Source: Amphiscolops sp. MND2022 (Eukaryota). From it: a DNA stretch of 64,000 nt. Of the stretch, positions 1-64,000 are shown piece after piece. The notes beneath the pieces are model-generated. The model made no database searches, was not told the DNA's origin, and worked only from the letters and a program-made list of their open reading frames with translations. Positions within the stretch are counted from its first letter, which is position 1. Each line of letters starts with the position of its first letter. The stretch is taken from positions 11,904,001 to 11,968,000 of the forward strand of contig OZ076414.1 of assembly GCA_964187785.1 (NCBI GenBank), in the 5' to 3' direction. Position numbers and translations under genes: made by a program.

Positions 1-3000
1 TCATGCTAACGCTATTACACCTTCCACTCGGTTTGTTAACCTATATATTTTCACTTCATTACAGTAATACAGTAATACACCTAATTACTTTCAAAACTAG
101 AACTTCTATTTTTGCTTGATAGTGGTGCATCCATTTGTGTTTTAAAGTTACCCACTTTTACTATTTTAGCCGCTCACTTTCTCAAATGTTCTAAATCTAC
201 TCCTCAAAATGATGACTTTAAAACGTTAACCGTAGCAAACAAAACTGAAGTACGTATATTATTCAATGTAATTCTTACCCTCCATACTTCTGTTCATGGA
301 AGCACTCGCACACTTGTAATCCCCTTTGCAGCATCAAATATCAAATACAGTATCCTTGGAACTCTTTTTTTTCGAAAAATTGTCAAAACTCTTAAGATTA
401 AAAACATGTCTCATGCATTTAATACACCTCACGAATCTCGTGTGAATACTCTCCTTTATACAGCTCATAAAGAAAAAGATTATCCATATTTTTCGTACAT
501 ATATACCAATAAAGTAAAAAATAATTTTTTTAAACCTAACAATTCTCAAGTCATCCTTTTTCCAATCCAACCTACTCTTCCTTCACATTTTCGCACTTCT
601 GATAATGAAGTTATATTTCCTTCCACTCCTCATCCTTATTTCAATACGCGCTTTAATTCCACTTTCAACTTCCTCCAAGTAGACCAAAGTATTAAAACTG
701 AACCTAACAGTTGATGTGTTTTTTGTTCAAAATATCACTCATTATTCTGCCATTCTTACACCAAGATATATTGGCTATATTGAAGTTCCCGCTACCAATA
801 AACCTCTCCACTATAAAGTTAATGATGTAAAGTTTTTAATTCACACAGTATTTCATTCATATTAACCAGATTTTTTTGAACATACACCTTCTTTTCGTCG
901 TTCTTCACTTCGAAATCCTAATGTTGAAATCAATAATCTACAAACTTCTCAAATCTTAAACCGACCTCTTCTTCTCTTGATGATGAATGTTTAAAACTTT
1001 GCTCCATTCTTGTTAAATATCAAAACTGCTATGCAACCCACTCTTATGACGTTGGTAAAATAGTCACTCGTTTTAGAATCCGCCTCAAACTTAATGCTAA
1101 ACCTAATGCTAAACTAATGCAAACTCAAAGACTCACTAAATCCCCTATTCAATATAGAGAAAAACTCAAGAAGCTACTTGATGAATTAGAAAAACACAAA
1201 ATTATTCGCCAAAGTGGTTCCACTCCCTCCGATAAAACCATTTATGGTACTAACCTTTCTAAGTCCTCTCATTATTATCCCTAGAGGAGATACTATTAAA
1301 GTCGTCCTAGATGCTAAACACTTAAACTCAAACAGTGATCAATTTTTTGAATCTTGGTTTATTGATTCTCTAGCTCCTCAACTTGCACGCGCAAACAAAA
1401 ATATAAATTTTTGATCTCATGTATGCTTATGCACATGCCCGTTTAGATGAAGAAACCATAACTCTAACAAGGTTCTCATCAAGAGACAAACTTTATGCCT
1501 TCACCCGAGGTTTTTGTGGTCTTAAAGGCCAACCCAATTTTTTCACTAAACAGATGTACTCATTTTTTTCAAAAACTCATTGATCAAAGATTCGCATGTG
1601 TCTATATTGATGATACCTTCCTCCTTGCTCTTACAAAAAATCATATGTTAGATTTAATTGAACTACTACACCAAATCTGTCAAACTAATATTCTTGAAAT
1701 TACTCCTGAAAAGTCATTCTATATTCTCCTCACTGTCCATTTTCTCGGAAATGAAATTGACAATAATACTATTAAACCCATCTTCTCCAAAGTTGATGGT
1801 ATACACAAGTTAACAAGCCGAGAACGGCCAAAGTCGGCGCCATATCTAAGCCTCAAAATTCAAAAGGGGGACCCTTCGGGCTTTGTGAAACTCCAGCTGG
1901 CTGCAAAAAATTTTTAAAAAATGAAGGGGGGACCCTTTGGCGACATTAAAAAATTTCCTAAAAAAATTTTTTAATGAGATTTTTGAACAGTGTCACAGTG
2001 CCGAAAAATGTAAAAAGGGGGACCCTCTGCAATTTTTTGACATCCATTGTGTTGCAAAACATCAAAAGAATTGAAGGGGGACCCTTTGGGGAAAAATTTC
2101 AATCCAAAAAGTTTCAAAAAGTCGCATAGTTCCGAAAATAAGTGGGGGATCCTTAGTGTGATTCTGAGGTTGTGGACGTCTGTTTTGTTTTTTCTTTTCG
2201 TTTTGGACGCGCTTCTGAGGTTGGAGTTGTTGAGGTTTGAAGTTGTTGAGGTTTGAGGTTGTTGAACAAATGAATAAAAAAGTGGACCTTTCGTGTCTAA
2301 AAAAACCTACCCACTGTAATAGTCGGGCACATTTTCCACTAAAATGCGCCGACTAAAAACACCTTTTTCCAAAACCGAATTGATGCGTTTTATTGGATCA
2401 ATGAATTTTGCTCCAAATTTATCAACAAACTCCATATTTCATACACTTCCTCCTCCTTTTATACACTTCTTCATTCCTGAACTCCTGAACTCGATTAACT
2501 TTTTAATGAAACTAAAATCTCCCTCTCAAAAGATGCAGAACTTGCAGTTCCCAATACTACTCATTCTTTTTACATCACTGTTGGTGCTTTTTGTATTGGT
2601 TTAGGTGCAATCTTATTTCAACCTAACGCAAATAATGAAATGCAAATTATATCTTAAACCTTTCGTATTTCAACAACCCAAGAAACAAAACTCTCCACGT
2701 ATGATCGAGAACTTTGTGATATAACATTTCCTCTTTCTTAATATGAATTTATCATAATTGGTTCCAAATTTCCCATAACTATTTTCACCGATCACAACCC
2801 TATTCTTTTCTTTTCACCCGCAAAGCAAATCTTACCACCAGACGATATATGGCTCAAATGTTAAATACCAAATTCTCCACTCTTCAAATTATTCACACTG
2901 CTGCCACCAACCCCCCTGTTGCTGAAATGCTCAGTAGAGATTTTTCAACCATCACTAACACAACTTGTCACTTACAACATAAAGCTCTACCTCTGCACAT

Positions 3001-3106
3001 TGATTTTCTTCAAATTAAACCCAAGAAGTATTTAAAACTGATTCATTATTTAGTCAAGCATGAAGATGTACTCACTACACAAAAAATGAGTCACACCCCA
3101 TTTTAG
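1..3106 (+). pseudogene. pol: pol fragment of A: aspartic protease, RT, RNase H (frameshifted; split by the 1814-2354 insertion)
   Basis: LDSGAS (D at 118), VVLDAKHLN, DLMYAYAH, YIDD, and RH-region fragments matching D. Confidence 0.9.
1814..2354 (-). mobile_element. Non-autonomous Helentron (HINE/DINE-1-like), 541 bp
   Basis: Subterminal IRs AGTCGGCGC (1832-1840) / GCGCCGACT (2346-2354). Partial IR at 2321-2335 folds with the sub-TIR. Terminal hairpin GCCG-AGAA-CGGC (1817-1828). GAGGTT/GTT microsatellite at 2215-2265. Inserted in an A/T run; removing it restores RT (aagttaaaaacacc). Confidence 0.75.
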
Positions 3107-3599
3107 TAGATTATGGTGATGATCAATTTACACTACGTATCCAAGATAAAGGAAATACTGTCACATATACTCCTCTTGTTTTTTACCTTTCAATCCGTCT
3201 CGTCATTTTTTTAAAAAAGATAAGAAACTTATTAAAAATAAAGTTAAAACATTACTTCAACAAATTCCTCTGCTAAACGAAGCTATTTTATATGAAACTG
3301 ATGACCCTGTTATTAAACGAATTCCTTAACAGAATTTACAATCATCTCATGACTTTCACACCTTTTTCACTGAAATACAAAATCGAAACATTAATGATTT
3401 TCACCTTTCCCAAGATATTTTAACCAACATTGCAAACTCTTCCTCTTTTAGCTTCGATGAATCTATTAATACGAACGCTATAACCCAAACTCCTATTAAA
3501 CCTACCTCTACTCAATCACTACCATTCTTTGATCCATCCTTTTTTGTTAACTGTAAAGCATTTGAAAACTTCTTCTTCCCATCAGATACCTTTCTGACA

Positions 3600-4980
3600 C
3601 TACCTTTTTTACTCCAAGCCCAAACGGATGATCTTGTTCTTTCTACTGTTTTAATTGGTTAAAACAAAAACAAAGACCTCATTCTCTAACCCCAATTATC
3701 AAAGCTAACTCCTTTTTATATACTTACTATAAACAATTTCAAAATCACATTTTATACACCAAACTCTCGAATCTTTGAAGAAATTTTTATCACAACCCAA
3801 CCTCTATTATTCAATTCGCATTTGGTTACCATTTGAGTTTTTGATAAAACTAATTCCCATGGCCACTCTGGTGAAAATCTCTCTATTAAATTTTTTAACC
3901 AATTCTATTATACTCCTCATCTCCCCTAATGGTTCTCCATTTTCATTCATTATTGTATTGAACATCAAACAAAAAAAATTCCTATTAAACCTAACAACAT
4001 TTCTCATTCTCTGCCATTCTATAAAAGTTCCACTCATTTCAATTATCGAATCTTAATGGATACTAAAGGCCCTTTTTCTCCTTCTTCCCAGAACAACTCT
4101 TATACTTTTGTTATCATTGATGCTATTAGTCACTTTGGTGTGACTAACCCAGCTCCTCATCTTTCCTCCAATTATGCAATACAAACTCTTCTCCGCCATT
4201 GGATTACAAAATTTGGACCTCCACGATACCTTCTAACTGATCGCGGTACTCAGTATGTTAATCAAGATATGGCTCATTTATGTTATCTGTTTAACATCAA
4301 CCACTCACCACGTACTCCATATTCTCCTTGGACAAACGGCTTAGTCGAAGTCCAGAATCGTAATCTTGGCACTCACCTCCGTCTCTTCTTACAAAATTCC
4401 CCTTCCAATTGGTCATTTCAAACTCAAATGAATGCCTACGCTCATAACACTACTCCTCTTTCTCAACTTAAACCCTCTCCTTATCAAATTGTTTTCCACA
4501 CCCATCCTCGTGTTCCTTTAACTTTCTCTCTCAATTCATTACGCGCTTCCTCTAAAAATAGTATAGCAACATATTGCACTTCTCTTCCTCCTCATACACA
4601 TTATAGTAACCAAGATCTTAATCTTTTCTCCCACTCACTTCTTGATAAACCTATTTCTCCATGGCTCTTGTCTGCTGAACATGCAATGGTAGAAATATAT
4701 TCAACTATCCACCTTCATATAACTAACGAATTAAAGTCCCAAACCTTTGAACCAATCTACTTTTGAACCATCACATTTAAAACTAGTCTCTTAACACCTT
4801 CGTCATTCAAACTAATTTTAAACTTGTCAATTTCTCACAAACTATCCAACTTCTTCGTCTTGGTCCAAATAAAACTATTCAACATCTTTCCGATGTTACA
4901 TTTGAACTTATATCTCAAGATGGTTCTACCTTTCAAACACAACGAAACCATAAATTACCAAATTACCCTAAAGAGTCTGT
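3600..4980 (+). pseudogene. int: Integrase of A
   Basis: MDTKGP...IIDA, TDRG, SPWTNGLVE (DDE core) in ORF 4056-4766. Confidence 0.9.
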
Positions 4981-5759
4981 GAATTTTCCATACCTCAGAC
5001 ATTATCTCTCTACACCCTCACTTATCAATAACCCGTATACTGAATCCTATCAAGATACCTTTTCTCAATCCACCCCACAAAAGTCTCAAACGCCATTTGA
5101 TTCTTTTCAAGCCCAAACCTCTCTAAGAAAAGTCTCTCATGATTTTTCCACAAATACCAAAATCTTTCTCATTCCACCTCTTTAGATGATAATCTTGACC
5201 ATAAATTTGACTCTATTGATTCTGATTTTGAAATGCTCGAAAATCATATTTATCATTCAATCTCGTCTAATACGTCTTTTCCTCAACTATATGCTCGTGT
5301 CGCAAATTCTCCAAATACTCCTTTAGCCTTTCCAAACGGCCCACAAACCTTACCTACTCATACTCGAGCTCCTCATATAAATTACGTTCTCTATCCCCTA
5401 CAAACTACCATTACTCTAGACCTAATATTAGCTTCCCCCCTCAATTTGCTATTCAACACTTAATTAGACTCCGCTGATTGCCCCTATTATCTCTTGTCTA
5501 GACACTTCATTCTGTCTGACACTAGACATTTTAATTATTAGCTACTTTCCCCACTTTCCTTCTGTTCATTTTGGTTTGAAATTCTAACAAGACAGTTGCT
5601 TCCGTTAAAAAGCTAATAACGTATCCAACTTTTGTCTTTTCAATTTCTGATAGTGTACAATTGTACTTCAATTGTACAGCCTAGTGTACAAAGCTAACTT
5701 AACTATTCACCACTCTTTAAAATCATTAAATACTACACTCCTTTGTTTCCACCCTGTTT

Positions 5760-7066
5760 TTTGTCCCCTGGGTCTACGGATTCGAACTCTTCAGCCTCTT
5801 CTGTTTCCACTGATACTATAAACTCATCTCAAAGTTCCTCTTTAGTTTCACAACGACCTCCTCTCTCTTGATTAATACCTCCTCTCTCTTGATTAATACC
5901 CATTACTCCTTCCTTAAACACTACCCCTACTAATACTCCTCACCATACTCCTATATCAACACCTGTTCAACAACAAACTCAAACTTCTTAAACTCTTTCT
6001 CTCTCTGATACTGAATTTCCTTTAACTCCTTTTAACATAGCACCAACTCATTCTCCGCCTCCTTCTCTTCTTCATATTCCTGATCCTAGTGAAATTGACC
6101 CACTACTACTTCGAAATATTAATCAACCTCCTTGCAAATCTATTTTCATTCCCACTTCTATCATATCTCTGCGTCGACAATCCCAATCCCTCCTTGTTCC
6201 CACCTGTCATCTCAATCTTCACTACCACCACTTGAAACTCTTAAAATCCCTGTACTTGAATCCTTAGATACCGTTCAAAAGAAATCTGATCTAAGTGAAG
6301 TTGATTCAAATACCCTTTCTTTTATTTATCCTCGCCTTCCTCCTCAAACTCTGCCTCTAAATACACTACCTTTTCTTTAGATAAGCTTTTAGACTTCTCG
6401 TCTGAATTTACTATTCGCCGACCTCCGCGTCATAGACATAATCTTCGCTACAATCAAAATCTTGCAAGTACTATCTCTTCTCCATTAAGGCATCACGCCC
6501 AATCTTTTTCTTCTGATTCCCTTTCACCACCCGGTACTGCTTTCTCTTAACGATCATCTTTTTCATCCTACAACGAGACTGGTCACCTCTTTTCAAAACC
6601 CACCTCCCAAAATTCTAATGTCCTTTCCTCAGATAGCCATCTGCTTAATATTGACTTGAATACTGATCAATATTCCATTCCTCCTACGCCTAATCGTGTT
6701 GATTATCTTTTAATCGTCAACGATACTGTTCCTAACAGTCCTCGTCAAGACCCTCGATTTTTATTTCTCGCCACTCATAAATTAAATTCTAATACTCATA
6801 TCTCTGACGAACGTCGTCGTAAGGACTTTCAACGACTTGACACTACTAACCTTGAAATTAAATTTGTAATTACTGCTAAGATTCATAATTCAAGTCCTCA
6901 TCCAATCCCTTCTCGCACAACTGTAAACTTCAAATCTTTGCCTCATCCATTGATTGCTACCTATCTTAGTCTTTTTGTAAGCGACAATCTTCCCTTTCGT
7001 CTCCCACACGGTTCTTTAACCTTTCTTAACACTCTCACCTTTTTAAAATATTTTGCTCAATTTTAA
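5760..7066 (+). pseudogene. Accessory ORF X of A (P/S/T-rich, conserved C-terminal domain)
   Basis: DQYS.PPTPNRVDY...RQDPRF...LKYFAQF* matches D 52152-53477. Confidence 0.75.
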
Positions 7067-7068
7067 AC

Positions 7069-8222
7069 ATGACTCCTTTATTTAACCACTCCCTTCTTTA
7101 CCTTTTCCTCCTTCTTAAATTTTTTGCTATTCTCATACTTTCATTAGACACGTCCTCTGATCAAGTTTATCCTTATGACCATCATAATTCTGACCTTCTA
7201 GTTTCTCTCTATGACTGTTCCAAACAACAAAACTTAGGACAATTTTTTCTCACTCGAGTTCAACCTTGTGTTCGAGCTCGTTTTTCTTTTGTTTGAAAGC
7301 ACGCGCGCTTTTGCTAACGTTTTTGTTCGTGCTAAAACTAAACGCCTTACAGCATGGACATGCAGAGCTTATGTTAAACGTGCAAAAAAATTGTTTAGTT
7401 TTAAAATAGTTTAAAACTCAACTCTCAAAGAAAAAGCTGTTTGTTGGGACCGCTATGAATATATTGTTGAAAAAGTTAGTTGGTTTCTCATTGTTAAAGA
7501 AAGCGAAATCACCTATGATGATAAAGATAACAAAATCATATACCATGGACGAACTCTACCTTGCCTCTATGATGATGGCTTTTGCAAACCTACTATTTTA
7601 ACCCCATTCACCATTGTTTGGTTCCCTGAAGAACTATGTTTGAGTTTTTCAATTCACTCCTTTTTTGGACGAATTTTTAAACTCACTAATTGCTATTGGC
7701 TTGAAACTGAACACTTTTTTAGTAATCACTAATCCAATATTCCATCTGACACTCTTTACCTTGATACCAAATCTCAAATTCGTCTCTCTCGTTTTGAAAT
7801 TCTCCCAGAAAATAAAATGATTTTCATCAAACCCACACCTTTATACACTACTCAATACCCCGATCTCTTTATTACATATAAAGAAGGTTTTAAGATTCAT
7901 ATTGGTAAACGTAATCCATTTCAGCTCCCTGAAAGTGAACAATACAATAAACTCACCGCTCAATTAATTTCTGGTAAATTAAAACATACTCACGATAAAT
8001 TCCTTTTTCCTGCTTTGAACTCCTTAAATAATTTTGACACTATTGATTACGAAGCTCAATTAATTCAATTAATACTTACATTGAATATTCAATTAACCAC
8101 GTATTCAGAAGCATGTCTGTTGCTGAAATCAATACTCTTCATACTATTCGCGAAGTTGAACGCACCCAACTCTTAACTATTCTCGCAATGTCTGTTGAAA
8201 ATCCAAAACTTGCTGGTTTCGT
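7069..8222 (+). pseudogene. env: env N-terminal half of A (internal deletion near 7395; truncated at ~8222)
   Basis: Signal-like hydrophobic N-terminus, LLVSLYDCSKQQNL..F.LTRVQPC, DTIDYEA; matches D env. Confidence 0.85.
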
Positions 8223-8766
8223 CTAAACTCAAAACTGTAGTAACTTTTTATAAGTTTTTTCCAAAAAAAAATTGAGAATAATTTTTGAGGTATAGAGTAA
8301 GTTTTGTATGTTCATATTCATTCTTCCATGCAAAAGATGTTTTTTGATAAAATTTATCAAATCCTTACATCTTTTACAACTCCACCCAAATTTCATATGT
8401 TTTAAAATACCTCCTCGCCTTTTTATTGACCTCAAGTCAAGAATTACATATTGCCCGAACCTCACGTAAAGAAAGAATAGAGACAACTCAAAAAGACAAC
8501 TTGATGAAAATTCCTTTACAAATTCTACTTTTTACAAAGTACAAATTCCTTTTACAAATTTTTTTTACAAATTCCTTCAATTCTACTAGATTCTAAAACA
8601 CAAACACAATATTTTAGTGTTCAAATCCACACCCTGTCACATTAAAACCAAACTCCAAATTAAACTTTTGAACAAAACCCAATCTTTTGAAACATAACCC
8701 AATTTAAACAAATTTGACGTTTTATGTCACCAAATTATTTTTTTCTTTTTTAAAAACCCGGTCGGA

Positions 8767-9124
8767 TGATGTACCTACCATTTAATGATCATCCCCACTC
8801 ATGAACAACTGTAATCCCCCACGCCGCTAATGAATGTCTAGACTCAGTTTCATTATTGAATTATGAACCATGCATCTTGAATTTAATGTACCTACTTTGT
8901 ATTCAATACTATAACCCAATTCTTTAAACTAATTCTGATTTACATTAAAACACAACTCAATAGATTTTTCACTGCTTAGTTGTCTTCCGGTCCGTCTCAG
9001 ACCGAATATCGGCAGCACTATCAGTGTCTCCCTTAAAGTACTAAGTCTCTCGTTCGTTCTAAAGATAATATCCATAATAAAATATATTGTAATACTAAAA
9101 CATAATAAAACAACAAGTACAATA
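8767..9124 (+). repeat. 3' LTR of A (different subfamily from D's LTR; right end approximate)
   Basis: Begins TGATG after AAAACCCGGTCGGA, as D's 3' LTR does. Shares GTTGTCTTC...GTGTCTC.TTAAAGTACTAA and CAAGTAC blocks with the D LTR. Confidence 0.75.
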
Positions 9125-9447
9125 GTATCAACTGTAATGAGGACCACAGCTCTAGTAGACTATAAAAACAGGGTTGAAAAGTTTCGAAATGAATTAATTC
9201 CATATGTTAAGGAAACACCAAGTCGTAATAGTACAAATTAAGCTCTCGAGCATAAGGTTCTCATGAAAGTTCATAAAAGTTTTCACTCCTCGTGACACGA
9301 GGGGAGACTCTCAAGCAACTTCCATAACACGGGTTGTCATCACACGAAAGTGACGAATACCTCTGATTTTCGAGAAAAACCTCGGCTTTTGCAAGCAGAT
9401 ACCAATATTTCCGCTGTTATACGCTGCTCTCTCTCTCTCTCGCTCGC
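9125..9447 (-). repeat. Partial 3' LTR of E
   Basis: Matches 21576-21680 plus 22245-22480 (GTAATGAGGACCAC, AAGCTCTCGAGCAT, GGGGAGACTCTCAAGCAACTTCC). Confidence 0.85.
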
Positions 9448-11257
9448 TGCAGCAATGTATCCCAAATAGGGCAAAGCGGGACGGACAAAAGGCTCCACAT
9501 CCAACCCGGAGATTCAGGGCGCAAATCACGAAATCTATGTTTCTGGACTTCCAGACTTCGGACAGCAAATACACAAATCTCTGTTGGCTCTGATCCCAGT
9601 AAATGAGTCCTGGAGGGGAAACGGACAGAGTTGAAATCCCTAGCCGACCTCTCAAGATCTCGAGCGCCTTCTCCATGGCGTTCGTCATCTGATGCAACAG
9701 CTGTCCAGGCATATTGGGGGACGCTGTGGCCTTTGTCGCATCTGGAACTCGATTCAACAACCGTTCGCAAGCCATATGGTCAAAAAAGTTCAACAGAATC
9801 ACTTTATGTGGTGGCGGTTCACGCAGAGAGCCCACGAGCTCTGTCGCAAAGATGGCGACAAGCAATTCTGCTGTTTCCGGCAACCTCGATGCCACCAAGA
9901 CGTTGGCATCATATTTTCGATGAAGAGATCGCAACGAAATGTCGCATCTACCATCAGCCAATATTGTGGGCAGTGTACCGCAGTCTTAGGCACAGGCTTC
10001 ACTGCTGCAAGACTTCGAGGGTACCTTGTTTTGGCCTCCCACGACTCTCCTTCGCGCAGAGTGTACCTGCCAGGAAACTGGTCGGTCAGTTTATGTGCGA
10101 GTGGGGCCAAACAGTTATGGCTCGTCTGAGGTAACTTATCTTGGGCTCTTTGCGCCCAAGCTTGAGGGGCAATAGGCATATCGTATGCACGTTTTGTTCG
10201 AGTCACGTACACAGCGACACTGTACTGTCGAACAATGCTTTGTTCGTCATCCGATGGTGTAACACGCTTCTTCTGAGCGTACATGGGCGCACACAGCTGG
10301 CTTGCTGCACTCCAGATTCGGCGTGCATCGCGCAACACCACGGAATCAGCGACTTCTTCGGACGGTAGCAAGTACGCCGGAGGAGCATTTGCTTCAAGGG
10401 ACGTGCCCGCGAGCACCATGATCTCGGTAGACTCAGTTTCAGCTGAGCGGTTTGTGTCTGCTACTTCGCTCCTTGATAGCTGTGGTGGATCTCCGCTTTG
10501 TTGTCTTCCTTTTGGGGGCACCGGAATTACCACTGAGCGTAGAGTGGGTTCAGCTGGTCGTTGCTTGTCAGGAGGAGGTCGACTTGTTGGGCTGTCGGTC
10601 GATGCACTAGTTGAAGGTCACGTTCGTTAACGTGCGTCGTTGGCTTTCTTTTGGCATCATCTCACTGATCGTACCTCGGCAGTTTCATTTCGGACAAGCT
10701 CTCGGACGGGAGCAGCGTTGGCGACAAGCGGATAGCACACGGGCTGCGTTGGAGCTTGCAACTAGGTCCTCAGTCCGGGCAGACGCTGCTGCACAGCTTG
10801 TAAGAAGTCTTGCGAGTCCGGATAGTTTGACCTTGCTTGCAGCGCCACTATCACGGCTTGCTCACCGGGGTTACATTTCGTTAGATCAGGGGCAACCATT
10901 GATGCTACTTGGTTGGATCCGACAGGCTCCTGCACAGCTGAAGACGCCGCTTGCGACGTTTGCAGAACCGCATGGGCACCAAAAACTGACGTTAGTGGAT
11001 ATCCTGATGCTGGATGATAAACCGTAATCCACTGCATCCTTAAAGACGTTTCTTGCTCGAATACGTTGCCGTGACTCGGCCCGTAGACGATAGTCATAAT
11101 GGAATTGGTTGGTCAAGTCGTACTCATCCCACACACCATCGCAATATCTGAGCGCACGACGATATCCCGCCAAATCGGCTACTAATGACAACGATATTGC
11201 TGGAAGAGAGGACTGCTGAGCCTCGATTTGTGCCAGAACGGCGGCCATTCCTGCCAC
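9448..11257 (-). pseudogene. Long accessory ORF of E with C-terminal SGNH/GDSL-fold-like domain
   Basis: Starts MAAVLAQIEAQ. C-terminal VWPHSHIN / KVILLNFFDH / LSVSPPG / LRVGCGAF-PSALPYLGY resembles the SGNH block layout. Frameshifted. Confidence 0.45.
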
Positions 11258-11755
11258 TGCGCTGAAGACATTCCTTCTCGGAGACGCTCCTTCAAATACT
11301 GGAACTGATTCACTCGCTGCGCTCGCGCAGTTCCCTGTCGAGAAGAGCCCACAGGCAACTGTGGTAGAGCAATTGAGCCAGCTGAATATTAAGCAATGCC
11401 GTTCACATAGGTCTAAAAAGGGGTGCCATTCAGACCATTACCTTACATGGTAATCCACTCACGGGCTTACAAGAACTTAAACATATAACATTGGTTAACG
11501 TAAAGTGCAGCAAAAATCATGGTGTGCTCTTTCGTGGGCACACACTAGGCTTATAACATATACTTATTGGGTTGGGCCGATAGATTACTCACAACCAACA
11601 CTGTACATGAGGTGAAATTCCGGTTTTTTGAAAGTTTGTAACTAAAAGTTTTCATTTCACCTCGATACCGAGTATGGACAAGTAAACACGGTCATGTAAC
11701 ACCACATGAATGCCTGTGTCCGCAAATACCTCCATCATCATGCGATAAAGATTAA

Positions 11756-12347
11756 CTAAAGAGTACACGGGCCGGGCCGTTCAGGATCCATGATAGGGAA
11801 ACGGATTGTAGAGTGGAGGAAACTGGACGCATTCTCGGACCAACGTTGGATCAAGCCCGCTATACAGCTAAGGTAGTCATCAGCGAGCAGCGGTGCACGC
11901 TGATTTGCTCGTACAATAAGCAAATGAACAGTTCGGGATACATTATCGGTCAAGTAATGGGGAAGCGTTAAGACCTCGGAGTGCAAACACGCGATCCTTT
12001 CCGTACCCCCGTAGGAAATATCGCACAACAGCAGAATTTGTTTCCAAATCAGTTGGACATGCCAATGCAATAATGCCAGTGGCTTGCAATAAGTCAGTAA
12101 TATCGCAGGATGCATATTCAACCAAGTTAGAACGTAGTACCCCTGGGTACATGATTTCATTTCCAGGTACATAATCCGGAGGCGGACGTATCCTAGGACA
12201 ACGTCCTTCGATTGCGGCTAGATCTTGCCACACTGCGCTCGGCAGCGCTTGATTGTCAATGTTTGCTTTGACCCACACATCTAGGGTACCAAGTGCAGCT
12301 GTGGCTGTCAGAGGGACCTCAAAAGTGTGTGTCCACTCATCCAACAC
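11756..12347 (-). pseudogene. Macrodomain-like (TARG1/OARD1/Poa1p-type) ORF downstream of E integrase
   Basis: IALACPTDLETNSAVVRYFLRGYG...EVLTL...RTVHLLIVRANQRAPLLADDYLSCIAGL...IRFPIMD, across one frameshift near 11975. Confidence 0.5.
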
Positions 12348-12479
12348 TCATATCCGCGGATAGTTGATGAAGCAGATGATGGATGACTTTAACCACCAAG
12401 CAAACTTGGTCTTACCCCGGTACCAGTCAATAATGTGAAAACATAAAATCAACTCCTCGGACGTGGAGGTTCGCAGACA

Positions 12480-13350
12480 CATCTTTTGCTGACGAGCTAG
12501 CACATCATCCACATAGGCCTCATGAGACTAGAACGTTGTAGCAGCGAATTCGGGGTAGACGTAAGTGAGCGGAATTGCTTTCTCAATACCCCTGGTCAGT
12601 ATGGAGGTCGAGAACCCGTTCGTGGCATGTCGCGTGGAGTTGTAGGCTCCCATGACCTCATCAAGGTGTTGATACCAATCATGCATCCGTTGAGAAGAAA
12701 AGACACGAAGTAAAGTTAACAGTGTCCGATTTTATTGCTCTACCAACCCTTGAGTGCGAGGGTGTCCCGCAGTAGAAGTAACATTTGTTAATGCGACGCT
12801 CTCAGGAATTGATTGGACACTTCGGCCGTTAAGTTCGGAGCGTTATCAGACTGCATACGGGTGGGTGTGCCATGTCGGGCTAACCATTTCTGCAGCAAAA
12901 ACCTGGAGGTAGTAATAGCATCATAGTCCTCATGACTACAAGACACAGCCTCAGCAAACTTGGAGAAATGATCAAGGATCACAAGTATGCCAGTGTTGTT
13001 ACTATCTGAAGGACATATCTTCAAATGATCGTATTGAACAAGCTCATTAAAACAACCACTCTGGATTTTTTCGAGGTGAAACCGAACGTCGCCTGGTTTG
13101 TCGCTCACCTGCTGGCACGTTAAACACTGGCTTACGTACTTGCCGACGGCACGGCGAATGCCTGGCCACGTGTGGCACTCTTAAATGCGTGCTACCACTT
13201 TGGCAATGCCTTGATGTCCCATTGCATCGTGGGCAGGAAACAAGATTTCGTGCTGCTAAAGCTGGGGCAACACAATCATGTGCAGCGTCCGTTCGTGCAG
13301 AGGACGTTGGGTAGGCGGATACCGTGTACACACGATGCCATTCGAACTGA
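12480..13350 (-). pseudogene. int: Integrase of E
   Basis: HDAMGH...CLTCQQ zinc finger; QYDHLK, ILDHFSKF, MQSDNAPN, GLVE(Q)NRT. Confidence 0.9.
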
Positions 13351-14049
13351 TGAACTACAAGTCTTTTTTCTGCTTGAAACTGTTACGTGGGAACTCGCGC
13401 ACATCTTCGGGAAATTTGTCATGATCAATGGGTTGATTCAAAACCAAGTTGTTGATCGCAAGTTCATGGACATCACGATTCTGATCTAACAGCAAATCCT
13501 TGACACCATGCATCGTATTGGCATGCTCATGCAGTTCAGAATCCAGGTCCCGCAAGGCCAGGACAACAACACTTACTCCTGAAGGAGCACTCTGCACTGC
13601 CTTGTCACTTAGTTCATTCAATGCATGCGTTGTTTGCGAAGGAACATTGGTCACGTGAGAAGTTACCAAATAGTCAGAGCCAACAGCCTCGGCAAAATCT
13701 ATCCAATCTTCGGAATAATCAGGATAGAAATCATCGTGGACAGATTGCGTCCCATCATCGGAGGACGGCACTGCTTCTTGCAGCGGTGTCAAACTATCCA
13801 ATTGAGGTTGACGACGGAGAATACGATGATCCTGAGCCGGAACTGCAGGGTCCACATTCCGCAAATGGCTAGGTGAATCATCCTGCGACAGGAAATTTGA
13901 AAATTCTGCAACAGTGGGCAACTGCGCAAATCATAGGGTCCCTTGCTCAACCCGTCAGCGGTACGGTGTTGAGTTCGGGGGCGATGCTCTACCCGGAACT
14001 GGTGTTTTCGAGGGTCATTATCCGCCGTTCAATCATTGCTTGGTCAGTG

Positions 14050-15320
14050 GAGTAGGTTTTTAACCAAGGCATTGCCTGGGTGTCAACCCACAGGGTGAAC
14101 TTTCGAGCACGAAGGTAGCTGTTGTTTTTCGGCGTACATCTCGAGGTTGGGTGCACCGTACTTGGCTTGGGTGGTGGTCAACTTTTTGCTCCCATACACT
14201 AACGGACGAAGTCGAAGTTTTCTGTGAGGACCTTGCCATTGATGCAAGATACCCAAATTCGTCACAGAGCTGGCGTCAGTATCAAGGACGAACTCAACTT
14301 CTGAGTCGAGCTTCGCTAGCGCAGTCGCGTCAATCAAAGATTTTTTTTATCTTGATGAAAGCCACTTGTTGCTCTGGACCCCACGCAAAAGTTGCGTTCA
14401 GTCCCGTTACCGCATGCAAGGGTGCCACCAGTTTCGCATGCCACGGGATGAATTCTCGGTGGTAATTAGCGAAACCTAAAAAGATCTGCATTTCGGTCTT
14501 GTTGCGAGGTACTTCCCAGTCTCTCAATTTAGGGATTGGGTTTTATTCCTTCTGCAGACACTACACAACCCAGGTACTTGATTTTTGATTTCATGAAATC
14601 ACACTTTGCCACTCGCATCTTGAAGCCTGCCTCACGAAGACACTCGAAGACTTCCTGCAAACGGACCATGCCCATACCGTTTTTGTGGCTTTGACGATAT
14701 CGTCGATATACGCCTTACCATACTTCCCTCACGATTCACTATCTTCTGTAGCGCACGCGCTATTGCTCGTTTAAACTGGCAGAGGCACATACCAAAAGGC
14801 ATTCGTCGCCACTCAAAGAGACCAAGCTCGCAAGAAAAAGCGGTCTTTTCGAGTCGGGATTTTCGGACAGGTATCTGTCAAAAAGGTCAGGCAAGATCTA
14901 TACTTGTATAGATCTTCGCCTTGCCTAGCCTTGCTAGACCCTCATCTATCCGAAGTAGGGGATAAGCATTTTTGGCGGTCACTTCAATCAGAGGCCGGAA
15001 GTCGCAACGGAATCTCAGCTCGCCATTCTTTTCTTCACCATCACTATGCGACTAGCCAAAGGGGACCGTGACGGTTGAATCATCCTTAGCGCCAGGAAGT
15101 TTCGTACCTCCTGGTTGGCACGCTCTGCCTTTTCTGGCGTCAATCGCCGCGCACCTTCTCGATGCGGGATAGCTCCGGGCTCTACTTCAACCGGGTGTTT
15201 AGCTATTTTACACCTACCTATGCACGCTTTATGTTTCATTAACAGGTCACTAAAGTACCCAAAGATTCGCAGGCACTCGTACCAAACAAAGTCTTCACCT
15301 CTTTGAGTTGAGACTCTGGT
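14050..15320 (-). pseudogene. pol: RT and RNase H of E
   Basis: IQPSRSPLASRIVMV, MPFG, AYIDDI, FLGFANYHREFIP, FVLDTDASS, YGSKKLT..Q.KY...LEMYA. Confidence 0.9.
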
Positions 15321-15636
15321 CCCGGAATGGAAGCCATCAATTCTTGATCGGTTCGCTTACGCACCTCTTTTTCGGATAAACCTTTTTACTAGGGTCAGGT
15401 GACGACAAAAACTCGAAAGCAGAGGAAGACGTTAACTCATAACCATTTGACAGATTCAATTGCTCATACACTTTACAAACTAAATTGGTTACAGTTCTCC
15501 AGACTGGACTGGCGATGGTTGAGGTACCGCCCGGTAAACCAGGGTCACGGGTACTACGTTACCTGCGGGTTACTTGTTAAGTTGACTAACCTGAAGTATA
15601 TCATGCCTGCCTCGCCAACAGTGACCACGCTGTCCT

Positions 15637-16160
15637 CTAAAAAAGTACGTTATGCAGAGATACGTCCGTAAAAGAGGCGTTAAGTGCCACACTTCGAAAA
15701 ATCCACGGTTCCAAATGTTCGCTAACCACAGTTGCACACGCTATCATCCTTTCAAAATGTTGCAACACGACCTGCTGTTTCAGTGCTACTGGTACGGAAG
15801 AGTCTGGAACACTAACCTGAGGGTTTGCTTGTTGCCAAACGGGCTTCACTGGTTTTTTCATATCGGTAAAATCGACCAAGACGCGGTAAGGTCGCAAGAA
15901 GTTCCTTCCCAACAGGAAGTTTTCAAACCCCATGACGTCATCCACCACCACGAAATTGGTTTCCAAGTCATACCGTCCTAACTGGAAACGCATGTTTCCG
16001 GCCAGACCAAAAGTTTTAATGGTCTTCCCGTTCGCAGCATACAAGTATATACCGTAAGGGTGCAAGACGGTACCCGTTTGCACGGCCGGCTACCCGGTTA
16101 AAATCAGAAAATGTCAGGATCGACACTCCGCCGGACCCGATATCCACCAATCCTCTCAAG
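15637..16160 (-). pseudogene. Aspartic protease of E (active site degenerate: LVDIGSG)
   Basis: LVD(I)GSG..SIL at ~16120-16150; LYAANG; FLLGRNFL. Confidence 0.8.
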
Positions 16161-16659
16161 GGCACTGGGCTGCACCGGGCACGACGAAGGATGTCACAAG
16201 CGACCCACGCTCATTTATGCGAGCCTCCCTGTAGGTTCCTGTCGACTGATTTTGTAACATCACAATTCATGGGGTCCCAAAAACACACTGCCATGGCTGT
16301 GTACATCCATGACAATGCGGGCATCGAATTTCATTTCAACGCTATCTAGCACAGCTGTTACCGGTGAGCAAGTTACAGTGAGCAAAGTGCCCAACAGAGG
16401 TTGTTCAGCAGGACGAAGCATGAATACACGATCATCCAATAGAATAGTTTGTGCAGCCACACCCGCGGCTTCAGTCTCGGCCCACCGTTCATAAGCGAAG
16501 TTATCAGTGGCTGGGTTTTCCATTCACAGCGAGGCTATGTGATCAAGCACACCGTAGTTGGCGCAGAATCCTACCGCAGGGCACTCCTTGGTCATTGGTT
16601 CAAGGTAACCCTCAATCGTGGCTTTAACCGCTTCTTTAGGTCCAGGAGAGTTTAACGCT

Positions 16660-17700
16660 GGTTTGCGTACCGTATCTCTTTGGTGGCACTCACGAGCAAA
16701 ATGTCCACCCTGCCCACAGCTGAAGCAAGCACCTAGTACTGGGAGCAGGATGTACTGGTAACACCGGTGCCTCGGTTGGTGCCATCGGACGAGGCAACAC
16801 TCCTTGGGAAACCAACAATTTATTCGGTGACAATGGTACGAAGGGATGAGGTCGCGACCTCATTGCATTCCGATGATCATAGGGTTGTGACACTTTCGTA
16901 CGGTTGCGTTGTAGCTGACGTGCAGTAAACCGCAAAGTTTCCACGGTTGGCGGGTTCGTCAAAAAGTCTTCAGAAGCGTAGACAATAGCCAACTCTCGCT
17001 TCAAGATCGGGTCACGAACTCCATCCGTGAAACGTTGCAAAATCTCATACCGCTTGTCGTTTATTGATTCGTCAGGGTATACTTGGCTGCGAAGTCCTTC
17101 CAACGCATCCAGATACTGCATCACGTCTTCCTTTCCAAGCTGATTCCGGTATTTGAACGTTATTCGCACTTGCATGCGGTTGCTGCCAGTGTCAAATCTG
17201 CTTGCCAGCGGCTCGAAGACATTCTCCGATGTATCACGCTCGGATTCAGCCTGGTGAATGATGTAGTTACGAGCTTCACCTTCCTTCCAAATGACCGATA
17301 ATGCTCCATGCCTTATCATTGGGAGACGCTTTTGACTAAGTCCTCTGCAGATATCTGCGCATCACCAAGATCCATCCGTCAATGGAGCCTTCACGACACA
17401 CTCGATATACGTTGGGCTTGGCTTGCGTTTCCTTCCCTGCGGCCAACAAAGGTGCCAGCTCCTTGGACATCACCTCGGAGATAGCAGCCGTAAACCGCAA
17501 CTGCTCTGAAGCAATCACCTCCTGTTTTTCTTGCTCAGTCAGCGTCACGCCCCAGCTGCTCGTAGTGGCCTGTGCGGACGAGTCCATGACCACTTGGTCT
17601 TTCTTGCCAGTGCTGCTTGCGCAAAAGTCACATACCGCCTTACTATCCTCAGTAGTCACATATAAAAAACTAGGCCCAGAGGCCATGGTCTAAGCAGAAA
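16660..17700 (-). pseudogene. gag: gag of E with CCHC zinc knuckle
   Basis: SIDGWILVMRRYL, YLDALEGLRSQ, CFSCGQGGHFAREC at 16686-16727. Confidence 0.85.
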
Positions 17701-18130
17701 CATACACCTCACCTATGGAAGAGCCCCATGCTGCTCTAGTACTGGACACCTCCTCGACAGTGGAATCCAAAATGATCGGATCCACACCTTGCTCGCGTGT
17801 GTCTATCGTGGCCGACCGAAACGTTGTTCTGGAATCCTGCTGATTACGAAAGCGCACTTCAGGGCGATTCCTACCTTGTACACAAGCAGGTTCTTGTCCC
17901 ACACCCTGACTAGACTCCCTCAGGCACTTCATCATAGTCCCCAGAATGGGTCTAGACGACACAGTGGGTCTAGAGGACGGACCTGGTTCATAGGCCTTCG
18001 GCCACGCTCGCCATCTGCTTTTTGATCTCACGCGGGGGTCTTACAGCCTGACGGATTTGCCCTTGCGTCATTGTACTCATTTTATCTCGCACTTTTTATT
18101 ATACGCACTTCTCTTCGTGTGAGAAAGTCA

Positions 18131-18900
18131 TTAATCTTGCCAATGCGATGCCCCATGACTTCCACACGGGGGCAGTCTGCGTAGACTGGGCAGATCGCAA
18201 TCGCTCGCTTGCAACTCCTCCTGCACAGACTTCTGCACCGTTTCAATCTCGGCGGTGATCATCTGATGTTCATGGCATTCAGCACGTGTGGCGGCTAAAC
18301 GAGCAATAGCATGTTGGGCCTCCGCTTCCGCTTCAATCACTGCAGTTCGTGCAGCAGCCTCCTGCTTAGCTCTTGCATAAACGGACGTTCGTATTGACGA
18401 CACCGTAGAACCATCCGTTTGTTGATTACGAGGCTCACCCCCTCTCTGGCCCTTACTCCATTGCAACCATACATCGGTGTGACCTCCTCTTTTTCTGATT
18501 GCCGGACGTACCCGGCTCCGTCTCAGTCATACGCCTTTGGGCACAACTCTTTCCACCCAGACAAGTTAGGTTCTGCAACAACTCCTGGAAATCGCGACAC
18601 ATCATTCTCTCAGTTCCACAGGGCGCTCGCGATCAGCCCAGTCTTTCTGGGCTCCTACCAACATCGACAACATTTTCCCTTTCAGACCCTCGCGAAGAGA
18701 GTGGGGTCACCCGTCCACCGCTCGCTTTTCGTACCCACAATTCGGTACGACGCGGTCTCTCGGATTCGTTAGATGTCTCAGGCCCATTAGTGCAAGGTGC
18801 CATGGCGTCCAACTCCTCCTGGCGCTGCTGTGCATTGGTAACTTCATCAGACATCACTTCTGAAAAAAAAGTGCGCGACTTACTGAAGGCTCAGACGAAA
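18131..18900 (-). pseudogene. Coiled-coil/low-complexity ORF upstream of E gag (probable Gag N-terminus)
   Basis: STVSSIRTS..RAKQEAAARTAVIEAEAEAQ helical run. Confidence 0.45.
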
Positions 18901-21567
18901 ATGCCGTGACTCCTGCTTGAGGTTTGAGACTTATGACGATGCCCAAACCCGCCCGCCATGTCGAGTCCATACTACCTTCGTCCTCAGACATGCTAGACCC
19001 AGTGACAGACGAGGTGCTCTGACCTCCATCGATCCCTTGTAACAGGAACAGAAAGTAACGTATGGTGTTTCCTAGCCACGCCATAGTCATGGGGGAGATT
19101 TAACGTACTATTATCCGTACTTCTCGAACAGGTCAAAGTCACTCCTAGGGTTTGTAGCAAGCTGTAATATGTTCAGGCACTTGCTGCGCACCCACAAGCT
19201 CCGAAAATCAGCTTGGTTCCCCACAAACGAATTTCTTTGACCAGCACGAGGTGTTTGAAACAAAGTCCAAAATTCCTGAAACGGGACCAAATAAACACAA
19301 ATAGCTCGTACACGTCACCTAGGCGCCGGATCAGAGTGTCTTATACCCACGCCGGTATACGAAATTGAGCACCAATTTGTGCGCCGAGGATTGTACACAG
19401 ATGCACCTTTGTCCAGACGTGCGGTACCACTATATTCCAATATGGACTACTTTTCACGCTTAAGTCCAAATTCTGATCCACTGGAAAGAGCTAGCAGGCT
19501 CACTTTCTCAGCACCGACGCAGCAACGGATACTAGTTGCGCTGGTGAGCTGCAGTTTGACCTCGCTCGTCAGCCAAGGTGCTCCGGTTTTCCTGAAAAGT
19601 TCCAAAAAAATCACCTTTTTGCACACCTTTTTATGCGGTCCGTTTTCGTCATTTTCTCGACAAGTACTGTACCAATTGACACCACCAAAATCGGTAGGCG
19701 CTGCCACTAGTCACCCACAATACTGTTGGAATAGTCAGATATAAGCGCACAAGCTTATCTGAGGATCCGACCAGGTATAGGTACTGTGTCAAAAAAACAG
19801 TACTTTTTACGACCGCAAAATGGCTGAGAGCGACACACCAAAAAATGATAGGGTGGGCAGAATGGGACCAACGTGTTGCCCCACTAGCCACAGCAATACC
19901 ACATGCCCTCAATTAGCTGTGCCCATTAGGTATAAGGCACTGAAAGTCCTGCAGTTTTAGGATTTTTTTGCGCGACTTCAGAGAGCTCTTCTCGACTTTG
20001 GCTAGCCCTAGGCCTACCAAAAATTCGGCACAAATGTTAATTTTAGTGGTGGTTGCGAAAATGCAACCACTTTTTAGCTAGGGTTCAGGATTCAAAGACA
20101 GTCCGGTTTTGTGGAAATTTGGTCAAATTCAGTGCGTTTTTCCATTTTTCTCAGCACTGAATGGGAATTTTTACACGCGCTTTTCACTCCCACACGTTAT
20201 TTCTACCACACAAACAGAAAATGGGAGCGCACGGGCTCACTTCTAACGTTTAAGCCTCACACTTAGGTGATTCTCACCTTACACTTCAGTCAGGCCAGAA
20301 ACACACAAAAACGTGAGTTTTTACGGAAACACCGGTTTAATAGTGTTTTTCTCAACCACAAAAGTTGCAATTAGTGCCCTGAGGAGTTTCTCTGCTCGCG
20401 GAACTACAGTGCACCAATCTTTCACTACAATGAACCTAGATACACTTGTGTTTCTGGGCTCTATTTTGACGCTTTTTCCATTTTTCCGCATTTTTCAAAA
20501 CAATTTCAACACTTTTTCCATTTTGGCACTGTTCGCTCTACATTCCAGTTTTTTCTCGCTGTTTGGGTGCTGACCATAACGTTTTTTGCAAGGTTTCTCT
20601 CAGTTAAGCGAACACAGGTGCTCAAAACCAAGAAAAACATTAAAAATACCTAAAAATAGGTTTTGCTACAAAAACGGTTATTTCTGCGTACAAAACGTTT
20701 CACAGTGTGTCGTTACACTTGCAAAAGAACACTACTGACATGCACCAGAGATTCCTTATCGAAAAAGGTACGAATCTAAAAATTTCGCAAACCATGATCC
20801 AACTGAGTGACTTTTTTAGACTTGGGGGGTGCATCTTCGCTGCGCTTTTTCTCTAAATCCAGACCACCTAGAGACACGCGGTTTGAACTGTTAGCACGGT
20901 CTACTCTTGCACGAGTTGTCCACCAAAAACCATCCCTCTAAGACGTTATCACGAGAAACGGGAGTTGACAAACCACAGCACACAATTTCACCCCTCCGTC
21001 GCTCGACTGGATGATGGCTATCCACCCTTCTGTCCTCCTTTTGTTTGGCATGAAATGGCAAAAAACAGCTTGCAAAACCTGTTAAACACCCGTAACTACG
21101 TGCTACGACCATCTGTACATGCTAAAAGGACACCCGCTGATGGGTACATCACACATCACAGAAATACATGAATTTGGCGACTTTGTCCACGGTTTTTTCT
21201 GGCACAACACTGTTTCGGGTTTCCACAAGACGTAATACGACTAAAAATGGGTGAAACTCTGCTCTCTCCTTCCATCAGAGTCAGGACGTTCTTGGTGCCG
21301 TTCATCAGGGGGCCGGTTTTTTTAACAACCGCTAGGGAAAGCGTCCCAAGACCATCAATCTGTGGTCCCAAAAAATGAGGTTTTATGTAATGACAAGCGC
21401 TAGCGCTTAACCATAACAAGAAGTGGAGGGACCAAAACCACGGATAAGGTTCAGGACCAAAACCTCCATGACCTTGGCTCATTTTGCCTTTTAGGATATG
21501 CCTGTCCCGAGTGGGGGGATGTCTTGACGGGTACTTTCTGGCCTAGTCCTAATCTGTAATTGCTAGA

Positions 21568-22645
21568 GGTAACAGGTATCAACCGTAATGAGGACCACGG
21601 GTTTACTAGCCTATAAAAACAGGGTTGAAAGGTTCCAAAATGAATTAGTGCCAGTTTTTGAGGTTACAACAAGTCGAAATATAAGTTTTGTCAATTGAAT
21701 TCATCAAACGTAACTTTAATTTCATTATAGTGAAATTTTGATTTCAACAAGCAGCCTTCCGGAACTTTAATTTCAACACAGGAAATTCATTTTAGACACG
21801 TGAATTTTTTCTTCAACATTTGAAAACTTTAAACTTTAGCTGACAGTACATCTGAAATATAATGGCTCCACGTCGAAATTACAACAAGATTCCAGTTATT
21901 GACAAAACTCGTTTGCGGGAATCGTTCAACAGAGAAGATTTTCTACAACTTGCAATTTTTTTGGGAATCAATCGAATCACCGCTTACTTGATTGTGAATA
22001 GAGACCAAGACGGAGAAAGGGGTGGAAACAGGCAAACAAAGGTTGATGATGAGATCAAAACAGCTATTCCTGATTTCCTTGAAAGTTATCCGCTCCTTAC
22101 CTCTGTTTTTGTATACTTTTCGAAATTGAATTTCATGTGTTGAAATTAAAGTTCCGGAATGCCTCTTGTCGGAATCAAAGTTCCGCAGCGTTGAAATGAA
22201 AGTTCCGATGTGTTGAAATCAATTGACAAATTGTCTAGTGTATATTAAGCTCTCGAGCATAAAGTTCTCATAAAAGTACATGAAACAAGCAACAAACGAA
22301 GTTTATACATGGTTGGCTCTATAGAACTCAGCGCGCAAGCTGTTCACGCCTCATGACACCAGGGGAGACTCTCAAGCAACTTCCATGACACGGGTTGTCA
22401 TCACACCAAAGTGGCGAATACCGCTCGTTTTCGAGAAAAACCGATACTTCCGCTGTTATACGCTGTTCTTTCTCTCTCGCTCGTCTCGCGGCGGCTTTTT
22501 TAACACACAGTTGCGTGGCAGGTACTGCTGTAGAGACCAGTGCACTGGGCCAAATTCTGTCACTTTTGCCACGTCGGCGCTGAACGAATTTTTGTTGAAC
22601 GAACATTTGACATCAAAACTTTGACCATCTGGAGTTGCCGTTACA
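21568..22645 (-). repeat. 5' LTR of E (~515 bp plus inserted transposon)
   Basis: Terminal IR (G)GTAAC...GTTACA; homology to 9125-9447. Confidence 0.75.
21681..22243 (+). mobile_element. Tc1/IS630-type DNA transposon deletion derivative with ~105-bp imperfect TIRs
   Basis: TIRs 21687-21790 / 22127-22230. Internal ORF 21862-22143 (YNKI..DK.RL..F...DF.QLA..LGINR.TAY.IV...RGG.R..KVD.E) resembles a transposase HTH. Absent from the 9125 LTR. TA-rich ends. Confidence 0.75.
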
Positions 22646-23188
22646 TTATTTATGAGATGTTAAGTTTTATTTCAGAAGAGTTGAACGGTCATTTGAAGTA
22701 CTTCAAAGAGACACTAACAGAGCTGCAGCATGTGATGCCATGATACATGTCTTCAAGAACTTTCAAATATCTTGAAGTCACCAAATTTTAGAAAGACATA
22801 TGTCATCACTTCATTTGTAGTTAACTGAAGTTGACTAGGTTGCTGACATTTGAAGATAACTTAATTAATACTTTGTGACAAAATAGTCAGTAGCCCATCT
22901 AACTCTTCCTTACTGTTGTCGCTATTGATTATTTAGCATGCCAATATAACTAGTTGTCAACATTGACGACTTTGTAGACTATATTTACTTGAAGAAAGTT
23001 AGAGTATTAACTGAAGAACGGTTTCTATCTGAAAGAAGTACTTAACTGAGTTCTCACAGATATTGAAGATAGCTAGCTAAACAGTAAATTTGGTATTTTT
23101 TCAGACGAATTTGCTATTAGGAACCTTAGACTTCTTATGTGCTCCAAAAATAAATAAAAACCACCACCACATAAATTTTTACAGCTCA
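22646..23188 (+). repeat. Probable 5' LTR of B (left end undefined)
   Basis: Ends in CA two bases before a PBS-like sequence; AATAAA nearby. No partner LTR in the window. Confidence 0.4.
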
Positions 23189-23190
23189 AT

Positions 23191-23200
23191 TAGTGCGATC
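23191..23200 (+). promoter_or_regulatory. Degenerate PBS of B (TAGTGCGATC)
   Basis: 8/10 match to D's TGGTGCGACC at the equivalent position. Confidence 0.55.
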
Positions 23201-23344
23201 ACGACAATTCTCTTTTCTCTCCCTCTAGTACCTCAACTTCACTCTTCTTGTACATCTTTTATCGACTTTATCATCAGATACATCTTTGGTTGACATACCG
23301 CCTCTCCTCCTCTCTGTATAGTACCCAGCTACTGATCCAACGTT

Positions 23345-23635
23345 GCAGCCAATTTCCCTTGAAATTGATTCGTGTTGCTATTGTTCTGACTACGTTCCTA
23401 AACGTAATTCCTGTCAGTCAAATTCTTCGGTTCTGACTGCGTTCCAAAACGTAATTCCTGTCAGTTAAATTTCTTTGGTTCTGACTGCGTCATAAACTTA
23501 ATTCCTGTCAGTTCAAATTTTTTTCCGTTCCAACCACTATGGACTGAATTCGTGTTGGTTAATTTATCTCTTCTTTCCGTTCCAACCGCAGACGTGCGAT
23601 ACGTGTTGGCCTTTCTACAGTGCTATCCAGCAATT
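23345..23635 (+). repeat. Tandem bulged-hairpin array in B leader (~45-nt units)
   Basis: CTGAC...GTCAG x3, CCAAC...GTTGG x2, GCAGC...GTTGC x1. Confidence 0.8.
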
Positions 23636-23924
23636 CCTGCTAGTATAAACACTTTGGTTCTAGCCACTTGGATCAACTTTAACGTTGGCACACCTACAAT
23701 ACATAAAACTACAACACTTTAATTTGATACACATTATTTCTCGAAATTTTTCAGTAAATTCAATCTGCAACACTTTTCTAAAACTAAATCTAACGGATCC
23801 AAATATTTTACATAAATTTTAATTTAACCTATAAAATAACTTTCAAACCCTATACCATCTATTTAACATTTCACTACAGTGTATACTATGTTACAACTTC
23901 TAAAACACTACTGTCTCGTTCCTT

Positions 23925-24044
23925 ATGCCTTCAGCTGATGATATAGTTAAGTTCTTCATATTTCTTTGGTTCGCTTCTGCATTCTTTGCTGGTATTGCTC
24001 TTTTCTTTGACAACATTCTAGTACCTTTTATACCTAAGTTCTAA
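23925..24044 (+). CDS. 39-aa hydrophobic uORF (MPSADDIVKFFIFLWFASAFFAGIALFFDNILVPFIPKF)
   Basis: Intact ATG-TAA; ungapped homologue at 43272 in D. Confidence 0.6.
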   Translation: MPSADDIVKFFIFLWFASAFFAGIALFFDNILVPFIPKF

Positions 24045-24296
24045 AATATAACTCTCTTCTTTATGTGTACAAGTCTAATACTACCTCTTTTTGGACTACT
24101 TAGTATATACCAAACCTTTTCTACACTTATAACTTACATCCCGAATAAAATCCTTCTCTTTCTCTGTACAGTACTTACAATAACTCTCCAAATTGTCTCT
24201 CCATAAAACTCCAATTTTGATACAAAAAATCTTTTTATACCATGCATATACCCTTTATGGAAGACCTATTCTACTAACTGAATATATAATAACACA

Positions 24297-27200
24297 ATGC
24301 TTCCTCCTCCTTTTGTGTTATCTACAGACCAACGTCAAAAATGTTCCTTAACTCAAGATGTAATACCATTTCTAAACAACATCATATTCAGTACACAAAC
24401 CCACTCTCCTCTCATTTGAAACAGAACCTCATAATAAACATAATATTCCGTTGGTAAAAGAACATTATGATTCTGATTTACACTACTTCCGATATAAAAC
24501 ACCGAACCTTTACGTTCACAAAATCCATTTCAAATTAATTTTAACCCAGTTAAAGGTATAAATACAGGAACATATTATAGAACAATCCACCCGCAAAAAA
24601 TATCTTTATCTATACAAGATGTTTTCATTATTTACATGGACAAACTTATAGACCATAATGAAAATCTAGACACATCAGTAAATCTTCCTTCTCATCTAGA
24701 AAGTCTAAAAGAGAAACATGAATATTTTGGAGTACCAAACCTCGAAATCAGAAAATCACGACATAATAGTCCGCATTGGTTACAACAAGATATAGCACAG
24801 ATTAAACAATTTCAATACGGATTCTTTCAAAACATTATACTTAATGGAGATACCATACCACAAATAAAAGTCTTTTCACACTTTTTATTGAAATTCCTCG
24901 GTTTCAATTACCAATTAACATGGTAACAACAAGATCGGAGTGCTTACATCAACTTCCCAAAGGTACTAACAGAAACTGAATTACTACCATCCAAAATTAA
25001 AAATACAAACAAACGTGTTTACTACAGAGACCCTCTCTCATTTAACATACTTATTTTGAACTAATCAATTATGACAATAATTTCATTTTAGAACATTCTG
25101 AAACATCAGATAATCGATAAAATACTAATCCTAATTTCACATCTGAACCTTTGCCTGACGAACATAATCCCCATATATTACAACATGATACTGGACAGAA
25201 TATTTTACATACCGATCAAGAGGTCCCTACAGAATTATTTCAAAACCAAGAAACTTCACACTTCAACAGTATATCAGATCCTTCTGAAACAGCTACAACA
25301 CAAAGTTTATCAGAAAAAGTACAAAGTCCAGTTCACAACATAACACAAACCATCGTAAATGACTATACTCCTAATGACACTATTCATAATACAAACCAAG
25401 ACAATACCTCTACACTATCCACATCAAATACGTGTACAACTCAAGAACTTCAACCACAACAAACTATACAACGAAATTATGATCCTCCTCCTCCTTCTCA
25501 TTATTCTCATCTAACTACTCCACATCTTTCTCCTCAACATGGATCTTCAAATACTCAAATCACAAATACAATACAATTTCAAACAACAACTCCAACAACA
25601 CAACCAGAAGTACCAAACTTAGCCTATACCCCAGCTCAAACTACTCAAACAAAAAATATGCAACCTGCATTAACAATTAATACACTCCAATCCAATCCAA
25701 TACCCAACTACACTTCCTCTAGGCATCTTTATAAACCTCCATTACAAACTATCCCAACTAACCCATTGTCAAATAGTCTTATTAGTACAAACCCTAATAA
25801 CACACAACCATTTCCCTAACACAAATAACAACCAACTCAATACTCTGAACTCTTCTTCCACATCTCAACAATCAAATACATCACAAAATATATTACAAAG
25901 CACTCAAGTTCAGATACTCAATCCTCCGTCTACAACTACTCGAACTAATCCTTACATAAATGCCACATATTCACAACCTGCTACATATCCACCAAATATA
26001 ACGTCTAATGTATCCAAAATACCTACATATAATGCAAATCCTACATCTACAAACCCTCAACCTACAATTTCACAACCAATATACATACTTCTTTCTACAT
26101 CAATCTCTGAACCTATTAAACTCTTTGATGGCTGAGATCCTAATTATACACCTGAAGAATACTGACAACAGATTGAAGCACGTGTAACATTCTCATTGCT
26201 CTTTAACTGGTACAGCTCTTAGCTGGTACATCCGTTTAAATGACACCTATAAACAAGATTGGCACGCCTTTGTACAAGCTTTCAAAAAACAATTCTCATC
26301 ACAGAAAAACGCTTACTATGCTCAACAAGTGGAAGCCCTCAACCTTACTAAAACGGATAACGAAACACTACGCCACTTTGCACTTGAAGTTCAACAGCTA
26401 GTTGAAAAAAGTTGGTGTAACGAGAATGCATCTACAATTAACCTAAAATGTACTGAAATTTTCACAAAAGGATTTCCTAAAAATCTCAAAGACTTTGCTA
26501 ACAAACCACAAGTAAAACACACCTCTACTGTTTTGGACCCTTCTAGTCCTTTTCATACACTCGTGAAACTCGTTGAAGCCGAAGACATTGCAAATGATAG
26601 AATTAGAACACATGATCTTGCACTAGAATTAAACAACGTTACAAATTAATTACAAACTCAAACTCGTGACTCTTCAAAACAAAAACAACTTATGTTTACA
26701 CGATCTCGAGAACCAAATAACAAAAATAATTCTGCATGAAAAAACATTGTTCTTTTTGTCATCGAACAAATCACTCCATCTCTGCCGGTTTCGAAAAACA
26801 ACGAGATGATGAAGACGAACGAGATGCTTGCGCTCGATCGAAATCTCCTCAAAAATCATTTGTACAGTACTTTCGTTCACCCTCGAACGATAGAACATGA
26901 GAAAACGATACACGCTATAGAAGCAGAAGTACGTCACGAACTAATTATTATAATAAAAATACAAATTCACAAAACATATATCGTTCTACATCTATAGACC
27001 GATTCAGTTATGACAAAAATACCCATCCTCTACAGTACACTCGATCACGATACGACAACTACAAAAGAGATTCCCGATCATACCGCTATCCTTACAGATC
27101 TTCTTACAGATCTCTTCATACACATGACTCTCGTCAAAAAAAGATCACGTTCATATTCAAGAGATAACAACAATTTTACAAGATACTCATCGTCCTATAG

Positions 27201-27300
27201 ACAACCTTCAAGACCGCGAGATTCTAGATATTCTTGATCACGTTCACATTCAAATACAAGAAACAAACTTAAAACAACACAATCACAACATCAAACAGAC
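24297..27300 (+). pseudogene. gag: gag of B
   Basis: MLPPPF...FLNNI; HWLQQDI..I.QFQY.FFQNI; T/Q/P-rich linker; ETLRHFALEVQQLVEK capsid-like core; RS-rich tail. Confidence 0.85.
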
Positions 27301-27321
27301 CCTATTAACTTTGAAGTACAC

Positions 27322-30300
27322 ATGTATCACCCAACTGAGATGGCAAATGCTGTAACACCTACAAGTTGGTTCTATTCTCTATACATACATACACCATCAA
27401 CTCAAATTCAACCTGACAACCCAGCAAGATTAGAAATATCATTAGTTTTACATAGTGGTGCTTCTATATCGGTATTAAACTCTCCCACATATGTTACTAT
27501 TGCAAAGCTCCTAAATATTAAACAAAATAGTACATTCAACCTTTCAAAAACAGTAACTGTTGCAAACGAAACTGAAGTACCTGTACTACACTATGTTACT
27601 ATCCCTTTAAATACAATGATTGAAGATAATTCTCATCAATTCACAATACTGTTTGCAGAAGCCGATATAAAATACAATATTCTTGGAACACCCTTCTTTG
27701 AGGAAATGATACAATATATAAACATACAAGAATTTACATTACAATTTAAACAACAATCAACACAATATCCTAACTTTTTAAAATTCACCTCATTATTATC
27801 CAAAGGTCACCCATATTTTTGTTACAATTATTGAATTAATTCTAAAACACAACTACGATTGAAACCTAATTCTTCAGAATTAGAGCACTTCCCAATAAAG
27901 AACTACTAAAATTTACAATTTCAAACTACACCACAAAATCAGTTCCACACACTTCTCTACTAAATTTCGTACAACACTCAACATTTATAGAAATTTCGTA
28001 CAAACATTCAACTTTATAGAGACATATACAATGTCACCCATACATACCATCCTGAAATTACAGAGGTTATTCCACAAACTAACTACTCGTCACAATATAA
28101 AGATGACACGGTCTCTTTCCATTACTTTTCACTACGCCAAGTGTACATGACAAATCCTGATATACCGACAAAAACTTCTTCTCTGTATAACGTACGACCT
28201 ACATCACATACTTCCAAACACCGAGTTTTTCCATCACTACCATACACAACAGAAATTCTCAAATTTATCAACAAGTTCAATTTTCAGTTCTCTGACCTTA
28301 CAGTTTTTGAGTACATTACACTTTGCAACTTATTATTTAAATACAAATCATGCTATGCAACACATAAAAAATGATGTTGGCAAAATTGCAACTTCCTTTC
28401 GAATCAGATTAGAACCCAACACACAACTTTTTAACAACGTCCTTCCAAAGTAACAATCCATTACAGAGACAAATTGAATAACCTTCTTAAAGAACTCGAA
28501 AAAGATAACATGATAAAACAAATTGGTTCATCACAAGACAAACCAGTTCATGGCACAACTTATTTAAACCCTCTCATTTTTTTACCTAAAGGAGATTCTA
28601 TATAATGTGTATTAGATGCTCGACACCTTAACTCAAACACAAAACAATCTGATGAATCATGGCCTATTGAACTTTTTGCTCCCCAATTAGCACGCGCAAA
28701 TAAAAAATATAAATGTGCAATTGACCTCATGTACGCCTATGCACATACACCTCTTGACGAAGAAACCATCAAACTTACAAGTTTCTCATCTGGTGATAAA
28801 CTGTTCGCTTTCATACGAGGCTTTTATGGTATCAAAGGACTTCCAATTTTTTTCAAAAAACAAAAGCCAACCTTTTTTAAAACTCTTATCGAACAAGATT
28901 CTGCTCTTGTATATGTTGATGACCTTTCACTTTTTTCAAACTCTAAAGAACACATGTTTCAACTTATAGAACAACAACATATTATTAGTACAAACCACAA
29001 CCTCAAGCTCGCTCCAAAAAATCCTTTTTCATGATTTTTAAGGTTAATTTCCTTGGACATGAAATTGGTTACAATACATTTAAACGTATTCACTCAAAAA
29101 TTGCAGCTATCCACAAAGTTCCGTCTCCTACTGGAAAAGTAGCTCTCATGAGTTTCATTGGTGCACTCAACTTCTACATCAAATTTATTGAAAAACTACA
29201 TATTAACCTCAAACCATTTTACGATCTTTTACATGAAAATGACCCATGGAAATGGACAGACGAACACGAAACGTTTTTCCAAAAACTCAAAACGTCTCTC
29301 ACTTCTGACACAGAACTTACAATACCAAATACAAAACATCTATTTTTCAATACTGTAGACACTTCAATACAGTAGACACTTCGCTTTTTGGATTAGGCGC
29401 TGTTCTCCTTCAATTGAATGAAGAAAATAAAATGAAACTTATATCTTACAACTCTTGTATATTGAACCCACAAGAACAAAAATTTTCTACACTCGAAGTT
29501 CTTGGTACAGTACACGCTCTTCAAATATACGAATTTCTTGTTATTGGTTCTCCACATCCAATACTAGTTTTCACTGATCACAAACCACTCTTACCCTGTT
29601 TTACAAAAAAGGTAACCTTAGTCCACGCTTTTACAGAGCTCAAGTGTAATTAACAAACTTTTCAAAACTAAAAAAGCATTCATACTCTGGAAAAAATCTT
29701 TCTGTTGCCGATATGTTAAGTCGTTCTTTCACAAAAGCTGAACTCCAACTTAATCAATTGAAACACAAACAACTTCCATCACAAATTGAATTTGCTGTAT
29801 TACAAAAAAACACTCAAACCTTTACATTGCTTAAGTAAACATGAAGAAGTTTTACCACATCAAAAAATTACTCATATCCAATACTTGCTGATTATGAAAC
29901 AGATCAATTTTCGATACGGATAAAAGATAAAGGAAAAGATATTAGCGTCAAACCATTAAGCTCCTTTTTGTTCGAATCTGTAAACCCTTTTCAAACAAAA
30001 TTTTACAACACCTGTCAAAAAGAACAATAAATCACTCCTTCAACAATCTCTTTTACTCAATGATACTGATATTACAAGTGAAGATGAGGAACATATATAC
30101 ATATACCAGAATTCCAAAACAAAATTCATCTTTTACTTCAAATAACACTTTACATGATAAAACTGGAACTTACTCAAATCTAACAACACCAATGTCCACA
30201 ATTTCTTACTAATCCACATCAGCAATAAATGTACAAACACACTCTCGCTCTACCACACATTGTTCACAAATCATACCATTCTTTGATACTTCTTTTTTCA

Positions 30301-32161
30301 AATACAAAATTTATTTTCAAGGTTTCTTTCTTCCTGATGATTTTTCATTAGACCTCAAAACTCTTCAACAACAACAATCTCAAGACCAAGTTCTTCGAAC
30401 TGTATATTCTTGGTTAACCCGTAATGAGAAACCAGAAAATCTTACACCCCTCATCACTGGTACTCCTCTCTTACATGCATTTTACAGAAAGTTTTCACAA
30501 CTATTCATCGAAGACTCCACAAACCTCATTAGTCTCTACACAACAAATACAAACTCCACTGCAACCAATCACACCTCTTCTCCAAATATTTTCGTGATAC
30601 TATTCGCATTTGTCTTCAATTTCGAATGTTTCGAACTGCCTTTAATAAACTTCATGAACACTCTCGCACAGGTATCAAAATAACTTACAATACATTTTCT
30701 CAACATTACTGTATTCCATATCGTGATAAAATGGCTCTCAATTTTCATACATGACTGTATAGAATGTCAACGAAACAAACATTTCAATATGAAAAACCAA
30801 ACAGCTCCAACATTTTCAGAACATGCTCCGTCTTTCAACTACCGTATTTTTATGGATACAAAAGGACCTATCAATCCTTCACACATCAAATCCTACATTC
30901 CTGTCATAATTGATGCTTTCAGTCACTATGTGGTTACAGTACCAATCAAATCAAACAACGCCAAAACTGCCATATAAACTCTATTACATCATTGGATCAA
31001 TAAATTTGGACCACCCATCGTGGATAAGAATATGTTAACAAAGAAACGGCCCATCTTTGTACACCTATGGGAATTAGACCCTCCTCTAGAACAGCTTACT
31101 CTCCTTGGACAAATGGTCTTGTAGAAGTACAAAACAGAAACCTTCGCACACATTTTAGAATGTTTCTCCACGACACCCCAAAAGATTGGGCGTTCCAAGT
31201 TCATATGTATGCTTGTGCCCATAATTCACAACCACTTTCAGAACTCAATGTTTCTCCTCATGAATTTGTCTTCCACACACAACCCGGAATTCCCCCCTAC
31301 TTTTGACTTCAACCTTAATCGTAATACTTCTGAAACATGAATTTCCAAATATTGCTCTCAACTTCCACAACACTCCCACTTTGACAAAACAGATTCAAAC
31401 CCTTTTTTATAGAACTTTGTCAAAACCAAATCCACTATAGTTTATCGCTGTAGAAACTGCTATGTTACAAATATATTCTACAGTATATGAAAACACTCTC
31501 AAACAAATTAACTCACATGCGTATATTACGAAAACCTACCATGAAGGTAAACCATATCCTATTGGTGCATTTGTTTTGAAACGAAATTGTTTTCTCACGT
31601 TCACTTCTCCGACAAACTAAAACCGTTTCGGATAGGACCATATAAAATTCTTGATAGATTATCTGATATGAACTTTTTTCACAAGATGGCTCTACAGTAC
31701 ACGTTCATAGGAACCACTTTGTTCCTTCCTACCCAAAAGGACCACTTTTGTACCCACACTTGCGTAGTTTCATGCGTTTCTCAGACTCCACTCACTTTCA
31801 CATTCCAAAACCCAAAAATGCAAATAGTGACTCTCCCCCTTTTCTTTCGGACAAATCAGCTTCTGATGATGAATCACCTCAAACACCTATGACATCATTA
31901 ACTACACCAAATTACGACTGTACAAATTCTTCCTCAAATGACAGCTCACCTATCAAACTGTATGACAACTCACCTTTCAAACAGATATTTGAAACCCTTC
32001 AAACTGACATCTCTACTAACAGATCACGACACGTATCTCACGACCGATCTCATTTACTTCCTCCTCCAATAGACAGAACTAACAAAACTCATTACACTCT
32101 GAGACATCAACCACAAATGGACTACAGACTCTTTATGCTCCCTTCAAAACTTTACAAATGA
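27322..32161 (+). pseudogene. pol: pol of B (PR with D->H in LHSGAS, RT, RH, INT)
   Basis: IDLMYAYAH, FIRGFYG, YVDD, FTDHKP, MDTKGP, SPWTNGLVE. Confidence 0.9.
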
Positions 32162-32259
32162 TCATTCACTCTACAGGCTCAATGAAAACTAGTCGACAGA
32201 AAGTGACCAATACTTGAATGTGACCCTATCTTATGTGAGGATATTTCAAGTTTACACTA

Positions 32260-33489
32260 TAATTCTGGATTCTTCTGACATTTCTCCTTCAGCTCCAAGT
32301 CTATCACCTATTACAGAATCTCAAACCACTACTACATCTCAAACTCGCAATGTAACTCCTGTTACACCTTCCTAAAGAACAAGATCGCTAATCACTGACA
32401 CATCTTCTGTATCATCTTCATCTATTACCTGTAGACCACCAATAACCGAAATCCCTATTACATCCCGTTCTCAAACATCACCCAATAATACTCCTTTAGT
32501 ACACATACCAAACCCTGAATTTTTTGAACGCTACGTAAATTATAAACAACCTACTGCTATTAAAATTTTTAGACTCCAACCTCAACTCAATCTTGTACAT
32601 ATACTCGATACTGAATACACACAACTACCTCCATTACAATTACCATCAGAAATCAGTACATTCTCTTCAAAACTATATCCTCCACTGAAACCCCTTCGCA
32701 AACCTTCTACATCACTATCAAACCTTCTAGACGATAATTCCGACTACAAACCATCACAATAATCCACAAGCTCACTTTTTGTTCCACATCATAGATACAA
32801 CCTTCGAAACCTCCCTTCACGCTGACTTAGTACAGACACTTCAACACTTAATTTTTTCTGCTCTCTCAAGTAAATCTGCTCTACGACTTGCAAGACAACA
32901 CGCTCAACCTCTATCTTCTGAAACATTTCCTTCGGAACTTTACCCTCAATCATATTTTACATCTGGTATTGAAACCACTTCATTAATATCTTCTGACGCT
33001 AAAACTGCTTTTCTTTCAGGAAACCTTTTCTCTGAAGTTATAAAGCGTACTCCTGTACCTGCACATATTAGATTACCTGAATATTATACTGCAGAACACT
33101 CTAGACTTCCAACTCCTATATTTGAAGATTATCCCATTCGAGTTCACAGAACTACTTCATACGATCCATCACAGGATCCCCGTTTTCCAATCCTTACAGA
33201 ACGCTTTACTGCAAATAACGATTCACTTTCGAATAAACGAAAAGAAACAGAACTTAAAAGACTCTAAAAGCCTAAATGAGAATTAAAGTTTGAAGGTAAA
33301 GTCAAATTTCAAGGTTTCAATAAACATCCAGTATTTCACGTTGCAAAAATAGAACACAAAACTACTCATGTTCCTTTTGAAGTTGTACACATAGATTTTG
33401 AAAGAGATTGTAATCTTCCCTCTTTAATATATGTCAAAATTGTCTTTTACAACCCATATTCGGGACTTGAATACACCACTTCCTTTTAA
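32260..33489 (+). pseudogene. Accessory ORF X of B
   Basis: S/T/P-rich; SQDPRF, ELKFEGKVKF, LEYTTSF* immediately before env. Confidence 0.6.
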
Positions 33490-33492
33490 ATT

Positions 33493-36134
33493 TTGTATAT
33501 TCCCCTATATAACTACTATATTACTCTATTCATACCTAATAACCTTACATCTACTATACCTATATCACCAACAAATACAGATGACTACTTCTCATCAGAC
33601 GATCCAAATATTGCAAACCTTATAGTTTCCCATTTTGATTGCGAGAAGCAACATAATTTGAGACAATTTAACCTACTCACTGTGAAACAAAGTACAGAAG
33701 CTCCTTCAAACATACAGCACGCTAGTGTTGATGCCCGAGTCTATGTAACAGCAAAAGCTAAACGCCTTAAAGCTTACAATTGTGTCGCCTATGCCAAAAA
33801 AGAAAGAAAATTTCGTTTTCAAAGCTCAGTCAAATATCGACGTGTTGATAGAACTGTATGGAACCATAACACTATGCCACTTCCTGTTACCCTTGATCCT
33901 CTAGAAAGCAAGAATTTTATTAAACATCTAATTGGTACAAATATTAAAAAATTAAACAACTTACATTACAATAAAACTTTTACACTTTCAGAAGACCATT
34001 ACTTTCAAGAACGTTTGGAACAATTTACAGTATATAAACTAAACAAAATGTACACAGGTACCTTTACCTTTATGCCTGCTGACAAAGATTAGGTATATGA
34101 CCCAAATCCCCTATCACAATTGTCCCGTTCATCATAAATTCGAAGTAAAATTAGTCAGTTGGCGACTAGAAATTGCGGAACTTGAACTTACATACGACGA
34201 TACAGAAAACGTTATGATAACAGATGGACATACTTTACTCTGCTTTTTTGCAGAAGGTTTTTGCAAACAAACAGCAAAAACTCATTTCAGCCTTGTTTGG
34301 TTTAGTGTTGACTTTTGTTTAAATTTTACAATACAAGACTTTATTGGACGAATGACAAAAATTCAAGATCGCTTTTGGATTAAAACAGATACTTTTGTAC
34401 ATTCTTCACGCTCAACAAAACCTGAGGCAACTTCTGGCATTAAGGGTACAAAACACCCCCATGTACACGCTCCACATACACAAAAACCAAACAATCCAAG
34501 TCTTTCGCGTTTTGAAATAATTTCGAATACTCAAACTTTGAGTGGTAAACCTGAACCTCTGTATTCTACACAATATTCTGACCTCTGTCTGATACAGATG
34601 CTTTTATTATGCATACAGGACAACCAAATCCACAATCGATGATTAACGAATGTATTTCTGGTAAAATTGTATTAGACAACAAATTTATCTTTCCTGCATT
34701 GAATGCTTCAAACAACTTTGCCACAATAGATTATGATGCTCATTTAAATACAAAATTGAATAACTATAAACCATGTTTTTGTTCAATGACAGTACAAGCA
34801 CTTAATACTCTTCATACAGTCTCTCAAGTAGACCGAAATGAACTCCTTACAATACTTGCAATGTCAGTACAAATTCATCAGCTTGCTGGCTTCCTTTTAA
34901 CAGGAAATCGAAGTAACTTCTTATACGTTGAATGTTCAACTGCTTGGCTTTATGACTGTCCACCCTTTCTCTCTCCTTTATACAAAGCTGACCGATGCTT
35001 TGATGGTATACCTATACACCTCGAAGATACCCTTATGTACGTGGATCCAATTAAAAGACAAACTTATGACTATGCAACTCCTATTGCATGTGACAATAAT
35101 CCAAAGAACATTTCTGAACTAGATCTTATTTCTGGTGATCAAGATTTTTATATTCTTGGACCAGAACCTAATAAACAAAAACCACAATTAATGTTCACAC
35201 TTTCTCAAATCAAAACTACATTACGTCCTAACACTTTCACAGCTCAAGATAATGGCATGTTTTCTAGTGCTGACCTCAATCAATTTTGGAACAGAATTTT
35301 ATTTTCAAAACATTCTGAATTTCTACACTTCAACTTTTGGGAAAAACTCTTAGTCACTCCTTAATTTCATCTATTACACCTAATTATGATGCAAATTCTC
35401 CTCATGAAAATCCGTACAATACATTACGTGTTGGTTTACATGACAAACTAATAATCTTACTCCTCTTTTTACACCTGCATGGTTTTCAGATGCTTTCATT
35501 GCACTATTCGAAAATCCATGTTATATTTTAACTCAACGTGGAATTCTTTTTCTACATTCCTTTTTGTAGAAGCATTTCTCACACTATACAAAACAATTTC
35601 AATTAAACATAATCCTAAACAAAATATTACTTTATTTAGTTCAATAGCATATGGCTTCTTTAATATTCTCACAGCTGAAATGGTGAATGACCTAAGTCAG
35701 ACCCATCGAAAAAAAACCAGTTAGCGCTTTCAACCTCTAAGTTACAAGATAACTTTTCTGACACTTTATATCCTTTTTCTGACAATCAAACACCTTCAAT
35801 TAACAACACAAATGGTGTTACTTCCCCTCCACCTTTCTATACGAAACGTCCCTATGAATTTTGTTTGACAAGACTTAAATTATTTAGATCACCAGTTTCT
35901 CAGCCCACACTTAAGTATCGAATTTCTATACTTCCTTCCTCACAAGAACAAAATCCCACTCCACCTAAATATTATACTACCAATGCAATTCAACATGACA
36001 ATTACAATCAACATTACAGTTTAACTACTCGACATGACAGTTTAGATGATAACACTTCTGTCAAAAATGGTACGGATACTCCCATCAAAGTTTACTCTAA
36101 AACAAATTATCTTTTTCCCTTGCCATTTTTCTAA
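33493..36134 (+). pseudogene. env: env of B (class III-like glycoprotein)
   Basis: LIVSHFDCEKQHNLRQF, FATIDYDAH, AWLYDC...CFDGIP..YVDP; TM region; PPKY tail. Confidence 0.85.
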
Positions 36135-36290
36135 AACTGATACCATTCTGCTCTCAAAACTGATATAGAACACTCAAATTCACCACCCACCTCATCCAAA
36201 AGTAACTATTCGCGTGAAAAATAAAACACCAACCAAAGTTGATAAAGCCAATCGTTAGTAACTCTTATATATCTTTCAACGTTTTCTAAA

Positions 36291-37490
36291 ATGACTCAAG
36301 CACATCTAGATCTAATCACACAACCTCTTTTTAATGACTCTCCTTCCTGTTCTCTTCCTTGAGAATATGGACAAGGTAAGTGCTCATCCTTCAGAAGAAG
36401 TTGAACAAATCGAACATACCACACCTACAAAAGTTCATACTCCTCCTGATTCTACACATAAGGTACCACCACCCCCGAAGAAACGCTATGAAATAATGAA
36501 AGATCCTGTCTTTGTCTCCTCGCCTATATTTCCTCTTAAAATACCTTCTCAACCATCACTTTCTACAACTCGTGATGACCACTTGATCCCAATTCTATCA
36601 CAAGATAATTTCACATTCAAAGCACAACCAACTTCTCTTTATATGCATCCTACAGACTACACATTTCGTCTATACGATAAAAGTCAAGACTTTTTCACAT
36701 CAATTGCTTCAAAAATCATGTCTCCATTCCAATATTGGCTCAACAATGGAGTTAAAAGATTCTCTCTTCAGTACAATTTTCTACTCTCATCTATTTATGA
36801 TTTGGAAACAGACGAATCTGATCTTTCCTTTCTCTCACTGTCACAAAAAGTTTCTCATCATGAAACATTCACTAAAAGTTTACAACACACACAGCCACAG
36901 AACTATCTTTTGTCAACTATAAATATACTTCACCATTCAATATGACACAATAAATACAGTAGACCACGCTCGCATAACATGCTATCTTCGTAACTATGAC
37001 CCTATTAAACAATACTTATGTCTACTTCCTTACAATGACACATCACGACCATTTATTGTACCTCAAGAAGATCTCGTCCATTTCAATGATTTTCTGCTGC
37101 CTTGTAATATTCTTACTCAAATTGTTAAACATCTTACAGTAATCAAACACCTTGTTTCTTCTCCACTCGATGATAAAGACAAATCAAACAATCGCACTCA
37201 TACAACGAATTACTCCTCATCTCAGCCAAATTCATTTCACACATGATACAAACAGAACAAAAAGCAGAACATAAACCACCTCCTATTGAAAATGCCTCAC
37301 CAATTCGAAATACTCCTGAAAAACTTTCATCAATTCTCAATAATCGTACTATTAGATATATAAGAAATCTATTGGACCCGTATAAACGAAACTCCTCTGA
37401 CACTCTCATCACCACTCTCACACATATAATACATTGCTATGACACAACACACAAACTCTTACAATCACTTGACTTAGACTCATAACGCAT
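36291..37490 (+). pseudogene. Accessory ORF Y of B
   Basis: PPPKKRYEIMKDPVF, LYMHPTDY, RNYDPIKQY...RPFIVPQE; homologous to D 56590-58086. Confidence 0.75.
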
Positions 37491-37629
37491 AACACAATCC
37501 TCGCAAGCAATACAATCTGCCCTTGAATCCATGACCACTCTTTTTACCTCAACTAAGCTTCATTAAATGTTCATACAATTAATACAATGTTCTGTAAATT
37601 TCCCTTCTAAGAAACACTATGGAACAACC

Positions 37630-38072
37630 ATGTTGTCAATTTAAATACAGGTAATGTTTTTCTAGCATAGCTTTTGAACTTTTCTCTAACTAAAAACGTA
37701 TTAGAACTTTTTTCAACTTTTTGGTACATTTAACTTTCTAACTGAATTTTACATACCTGCAACAATTTTTTTCTTAAACAAGACATTCACTGATAATATA
37801 CTGTACTGACCTACATTAATAACCAATAGTATTTAGATGTTTATAGAATGTTCTAGAATGTACATTTATTTATTATTGAAGGATTGTAAGTCTCTACTTC
37901 CTCAGAGAGAGAAAACTAATAATCAGTACTTGGTTGACTTCCCTTTTGTTCTACTTCTACCACCTCGAACTAGTTGTAATAAAGTTAGCTAGCTAGCCTG
38001 TCTCTTAGCCGTTTTTTAGTAAGTTGTGAATACCATCGCCACCTAAAATAACCAACTATAAAAAGCAGCACA
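37630..38072 (+). repeat. Probable 5' LTR of C (left end approximate)
   Basis: Ends in CA before a PBS-like TGCTGCGACT (38076-38085). Confidence 0.4.
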
Positions 38073-38312
38073 ATTTGCTGCGACTTGTAAAATTTCTTGC
38101 CTTTCTCTACTGAAAGATTTCTCTTCTCTCAACAATAATACAAATACCACTCTCCATCTTTGAAATTCTCTGGAATTGCAGTGAAATCTTTCTAGAATTT
38201 CTTGAAAATTTAGTCTGTGACTTTCTGAATTTCATCACTAAATACATCATCGTTAGACATACAATTTCTCCACTACAACAATTAATTCCAATTTAACAAA
38301 TTTTCTTCAATA

Positions 38313-38645
38313 GCGGTTTATCACGTTTTCTAATACGTTGACACGGTTCTTCTTTCCGCTCTTCTTGCCATACCGGTTTATCATGTTTTCTAACACGTTG
38401 AAACGGTTTCATTTCAGACTGATTTATCCATTGTGACACAATTCTGTTTCTCTTCTCTTTCCAGACTGATTTATCCACAAGTGACACAGTTCTGTTCTCT
38501 ATACTGATTTATCACAGCTAGCTAGTCCGGAAGCTTGTTGAAACAGTTCTTTGATGTTTGTCAGGTTTATCAAGGTTTTCTAACACCTTTGACACAGCAA
38601 CATTTGTCTGGTTTATCAAGGTTTTCTAACACCTTTGACACAGCA
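38313..38645 (+). repeat. Tandem hairpin repeats in C leader
   Basis: GGTTTATCA.GTTTTCTAA(C/T)AC..TGA(C/A)AC x4 and CTGATTTATC x3. Confidence 0.8.
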
Positions 38646-39912
38646 ACTTTCTTCAATACTGCTATCTCGAACGTCAGGTGGATTCCTGGTGTAATAGTTG
38701 ACTGAGTGCATGTCCAGCTTCGGTCACCTATAAGCATATACGTCTCAAGATCAACTTCGTGTTAGCAGAAAACCTTGATTTTCTACTTTTACGTTTCGGA
38801 TCCATTTTCTATAAAACATTGCTACAAAATAGTTTTCAGAATTAGACTCTGAATACAAAAAAGGCAACCAAGGCTATCTACAAAAAGCAACCACGCCCTA
38901 TTCCATTTTTTTCCAATTGTCGACAAACAATACAAATAATTTCAATAAACCTAAATAACACAAAAAAAATAACAACACAATCTACACTTAACCTTATATT
39001 TAATGCTTTCAACAGCAATACTTTTAACATAATCCAACAAAACAATTATTTTAACAAATTACCACATACAATTCTCACAACTCTTTTGCCCTAAAACCTA
39101 AAATAAGGCATGTAAATAACACAGACACTGTAAAGGTAGTTTTCTACTTTCAGGCACCCACAATTCCTATCCCCTCCCGTAAGACTTAGACAATCAGACA
39201 GCTTCACCAGCTCACTCTGATTCTAAGGCTGACTAAAAACCTTAGTTAAGTGTAAACGTCTTTAAGGAGAATCGAAAAGACACCGAACTACGTTCGAATC
39301 TTCAAAGTTCTCAGGAAGTAAAAGTAAAATCAAAAGAGACAAAGATCAAACTTTGACAACCCACTTAAAATTAAAACAACCTTAGCTTTTCTGGACGTGT
39401 CAGTAACCTTATGTTAGACACTTTAAAGTGATCCAGACTTAAAATTACACTTAGTTTCTGTTAGCAATCCTTTGAGGTTGAATACAGATCCTATTGCATC
39501 CGCTTCTTTCTTCTCTATCCAAAATTATTAACATTCCAAATGACTTCAAATTCTTGTAAGAACACAAGTTATATGAGCTCTAACGTTTATAACCAAACAG
39601 TTCACTCTTTAAATTTTTACATTCCACCAATTAGCTCACTTCAAAACCCTACATCAGACGATTTTGAAAGGTTAATTGAACAATGTCAACAATATTTTTT
39701 CTTTATCATAAATCAACAAAGACATTACCCAAGAGCTCCAACTTAATAGGATCTATATAAAAAGTTACTTTCAACATTTTAACCTTCATATTATAACATG
39801 TGGAAAAAGTTACCACAGTAGTGCTCATTACAACATACACGTTTTGTGTCTTATTTCTATTTAGTATTCTCTTTGAAAAAATACTTACGGTGATAAGAGA
39901 TAAAATCTAAAA

Positions 39913-42590
39913 ATGAACTCCTCAACAACAACCTTTCTACCTTTTCAAACTCCCGTCATGAAAAATGCAAAAGTAGTAAAATTAGAACTAAATCCATTCC
40001 TATAAAACAATATTTCCCATTATACACAACCACTCCCATTTGAAAATGAATATCATACAATTGAAACAATACTTCTTCTTAGAGAACATTTGGACACATA
40101 CCTCTTCTGTATTAGATACAAAGTTCTAACCATCACTACAGAATACCCAGTTTTTCAAATCTCCTTTCCTCAACAAAGACCTAATTCATCTCATATATAC
40201 AGAAGAACAATAAATCCAATAAACCTCTACGTTCCCATTAAACAAGTTTTTCACGCTTTTTTAAACATTGTGAAAGACCACAACCTAGCACTTGAAACTC
40301 CAAAATTTAGTCCAAATGCACTCGACGAACTTGAACGATATATAAATAATTTCGAAGTAGAAATTATTGAAAGATTAGTTAATCCTGAAGACAATCCTCA
40401 TCATTGGTTACAAACTGATAAATTACGAATGCAAAATTTCCTCTACCATTATTTCAAGGACTTAACCTTAAATGACCAAACAATTCCTCAGATCAAAGTA
40501 ATATCTCTATTCCTCAGAAAATACTTCAGATTCAATTATCAACTATTATGGTCACAACAAGATCAACCTGCTTTTACAGCATTTCCAAATCATTTTACAG
40601 CTGACGAATGTTTACCATTCATCATAAGTGAACAAAATGAAAATCCTTATTTCCATAAACCACAACTAATTACAAAACAAACTTTAGATTACATACGTTT
40701 TGATCCTCTATTAATTACAGAAAATGATCTATTTGCAGACAATAGACCTTATCACTATGAGCAAAGTTCTCAAAGTTTTCAACAAAACTTAAATTTTAAC
40801 ACCAATAACTATACTGAAGATGATAATATCAATAATGAAAATACACTCCAACAACAAAATCAAAATGAAAACTATAATGATGATAATCAGATCATTGAAA
40901 ACAATGCAAGTGAGTTTACTACTCAAGAATCTACAATTGCAACACATAATGCATCACAATCCGGAACATCAACATCAACACACACTCAATCCTTTAGAGT
41001 TCCAACTAGAGTTGTATATCAAGGACAGAATACACATAATCCTCAATCTCACTTAGATACATCTCCAAACCGTAATATAACTTTCAACCTTCCATACACA
41101 GATGAAACAACACACGACGAAACTCATGACACATTACATGAAGATTTTCTAACCACATCTCATGCTCAGAATACTTCTGTTAATGTTGCATCTCCAACAA
41201 GAACTATTCCTGATTCTACAAGACACATTACTCGACCTAGATATGATCCTCCATCAATTCCTTCTGCTTTCCGCTCAGATAGATCATTTTCTTCAAACAA
41301 AAATTGTAATGATAATCCACAAACTTCCAATCAATATTACGATCCATTCAATTAGAAGTTTTATCGTCCATCAAATACAAATACTAATGCAAATATCAAC
41401 CAAAATCACTCTCAATTTAATACGAATTCAATAACACAAAACCCTTTCATACAATTATCACAAACCAGTACCATCCTTTGTATCAAATGCATCCAAATCC
41501 TAATCCACTTCCTAATCCAAATCCAAATCCATTACCACAAAATACAACTCAACATATACCTCCTCAACTCACACAACAAGTAGCTCCTCCACTCCAATAC
41601 TAACCAATGCCACAAGATACCTTTATGAACATGGCCGCTTCAATACCATAACATTTGAAACCTTTTGATGGTTTAGACCATTCTTATACCCCAGAAGAAT
41701 ATCTTCAACAAGTCGAAGCTAGATTAACCTTCGCCATAGGTGAAGAACCTCAGAATAATCCTATAAAACACAAATCCTGGCATAATAGACGCATGGCTTA
41801 CATACAATGTTCTTTAACTGGAACAGCTCTCGATTGGTATACTAACCTTCATATATCATATAAACAACAATGGAACTCCTTCGTACAATTATTCAAAAAA
41901 CAATTTTCATCTCAAAAAACAGCTTACTACGCCCAAGTAGAAGCTATGTCACTCATGAAAAAAGATAATGAAACAGTACGCCAATTCGCCCTTCGAGTAC
42001 AACAGTTAGTTAAAAAGGGATGGTGCAATGAAAATGCAGCTACCATAAACCTTAAAAATAATGAAATATTTACAAAAGGATTACCCAAAAAACTAAAAGA
42101 TTTTGCTCATAAACGACAAGTCAAACATGTATCGACATTACTTGAACCTTCGATACCATTTCACACACTTGTTAGACATGTCGATTCTGAAGACATTGCT
42201 AATGAAAAAATTAGAACTAACGACTTAGCTCTAGAAATAAACAAAGTATCGCTTGAAGATGATACTAACAATAGAGAATTTGAACATGAAGATCATATAA
42301 TGGTTACTCAATCTGGAGACCCAAATAACAAAAGCAAACCAGCCTATAAAAAATATTGTTCCTATTGTCACAAAAATAATCATAGTATTTCAAACTGTTA
42401 TCAAAAACAACGTGATGATGAATACCAAAAATACAAAAACCAAAGATCACGAGCTCCTCAACAATCTTTTGTACAATATTTTTGCAGTAAACCTAATAAC
42501 TCACAAGAAACTCGAAATGACAATACAAATACTTACTCCCCAGATAACGATCGTAACAAATATTATCAAAATTACTATAACGATAGATAC
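39913..42590 (+). pseudogene. gag: gag of C, 5' part (N-terminal domain, capsid-like core, CCHC knuckle)
   Basis: NPHHWLQTD; KPFDGLDHSYTPEEYLQQVEARL; ETVRQFALRVQQLV; CSYCHKNNHSISNC. Confidence 0.9.
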
Positions 42591-42901
42591 TGATATACCA
42601 GATATCTATATGTTTCTTGATTTTATATCATTCCCCCAACCCCCCGTATGTCTAGACTTTATAACAAAAGCACCTCATTAATGTAACTGATTAATATTCT
42701 AGATGTAAACTTGATGTACCTACTCTATATTCTGTACCATGCATTTTGATTTAGAACACAACTTGAATTTGATCTTCACCAACCAGTTGTCTTCGCTTAA
42801 GGCCTAATATCTGCAGCTCTATTAGTGTCTCTTAAAGTACTAACATCAAATGAACATTCCATCTCTATCCCAATAATCCCTAAAAAAACACAAGTACTTT
42901 A
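42591..42901 (+). repeat. 5' LTR of D (311 bp)
   Basis: About 9-10 substitutions plus one ~5-bp indel versus the 3' LTR (counted by eye). Confidence 0.95.
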
Positions 42902-42903
42902 AC

Positions 42904-42913
42904 TGGTGCGACC
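42904..42913 (+). promoter_or_regulatory. PBS of D (TGGTGCGACC); cognate tRNA unassigned
   Basis: TGG starts 2 nt after the 5' LTR. Confidence 0.75.
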
Positions 42914-42981
42914 ATCTCGTTTCTTTCCTTTTCTACAACCAATTTTGTAATACAAATTTTCTTCTCTTTCACACAATCTTC

Positions 42982-43132
42982 TGTACTAATCACCCAAAGT
43001 GATTCGACCTCGTAGTCGGTACAAACGCAATTCTTCTTCTGTACTAATCACACATAGTGGTTCGACCTAGTAGTCGGTACATCAAACTTTCTGTTCTAAT
43101 CACCTTTTGTGATTCAGCTCCGTGCTGGTACA
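42982..43132 (+). repeat. Three tandem three-way-junction RNA elements in D leader
   Basis: TGTAC-[AATCAC/GTGATT]-[CGAC/GTCG]-GTACA units with variable loops. Confidence 0.8.
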
Positions 43133-43271
43133 CCCGTTTCTTCTCTTAAAATCATTTTTCATACTTTAACTCCCTAATATAACTTCCTTTTCATTTTTCT
43201 CTAACTCATTTTTCTAAACCACACTTCTTAACCTTAACTTCTCTTCTTTTCACAATTCTCCATATTGTTTC

Positions 43272-43417
43272 ATGCCTTCTTTGAATGACTCCGTTTGTAT
43301 TTGCTTAATTCTCCTCTACATTTTTGGTTATGCGCAATTGTTTTGCTCCTTGTTGACAAATTCACTCTTCCTTTTATTCCACATGCTTTTGATCAATACC
43401 GAACATCATCACTCTAA
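43272..43417 (+). pseudogene. Membrane uORF of D (one T missing from the run at 43321)
   Basis: Repaired: MPSLNDSVCICLILLYIFWLCAIVLLLVDKFTLPFIPHAFDQYRTSSL. Confidence 0.55.
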
Positions 43418-43894
43418 TAATTATTCATGTTCCTCACCGAAAATCTTGCCACTATTATCCTTTTCGTTTCCTATATCTTTGCCATGATTGTTTTTTTAAT
43501 GCTTCTCATTGAAAAAATCGTTGAATCTCTTTTCAACTAACTTCCCTTTCTTTTCCCTTTCCCCCTTTTTTTCTTTCCCTATCCCCTCCTTGATTTTTCC
43601 GCTTATTATATTAACACCTTTCCTACCTTTCACACCATTCTTCTTTTCCCCAATTTGTATGAACCTCCTGTTCCTTCACCCCACTCCCATCCTTGCTCTT
43701 TTTCAACTTTTTTTCCTTTCTCTTTTCTTCATAACTACATCCATATAATTTTATCCCTCTCTTTTCTCCTTCTACACTTATCTTCGCCTCAAAATCCATC
43801 GCTATTTTCACCCTCTTCCTACTGAACCATCTATTCACCCTGACGTTATTATGGATTGGATTTGGCTACATTTCAATCCTCATAAACACTCCTA

Positions 43895-46665
43895 ATGACT
43901 GATTCACATCTCCTTATCCCCCTTCCTTTCGCCTCAAACACCTCTCAACGTATTACCCGTGATACTTCACACACTCTTATCCAATTTCTCAACAATCTTA
44001 TCTATTATTCAACCACTCTTCTTTCTTTTGAAACCTACCCGGAAGATATTTACACTACGCCACTAATTCGTGAACATCATGATTCTTATTTATACTATAT
44101 TGACACCCATTCGCTTATTCCAAATTCTGACGAACCTCCATTTTCTATTCCTTTCACTTCTCCCACAACTCGCTCTGATACTTTTCGAAAAAATATCCAT
44201 CCCAATAATATTCAATTTCCAATCGCCCATGTATTTACAACTTTTCTAAACAATCTCCAAGAAAAAAATAACCTTCTACCTAAACATGTTTTTAACCCTT
44301 CCTCCATTCAAGAACTTCTTCAAAAGGAATCCCTTTTTGACATTCCTAATATTGAACAATTTCGCACAGTTGAAAATAATCCTCACCATTGGCTTACCAC
44401 CGATATACTTCAAATTCATCAATTTCAATATCAATTTTTCCAAAATATTACCCTCAAAAAAATACCAAAGAACAAATTCAAATATACTCCCTTTTTCTTA
44501 GAAAATTTTTCCGACATAATTACCAACTAGTTTGGCATTCAAAATTTCAAAATGCCTGCAAAAATTTTCCTCAACAATTTACTACCGATGAACTTCTACC
44601 TTTTCTCGATACTCTTGATAACCAACATCCCCACTATTATAATCTTCTTGATTTTCATTCTTCTCATTTTGTATTTCTTACCTATGACTCTAATAGTATT
44701 GATAAAAGCCTCAATCTTTCTCCTCCTGTTCGTCCTTATTTCCATCAATACAATATCCCTCCTTCGAATGAGACAATTTCTACAGTTTCTATTCAAACTC
44801 TCCTGTGACAAATCCTACTTCATCTTTAACTCAACATATTTCTCCTTCTGCTTCTCAAGACACATCTTTAAACCACCACAATCCTCCTTCTACTTCTCAA
44901 ATCACAACAATTAATAACAATCCCCCTCTTTCTCATTCACCAAATCAATATACTACCCCTTCTAACACTCCACCTGCTGTTATTAGTAATCCTGTTCAAC
45001 ATTCAACTTTCCAAATTCCTACATTAAACCCAATTCCACTTCCTTCAAATACTACTATTCCCACTCAATTTCTTTCTCAAAACCCTCCATCTTCTTCTAC
45101 CCAAAACCATTCTAATTTTCAAACAACTTCTTCCACTACTCAATCTACCTCATATAACCCTTATATTTCTCTTTACCCTACTTTTCAAAACTTCCCCACT
45201 ACTTCTTTTCAACCCCCTCCAAATCCCCCTAATTCGCTTCCTCCCACTTCCACATTATCTTTCAACCCTTCTTCCTCTTATCCTTCATTTCCTTTTCCAA
45301 CCACTCCTTCTGTCCCTTTGCTGCCCTCTCCGACCCTATTAAATTTTTTGATGGCTTAGATCATACTTATCCTCCAGAAAAACTCTTAGCCCACCTCAGT
45401 GCACGTGTAACATTTCAACTTGGACCGCAACCTGTAGATATTCAGTCATATTTAACTTGGCATTCTCGTCGAATGACTCTCCTTTATTGTTTCCTCACAG
45501 GAACTGCTTCCAATTGGTATGACCGTCTCCCACAAGTTTATAAAGATGATTGGTCATCCTTTCTTCAAATTTTTAAGAACTAATTTTACTCCCAAAAACA
45601 CGCATATCATGCTCAAATTGAAGCCCTTTCCCTTCTTAAAAAAGATAATGAAAGTGTCCGTCACTTCGCTCTTAAAGTCGAAACCCTTGTAAAACAAGGT
45701 TGGTACAATGAATACCCCTCAACGATTAATCTTAAATGTAATGAAATTTTTACCCGTGGTCTCCCCAAAAAATTAAAAGATTTCGCTAACAAACGTCAAG
45801 TTAAACATATTTCAAGTTCATTAGAACCATCAATCCCATTTCATTCTCTCGTTAATATGGTTGATTCCGAAGATATTACTCTTGAAAATATAAAAACTCA
45901 AGAACTTTCCCTTGAAATTAACAATTTGTCTAATACCTTCCAACAGAATACAACAATTCTAGATTCTACTCCAGAACCTCCACAAGTTCAAGTAATGGAT
46001 CCTAATAATAAACCAAAACCTCAATTCAAAAAATATTGTTCATTCTGCCATAAAAATAACCACTCTGTTTCAACTTGTTTCCGCCGTCTTAATATGCTTA
46101 AAGAATCAAAACCACAGTCTAGATCTCCGACTCCTACATTTTATCAACATTTTAAAAATCCTTCAAATAAACCTCATTATTCTCGCCACCGTAGTCGAAG
46201 TTATAGTAACCCTCCTCGCAAATCTTCTCGCGACACTCGATATCAATCTCGTTCCTATTCACGTTCACATTCACGTCCCCGTTACAATACTAAAACCTAC
46301 CCCGAACATATTCGCCCTATCACAATCGTGATAGATCTTGATATGATAAACATTACAATCACACTCCATATAAACCATATTCTTCTACACGCTCATATTA
46401 TAGTTCTAATTCCTCTCGTAGTCCATCTAAGTATTACCCTCGTTCTCGTGAACGTTCTTCAAATTTTAACACCTCTACCTTCAACAGATACAATTCTCCT
46501 TATCGTCCTCCTTCTAAACCACGTAATGATCGCTATCGTAGTAGATTTCATTCAAACTCGCACAACCATCCTCAAACCCAATATAAACCCTCTATAAATC
46601 TTACACATCCATCTACACCACCTCCTCAAACAAACTCCCAAACAGAATCTATTTTTGAAATCAAT
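43895..46665 (+). pseudogene. gag: gag of D (~920 codons; several frameshifts)
   Basis: NNPHHWLTTD domain; FDGLDHTYPPE core; CSFCHKNNHSVSTC; RS/Y-rich tail. Confidence 0.9.
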
Positions 46666-49600
46666 ATGTATCACCCTAATATTTCCTCGCCTCAATCTTC
46701 TTCCACTTCCACTGAACATGCTAATGCTATTACACCTTCCACTTGGTTCGTTAATTTATATAATTTCAAACCCAGTGAAGATACCTTTATCCCTTCTAAA
46801 TTAGAACTCTTTTTTCTCCTTGATAGTGGTGCATCCATTTGTGTTTTAAATTTACCCACTTTTACCATTTTAGCTGAACACTTCTTAAAATGTTCAACAC
46901 ATTCTCCACATCAAAATGAATACAAAACGTTAACTGTTGCCAATAAATCCGAAGTACCTATACTTCATAATCTAATACTTACACTCCATACCTCTCTTAA
47001 TGGAAATACTCGTACCCTTGTTATTCCTTTTGCAGTCGCAAACATTAAATACAACATACTTGGAACTCCCTTCTTTGAAAAATATGTTAAAACTCTTAAT
47101 ATTGAAAACATGTTCCTCACATTTAACACTCCACACGAATCTTGTATTAACACCCTCCCTTTTACAGCTCATAAAGAAAAAGATTATCCATTTTTTTCAT
47201 ATATATACACAATTAATGTTAAAAACAAAATTTATTTTAAATCCAACGCATCAGAAATTATTCATTTTCCTATTCAACCGACACTCCCTCTCACATTTAA
47301 AACTTCCGATAATGAAGTTATATTTCCTTCTACACCTCATCCATTTTTTAATACACGCTTCAATTCCACCTTTAATTTTCTTCAAGTATACCAAAATGTT
47401 AACACTGAACCTTCAAGCTGTTCTGTCATCATTCAAAATATTACACATCACTCCGCTACCCTTACTCCTGGATATATTGGATATATTGAAGTTCCTGCCA
47501 CTAATATTCAACCCCCTCACTATAAAGTAAATGATGTAAATTCTTTAATACATACCGTATTCCATTCTTATTAGCCTGATCTTTCTGAACCAAAACCTCC
47601 CCGTAGACGTTCTTCTCTCCGCAATCCTCACGTTGAAATAAACAATTTGCAGCCTTCTCAAATTTTAACACGACCTCTTCCACCATTACCATATTCACCT
47701 GATACCCAACAATTTCTTAACAAATTTAAATTTCAATATTCACATGTTTCTGATCAAGAATATTTACAATTGTGTTCCATCCTTGTCAAATATCGAACAT
47801 GCTATGCAACACATAAAAATGACGTTGGCCAAATAGCTACCCCTTTTAGAATTCGCCTTAAACCCAATGCTAAACTTCAAACCCAACGTCCTACCAAAGT
47901 TCCTATTCATTATAGAGAAAAATTAAAAAAACTCCTTGATGAATTAGAAAAACACAATATTATTCGCCAAATTGGTTCCACCCCCTCTGACAAATCCATC
48001 TATGGTACCACGTTTTTAAATCCTCTCATTATTATACCCAAAGGAAATGCTATTAAAGTTGTTTTAGACGCACGTCATCTTAACTCTAATACCGATCAAT
48101 CTTTTGAATCTTGGCCTATTGAACCTTTAGCTCCCCAACTTGCACGCGCTAACAAAAAATTTAAATCCGCTATTGATCTTATGTATGCTTATGCTCACGC
48201 TCCCTTAGATGAAGAAACTATTACTTTAACCAGCTTCTCCTCCGGTGACAAACTTTACGCTTTCATTCGTGGATTTTATGGTCTTAAAGGCCTACCCAAT
48301 TTTTTTTACCAAACAAATGTATTCATTTTGTCAAAAACTTATTGACCAAGGCTTTGCATTAGTTTATATTGATGACATTCTTCTTCTCGCCCATACCAAA
48401 CCTCATATGTTAAATTTAATAGAACAACTTCACCAAATTTGTCAAACAAATAATCTTAAAATTGCTCCTGAAAAATCCTTCTATATTCTTCTCACTGTCA
48501 AATTTCTTGGACATGAAATTGGCAATAACACCATTAAACCTATTTCTTCCAAAATTGATGCTATTCATCAATTAAAAACACCTACTTCTAAAACTGAATT
48601 AATGCGCTTCATCGGATCAATGAACTTTTACTCTAAATTTATCAATAAACTCCATATTTCTTTGAAACCTTTTTACACTCTTCTCCATGATGATGTTTCA
48701 TTTGAATGGACTCCTGATTTAGACAAACTCTTCAATCAAATTAAACTTTCTCTTTCCAAAGATGCAGAACTTGCTATTCCCAACACTACCCATCCATTCT
48801 ACATAACAGTAGACGCCTCTTTAATAGGTTTAGGCGCAGTTCTATTTCAACCAAACTCCAAAAACAAAATGCAAATAATTTCATATAATTCCCGTATTTT
48901 AACAACCCAAGAACAAAAACTCTCTACTTATAATAGGGAACATTGTGCTATTACTTTTGCTCTTTCCCAATATGATACTATTGTTATTGGCTCCAAATTT
49001 CCTATAACTGTTTTTACAGATCATAACCCTATTCTTTTCCTCTTCACACGCAAAGGCAACCTAACTCCTAGACAATGTAAAGCTCAAATGTTATTAACCA
49101 AATTTTCAAACTTGCAAATCATTCATACCGCTGGTACAAACCTTACTGTAGCTGATATGCTCAGTAGAGATTTTTCAACTATTAATGCTAAAACTTGCCA
49201 ACTCCAACACAAAACTCTTCCTCCTCAAATTGATTTCCTACAACTCAAACAAAATAATATTTTGAAACCTATTCATTATCTCGTAAAACATGAAGATGTA
49301 CTTCCTACACAAAAAAATGATTCACACCTAATCTTAGCCGATTATGGTGATGATCAATTTACACTCCGTATCCAAGATAAAGACAATATTGTTAAATATA
49401 CTCCTCTTGACTCCTTTTCTTTTCAATCTGTTTCCTCATTTTTAAATAAATACAAAAAATCTGTCAAAAACAAAGTTAAAACTCTCCTCCAAGAAAACCC
49501 TCTTTTAAACTAAACTGATTTATATGACACAGACGATCCTGTTCTTAAACGAATTCCTCAACAATATTCACAAACATCTCATGAACATCACACCCTTTTT

Positions 49601-51436
49601 ACGGAAGTACAACATCATTATTTTAACGACATTAATCTGTCACAAGATATCCTAACCAACTTTATAAACTCCCCTCCTATTATTAATAATACTCTTCACA
49701 GTAATGCTATAACACCAACTTCCCCAAAAACCATAAATACTCAATCTTTGCCATTTTTTGACCCTTCCTTCTTTGCCCACCGTAAGTCATTTGACAATTT
49801 TTTCCTTCCTTCTGACACCTTCTTAACATTACCCATCCTACTTCAAGCTCAAAAGGATGATCCTGTTCTTTCTACAGTATATACATGGTTAAAACAAAAA
49901 CAGAGACCTCACTCTTTGACTCCAATTATCAAAGCAAATTCCTTTTTATATACATATTACAAACAATTCCAACATTTATATATCGACCCAAACTCTCACC
50001 TCATCCAATATTATATCCCTAATTCCCGAATTTTTGAAGAAATTTTTATTAAAACTCAACCCTCGATTAACCAGACACGTATATGTTTACCATTTAAACT
50101 TTTCTATGCCGCATTTAGTAAAACACATTCTCATGGCCACTCCGGTGAAAAACTCTATTAAAACTTTTAACCAATTTTATTTTATTCCTCACCTACCTTT
50201 ATGGTTCTCAATCTTCATCCATGACTGTATTGACTGACAGACAAACAAGCATTTTCCAAATAAACCCCAAAACATTTCTCCTCCTCTTCCGTTTTATGAA
50301 AGCGCTACTCACTTTAATTACCGAATTTCTATGGACACTAAAGGTCCTATTTCCCCATCTTCTCAAAACAACTCCTATATTTTTGTTATTATTGACGCAT
50401 TTAGTCATTTCGTCGTTACTAACCCAGCTCCTAACATTACTTCTAAATATGCAATTCAAACTCTTCTCCATCATTGGATCACAAAGTTTGGTCCCCCTCA
50501 GTATCTTGTTACAGATCGAAGTACTGAATATATTAATCAAGACAAGACATGACTCATCTCTGTTCTCTCTTTCATATTAACCATTCACCTCGAACTCCTT
50601 ATTCACCATGGACCAACGGTTTGGTCGAAGTCCAAAACCGAAATCTTGGAACTCATCTCCGGATATTTTTACAAAATCCTCCTACTAATTGGTCATTTCA
50701 AACTCAAATGTACGCATATGCTCATAACACAACACCTCATTCTCAGCTTAAACTTTCTCCATACCAGATTGTTTTCCATACCTATCCTCGAATACCTCTC
50801 ACCTTTTCCCTTAATCTACCTCGAGATGCTCAAAAAAATTGTATTGCAACTTATTGCGAATCTCTTTCTCCTCATTCACATTATAGTACTCAAGATCTTA
50901 ACCCCTTTTTCCATTCTCTTCTTGACAAACCCATCTCCTCATGGCTTTTAGCAGCTGAAACGGCAATGTTAGAAATATATTCGACTGTTCACCGCCATAT
51001 AAACCATAAACTCAATTCCCAAAGTTCTACATTTGAAACAACTCACTTGAAACAACTACTTCTTAATACATTCGTTATCCATACAAATTTTAAACCCGTT
51101 AATTTTTCAAAAAAGCTCAAACCTCTCCGAATTGCCCCATATAAAATACTTAAACATCTTTCTGAAGTAACATATGAACTCCTTTCTCAAGATGGCTCTA
51201 CATTTCAAACTCATCGAAATCATATTCTACCATTTTACCCTAAAGAACCTAGAATTGTTCCATACATTAAACATTACCATTCTACCCCTTCTCTTATCGA
51301 CAACCCTGATACTGACCCTTACCAAGATATCTTTTCTCAATTCTCCTCCTTAGATTTACAACATAATTCTAATTCTTCTCAAACTCCTCCTTCCTCAAAA
51401 TATAAACAATTTAACAGCTCCCCCTTCCATTCCTAA
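46666..51436 (+). pseudogene. pol: pol of D: PR-RT-RNase H-INT (stops at 47572, 49511, ~50235; frameshifts ~48310, ~50155, ~50545)
   Basis: LDSGAS; IDLMYAYAH; YIDD; VDAS...E...TDH; HSHGH..C..C; D-D-E core. Confidence 0.95.
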
Positions 51437-52151
51437 CTACCAAAACCTTTCACATTATTCTTCCTTACAAGATCATTTAAACCATTTTTCTTCCTCTACT
51501 AACAAGCCTTTACAATCTTCTTCCTTTCAAGATAATCTTGATAATACAATAGACTCTCACGATTCGGATTTTGAAATGCTTCCAAATCCTATTTATTATT
51601 CAAACTCCTCAACTAATTCTTTCCCTCAGTTCTTTCCTCGTGTTGCTGATTCTCCTGATATTTCTTCATCCCCTTCACTTGAATCCCCAAGTGAATCAAC
51701 TTACCAACGAGCTCCTCATTCCCCATACAATCTATGTTCACTCCCCCTTCGACATTATAATTCTTCCAATCCAAACATTAGCTTCCCTCCTTGATTAATA
51801 TTCATTTTTTAATTGGATTTTCTGCCTCCTATTGTCCTCAGTCTAGACTTTTCTTAAGTCTGACATATGACAATCTAATTAACCACTTTTTTCTAGTTCC
51901 ATCTCTCCATTCTATTTCGAAAAACACAAGCTGCACGGTTGCTTTCATCGAGACTTGTTGTCATAAAAAACCATAAAGAATTCGAGAATTGTTGTCATAA
52001 AAAACCATAAAAAATCTAATCTTCAACTCTTTTCCTTTATTTCATTCATCATTGTATCTACTTCCAATATTAATATCTTCTCATCCCTTCCTATTTAATA
52101 ATCATCTTTAACAAATTTTCTTTTGTTTCCATCCTGGATCTCACTGTATTT

Positions 52152-53477
52152 TTGTCCGACTCCTCCTCTCGAACCTATTCTACCGTTTCAACTGATACTA
52201 TACCTTCTTTACAACCTCCTGTACCAACTCAACAACCTCCTTTAAATCCTATCCCAATCACCCCTTCTTTAGATACTACCCCTGTTAATACTCCAACCCA
52301 CACTCCTCTCCAAACTTCTGTACCTCAACAAACTCAGACTTCTTTAACTCTTCCACTCTCTGATACGGAATTTCCTTTTGACGTAACCCCTACTCATTCT
52401 CCACCTCCTTCTTCTTTTCATATTCCTGATCCAAGTGACATTAACCCTACTCTTCTTCGAAATTTTATTAAACCCACTCTTCCTCGTTTAAAACTTATTC
52501 CTATTTCTATAAAATCTTTTCGCCGTCACTCCCAATTAGATAATTCTCTTTCTATTCCTCCACCTTGTTCTCATACCTCTACTCAGTCTTCATTACCTCC
52601 TCCTAAATCTCTTAAAATTCCCGCACTTGAATCTCTTGACTCCTCACTCCAGAAAAAATCAGATTTAAGTGAAATCGATTCAGCTACTTCCTCTCTTCTT
52701 TACCCACGTCTTCCGCTTTCAAATTCTGCTTCTAAATATACAACTTCTTCCTTAGATAATCTTCTTGATACTTCCTCTGAATCTACTATTCGCCATCCAC
52801 TTCGCCACAGATATAATCTTTGTAATAATCGTCGTCCTTCTCCTTCCCTTGCAAGTACTAACTCTTCTCTTTTACGCCACCACGCTCAATCTCTTTCTTC
52901 AGACTCCCTTTCAAACGCAGAAAACGCTCCTACCTCCGGAATTGACACTGTCTTTTCCCAACGTTCCTCTATTTCTTCTTATAATCATACTGGTCACCTT
53001 TTCTCTCGCCCAACTTCTCAAAATTCCAGTATTCTTTCTTCTGACAATCACTTACTTAACATTGATCTTACCACTGATCAATATTCTACTCCTCCTACAC
53101 CTAATCGTGTCGATTATCCTCTAATTGTAAATCACACCCTTGTTAAAAGCCCCCGCCAAGATCCTCGCTTTCTTTATCTTGCCACTCACAAACTTAATAC
53201 AAATCCTCATATTTCCGACACACGTAGTCGTAAAGAATTTCTCCGCCTGGAAAAAACAAGTTTAGAACTTAAATTTGAAATTAACGTCAAATTCCATAAC
53301 TTAAGTCCTCATCCCATTCCTTGACATACAACAGTAAACTTTAAATCTCTTCCCCATCCTTTTATTGCCACCAATTTTAGTCTTTTTGTTAGTGATCATC
53401 CACCATTTCGTCTTTTACACGGTTCAATTACTTTTCTTAATACCGTCACCTTTTTGAAATACACTGCCCAATTTTAA
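52152..53477 (+). pseudogene. Accessory ORF X of D (internal TGA at 53322; no obvious ATG)
   Basis: 390-aa open P/S/T-rich ORF, continuing in frame to LKYTAQF*. Confidence 0.75.
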
Positions 53478-53478
53478 A

Positions 53479-56252
53479 ATGTTCTTCCTTTTCTTTCACT
53501 CACTCTATTATTTTCTTTCTTCCCTTCTCTTGGTAGTTTCTCAAAGTACTCCATCGTCCGATCATGTAGATCCCAATGATCCTCATATTTCAGACCTTTT
53601 AGTCTCTCATTATGATTGCTCTAAACAACACAATTTAAGACAGTTTAGTCTTACTCGAGTCCAACCATGCGTTCAAGCCCCCTCTGCTTTTGAAACAACA
53701 CGCGCTATTGTAAATGTTTTTGTTCGTGCTAAAGCTAAACGCCTTCGAGCTTGGACCTGTGAAGCCTACGTAAAACGCGAAAAATTTGTTTGTGCCCAAT
53801 CTGATTACAAATATCGTCGTCATGATCGTACGGACTATCACTAAAATACCATGGAACGTCCTCGTACTGTTGATCCAACAGAATGTAAACACGCTATTCG
53901 TCATTTAAACGGAACTCATAATCCTCAACTTGATGCTTTTAATTATTCTAATTCTTTTACCTTTTTCAATGATATTCAAAAACAACGCCTTTTAGAAACA
54001 AAACAACCTCCTTTTTGTATTACTAAACTCAATACTTATCACTATGGTGCTTTTGCTTGGATCACCAATTCACAATTAGTATTAAACTCAACTCTGAAAG
54101 AAAAAGCTGTTTGCTGGGACCGCTATGAATATATTATTGAAAAAGATAGTTGGTCTCTCATCGTAAAAGAAATTGAAATTACTTATGATGACAAGGAAAA
54201 TAAACCAATATATCATGGACATACTTTACCTTGCCTCCACGACGATGGTTTCATTAAACCAGCAATATTAACACCTTTCACCATTGTTTGGTTTCCTGAA
54301 GACCTTTGTTTAATTTTCTCCATTCATTCCTTTATTGGTCGAATGTCTAAACTCAATAACCGTTGTTGGCTTGAAACTGATCATTTTTTAAATAATAATC
54401 ATTCCTCTACTGTGTCAACCAATACTCCTTATCATGATACCAAATCTCAAACACGTCTTTCTCGCTTTGAAATCTTCCCTGAAAACAAAATGTTTTGTAT
54501 TAAACCTACTCCTCTACATCTTACACAATATCCTGACCTGTTTGTAACGTACACCGAAGGTTTTAATATGCAAACTGGTAAACCTAATCCTCTTCAACTT
54601 CCACAAGACGAACAATACAACCAACTAACTACACAGTTAATATCCGGAAAATTAGTTCATACTAAAGATGAACTTCTTTTCCCTGCTCTAAATTCTTCAA
54701 ATAACTTTGCCACCATCGATTATGAAGCTCATATTAACACTAAACTTGACTATTCAATAAATCATGTATTTAAAAGCATGTCTGTTGCTGAACTTAACAC
54801 TCTTCACACTATATGTGAAGTCGAACGTACTCAACTTTTAACCATACTCGCTATGTCTGTAAAAATCCACAACTTGCTGGTTTCCTCTTAACCCAAAATC
54901 GTAGCAACTTTTTATATGTTGAAGGCTCTACTGCCTGGTTATATGACTGTCCTCATCACCTTTCACCCCTCTACATTGCTGACCAATGTTATGACAAGAT
55001 TCTTGTCAATTATCTTGATACTGTCATGTATGTAGATCCTATTACACGTCAAACTTTTGAATATGCTAACCAAATACCTTGTGAAAATAATCCTCAAAAT
55101 GTTATTTCTCTTGACCCAGACACTGATCAATATTACGTTTTAACTCCTCAACCTATTAAAAAAGATCCCCTTCTTCTTTTTGAACCAACTCAAATTCAAC
55201 CCGCTATTAGCCCGAATACTTTCACCGCTCAAGACGCTGGCATTTATTCACAAAAAGAATTAAAACATTTTTGGAATCGAGTTTTATTTACTAAACACTC
55301 TGATAATACTCTCCAGCTTCTCGGAAAAGCTATCAGCTATGAATTTATGAATCAACAATCTGACAATTCCTTTCCTAGTAATCCCTATCGATCACTCCGA
55401 ATTGGTCTTCATGACTACATGTTAAACCTGACTCCATTTTTCTCTCCTGACTGGTTTACTGATGCTTTTATAAAACTTTTTGGCTATCCATGCTATATTT
55501 TAACCCAATGTGGAATATACTTCTCTACTGCTCTTTTCCTACAATTCGCTTTCAATACACTCTTTAGTATTTACCGTTCCTTCACTGTTCGAAATCTACT
55601 TAAAAAACAAATTTCCGTAGTAACTGCCTTAGGATTTGGTTTCTTTGGCACTATTACCAAAACCATGATGACTGCTATGATTAAATCAACTCATTCATCA
55701 TCAGATTCTGACGATTCTGATTCCCCTCATTCCCCATTAGCAAAAAATAGTACCACGTCTTCCAATCCTAAACCTCGTCCTCCTAAATATCATACTAATA
55801 TTAAAACAAAACTTCTTAATTTAAAAAACAAAAATCCCATGCAAAGATTTTCACCAAACTCTTCACCTATTAAACCCCTCTCTTCCTCGGTATTTCATGC
55901 TACTCCCATTAATCCTACACAACCCCCTAACACCGAAGAATATTCACCTCCACTTCCAAATTATAATTCTCACCTTTCACCTCATAATAATCTCTCTTTA
56001 CAACACTCCCAATTACCTCCATTATCTTCTCCTCCATATTTTCATAATTCTCCTCTTCCTGATGACACTAATTGTGATAACTCTTCTACTGATTCCCCCA
56101 TTCATAATCTCTGGCAATCTAGTAAAATTTACCCTCCTACTCCGCCACCAATTAAAACTAATGACATTCCGTTAACCTCTGTCAATAATATTTTTGACCC
56201 ACCTGACAGTCCTGTCAAAGTTTATTCTTCTTCTCGCTTCCCTCCAGAATAA
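53479..56252 (+). pseudogene. env: env of D: chuvirus-G/gB-like class III fusion glycoprotein
   Basis: Signal peptide; xYDC...N...SL..V..C; AWLYDC...CYD..V...YVDP.TR....C; hydrophobic TM segments; long P/S tail. One stop (53842) and one frameshift (~54885). Confidence 0.85.
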
Positions 56253-56589
56253 TATATTTACCTTTAACTTTATTAATTCTCACTCTGAATCTTAAATACC
56301 CTAACCTAATTAAATTTACATACTAATATTGTACCTCTTTTACATAATAATTATAGTTCTTTTAAAACTACTTCCTTTTTCATTTGTCATCATTTTTGCT
56401 TTCACTCTGGTCACTCCTACTCACTTTCTCCAAACAATTTTCTTGAACTTTTCTATACATCTTACTTTCATCTAAACTCATATAATCTTTTATAAATAGA
56501 AACCGCACATTCGTATAACTTTACCCAAACGCACATTCGTATAATTTTCACCCTTTGAACTATTCAATTTTACTTTCTCTCCAAACAAA

Positions 56590-58086
56590 ATGGCCACTAT
56601 CAATCCTGATGAAGAACTTCTTTCTAGTATCGCATCTTTGTCACCCCCTCTTCCCTTAAATCTGGTACTCTTGATCTTCGTCTTGCCAATGATCCCCTTC
56701 CTCCTAATTCTAACAATACTCCAGAACCTACTGTAAATAGTAATTCCACCACTTCTCAATCTAATAAACCATCTTCTACTAATCTTAAATCTCGTCATTT
56801 TCCTACTCCACCTCCAAATAATCTTCATATTACTATTGATAATCATCCCATTCCTCCTAAAAAGAAATATAATATTCTCGAAGATCCTGTTTTCATTGAT
56901 TCTGGTATTTTACCTCCAACTCTTCACCCATTAAAAACTCCTTCTCAATCTAATACAATGACTGACGAATTCCTCCGTACTCATCCAAATTTTAAAGCTA
57001 ACCTCCCTTCATTGTACATGACCCCTACTTCTTATGAATTTCGCTTTCCTCAAGATCGTAGTTTTGACCACTATGTTGCTTATGCTTCCAAAAATCTACC
57101 ACAACTCGCCTATTGGCAAAACAATCGTGTTCGTTTCTTCCAATTTCAATTCAACCTTCTTAAACGAACCCAACATGATTTAAATACCCAATGATATAAC
57201 CACAACTCCTTCTGTTAAAAAACTTCACCATCAAACCTATCAACTTTTTCTTGAAGAAAAACACCCTCAAAACTTCATCTTCCAAAATCATAAATTTACT
57301 TCTCCATTTTCATACCATACTCACTATTCTTTGAACCACCTCTTCACTATTGGAACAATTCGTAACTATGATCCTGTCAAACAATATTTTATTCTCTCTT
57401 CCTATCATGATCCTACTCGTCCGTTATTTGTTCCTCAAGAAGCACTTAATGTCAATGATGATTTTCTACTTCCTACACACATTCCTAACGCTGTTCAAAA
57501 TTTCTTCCCAAAAATGAATAAATTAGTAGAAACGCCTCTTGATGATCATTCTCGTTCACTCTACACTGCACTAGTTCACAAACACTATTCTCTTGCACAA
57601 CTCAATTTTATTATTGCAAAACTTTCCTCTTTTATTCTTAAAAAACAATACAAATATTTCTCATTAAACGTCTCTGATGAAATCCTCCAAACTCTTCCTA
57701 AACATACTCCTCCTAATACTACGTCTGAACCTTCTCACATTACAGCAATCCCTCCTCCATCTACTTCATATGTTCTCCAAACTACCAATCCTAATGTTTG
57801 CATCAATTCCTTCTCTTGTCCAACGGACAAATTCGTATCAGAAATACTTAACCTTCTCCGTCCACATGTTGAAATTGCTCCTAATACTGATCCTTTTGTT
57901 ATTTTAAACCACATCTTTGACACCTTCCGTAATCTTCAATCTCTACTCCAACTGCACTCAACCGATATTCAAAATTTAACGCTCTCTACAATCCATGTTA
58001 ACGATTTTTTTAAAAAACTTGTTTTACTTGAAACTCCTCCTCAGTTCACTTCTCTCCAATTGGTAAACACTCTTTTTCTCTTTTAA
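56590..58086 (+). pseudogene. Accessory ORF Y of D
   Basis: ATG at 56590; PPKKKY; blocks conserved with B. Confidence 0.75.
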
Positions 58087-58704
58087 TTCCTTTTTCAAAA
58101 AATTTTTTTTCAATCGATTTAATAACAAATTTCCATCTCCTCTCTCTTATCTTTTTCGACCTCTTATCCAATTAACATATTTATTATATCTTTCACTCCT
58201 TATTAACATTTATTATCTCTCTTTCTTTCCTTTTTGACACTTCTTCCTATTGTTTCCTCTATTCTTTAACATTTTCACTTGACATTTTCACTTGTTCTTT
58301 TTTAATAAACGTTGACACTATACTCTTAATGTCTTCTAACATTATTAGCTTTTAACAATCTTTTTTCCAATTCTCTCTTTCATTTGCTTTTCCAACTCTC
58401 TCAAGATCACTACTCTCTTGAACATCAAATTCTAAGTCTTCTACTGAACATCAAAAATTCAGTCTTCATCTTTGTCACCCTTATACTATCAGGTATAATA
58501 TATCTCAAATAACTTTCAAAATTTTCAAACACAAATTCAACAAGTATTTTACACCTATTCCTTTTCTTTTTCACATCTTCATTTCCATCACATATTCCTC
58601 TTTTAGAATTAATAATTTCACCACAACACTCTCTCTATATTAAATTGCTCCACATACTATAAAAATAATCATAATACAAAATCATCAATCATTTTGTTTT
58701 AGTA

Positions 58705-59397
58705 ATGACATCTTATCCTCCTTCAACATTGGCATATCCTCTTCTCAATCAATTTCTTGACTCTTCGCTGCCATTCCCTGTTTCTTCCACTTCTTCAACA
58801 TTCACTCTTCCAACTGTTGCCACTACATCTTCATTATTCCCCATTTCTTCATCATCCGCATCACCCACTGTTGTATCTGTGACATCATCCAATGTTGCAT
58901 CTGTAACATCTGTTGTTTCACTATCACCCATTTCTTCTGTCTTCAATACTACAGCTTCAAAGACATCTGCCTCAACTACATCTCCAGTGCTTTCTTCTTC
59001 TATTTCGTCTCCAGTTTCATCAATCGAGTCTCCTTTCTTCCTCCATCCCAAAGATGCTGTTGCCACTTCCCCACATTTCCAACAAAATTCAGTCGTCCGC
59101 ATATTGACCCGTGATCTTCAACAGAAAAAACCCAAGCATCCCAGACGTCCACCGTTGCCTTCCGATGTAATTGGTAAACCTGTTCGTCGACTGGTCCACA
59201 CAGTGGTCTACAAACAAAAGTTGAACCAGTATATAGATGCACTCAAATTGTATGAAAAACACATCGATGAACTTATTGAACAAACTACTTTTGAACTGAA
59301 TAAAACTAATAAGAAAACCCCCTTCCAAATTGAGAAAATTCAAAACGCCTCAGCCCATGCAATTATCCCCTCTATCTATTCAAATCCCCTCCCATAA
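58705..59397 (+). CDS. Accessory ORF Z of D (230 aa, S/T-rich plus basic helical C-terminus)
   Basis: Intact ATG-TAA ORF in the last coding position; no homologue in the window. Confidence 0.55.
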   Translation: MTSYPPSTLAYPLLNQFLDSSLPFPVSSTSSTFTLPTVATTSSLFPISSSSASPTVVSVTSSNVASVTSVVSLSPISSVFNTTASKTSASTTSPVLSSSISSPVSSIESPFFLHPKDAVATSPHFQQNSVVRILTRDLQQKKPKHPRRPPLPSDVIGKPVRRLVHTVVYKQKLNQYIDALKLYEKHIDELIEQTTFELNKTNKKTPFQIEKIQNASAHAIIPSIYSNPLP

Positions 59398-60905
59398 TTG
59401 CTATAATCATTATAATTGTTTCTCCTATAATACTCTCCCTTGTTCACATGTTCCTGTCAACTATGCTATTCATTCAACTTTTCCTCCCCCTCCACCTTCC
59501 CCGGCCTTAATTCCCATTCGCATTGAAGCCATAACCCCCACTTTTCAACCCCCTCCCCTTTAAATGATTTGGACCCATTGGTAACTTCGTTAAATGATGT
59601 TGACTAAAGAGTCCCTGCTTAAATATTTTTTTTGAATTTTATACATACATATTTTGAACACATTCATTTTGTCTGTTTTCAAACACATACTTTACCCCCC
59701 ATGTTTTTCTTGACCCTTATAATCTCTACTTTTGTGCTATACATTCCATTTTTACTAATTCTTTCAAAATTTCCCCTCTAAAATTTCCAATTTTCTTTGC
59801 CGAAATCTGCGTGTAACTTCGGTTCTAACCAATCAGTTTTTCCAAATTCTATCTTAGCATAATGCTTTTGACCTACTTACTCTTACATGATGGAGCTTCC
59901 ATTTTTTCCCTTTTCTTAACCATTAATAAACTTTTTAAACCATAACTCCATTTTTTTATCCTTCTTCCCAAAAAAATTTTTTTTGACTTTACTCCTCTTC
60001 AACTTCAGTTCAAAACATATCTCCTTTTTAATCTTACTCCTACTAAATCACATGTTCAAACCTACTTACCTCGGTATCTAACTCTTCTTCACTTGCTTTT
60101 TGATCAACTGAATTTGCGTGATCAACAAATTTTTTCCCTTTTCTCAATTGAAAAAATACCTGCCACGTGATATAATTTTGAACACATATTGACTCATATG
60201 GCTTTGTTTTCGCTTCAACTTTGTTTTTTTCATGCCGCCCTTTTGCTTTAATATCTGACATCTCATTTTAGCTAATTAAAAAGGCCAATAAGACAAACTC
60301 TTAGTTGCCAAACAACTAAGAATCTTCGGCTTCCTGCATGAATTTCTTCGTCAATCAGGCTGTCATTTTTTGCCATATTTGACTTTTCACGTTTTCCTGC
60401 TTGTCGATCAAATCTTTCTACCGCCTCGGAAGATACTAACTCATTCGTCCTGTATAAAATTTTCATGAAATCTGAAACAATTTTGCTGAATTCGTAACAA
60501 ACATGAACATGTCGATTTTCAAAAAATTGAACTTAAAATAAAGAAAAAAATTTTTTTCTTTCCCTCTTCTTCTTTTTCTCTCTTCTCTCATGTATTCCTG
60601 ACCTATTAATTAAAGTAAATACCTTAATCCCTTGAAGATACTTTCATTTACACTAAACATCGAAAAATGCCCGTAACTCACGATTGGAAAGATATGAAGA
60701 CAACTCTATAATTAATTTTTTTTATTATTCACAAAATATATGAAGACAACTTTTCAAACGAAAACCTCTATTGCAAGATTATTAAAATCCCTCCTTTTTT
60801 CTCTTTTTAAATATATTGAACTAGACTCCAACCATTTTAATGAAACCCCAATTTCCAAGATACCTTTTAACAATAACTCCAAAAATTTTTCCTTTATCTT
60901 TTTTC

Positions 60906-60919
60906 AAAACCCGGTCGGA
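60906..60919 (+). promoter_or_regulatory. PPT-position motif AAAACCCGGTCGGA preceded by a T-tract
   Basis: Immediately 5' of the D 3' LTR; identical motif precedes the A LTR (8753-8766). Confidence 0.65.
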
Positions 60920-61225
60920 TGATATACCAGATATCTATATGTTTCTTGATTTTATATCATTCCCCCAACCTTTGTCTAGACTTTTTAACAAATGCACCTC
61001 ATTAATGTAACTGATTAATATTCTAGATGTAAACTTGATGTACCTACTATATATTCTGTACGATGCATTTTGATTTAGAACACAACTTGAATTTATTTTT
61101 CACCAACCAGTTGTCTTCGCCTAAGGCCTAATATCTGCAGCTCTATTAGTGTCTCTTAAAGTACTAACATCAAATGAACATTCCATCTCTATCCCAATAA
61201 TCCCTAAAAAAACACAAGTACTTTA
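60920..61225 (+). repeat. 3' LTR of D (306 bp)
   Basis: See 5' LTR; followed by TSD ATAC. Confidence 0.95.
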
Positions 61226-64000
61226 ATACAGAAATACTGATAGACATCGTAGCAATAGTAGAGAATATTCGCAAAACAACTATAGATCAAATTCTCGACA
61301 AAGATATTACAATCGCTCTCGAAGTCCATATAGATCTCGATTTGATAATTATTATCAACGAAGAACTCCATCTAGATCTCCATATAGATCTCCATACAGA
61401 AATAACTCAAATTACAGATATAACTCCCGCTCAAGATACAGATCTCGTTCTCAATCACAAGGAAACTCCTTTAAACGATATAACTATCCATATAGATCTC
61501 CTTCAAGACCTAGAGATTTTAGATCACGATCTAGAACACCCTCACGAAATCGACAACAAAACAGAATAAATCAAGTAGACGTTAAATCTACAAAAGACAA
61601 TGATAGTACAAAATTTGAAAACCACACCTGTCAAACAACTGAAATCGCTAATACAATTACTCCTTATAGTTAGTTTTATCCACCATATGTTCATGCTTCT
61701 GAAACAAAATTAGAAATCTTTTTCCTCTTAGATACTGGAGCATCCATATCTGTTTTGAATTTACCAACATTTCATGTGATTTCCAAACAATGTTCCAACC
61801 AATCTTCAAAACAAAAGAGCCAAAACTCTTACAGTTGCAAACCAAACTGAAGTACCAATAATACACTATATTTCGATAACCTGTTTTACTGAAGTAAACC
61901 ATCAAACGCGATCCTTCAATATCGATTTCGCTGTAGCCAATATCAAATGCAACATTCTTGGGACACCCTTTTTCAAAAAACACATTCAAAATATCGATTT
62001 TCAACAAAATATTATGACTTACATAGAACAACATCCAAAGCTTTCAACAAAAACAACTTTTTCCACCTTTACAGAAAAAGATTACCCATAAATTTCTTAC
62101 ATTTATACTATTAAATGTAAAGAACCAATTCACTTTAAACCCAGGTCAGGAAAAACCATACATTTCCCAATTAAAAATAATTCAAATCTACATTTTGAAC
62201 TTGAAGATAATACAAAATTTTATCCAACAAACCCATATACATATTTCCTACAAAAATTCAAAGATATTTTTCATTTCTTGGATATGATAGTTAATAAAAA
62301 AAGCAAAGACTATTCCGCAACCATAATTCAAAACTTTACATCTTACCCAGCTACATTGCCACCAGGAATCATTGGATACATAGAAATCCCTATTACTCAA
62401 ACAACTCCTCCTCACTATAGAGTTAATGATGTAAATTCACTTATTCACTCTGTAATACATGCGTATCATCCTGATACCACAACTCCAATTAAACAAAATC
62501 CATATGCAGATATGAACTTATGTACTAAGGTAACAAAATTACAATTAGAAATTAACAAAATAGAAATCAACGACAAAACACTTCAACTTCCTATACCTTC
62601 TGTTACTGAAAATCTTCGACCCTCCGAGAAAATTCGAAAAGATTTTCCTCCATTACCATATTCTACAGAAAACCAACAATTCATAAAAAAGTTTAACTTT
62701 GAATACTCAGATCTAACCGATACAGAATATGCAAAACTCTGCAATATTTTGATTGATAATCAGAATTGTTAGGCCAAACATAAGAACGACGTAGGAAAAA
62801 TTTCCACTCCCTTCCGAATTAGAATAAAAGATAACTGTAAACTTCAAACACAAAGACCTTCTAAAGTACCAATTCACTACAGAGATAGACTGAAAAAACT
62901 TTTACTAGAACTCGAAAAATACAATATAATAAAACAAATTGGTTCCGCCTCAGATGAAAAACACACAATTGGAACAACATTTTTAAATCCTTTAATTATC
63001 ATCCCCAAAGGAGACGCAATAAAAGTTGTCTTAGACGCAAGACATTTAAACTCAAACACCAACCAAGAACTTGAATCTTGGCCTATTGAACCTTTAGGTC
63101 CTCAATTAGCTAGAGCCAAAAAAAAATATAAATCAACTATTGATCTAATGTATGCCTATGCTCATACACCATTAGATGAAGAAACAATCAAACTTACAGG
63201 ATTTTCATCCGGTGACAAACTATACGCCTTTATCCGTGGGTTTTACGGATTAAAGGGACTTCCAAACTTGTCCACAAAACAAATGTCAACTTTCTTTAGA
63301 TCACTTATAGACAAACGTTCTGCGTTAGTGTTTATAGATGATATTTTACTACTCGCAAATGAAAAACAAGAAATGGTTGAACTTATAAAAGAACTACATA
63401 AAATAGCATCTCGAGAAAATCTCAAACTTGCACCCGAAAAATCATTCTACATGTTACTCAAAGAAAAATCCTTGGACACGAAATTGGCAACAACACAATC
63501 AAACCAATTCCATCCAAAATTGACGCCAATAAAAGAATTCCATCACCAAAAGAAAAGAACGATGTTATGCAATTTCTTGGCAGTGTTAACTTCTATTCAA
63601 AATTCATTGAAAAACTTCATATAAACCTTAAACCATTGTAGACATTACTACATGATGATGTTAAATTCCAATGGACACCTGAATTAGAAAAAATGTTTCA
63701 AAATGTAAAAAATGCAATGACAGCAGACACTGAATTAACCATACCCAATACAACGCATCTATTTTTCATAACAGTAGACGCTTCGTTAGTTGGTTTAGGC
63801 GCAGTCTTAGTCCAAATGAACGAAGAAAATAAAATGAAAGTAATTTCTTATAACTCCAGAATTCTTAACACACAAGAACAAAAACTTTCAACTTTAGACA
63901 GAGAACTTCTCGCAATAGTTTACGCATTACAAAGATATGAATTTTTGATCATTGGATCTCCTCATCCCATATACATCCTCACAGATCACAAACCTCTACT
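61226..64000 (+). pseudogene. pol: C resumed: RS-rich Gag tail, PR (LDTGAS), RT, start of RNase H
   Basis: Open frame 61227-61670 (RSRSPY repeats); DTG at 61731; IDLMYAYAH; FIDD; VDAS. Confidence 0.95.

Follow-up and report, generated by a model that had tools for sequence, protein, structure and literature searches.

Structure and boundaries of the element

The window, a 64,000-nt stretch of DNA from Amphiscolops sp. MND2022, contains an 18.6-kb LTR element (42591–61225); the element and all features described below lie on the + strand, except the target site duplication (TSD), to which no strand is assigned. The duplicated ATAC is found to the left (42587–42590) and right (61226–61229) of a 5′ LTR (42591–42901), which has TG...TA rather than TG...CA ends, and a 3′ LTR (60920–61225). 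The two LTRs are 95.5 % identical by blastn, their alignment of 306 bases containing nine substitutions and one gap. The LTRs are about 0.3 kb long, and a 4-bp TSD flanks 12 of the 13 family-D copies in which both ends are readable. The element was inserted into the gag region of a relative belonging to family C (40006–42590), whose gag/pol sequence resumes to the right of the insertion (61226–64000). Thus, the bounded element proposed in the initial annotation is borne out by the LTR pair and the ATAC on both sides, while its description as complete holds for the boundaries only, as the genes are broken by indels and stops.

The primer-binding site (PBS; 42904–42914) comprises 11 nt complementary to the 3′ end of a host tRNA-Met(CAT). 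The leader that follows contains three repeats of about 55 nt (42978–43136), each predicted to form a double hairpin (folding z −1.4 to −2.1), which are a candidate packaging or dimer signal. The plus-strand primer position is occupied by a U-tract and AAAACCCGGTCGGA (60900–60919) instead of a purine tract; this arrangement is conserved across family D, and a related form is present in families B, K and C.

Gene content

The gene order gag-pol, X, env, Y, Z is common to four families of the same genome (D, B, C and K), among which D is about 52 % identical in Pol to B, C and K. The order gag-PR-RT-RH-IN, env and the long ORFs X, Y and Z were recognized correctly in the initial annotation, as was the retention of X and env in a second copy in the window (A) and of the ‘uORF’, X, env and Y in a third (B).

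In the window copy, gag-pol (43895–51794) is broken, but in less decayed copies it is one ORF: a single Gag-Pol frame of 2,634–2,731 aa (approximately 2,640) was found in 4 of the 10 first-examined D copies, and also in B, C and K. The polyprotein begins with a novel N-terminal domain of about 280 aa (‘uORF’), followed by a Pro/Ser linker, CA, one CCHC and an RS-rich stretch, and continues with PR, RT, RNase H, a bridge of 330–336 aa, IN and a tail bearing a YNLR-type motif. The ‘uORF’, previously regarded as a separate gene, corresponds to the first ~480 aa of this frame in less decayed copies and belongs to Gag; therefore, of the three to four accessory genes proposed, three (X, Y and Z) stand. 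In Gag-Pol, the Pfam families PF03732, PF00078, PF17917 and PF00665 score above cut-off, in this order, the PR motif LD[ST]GA is present, and the domain adjoining RT scores as a Ty3-type RNase H (84 bits). In the 336-aa bridge, Pfam revealed neither a match nor a second RNase H, and an Atlas search with the Gag N-domain gave no match. Inspection by eye suggested that PR and RT are separated by a dUTPase-like segment, for which Pfam gave no match. Long alternative-frame ORFs occur inside gag-pol. Frameshifting or readthrough from pol into X was rejected because stops intervene.

The env gene (53479–56252), also broken in the window copy, encodes a protein with a signal-peptide-like start, a C-terminal hydrophobic region and a long Pro/Ser tail containing PPxY. 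Its ectodomain contains 14 cysteines with spacing matched across the four families, and it matches Pfam PF24664 with 95 (D), 82 (B) and 88 (C) bits (cut-off, 27), while a search against PDB sequences returned no match. The earlier call of a class III env thus stands at the level of the Pfam family, its class being taken from PF24664 and PMC13524379 only; on these grounds, Env appears to be a class III fusogen of the gB/chuvirus type.

Gene Y (56590–58060; 430–495 aa in relatives) and gene Z (58705–59606) are both broken in the window copy. For X, Y and Z, Pfam, Atlas and fold searches yielded no known family, and a cluster look-up with 10 proteins returned no names. The fold prediction for Y was unreliable (pLDDT 32); a profile search with Y gave 693 matches, the best 150 of which are all unnamed and mostly fragments. 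Z is about 300 aa long in D and 150–158 aa in B, K and C; it is homologous within D and within B/K, homology of the C protein is not detectable, and its correspondence across families is one of position only, the sequences not being alignable.

Between Y and Z an intron is predicted (58063–58702): a donor-like G|GTAAAC closely follows Y, and an acceptor-like TTTGTTTTAG stands two bases ahead of the ATG of Z. A donor-like G|GTAA follows the Y stop in 30 of the 31 copies that retain the Y end, against a background of 7–10 such sites per 18 kb; the decayed copy B of the window lacks it. On the basis of the two sites, a Y–Z intron is probable. In the leader, a search for a conserved major splice donor was negative, as was one for a conserved acceptor in the region before Y.

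Decay, constraint and recent spread

Scored against one natural copy, the window copy has accumulated eight frame-changing indels and five stops in gag-pol, one stop in X, one frameshift and one stop in env, three frame-changing indels in Y and two in Z. In the 32 copies examined (15 D, 6 B, 8 C and 3 K), at least 85 % of the gene lies in one open frame in 25 of 32 copies for X, 28 of 31 for Y and 26 of 31 for Z; these figures are inflated, because copies with long open env or pol frames were favoured.

Constraint was estimated as dN/dS between subfamilies (D4–D10, B–K and pairs within family C, given in this order). The values are 0.10, 0.19 and 0.13–0.14 for X; 0.06, 0.14–0.15 and 0.11–0.12 for Y; 0.25 (CI 0.17–0.35), saturated and 0.14 for Z; and 0.11, saturated and 0.18 for the Gag N-domain, compared with 0.03–0.07 for the env ectodomain and 0.02–0.04 for RT. 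Synonymous divergence in these comparisons reaches 1.4. Hence, all three accessory genes (dN/dS 0.06–0.25) are, like gag-pol and env, under purifying selection, and the five-gene plan together with its constraint can be regarded as almost certain. The inherited genome plan proposed earlier is supported by the four families and by this selection on X, Y and Z. The sister families F, G and I carry a MATH gene (TRAF/MATH).

The lineage has been multiplying recently in the genome, in which many copies have identical LTRs: they are 100 % identical in 7 of the 14 family-D copies with an LTR pair, and an env search gave at least 117 matches at 91–100 % identity. The window copy is a decayed member of this recently amplified Ty3/gypsy lineage.

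Putative CUG start of gene X

Gene X (52134–53477; one stop in the window copy) encodes no methionine and likely starts at a CUG at 52134 (ATC CTG GAT). It lies within a stretch of 1,611 nt that contains no ATG in any frame and ends at the env ATG (51868–53478); the element averages 11.9 ATGs per kb, and its next longest ATG-free gap is 583 nt. The sequence A-N-N-CTG-GAT is present at the X start in 32 of 32 copies examined and in the D and B copies of the window; the codon at −3 varies (ATC, ACC, ATA, AAT, ATT), with its A always kept, and the decayed copy A of the window retains ACC CTG but has lost the G at +4. CTG accounts for 1–5 % of Leu codons, and at none of 161 conserved Leu columns in gag-pol, env and Y (five representatives) does it occur in more than one representative. 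The first 12 codons of X differ between D4 and D10 by six synonymous and no amino-acid changes, and a 20-nt motif of the D-family X start occurs 177 times in genome G000 (control, 0).

Methionine is absent from X in 7 of 7 representatives, which amount to only three independent lineages, and internal methionine is absent from 89 of 120 database homologues. Synonymous resampling of the seven representatives predicts 30.2 out-of-frame ATGs in X, of which 9 are observed, while in 25 of 27 other ORF rows the count equals or exceeds the expectation. The depletion is weak in D10 (P 0.29) and K1 (P 0.08), and one to three out-of-frame AUGs, opening ORFs of 1–17 codons, persist in X of D10, B, K and C. 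No hairpin was found downstream of the CUG in the four copies tested (z +1.8 to −1.2). A strong non-AUG context (A at −3, G at +4) and leaky scanning have been described (PMC3542737, PMC5902531). The invariant CTG context and the AUG depletion up to the env AUG indicate that X probably starts at the CUG and that the env AUG is reached by leaky scanning. In the tested D, B and K copies, an in-frame stop lies six to eight codons upstream of the CTG, with no AG in between; in family C, 44–53 open codons and an AG precede the CTG, which leaves room there for a spliced or longer start.

YNLR motif of X and predicted nucleosome binding

X consists of a disordered N-terminal part bearing a YNLR motif and a folded C-terminal domain of about 120 aa. 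The motif (near 52812, degraded in the window copy) is present in 8 of 8 representatives and, as Y[ND]LR, in 92 of 120 homologues, and it is retained in all four families within an otherwise diverged disordered region. The end of Pol also bears YNLR in D, B and K. [quoted passage not shown] A model of X with host H2A–H2B scored 0.74, against 0.02 for the best control; of the pairs used for calibration, 51 of 78 with a solved structure but 2 of 108 mismatched ones attain this mark, and peptides fall outside that calibration. Between runs, at least 65 % of the contacts are shared (partner pLDDT 48–49); they join X residues 223–229 to H2A residues 60–68 and 96, although the model may simply reproduce the PFV-Gag and lamin structures that have already been solved. 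Binding of X to the H2A–H2B acidic patch via YNLR is, on this modelling, rather likely.

The C-terminal domain of X (pLDDT 73, pTM 0.60) has a basic patch. No Foldseek match at E≤0.001 was found in PDB or BFVD, and the best VIA hit among 48,161 chains had a Z of 2.8 (rmsd 3.2, 39 aligned), which is no proof of a new fold.

Proposed expression strategy and alternatives

We favour, with some reservation, the explanation that this five-gene Ty3/gypsy lineage is expressed like a complex retrovirus. The full-length RNA would yield one Gag-Pol polyprotein, cleaved by PR, while a shorter RNA starting past pol would be spliced, trans-spliced or transcribed from an internal promoter. In one acoel, 30 % of genes show spliced-leader trans-splicing (PMC9911081). 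From the shorter RNA, a little X would be made from the CUG, and ribosomes that miss it would scan to the env AUG and produce much Env. Env, with PPxY in its tail, would enable the budding of particles and their entry into other cells, passage from soma to germline being the most likely route; the chances that infectious particles are formed are about even. A grip on the acidic patch would imply that X acts in the nucleus, as an integration-complex tether or as a regulator of provirus chromatin; X need not be the tether, because the Pol tail of D, B and K bears the motif as well. Z would be translated from spliced RNA, and Y and Z may be further regulators.

Alternatively, the gene plan and the CUG start may be right while movement is intracellular or from cell to cell, Env and X assembling particles in which X is matrix- or tegument-like and its YNLR incidental. 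This is unlikely, although X and env would share a messenger and X begins in B, K and C with the late-domain-like motif PSAP; PSAP is missing from the D protein, YNLR is kept in four families and models on the acidic patch, and the low dN/dS of the env ectodomain (0.03–0.07) also argues against it.

Less likely still, X could be exon 2 of a spliced gene, as in HIV rev or CERV of Cer1, with its AUG upstream and a role in RNA export; env would then be made from a separate spliced RNA, and the lack of AUGs would reflect a Ser/Pro/Thr composition. In the LTR element Cer1, the accessory CERV is spliced (PMC10309623), and the basic patch, the AG and open codons of family C and the non-significant depletion in D10 and K1 all fit such an exon. 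However, D, B and K have no AG from the nearest in-frame stop to the CTG, and in D4 coding constraint begins at the CTG, 137 nt ahead of the first AG. Furthermore, composition is controlled for because resampling preserves the protein, and an exon would not require a rare Leu codon that never varies and is preceded by A at −3. That X, Y and Z are passengers, i.e. captured host fragments or nested elements without function, is largely refuted and highly improbable: their lack of Pfam, Atlas or fold matches and the non-alignable Z would suit it, but not the dN/dS of 0.06–0.25 at synonymous divergence up to 1.4, the constant order in four families or the (biased) proportion of open frames.

Among the features taken to mark complex vertebrate retroviruses are accessory genes and a layered control of translation. 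If the proposed explanation is true, complex organization arose again outside Retroviridae, with another fusogen class and the chromatin-grip motif that foamy viruses also have. Surveys that limit element size, require env beside pol or call genes from ATG overlook this plan and X, and the abundance of young copies renders the predictions cheaply testable in the host.

Relation to known elements

The element has Ty3/gypsy (Metaviridae) features: LTRs, a TSD, a tRNA PBS and gag followed by PR-RT-RH-IN. The best solved relative of its RT is Ty3 (133 bits, E 1.9e-37), compared with 75 bits (7e-20) for foamy Pol and 37–40 bits for the gammaretrovirus type; RT is thus closer to Ty3 than to retroviral RT within a comparison of Ty3, foamy and gammaretrovirus-type sequences. 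Dual RNase H (a tether plus a new RNase H) defines Retroviridae, Loki and Odin (PMC9040795). In a quick tree, built without curated references and with 10 of 65 matches left out for short coverage, the lineage forms a clade of 17 rows (SH-aLRT 100, stem 1.3), none of them named; the identity of named proteins does not exceed 32 %.

‘Ancient errantiviruses’ with HSV/gB-type ENV (Chary and Hayashi, eLife 2026, PMC13524379) resemble the lineage in their Ty3/gypsy pol, gag-pol-env order, chuvirus/gB-like env and multiple, recent copies. That survey kept regions of at most 10 kb with a POL–ENV distance of at most 1 kb, filters that exclude the five-gene plan: here, gag to env spans about 12.4 kb, X fills a gap of 1.3–1.7 kb so that env does not adjoin pol, and Y and Z lie past env. 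The word ‘accessory’ is absent from its main text. The criteria for that group also include a class III fold with a given cysteine-bridge class of ENV and an RNase H plus ‘mini’ domain in the bridge; on these points, the present lineage shows 14 ectodomain cysteines of conserved spacing and a bridge that Pfam does not match. Searches of the openly accessible literature gave no description of the five-gene plan. The earlier suggestion of a probably undescribed lineage fails for gypsy elements with a gB-type env, already published, and may hold for the five-gene plan, which falls outside that survey. It is conceivable, at somewhat less than even chances, that this is an undescribed deep Metaviridae lineage that independently reached complex-retrovirus organization, combining a class III fusogen with an X that starts at CUG, binds nucleosomes and is co-translated with Env by leaky scanning, a spliced downstream gene, three accessories of unknown family (the C-domain of one matching no solved fold) and a TRAF/MATH sister clade, and that it is spreading now in one animal genome.

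What is new here is the Met-less X with its conserved CTG as the putative start. Among the papers listed in a literature search, none dealt with a non-AUG/CUG start with leaky scanning in an env-bearing retrotransposon. With a near-cognate start flanked by A at −3 and G at +4 and an AUG-poor body, X resembles ORF I–III of rice tungro bacilliform virus (RTBV; PMC5902531) and the CUG-started ORF1/FAST of aquareovirus S7 (PMC3542737), which combine a non-AUG first ORF, an AUG-free body and leaky scanning to the downstream ORF; however, those are not LTR elements, and here the downstream ORF encodes a fusogen and the arrangement is predicted from conservation.

Cer1 with CERV (PMC10309623) and the bdelloid ORF3 elements (PMC5408684) are likewise gypsy-like and carry an additional gene, functional or captured, but each has one such gene and CERV is spliced. 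Two other gypsy elements of very large size, planarian Burro/GYPSM1 and plant Ogre (PMC6431247), also have additional coding capacity and a single long polyprotein. In Burro, env lies inside the polyprotein with MATH/BIR/BCL2 domains, whereas here no env or MATH/BIR is found inside a polyprotein and the extras are separate ORFs; Ogre owes its size mostly to its LTRs, which here are about 0.3 kb. Foamy viruses share the YNLR acidic-patch motif, accessory ORFs past env and large size, fish foamy-like ERVs reaching 17 kb (PMC6431247) and PFV Gag having a chromatin-binding site (PMC12125541). In contrast to them, the present lineage has an RT nearer Ty3, a Ty3-type RNase H adjoining RT and an env of PF24664, and its YNLR motif is found in the accessory protein X and at the end of Pol, whereas the foamy motif is in Gag.

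Boundaries and relatives of the window copy

The window copy (42591-61225, plus strand) belongs to family D, one of four families (D, B, C and K) of the same genome that together make up a genuine gypsy lineage with five genes, an envelope gene among them, and recent activity. As proposed in the initial annotation, it is a bounded element: its LTRs (42591-42901 and 60920-61225), which have TG...TA ends, are separated by a single gap and nine substitutions over 306 bases, and ATAC lies on either side. The same genome has a tRNA-Met(CAT) gene whose 3' end is matched by the element's primer site, TGGTGCGACCA. The element itself inserted into a relative's gag gene. The decayed upstream relatives, A (1-9050) and B (about 23000-38000), were also confirmed, each with the genes previously named for it; A shares about 75% nucleotide identity with D, and its integrase is 80% identical in amino acids to the nearest scored genome matches. 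A decayed, GC-rich (48-51%) gypsy-like element at about 9300-21000, on the minus strand, retains gag-, protease-, RT- and integrase-like remnants and is unrelated to D in composition. Within the D LTR, GTCTAGAC (42650-42660) is repeated in the pol-X spacer near 51840, where it is conserved in five of five aligned D copies, and may represent a candidate splice acceptor or internal-promoter element.

Copies and gene plan

Since every gene of the window copy is broken, natural copies elsewhere in the genome were read instead. In the 1.07 Gb assembly holding the window, the env search returned at least 117 matches at 91-100%, and searches for the other families at least 150, at least 150 and at least 50. 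The sample fetched, 15 copies of D, six of B, eight of C and three of K, was selected for env or pol frames that stay open over a long stretch. The D copies are colinear across 18.6-18.8 kb; identical LTRs in 7 of the 14 having an LTR pair, and 4-bp TSDs in 12 of the 13 with both ends readable, indicate that family D spread recently and that the window copy is older. Nesting of elements is common in this genome, and one D copy (L019-L020), with inverted D LTR/leader sequence on both flanks, has landed within or next to a second D element.

The 'uORF' ahead of gag, initially regarded as a separate gene, is joined with gag and pol in a single ORF of 2,634-2,731 aa in less decayed copies. Among the selected copies, at least 85% of Gag-Pol lies in one frame in 5/15 D, 2/6 B, 8/8 C and 2/3 K, with gag, RT, RNase H and integrase (Pfam) in gypsy order, and X, env, Y and Z follow in all four families. 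Identity of D to B or C is 52-54% in Pol, 54% in env and 33-40% in X and Y, while Z is alignable only within D and between B and K. The dN/dS values (Nei-Gojobori, between subfamilies; bootstrap limits below 0.4 in diverged pairs) were 0.10-0.19 for X, 0.06-0.15 for Y, 0.14-0.25 for Z and 0.11-0.18 for the Gag N-domain, the last two being saturated in the B-K pair. Of the three to four accessory genes claimed earlier, three are therefore under constraint, X, Y and Z, and the 'uORF' is instead part of a novel extension of Gag. The plus strand of the whole element is extremely G-poor (GC skew -0.35 to -0.59), which accounts for long alternative-frame ORFs such as a 320-aa frame inside integrase.

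Expression of X, Y and Z

Met is absent from X in all seven representatives, and in the window 1,611 nt up to the env ATG are free of ATG in any frame, against 11.9 per kb for the element overall. With the protein kept fixed, out-of-frame ATGs in X numbered 0, 0, 1, 2, 3, 1 and 2 in the seven representatives, compared with 3.6, 3.8, 2.0, 5.6, 5.8, 4.6 and 4.8 expected (P = 0.004, 0.002, 0.29, 0.019, 0.079, 0.004 and 0.039); in other ORFs, ATGs were at or above expectation in 25 of 27 rows. The conserved X frame opens with A-N-N-CTG-GAT in 32 of 32 fetched copies, and the 20-nt D start motif has 177 exact genome copies. The amino acid encoded ahead of the CTG varies, the A at -3 being constant; CTG makes up 1-5% of Leu codons, and none of 161 control Leu columns had CTG twice. 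Relative A keeps ACC CTG (5751-5756), the bases directly after it being missing. According to portions of two papers (PMC3542737; PMC5902531, on RTBV), non-AUG starts require an A at position -3 with a G at position +4, and they feed leaky scanning. In those copies of D, B and K that were tested, an upstream coding exon is excluded by a stop 6-8 codons upstream of the CTG with no AG between, the case being less clear in family C. X has no start AUG and, judging from sequence, would likely use a CUG start, with leaky scanning to env. Against this reading, the CUG is not followed by a hairpin, a few short AUG ORFs persist, and the evidence comes from three lineages, which are few.

Between Y and Z an intron is predicted. 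A donor-like G|GTAA lies 3-58 nt past the Y stop in 30 of the 31 copies that include the end of Y (background, 7-10 such sites per element), a pyrimidine-YAG site precedes the Z ATG by 2 nt (D), 87 nt (B, K) or 116 nt (C), and the spacer ATGs all fall within the predicted intron in five of five representatives. Y gave no Pfam or Atlas match and no usable fold prediction.

Domains of X and Env

The N-terminal part of X is disordered, and its last ~120 aa are predicted to fold into two helices and a five-strand sheet, for which structure searches gave no clear match. YNLR is the sole motif kept in the disordered part across all families, and a YNLR-type motif also stands in the tail of Pol in D, B and K. 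In the parts of the reports consulted, YNLR is the motif by which foamy-virus Gag (PMC12125541) and lamin A (PMC12527912) bind the acidic patch. A 32-residue X peptide modelled on host H2A-H2B scored 0.74, against 0.02 for the best control (51/78 solved and 2/108 mismatched pairs reach the mark), with at least 65% of contacts agreeing between runs, pLDDT of 48-49, and X 223-229 contacting H2A 60-68 and 96; as similar complexes have already been solved, the model shows likeness rather than binding. X is predicted to act at chromatin through YNLR. Host histone genes are tandemly repeated with a unit of about 3.63 kb (L099:381-2762 and many other places).

In all four families, env has 14 ectodomain cysteines with the same spacing and a long tail with PPxY, a late-domain motif. 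It matches PF24664 at 82-96 bits (cut-off, 27). Excerpts of Chary and Hayashi (PMC13524379) class chuvirus-like env genes of this sort as gB-type and place such genes on gypsy elements across animals, the search having discarded regions >10 kb and pol-env gaps >1 kb. By PF24664 membership and this classing, the env genes of this lineage would be gB-type.

Related families and placement

The sister families F, G, H and I (L055-L069), also env-bearing, measure 17.9-19.5 kb, with LTRs of 1.4-2.1 kb, a tRNA-Met primer match over about 18 nt, at least two short ORFs separating pol from env and two more past env. The last ORF in F, G and I has a TRAF/MATH domain (E 1e-21, 1e-22 and 4e-10) and is possibly an immune-signalling antagonist. 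Family E (L052-L054; 12.2 kb) carries gag, pol and an env of the PF24664 family, followed by a single 524-aa orphan ORF.

Among solved structures the RT is nearest to Ty3, and identity to named proteins in the database does not exceed 32%. A quick tree of 64 rows, built without curated clades, Odin (PMC9040795, seen in part) or Loki, groups D, B, C and K (SH-aLRT 100) inside an unnamed, long-stemmed clade of 17 rows that also takes in further env-bearing families from this genome. The passages available from the acoel genome paper (PMC9911081) mention neither gypsy nor envelope. The lineage is outside Retroviridae, and its sequence suggests that it works like a complex retrovirus. As far as excerpts of the respective papers describe them, other comparators are Burro and Ogre (PMC6431247) among elements, CERV (PMC10309623) for an accessory gene and the bdelloid ORF3s (PMC5408684) for extra genes.
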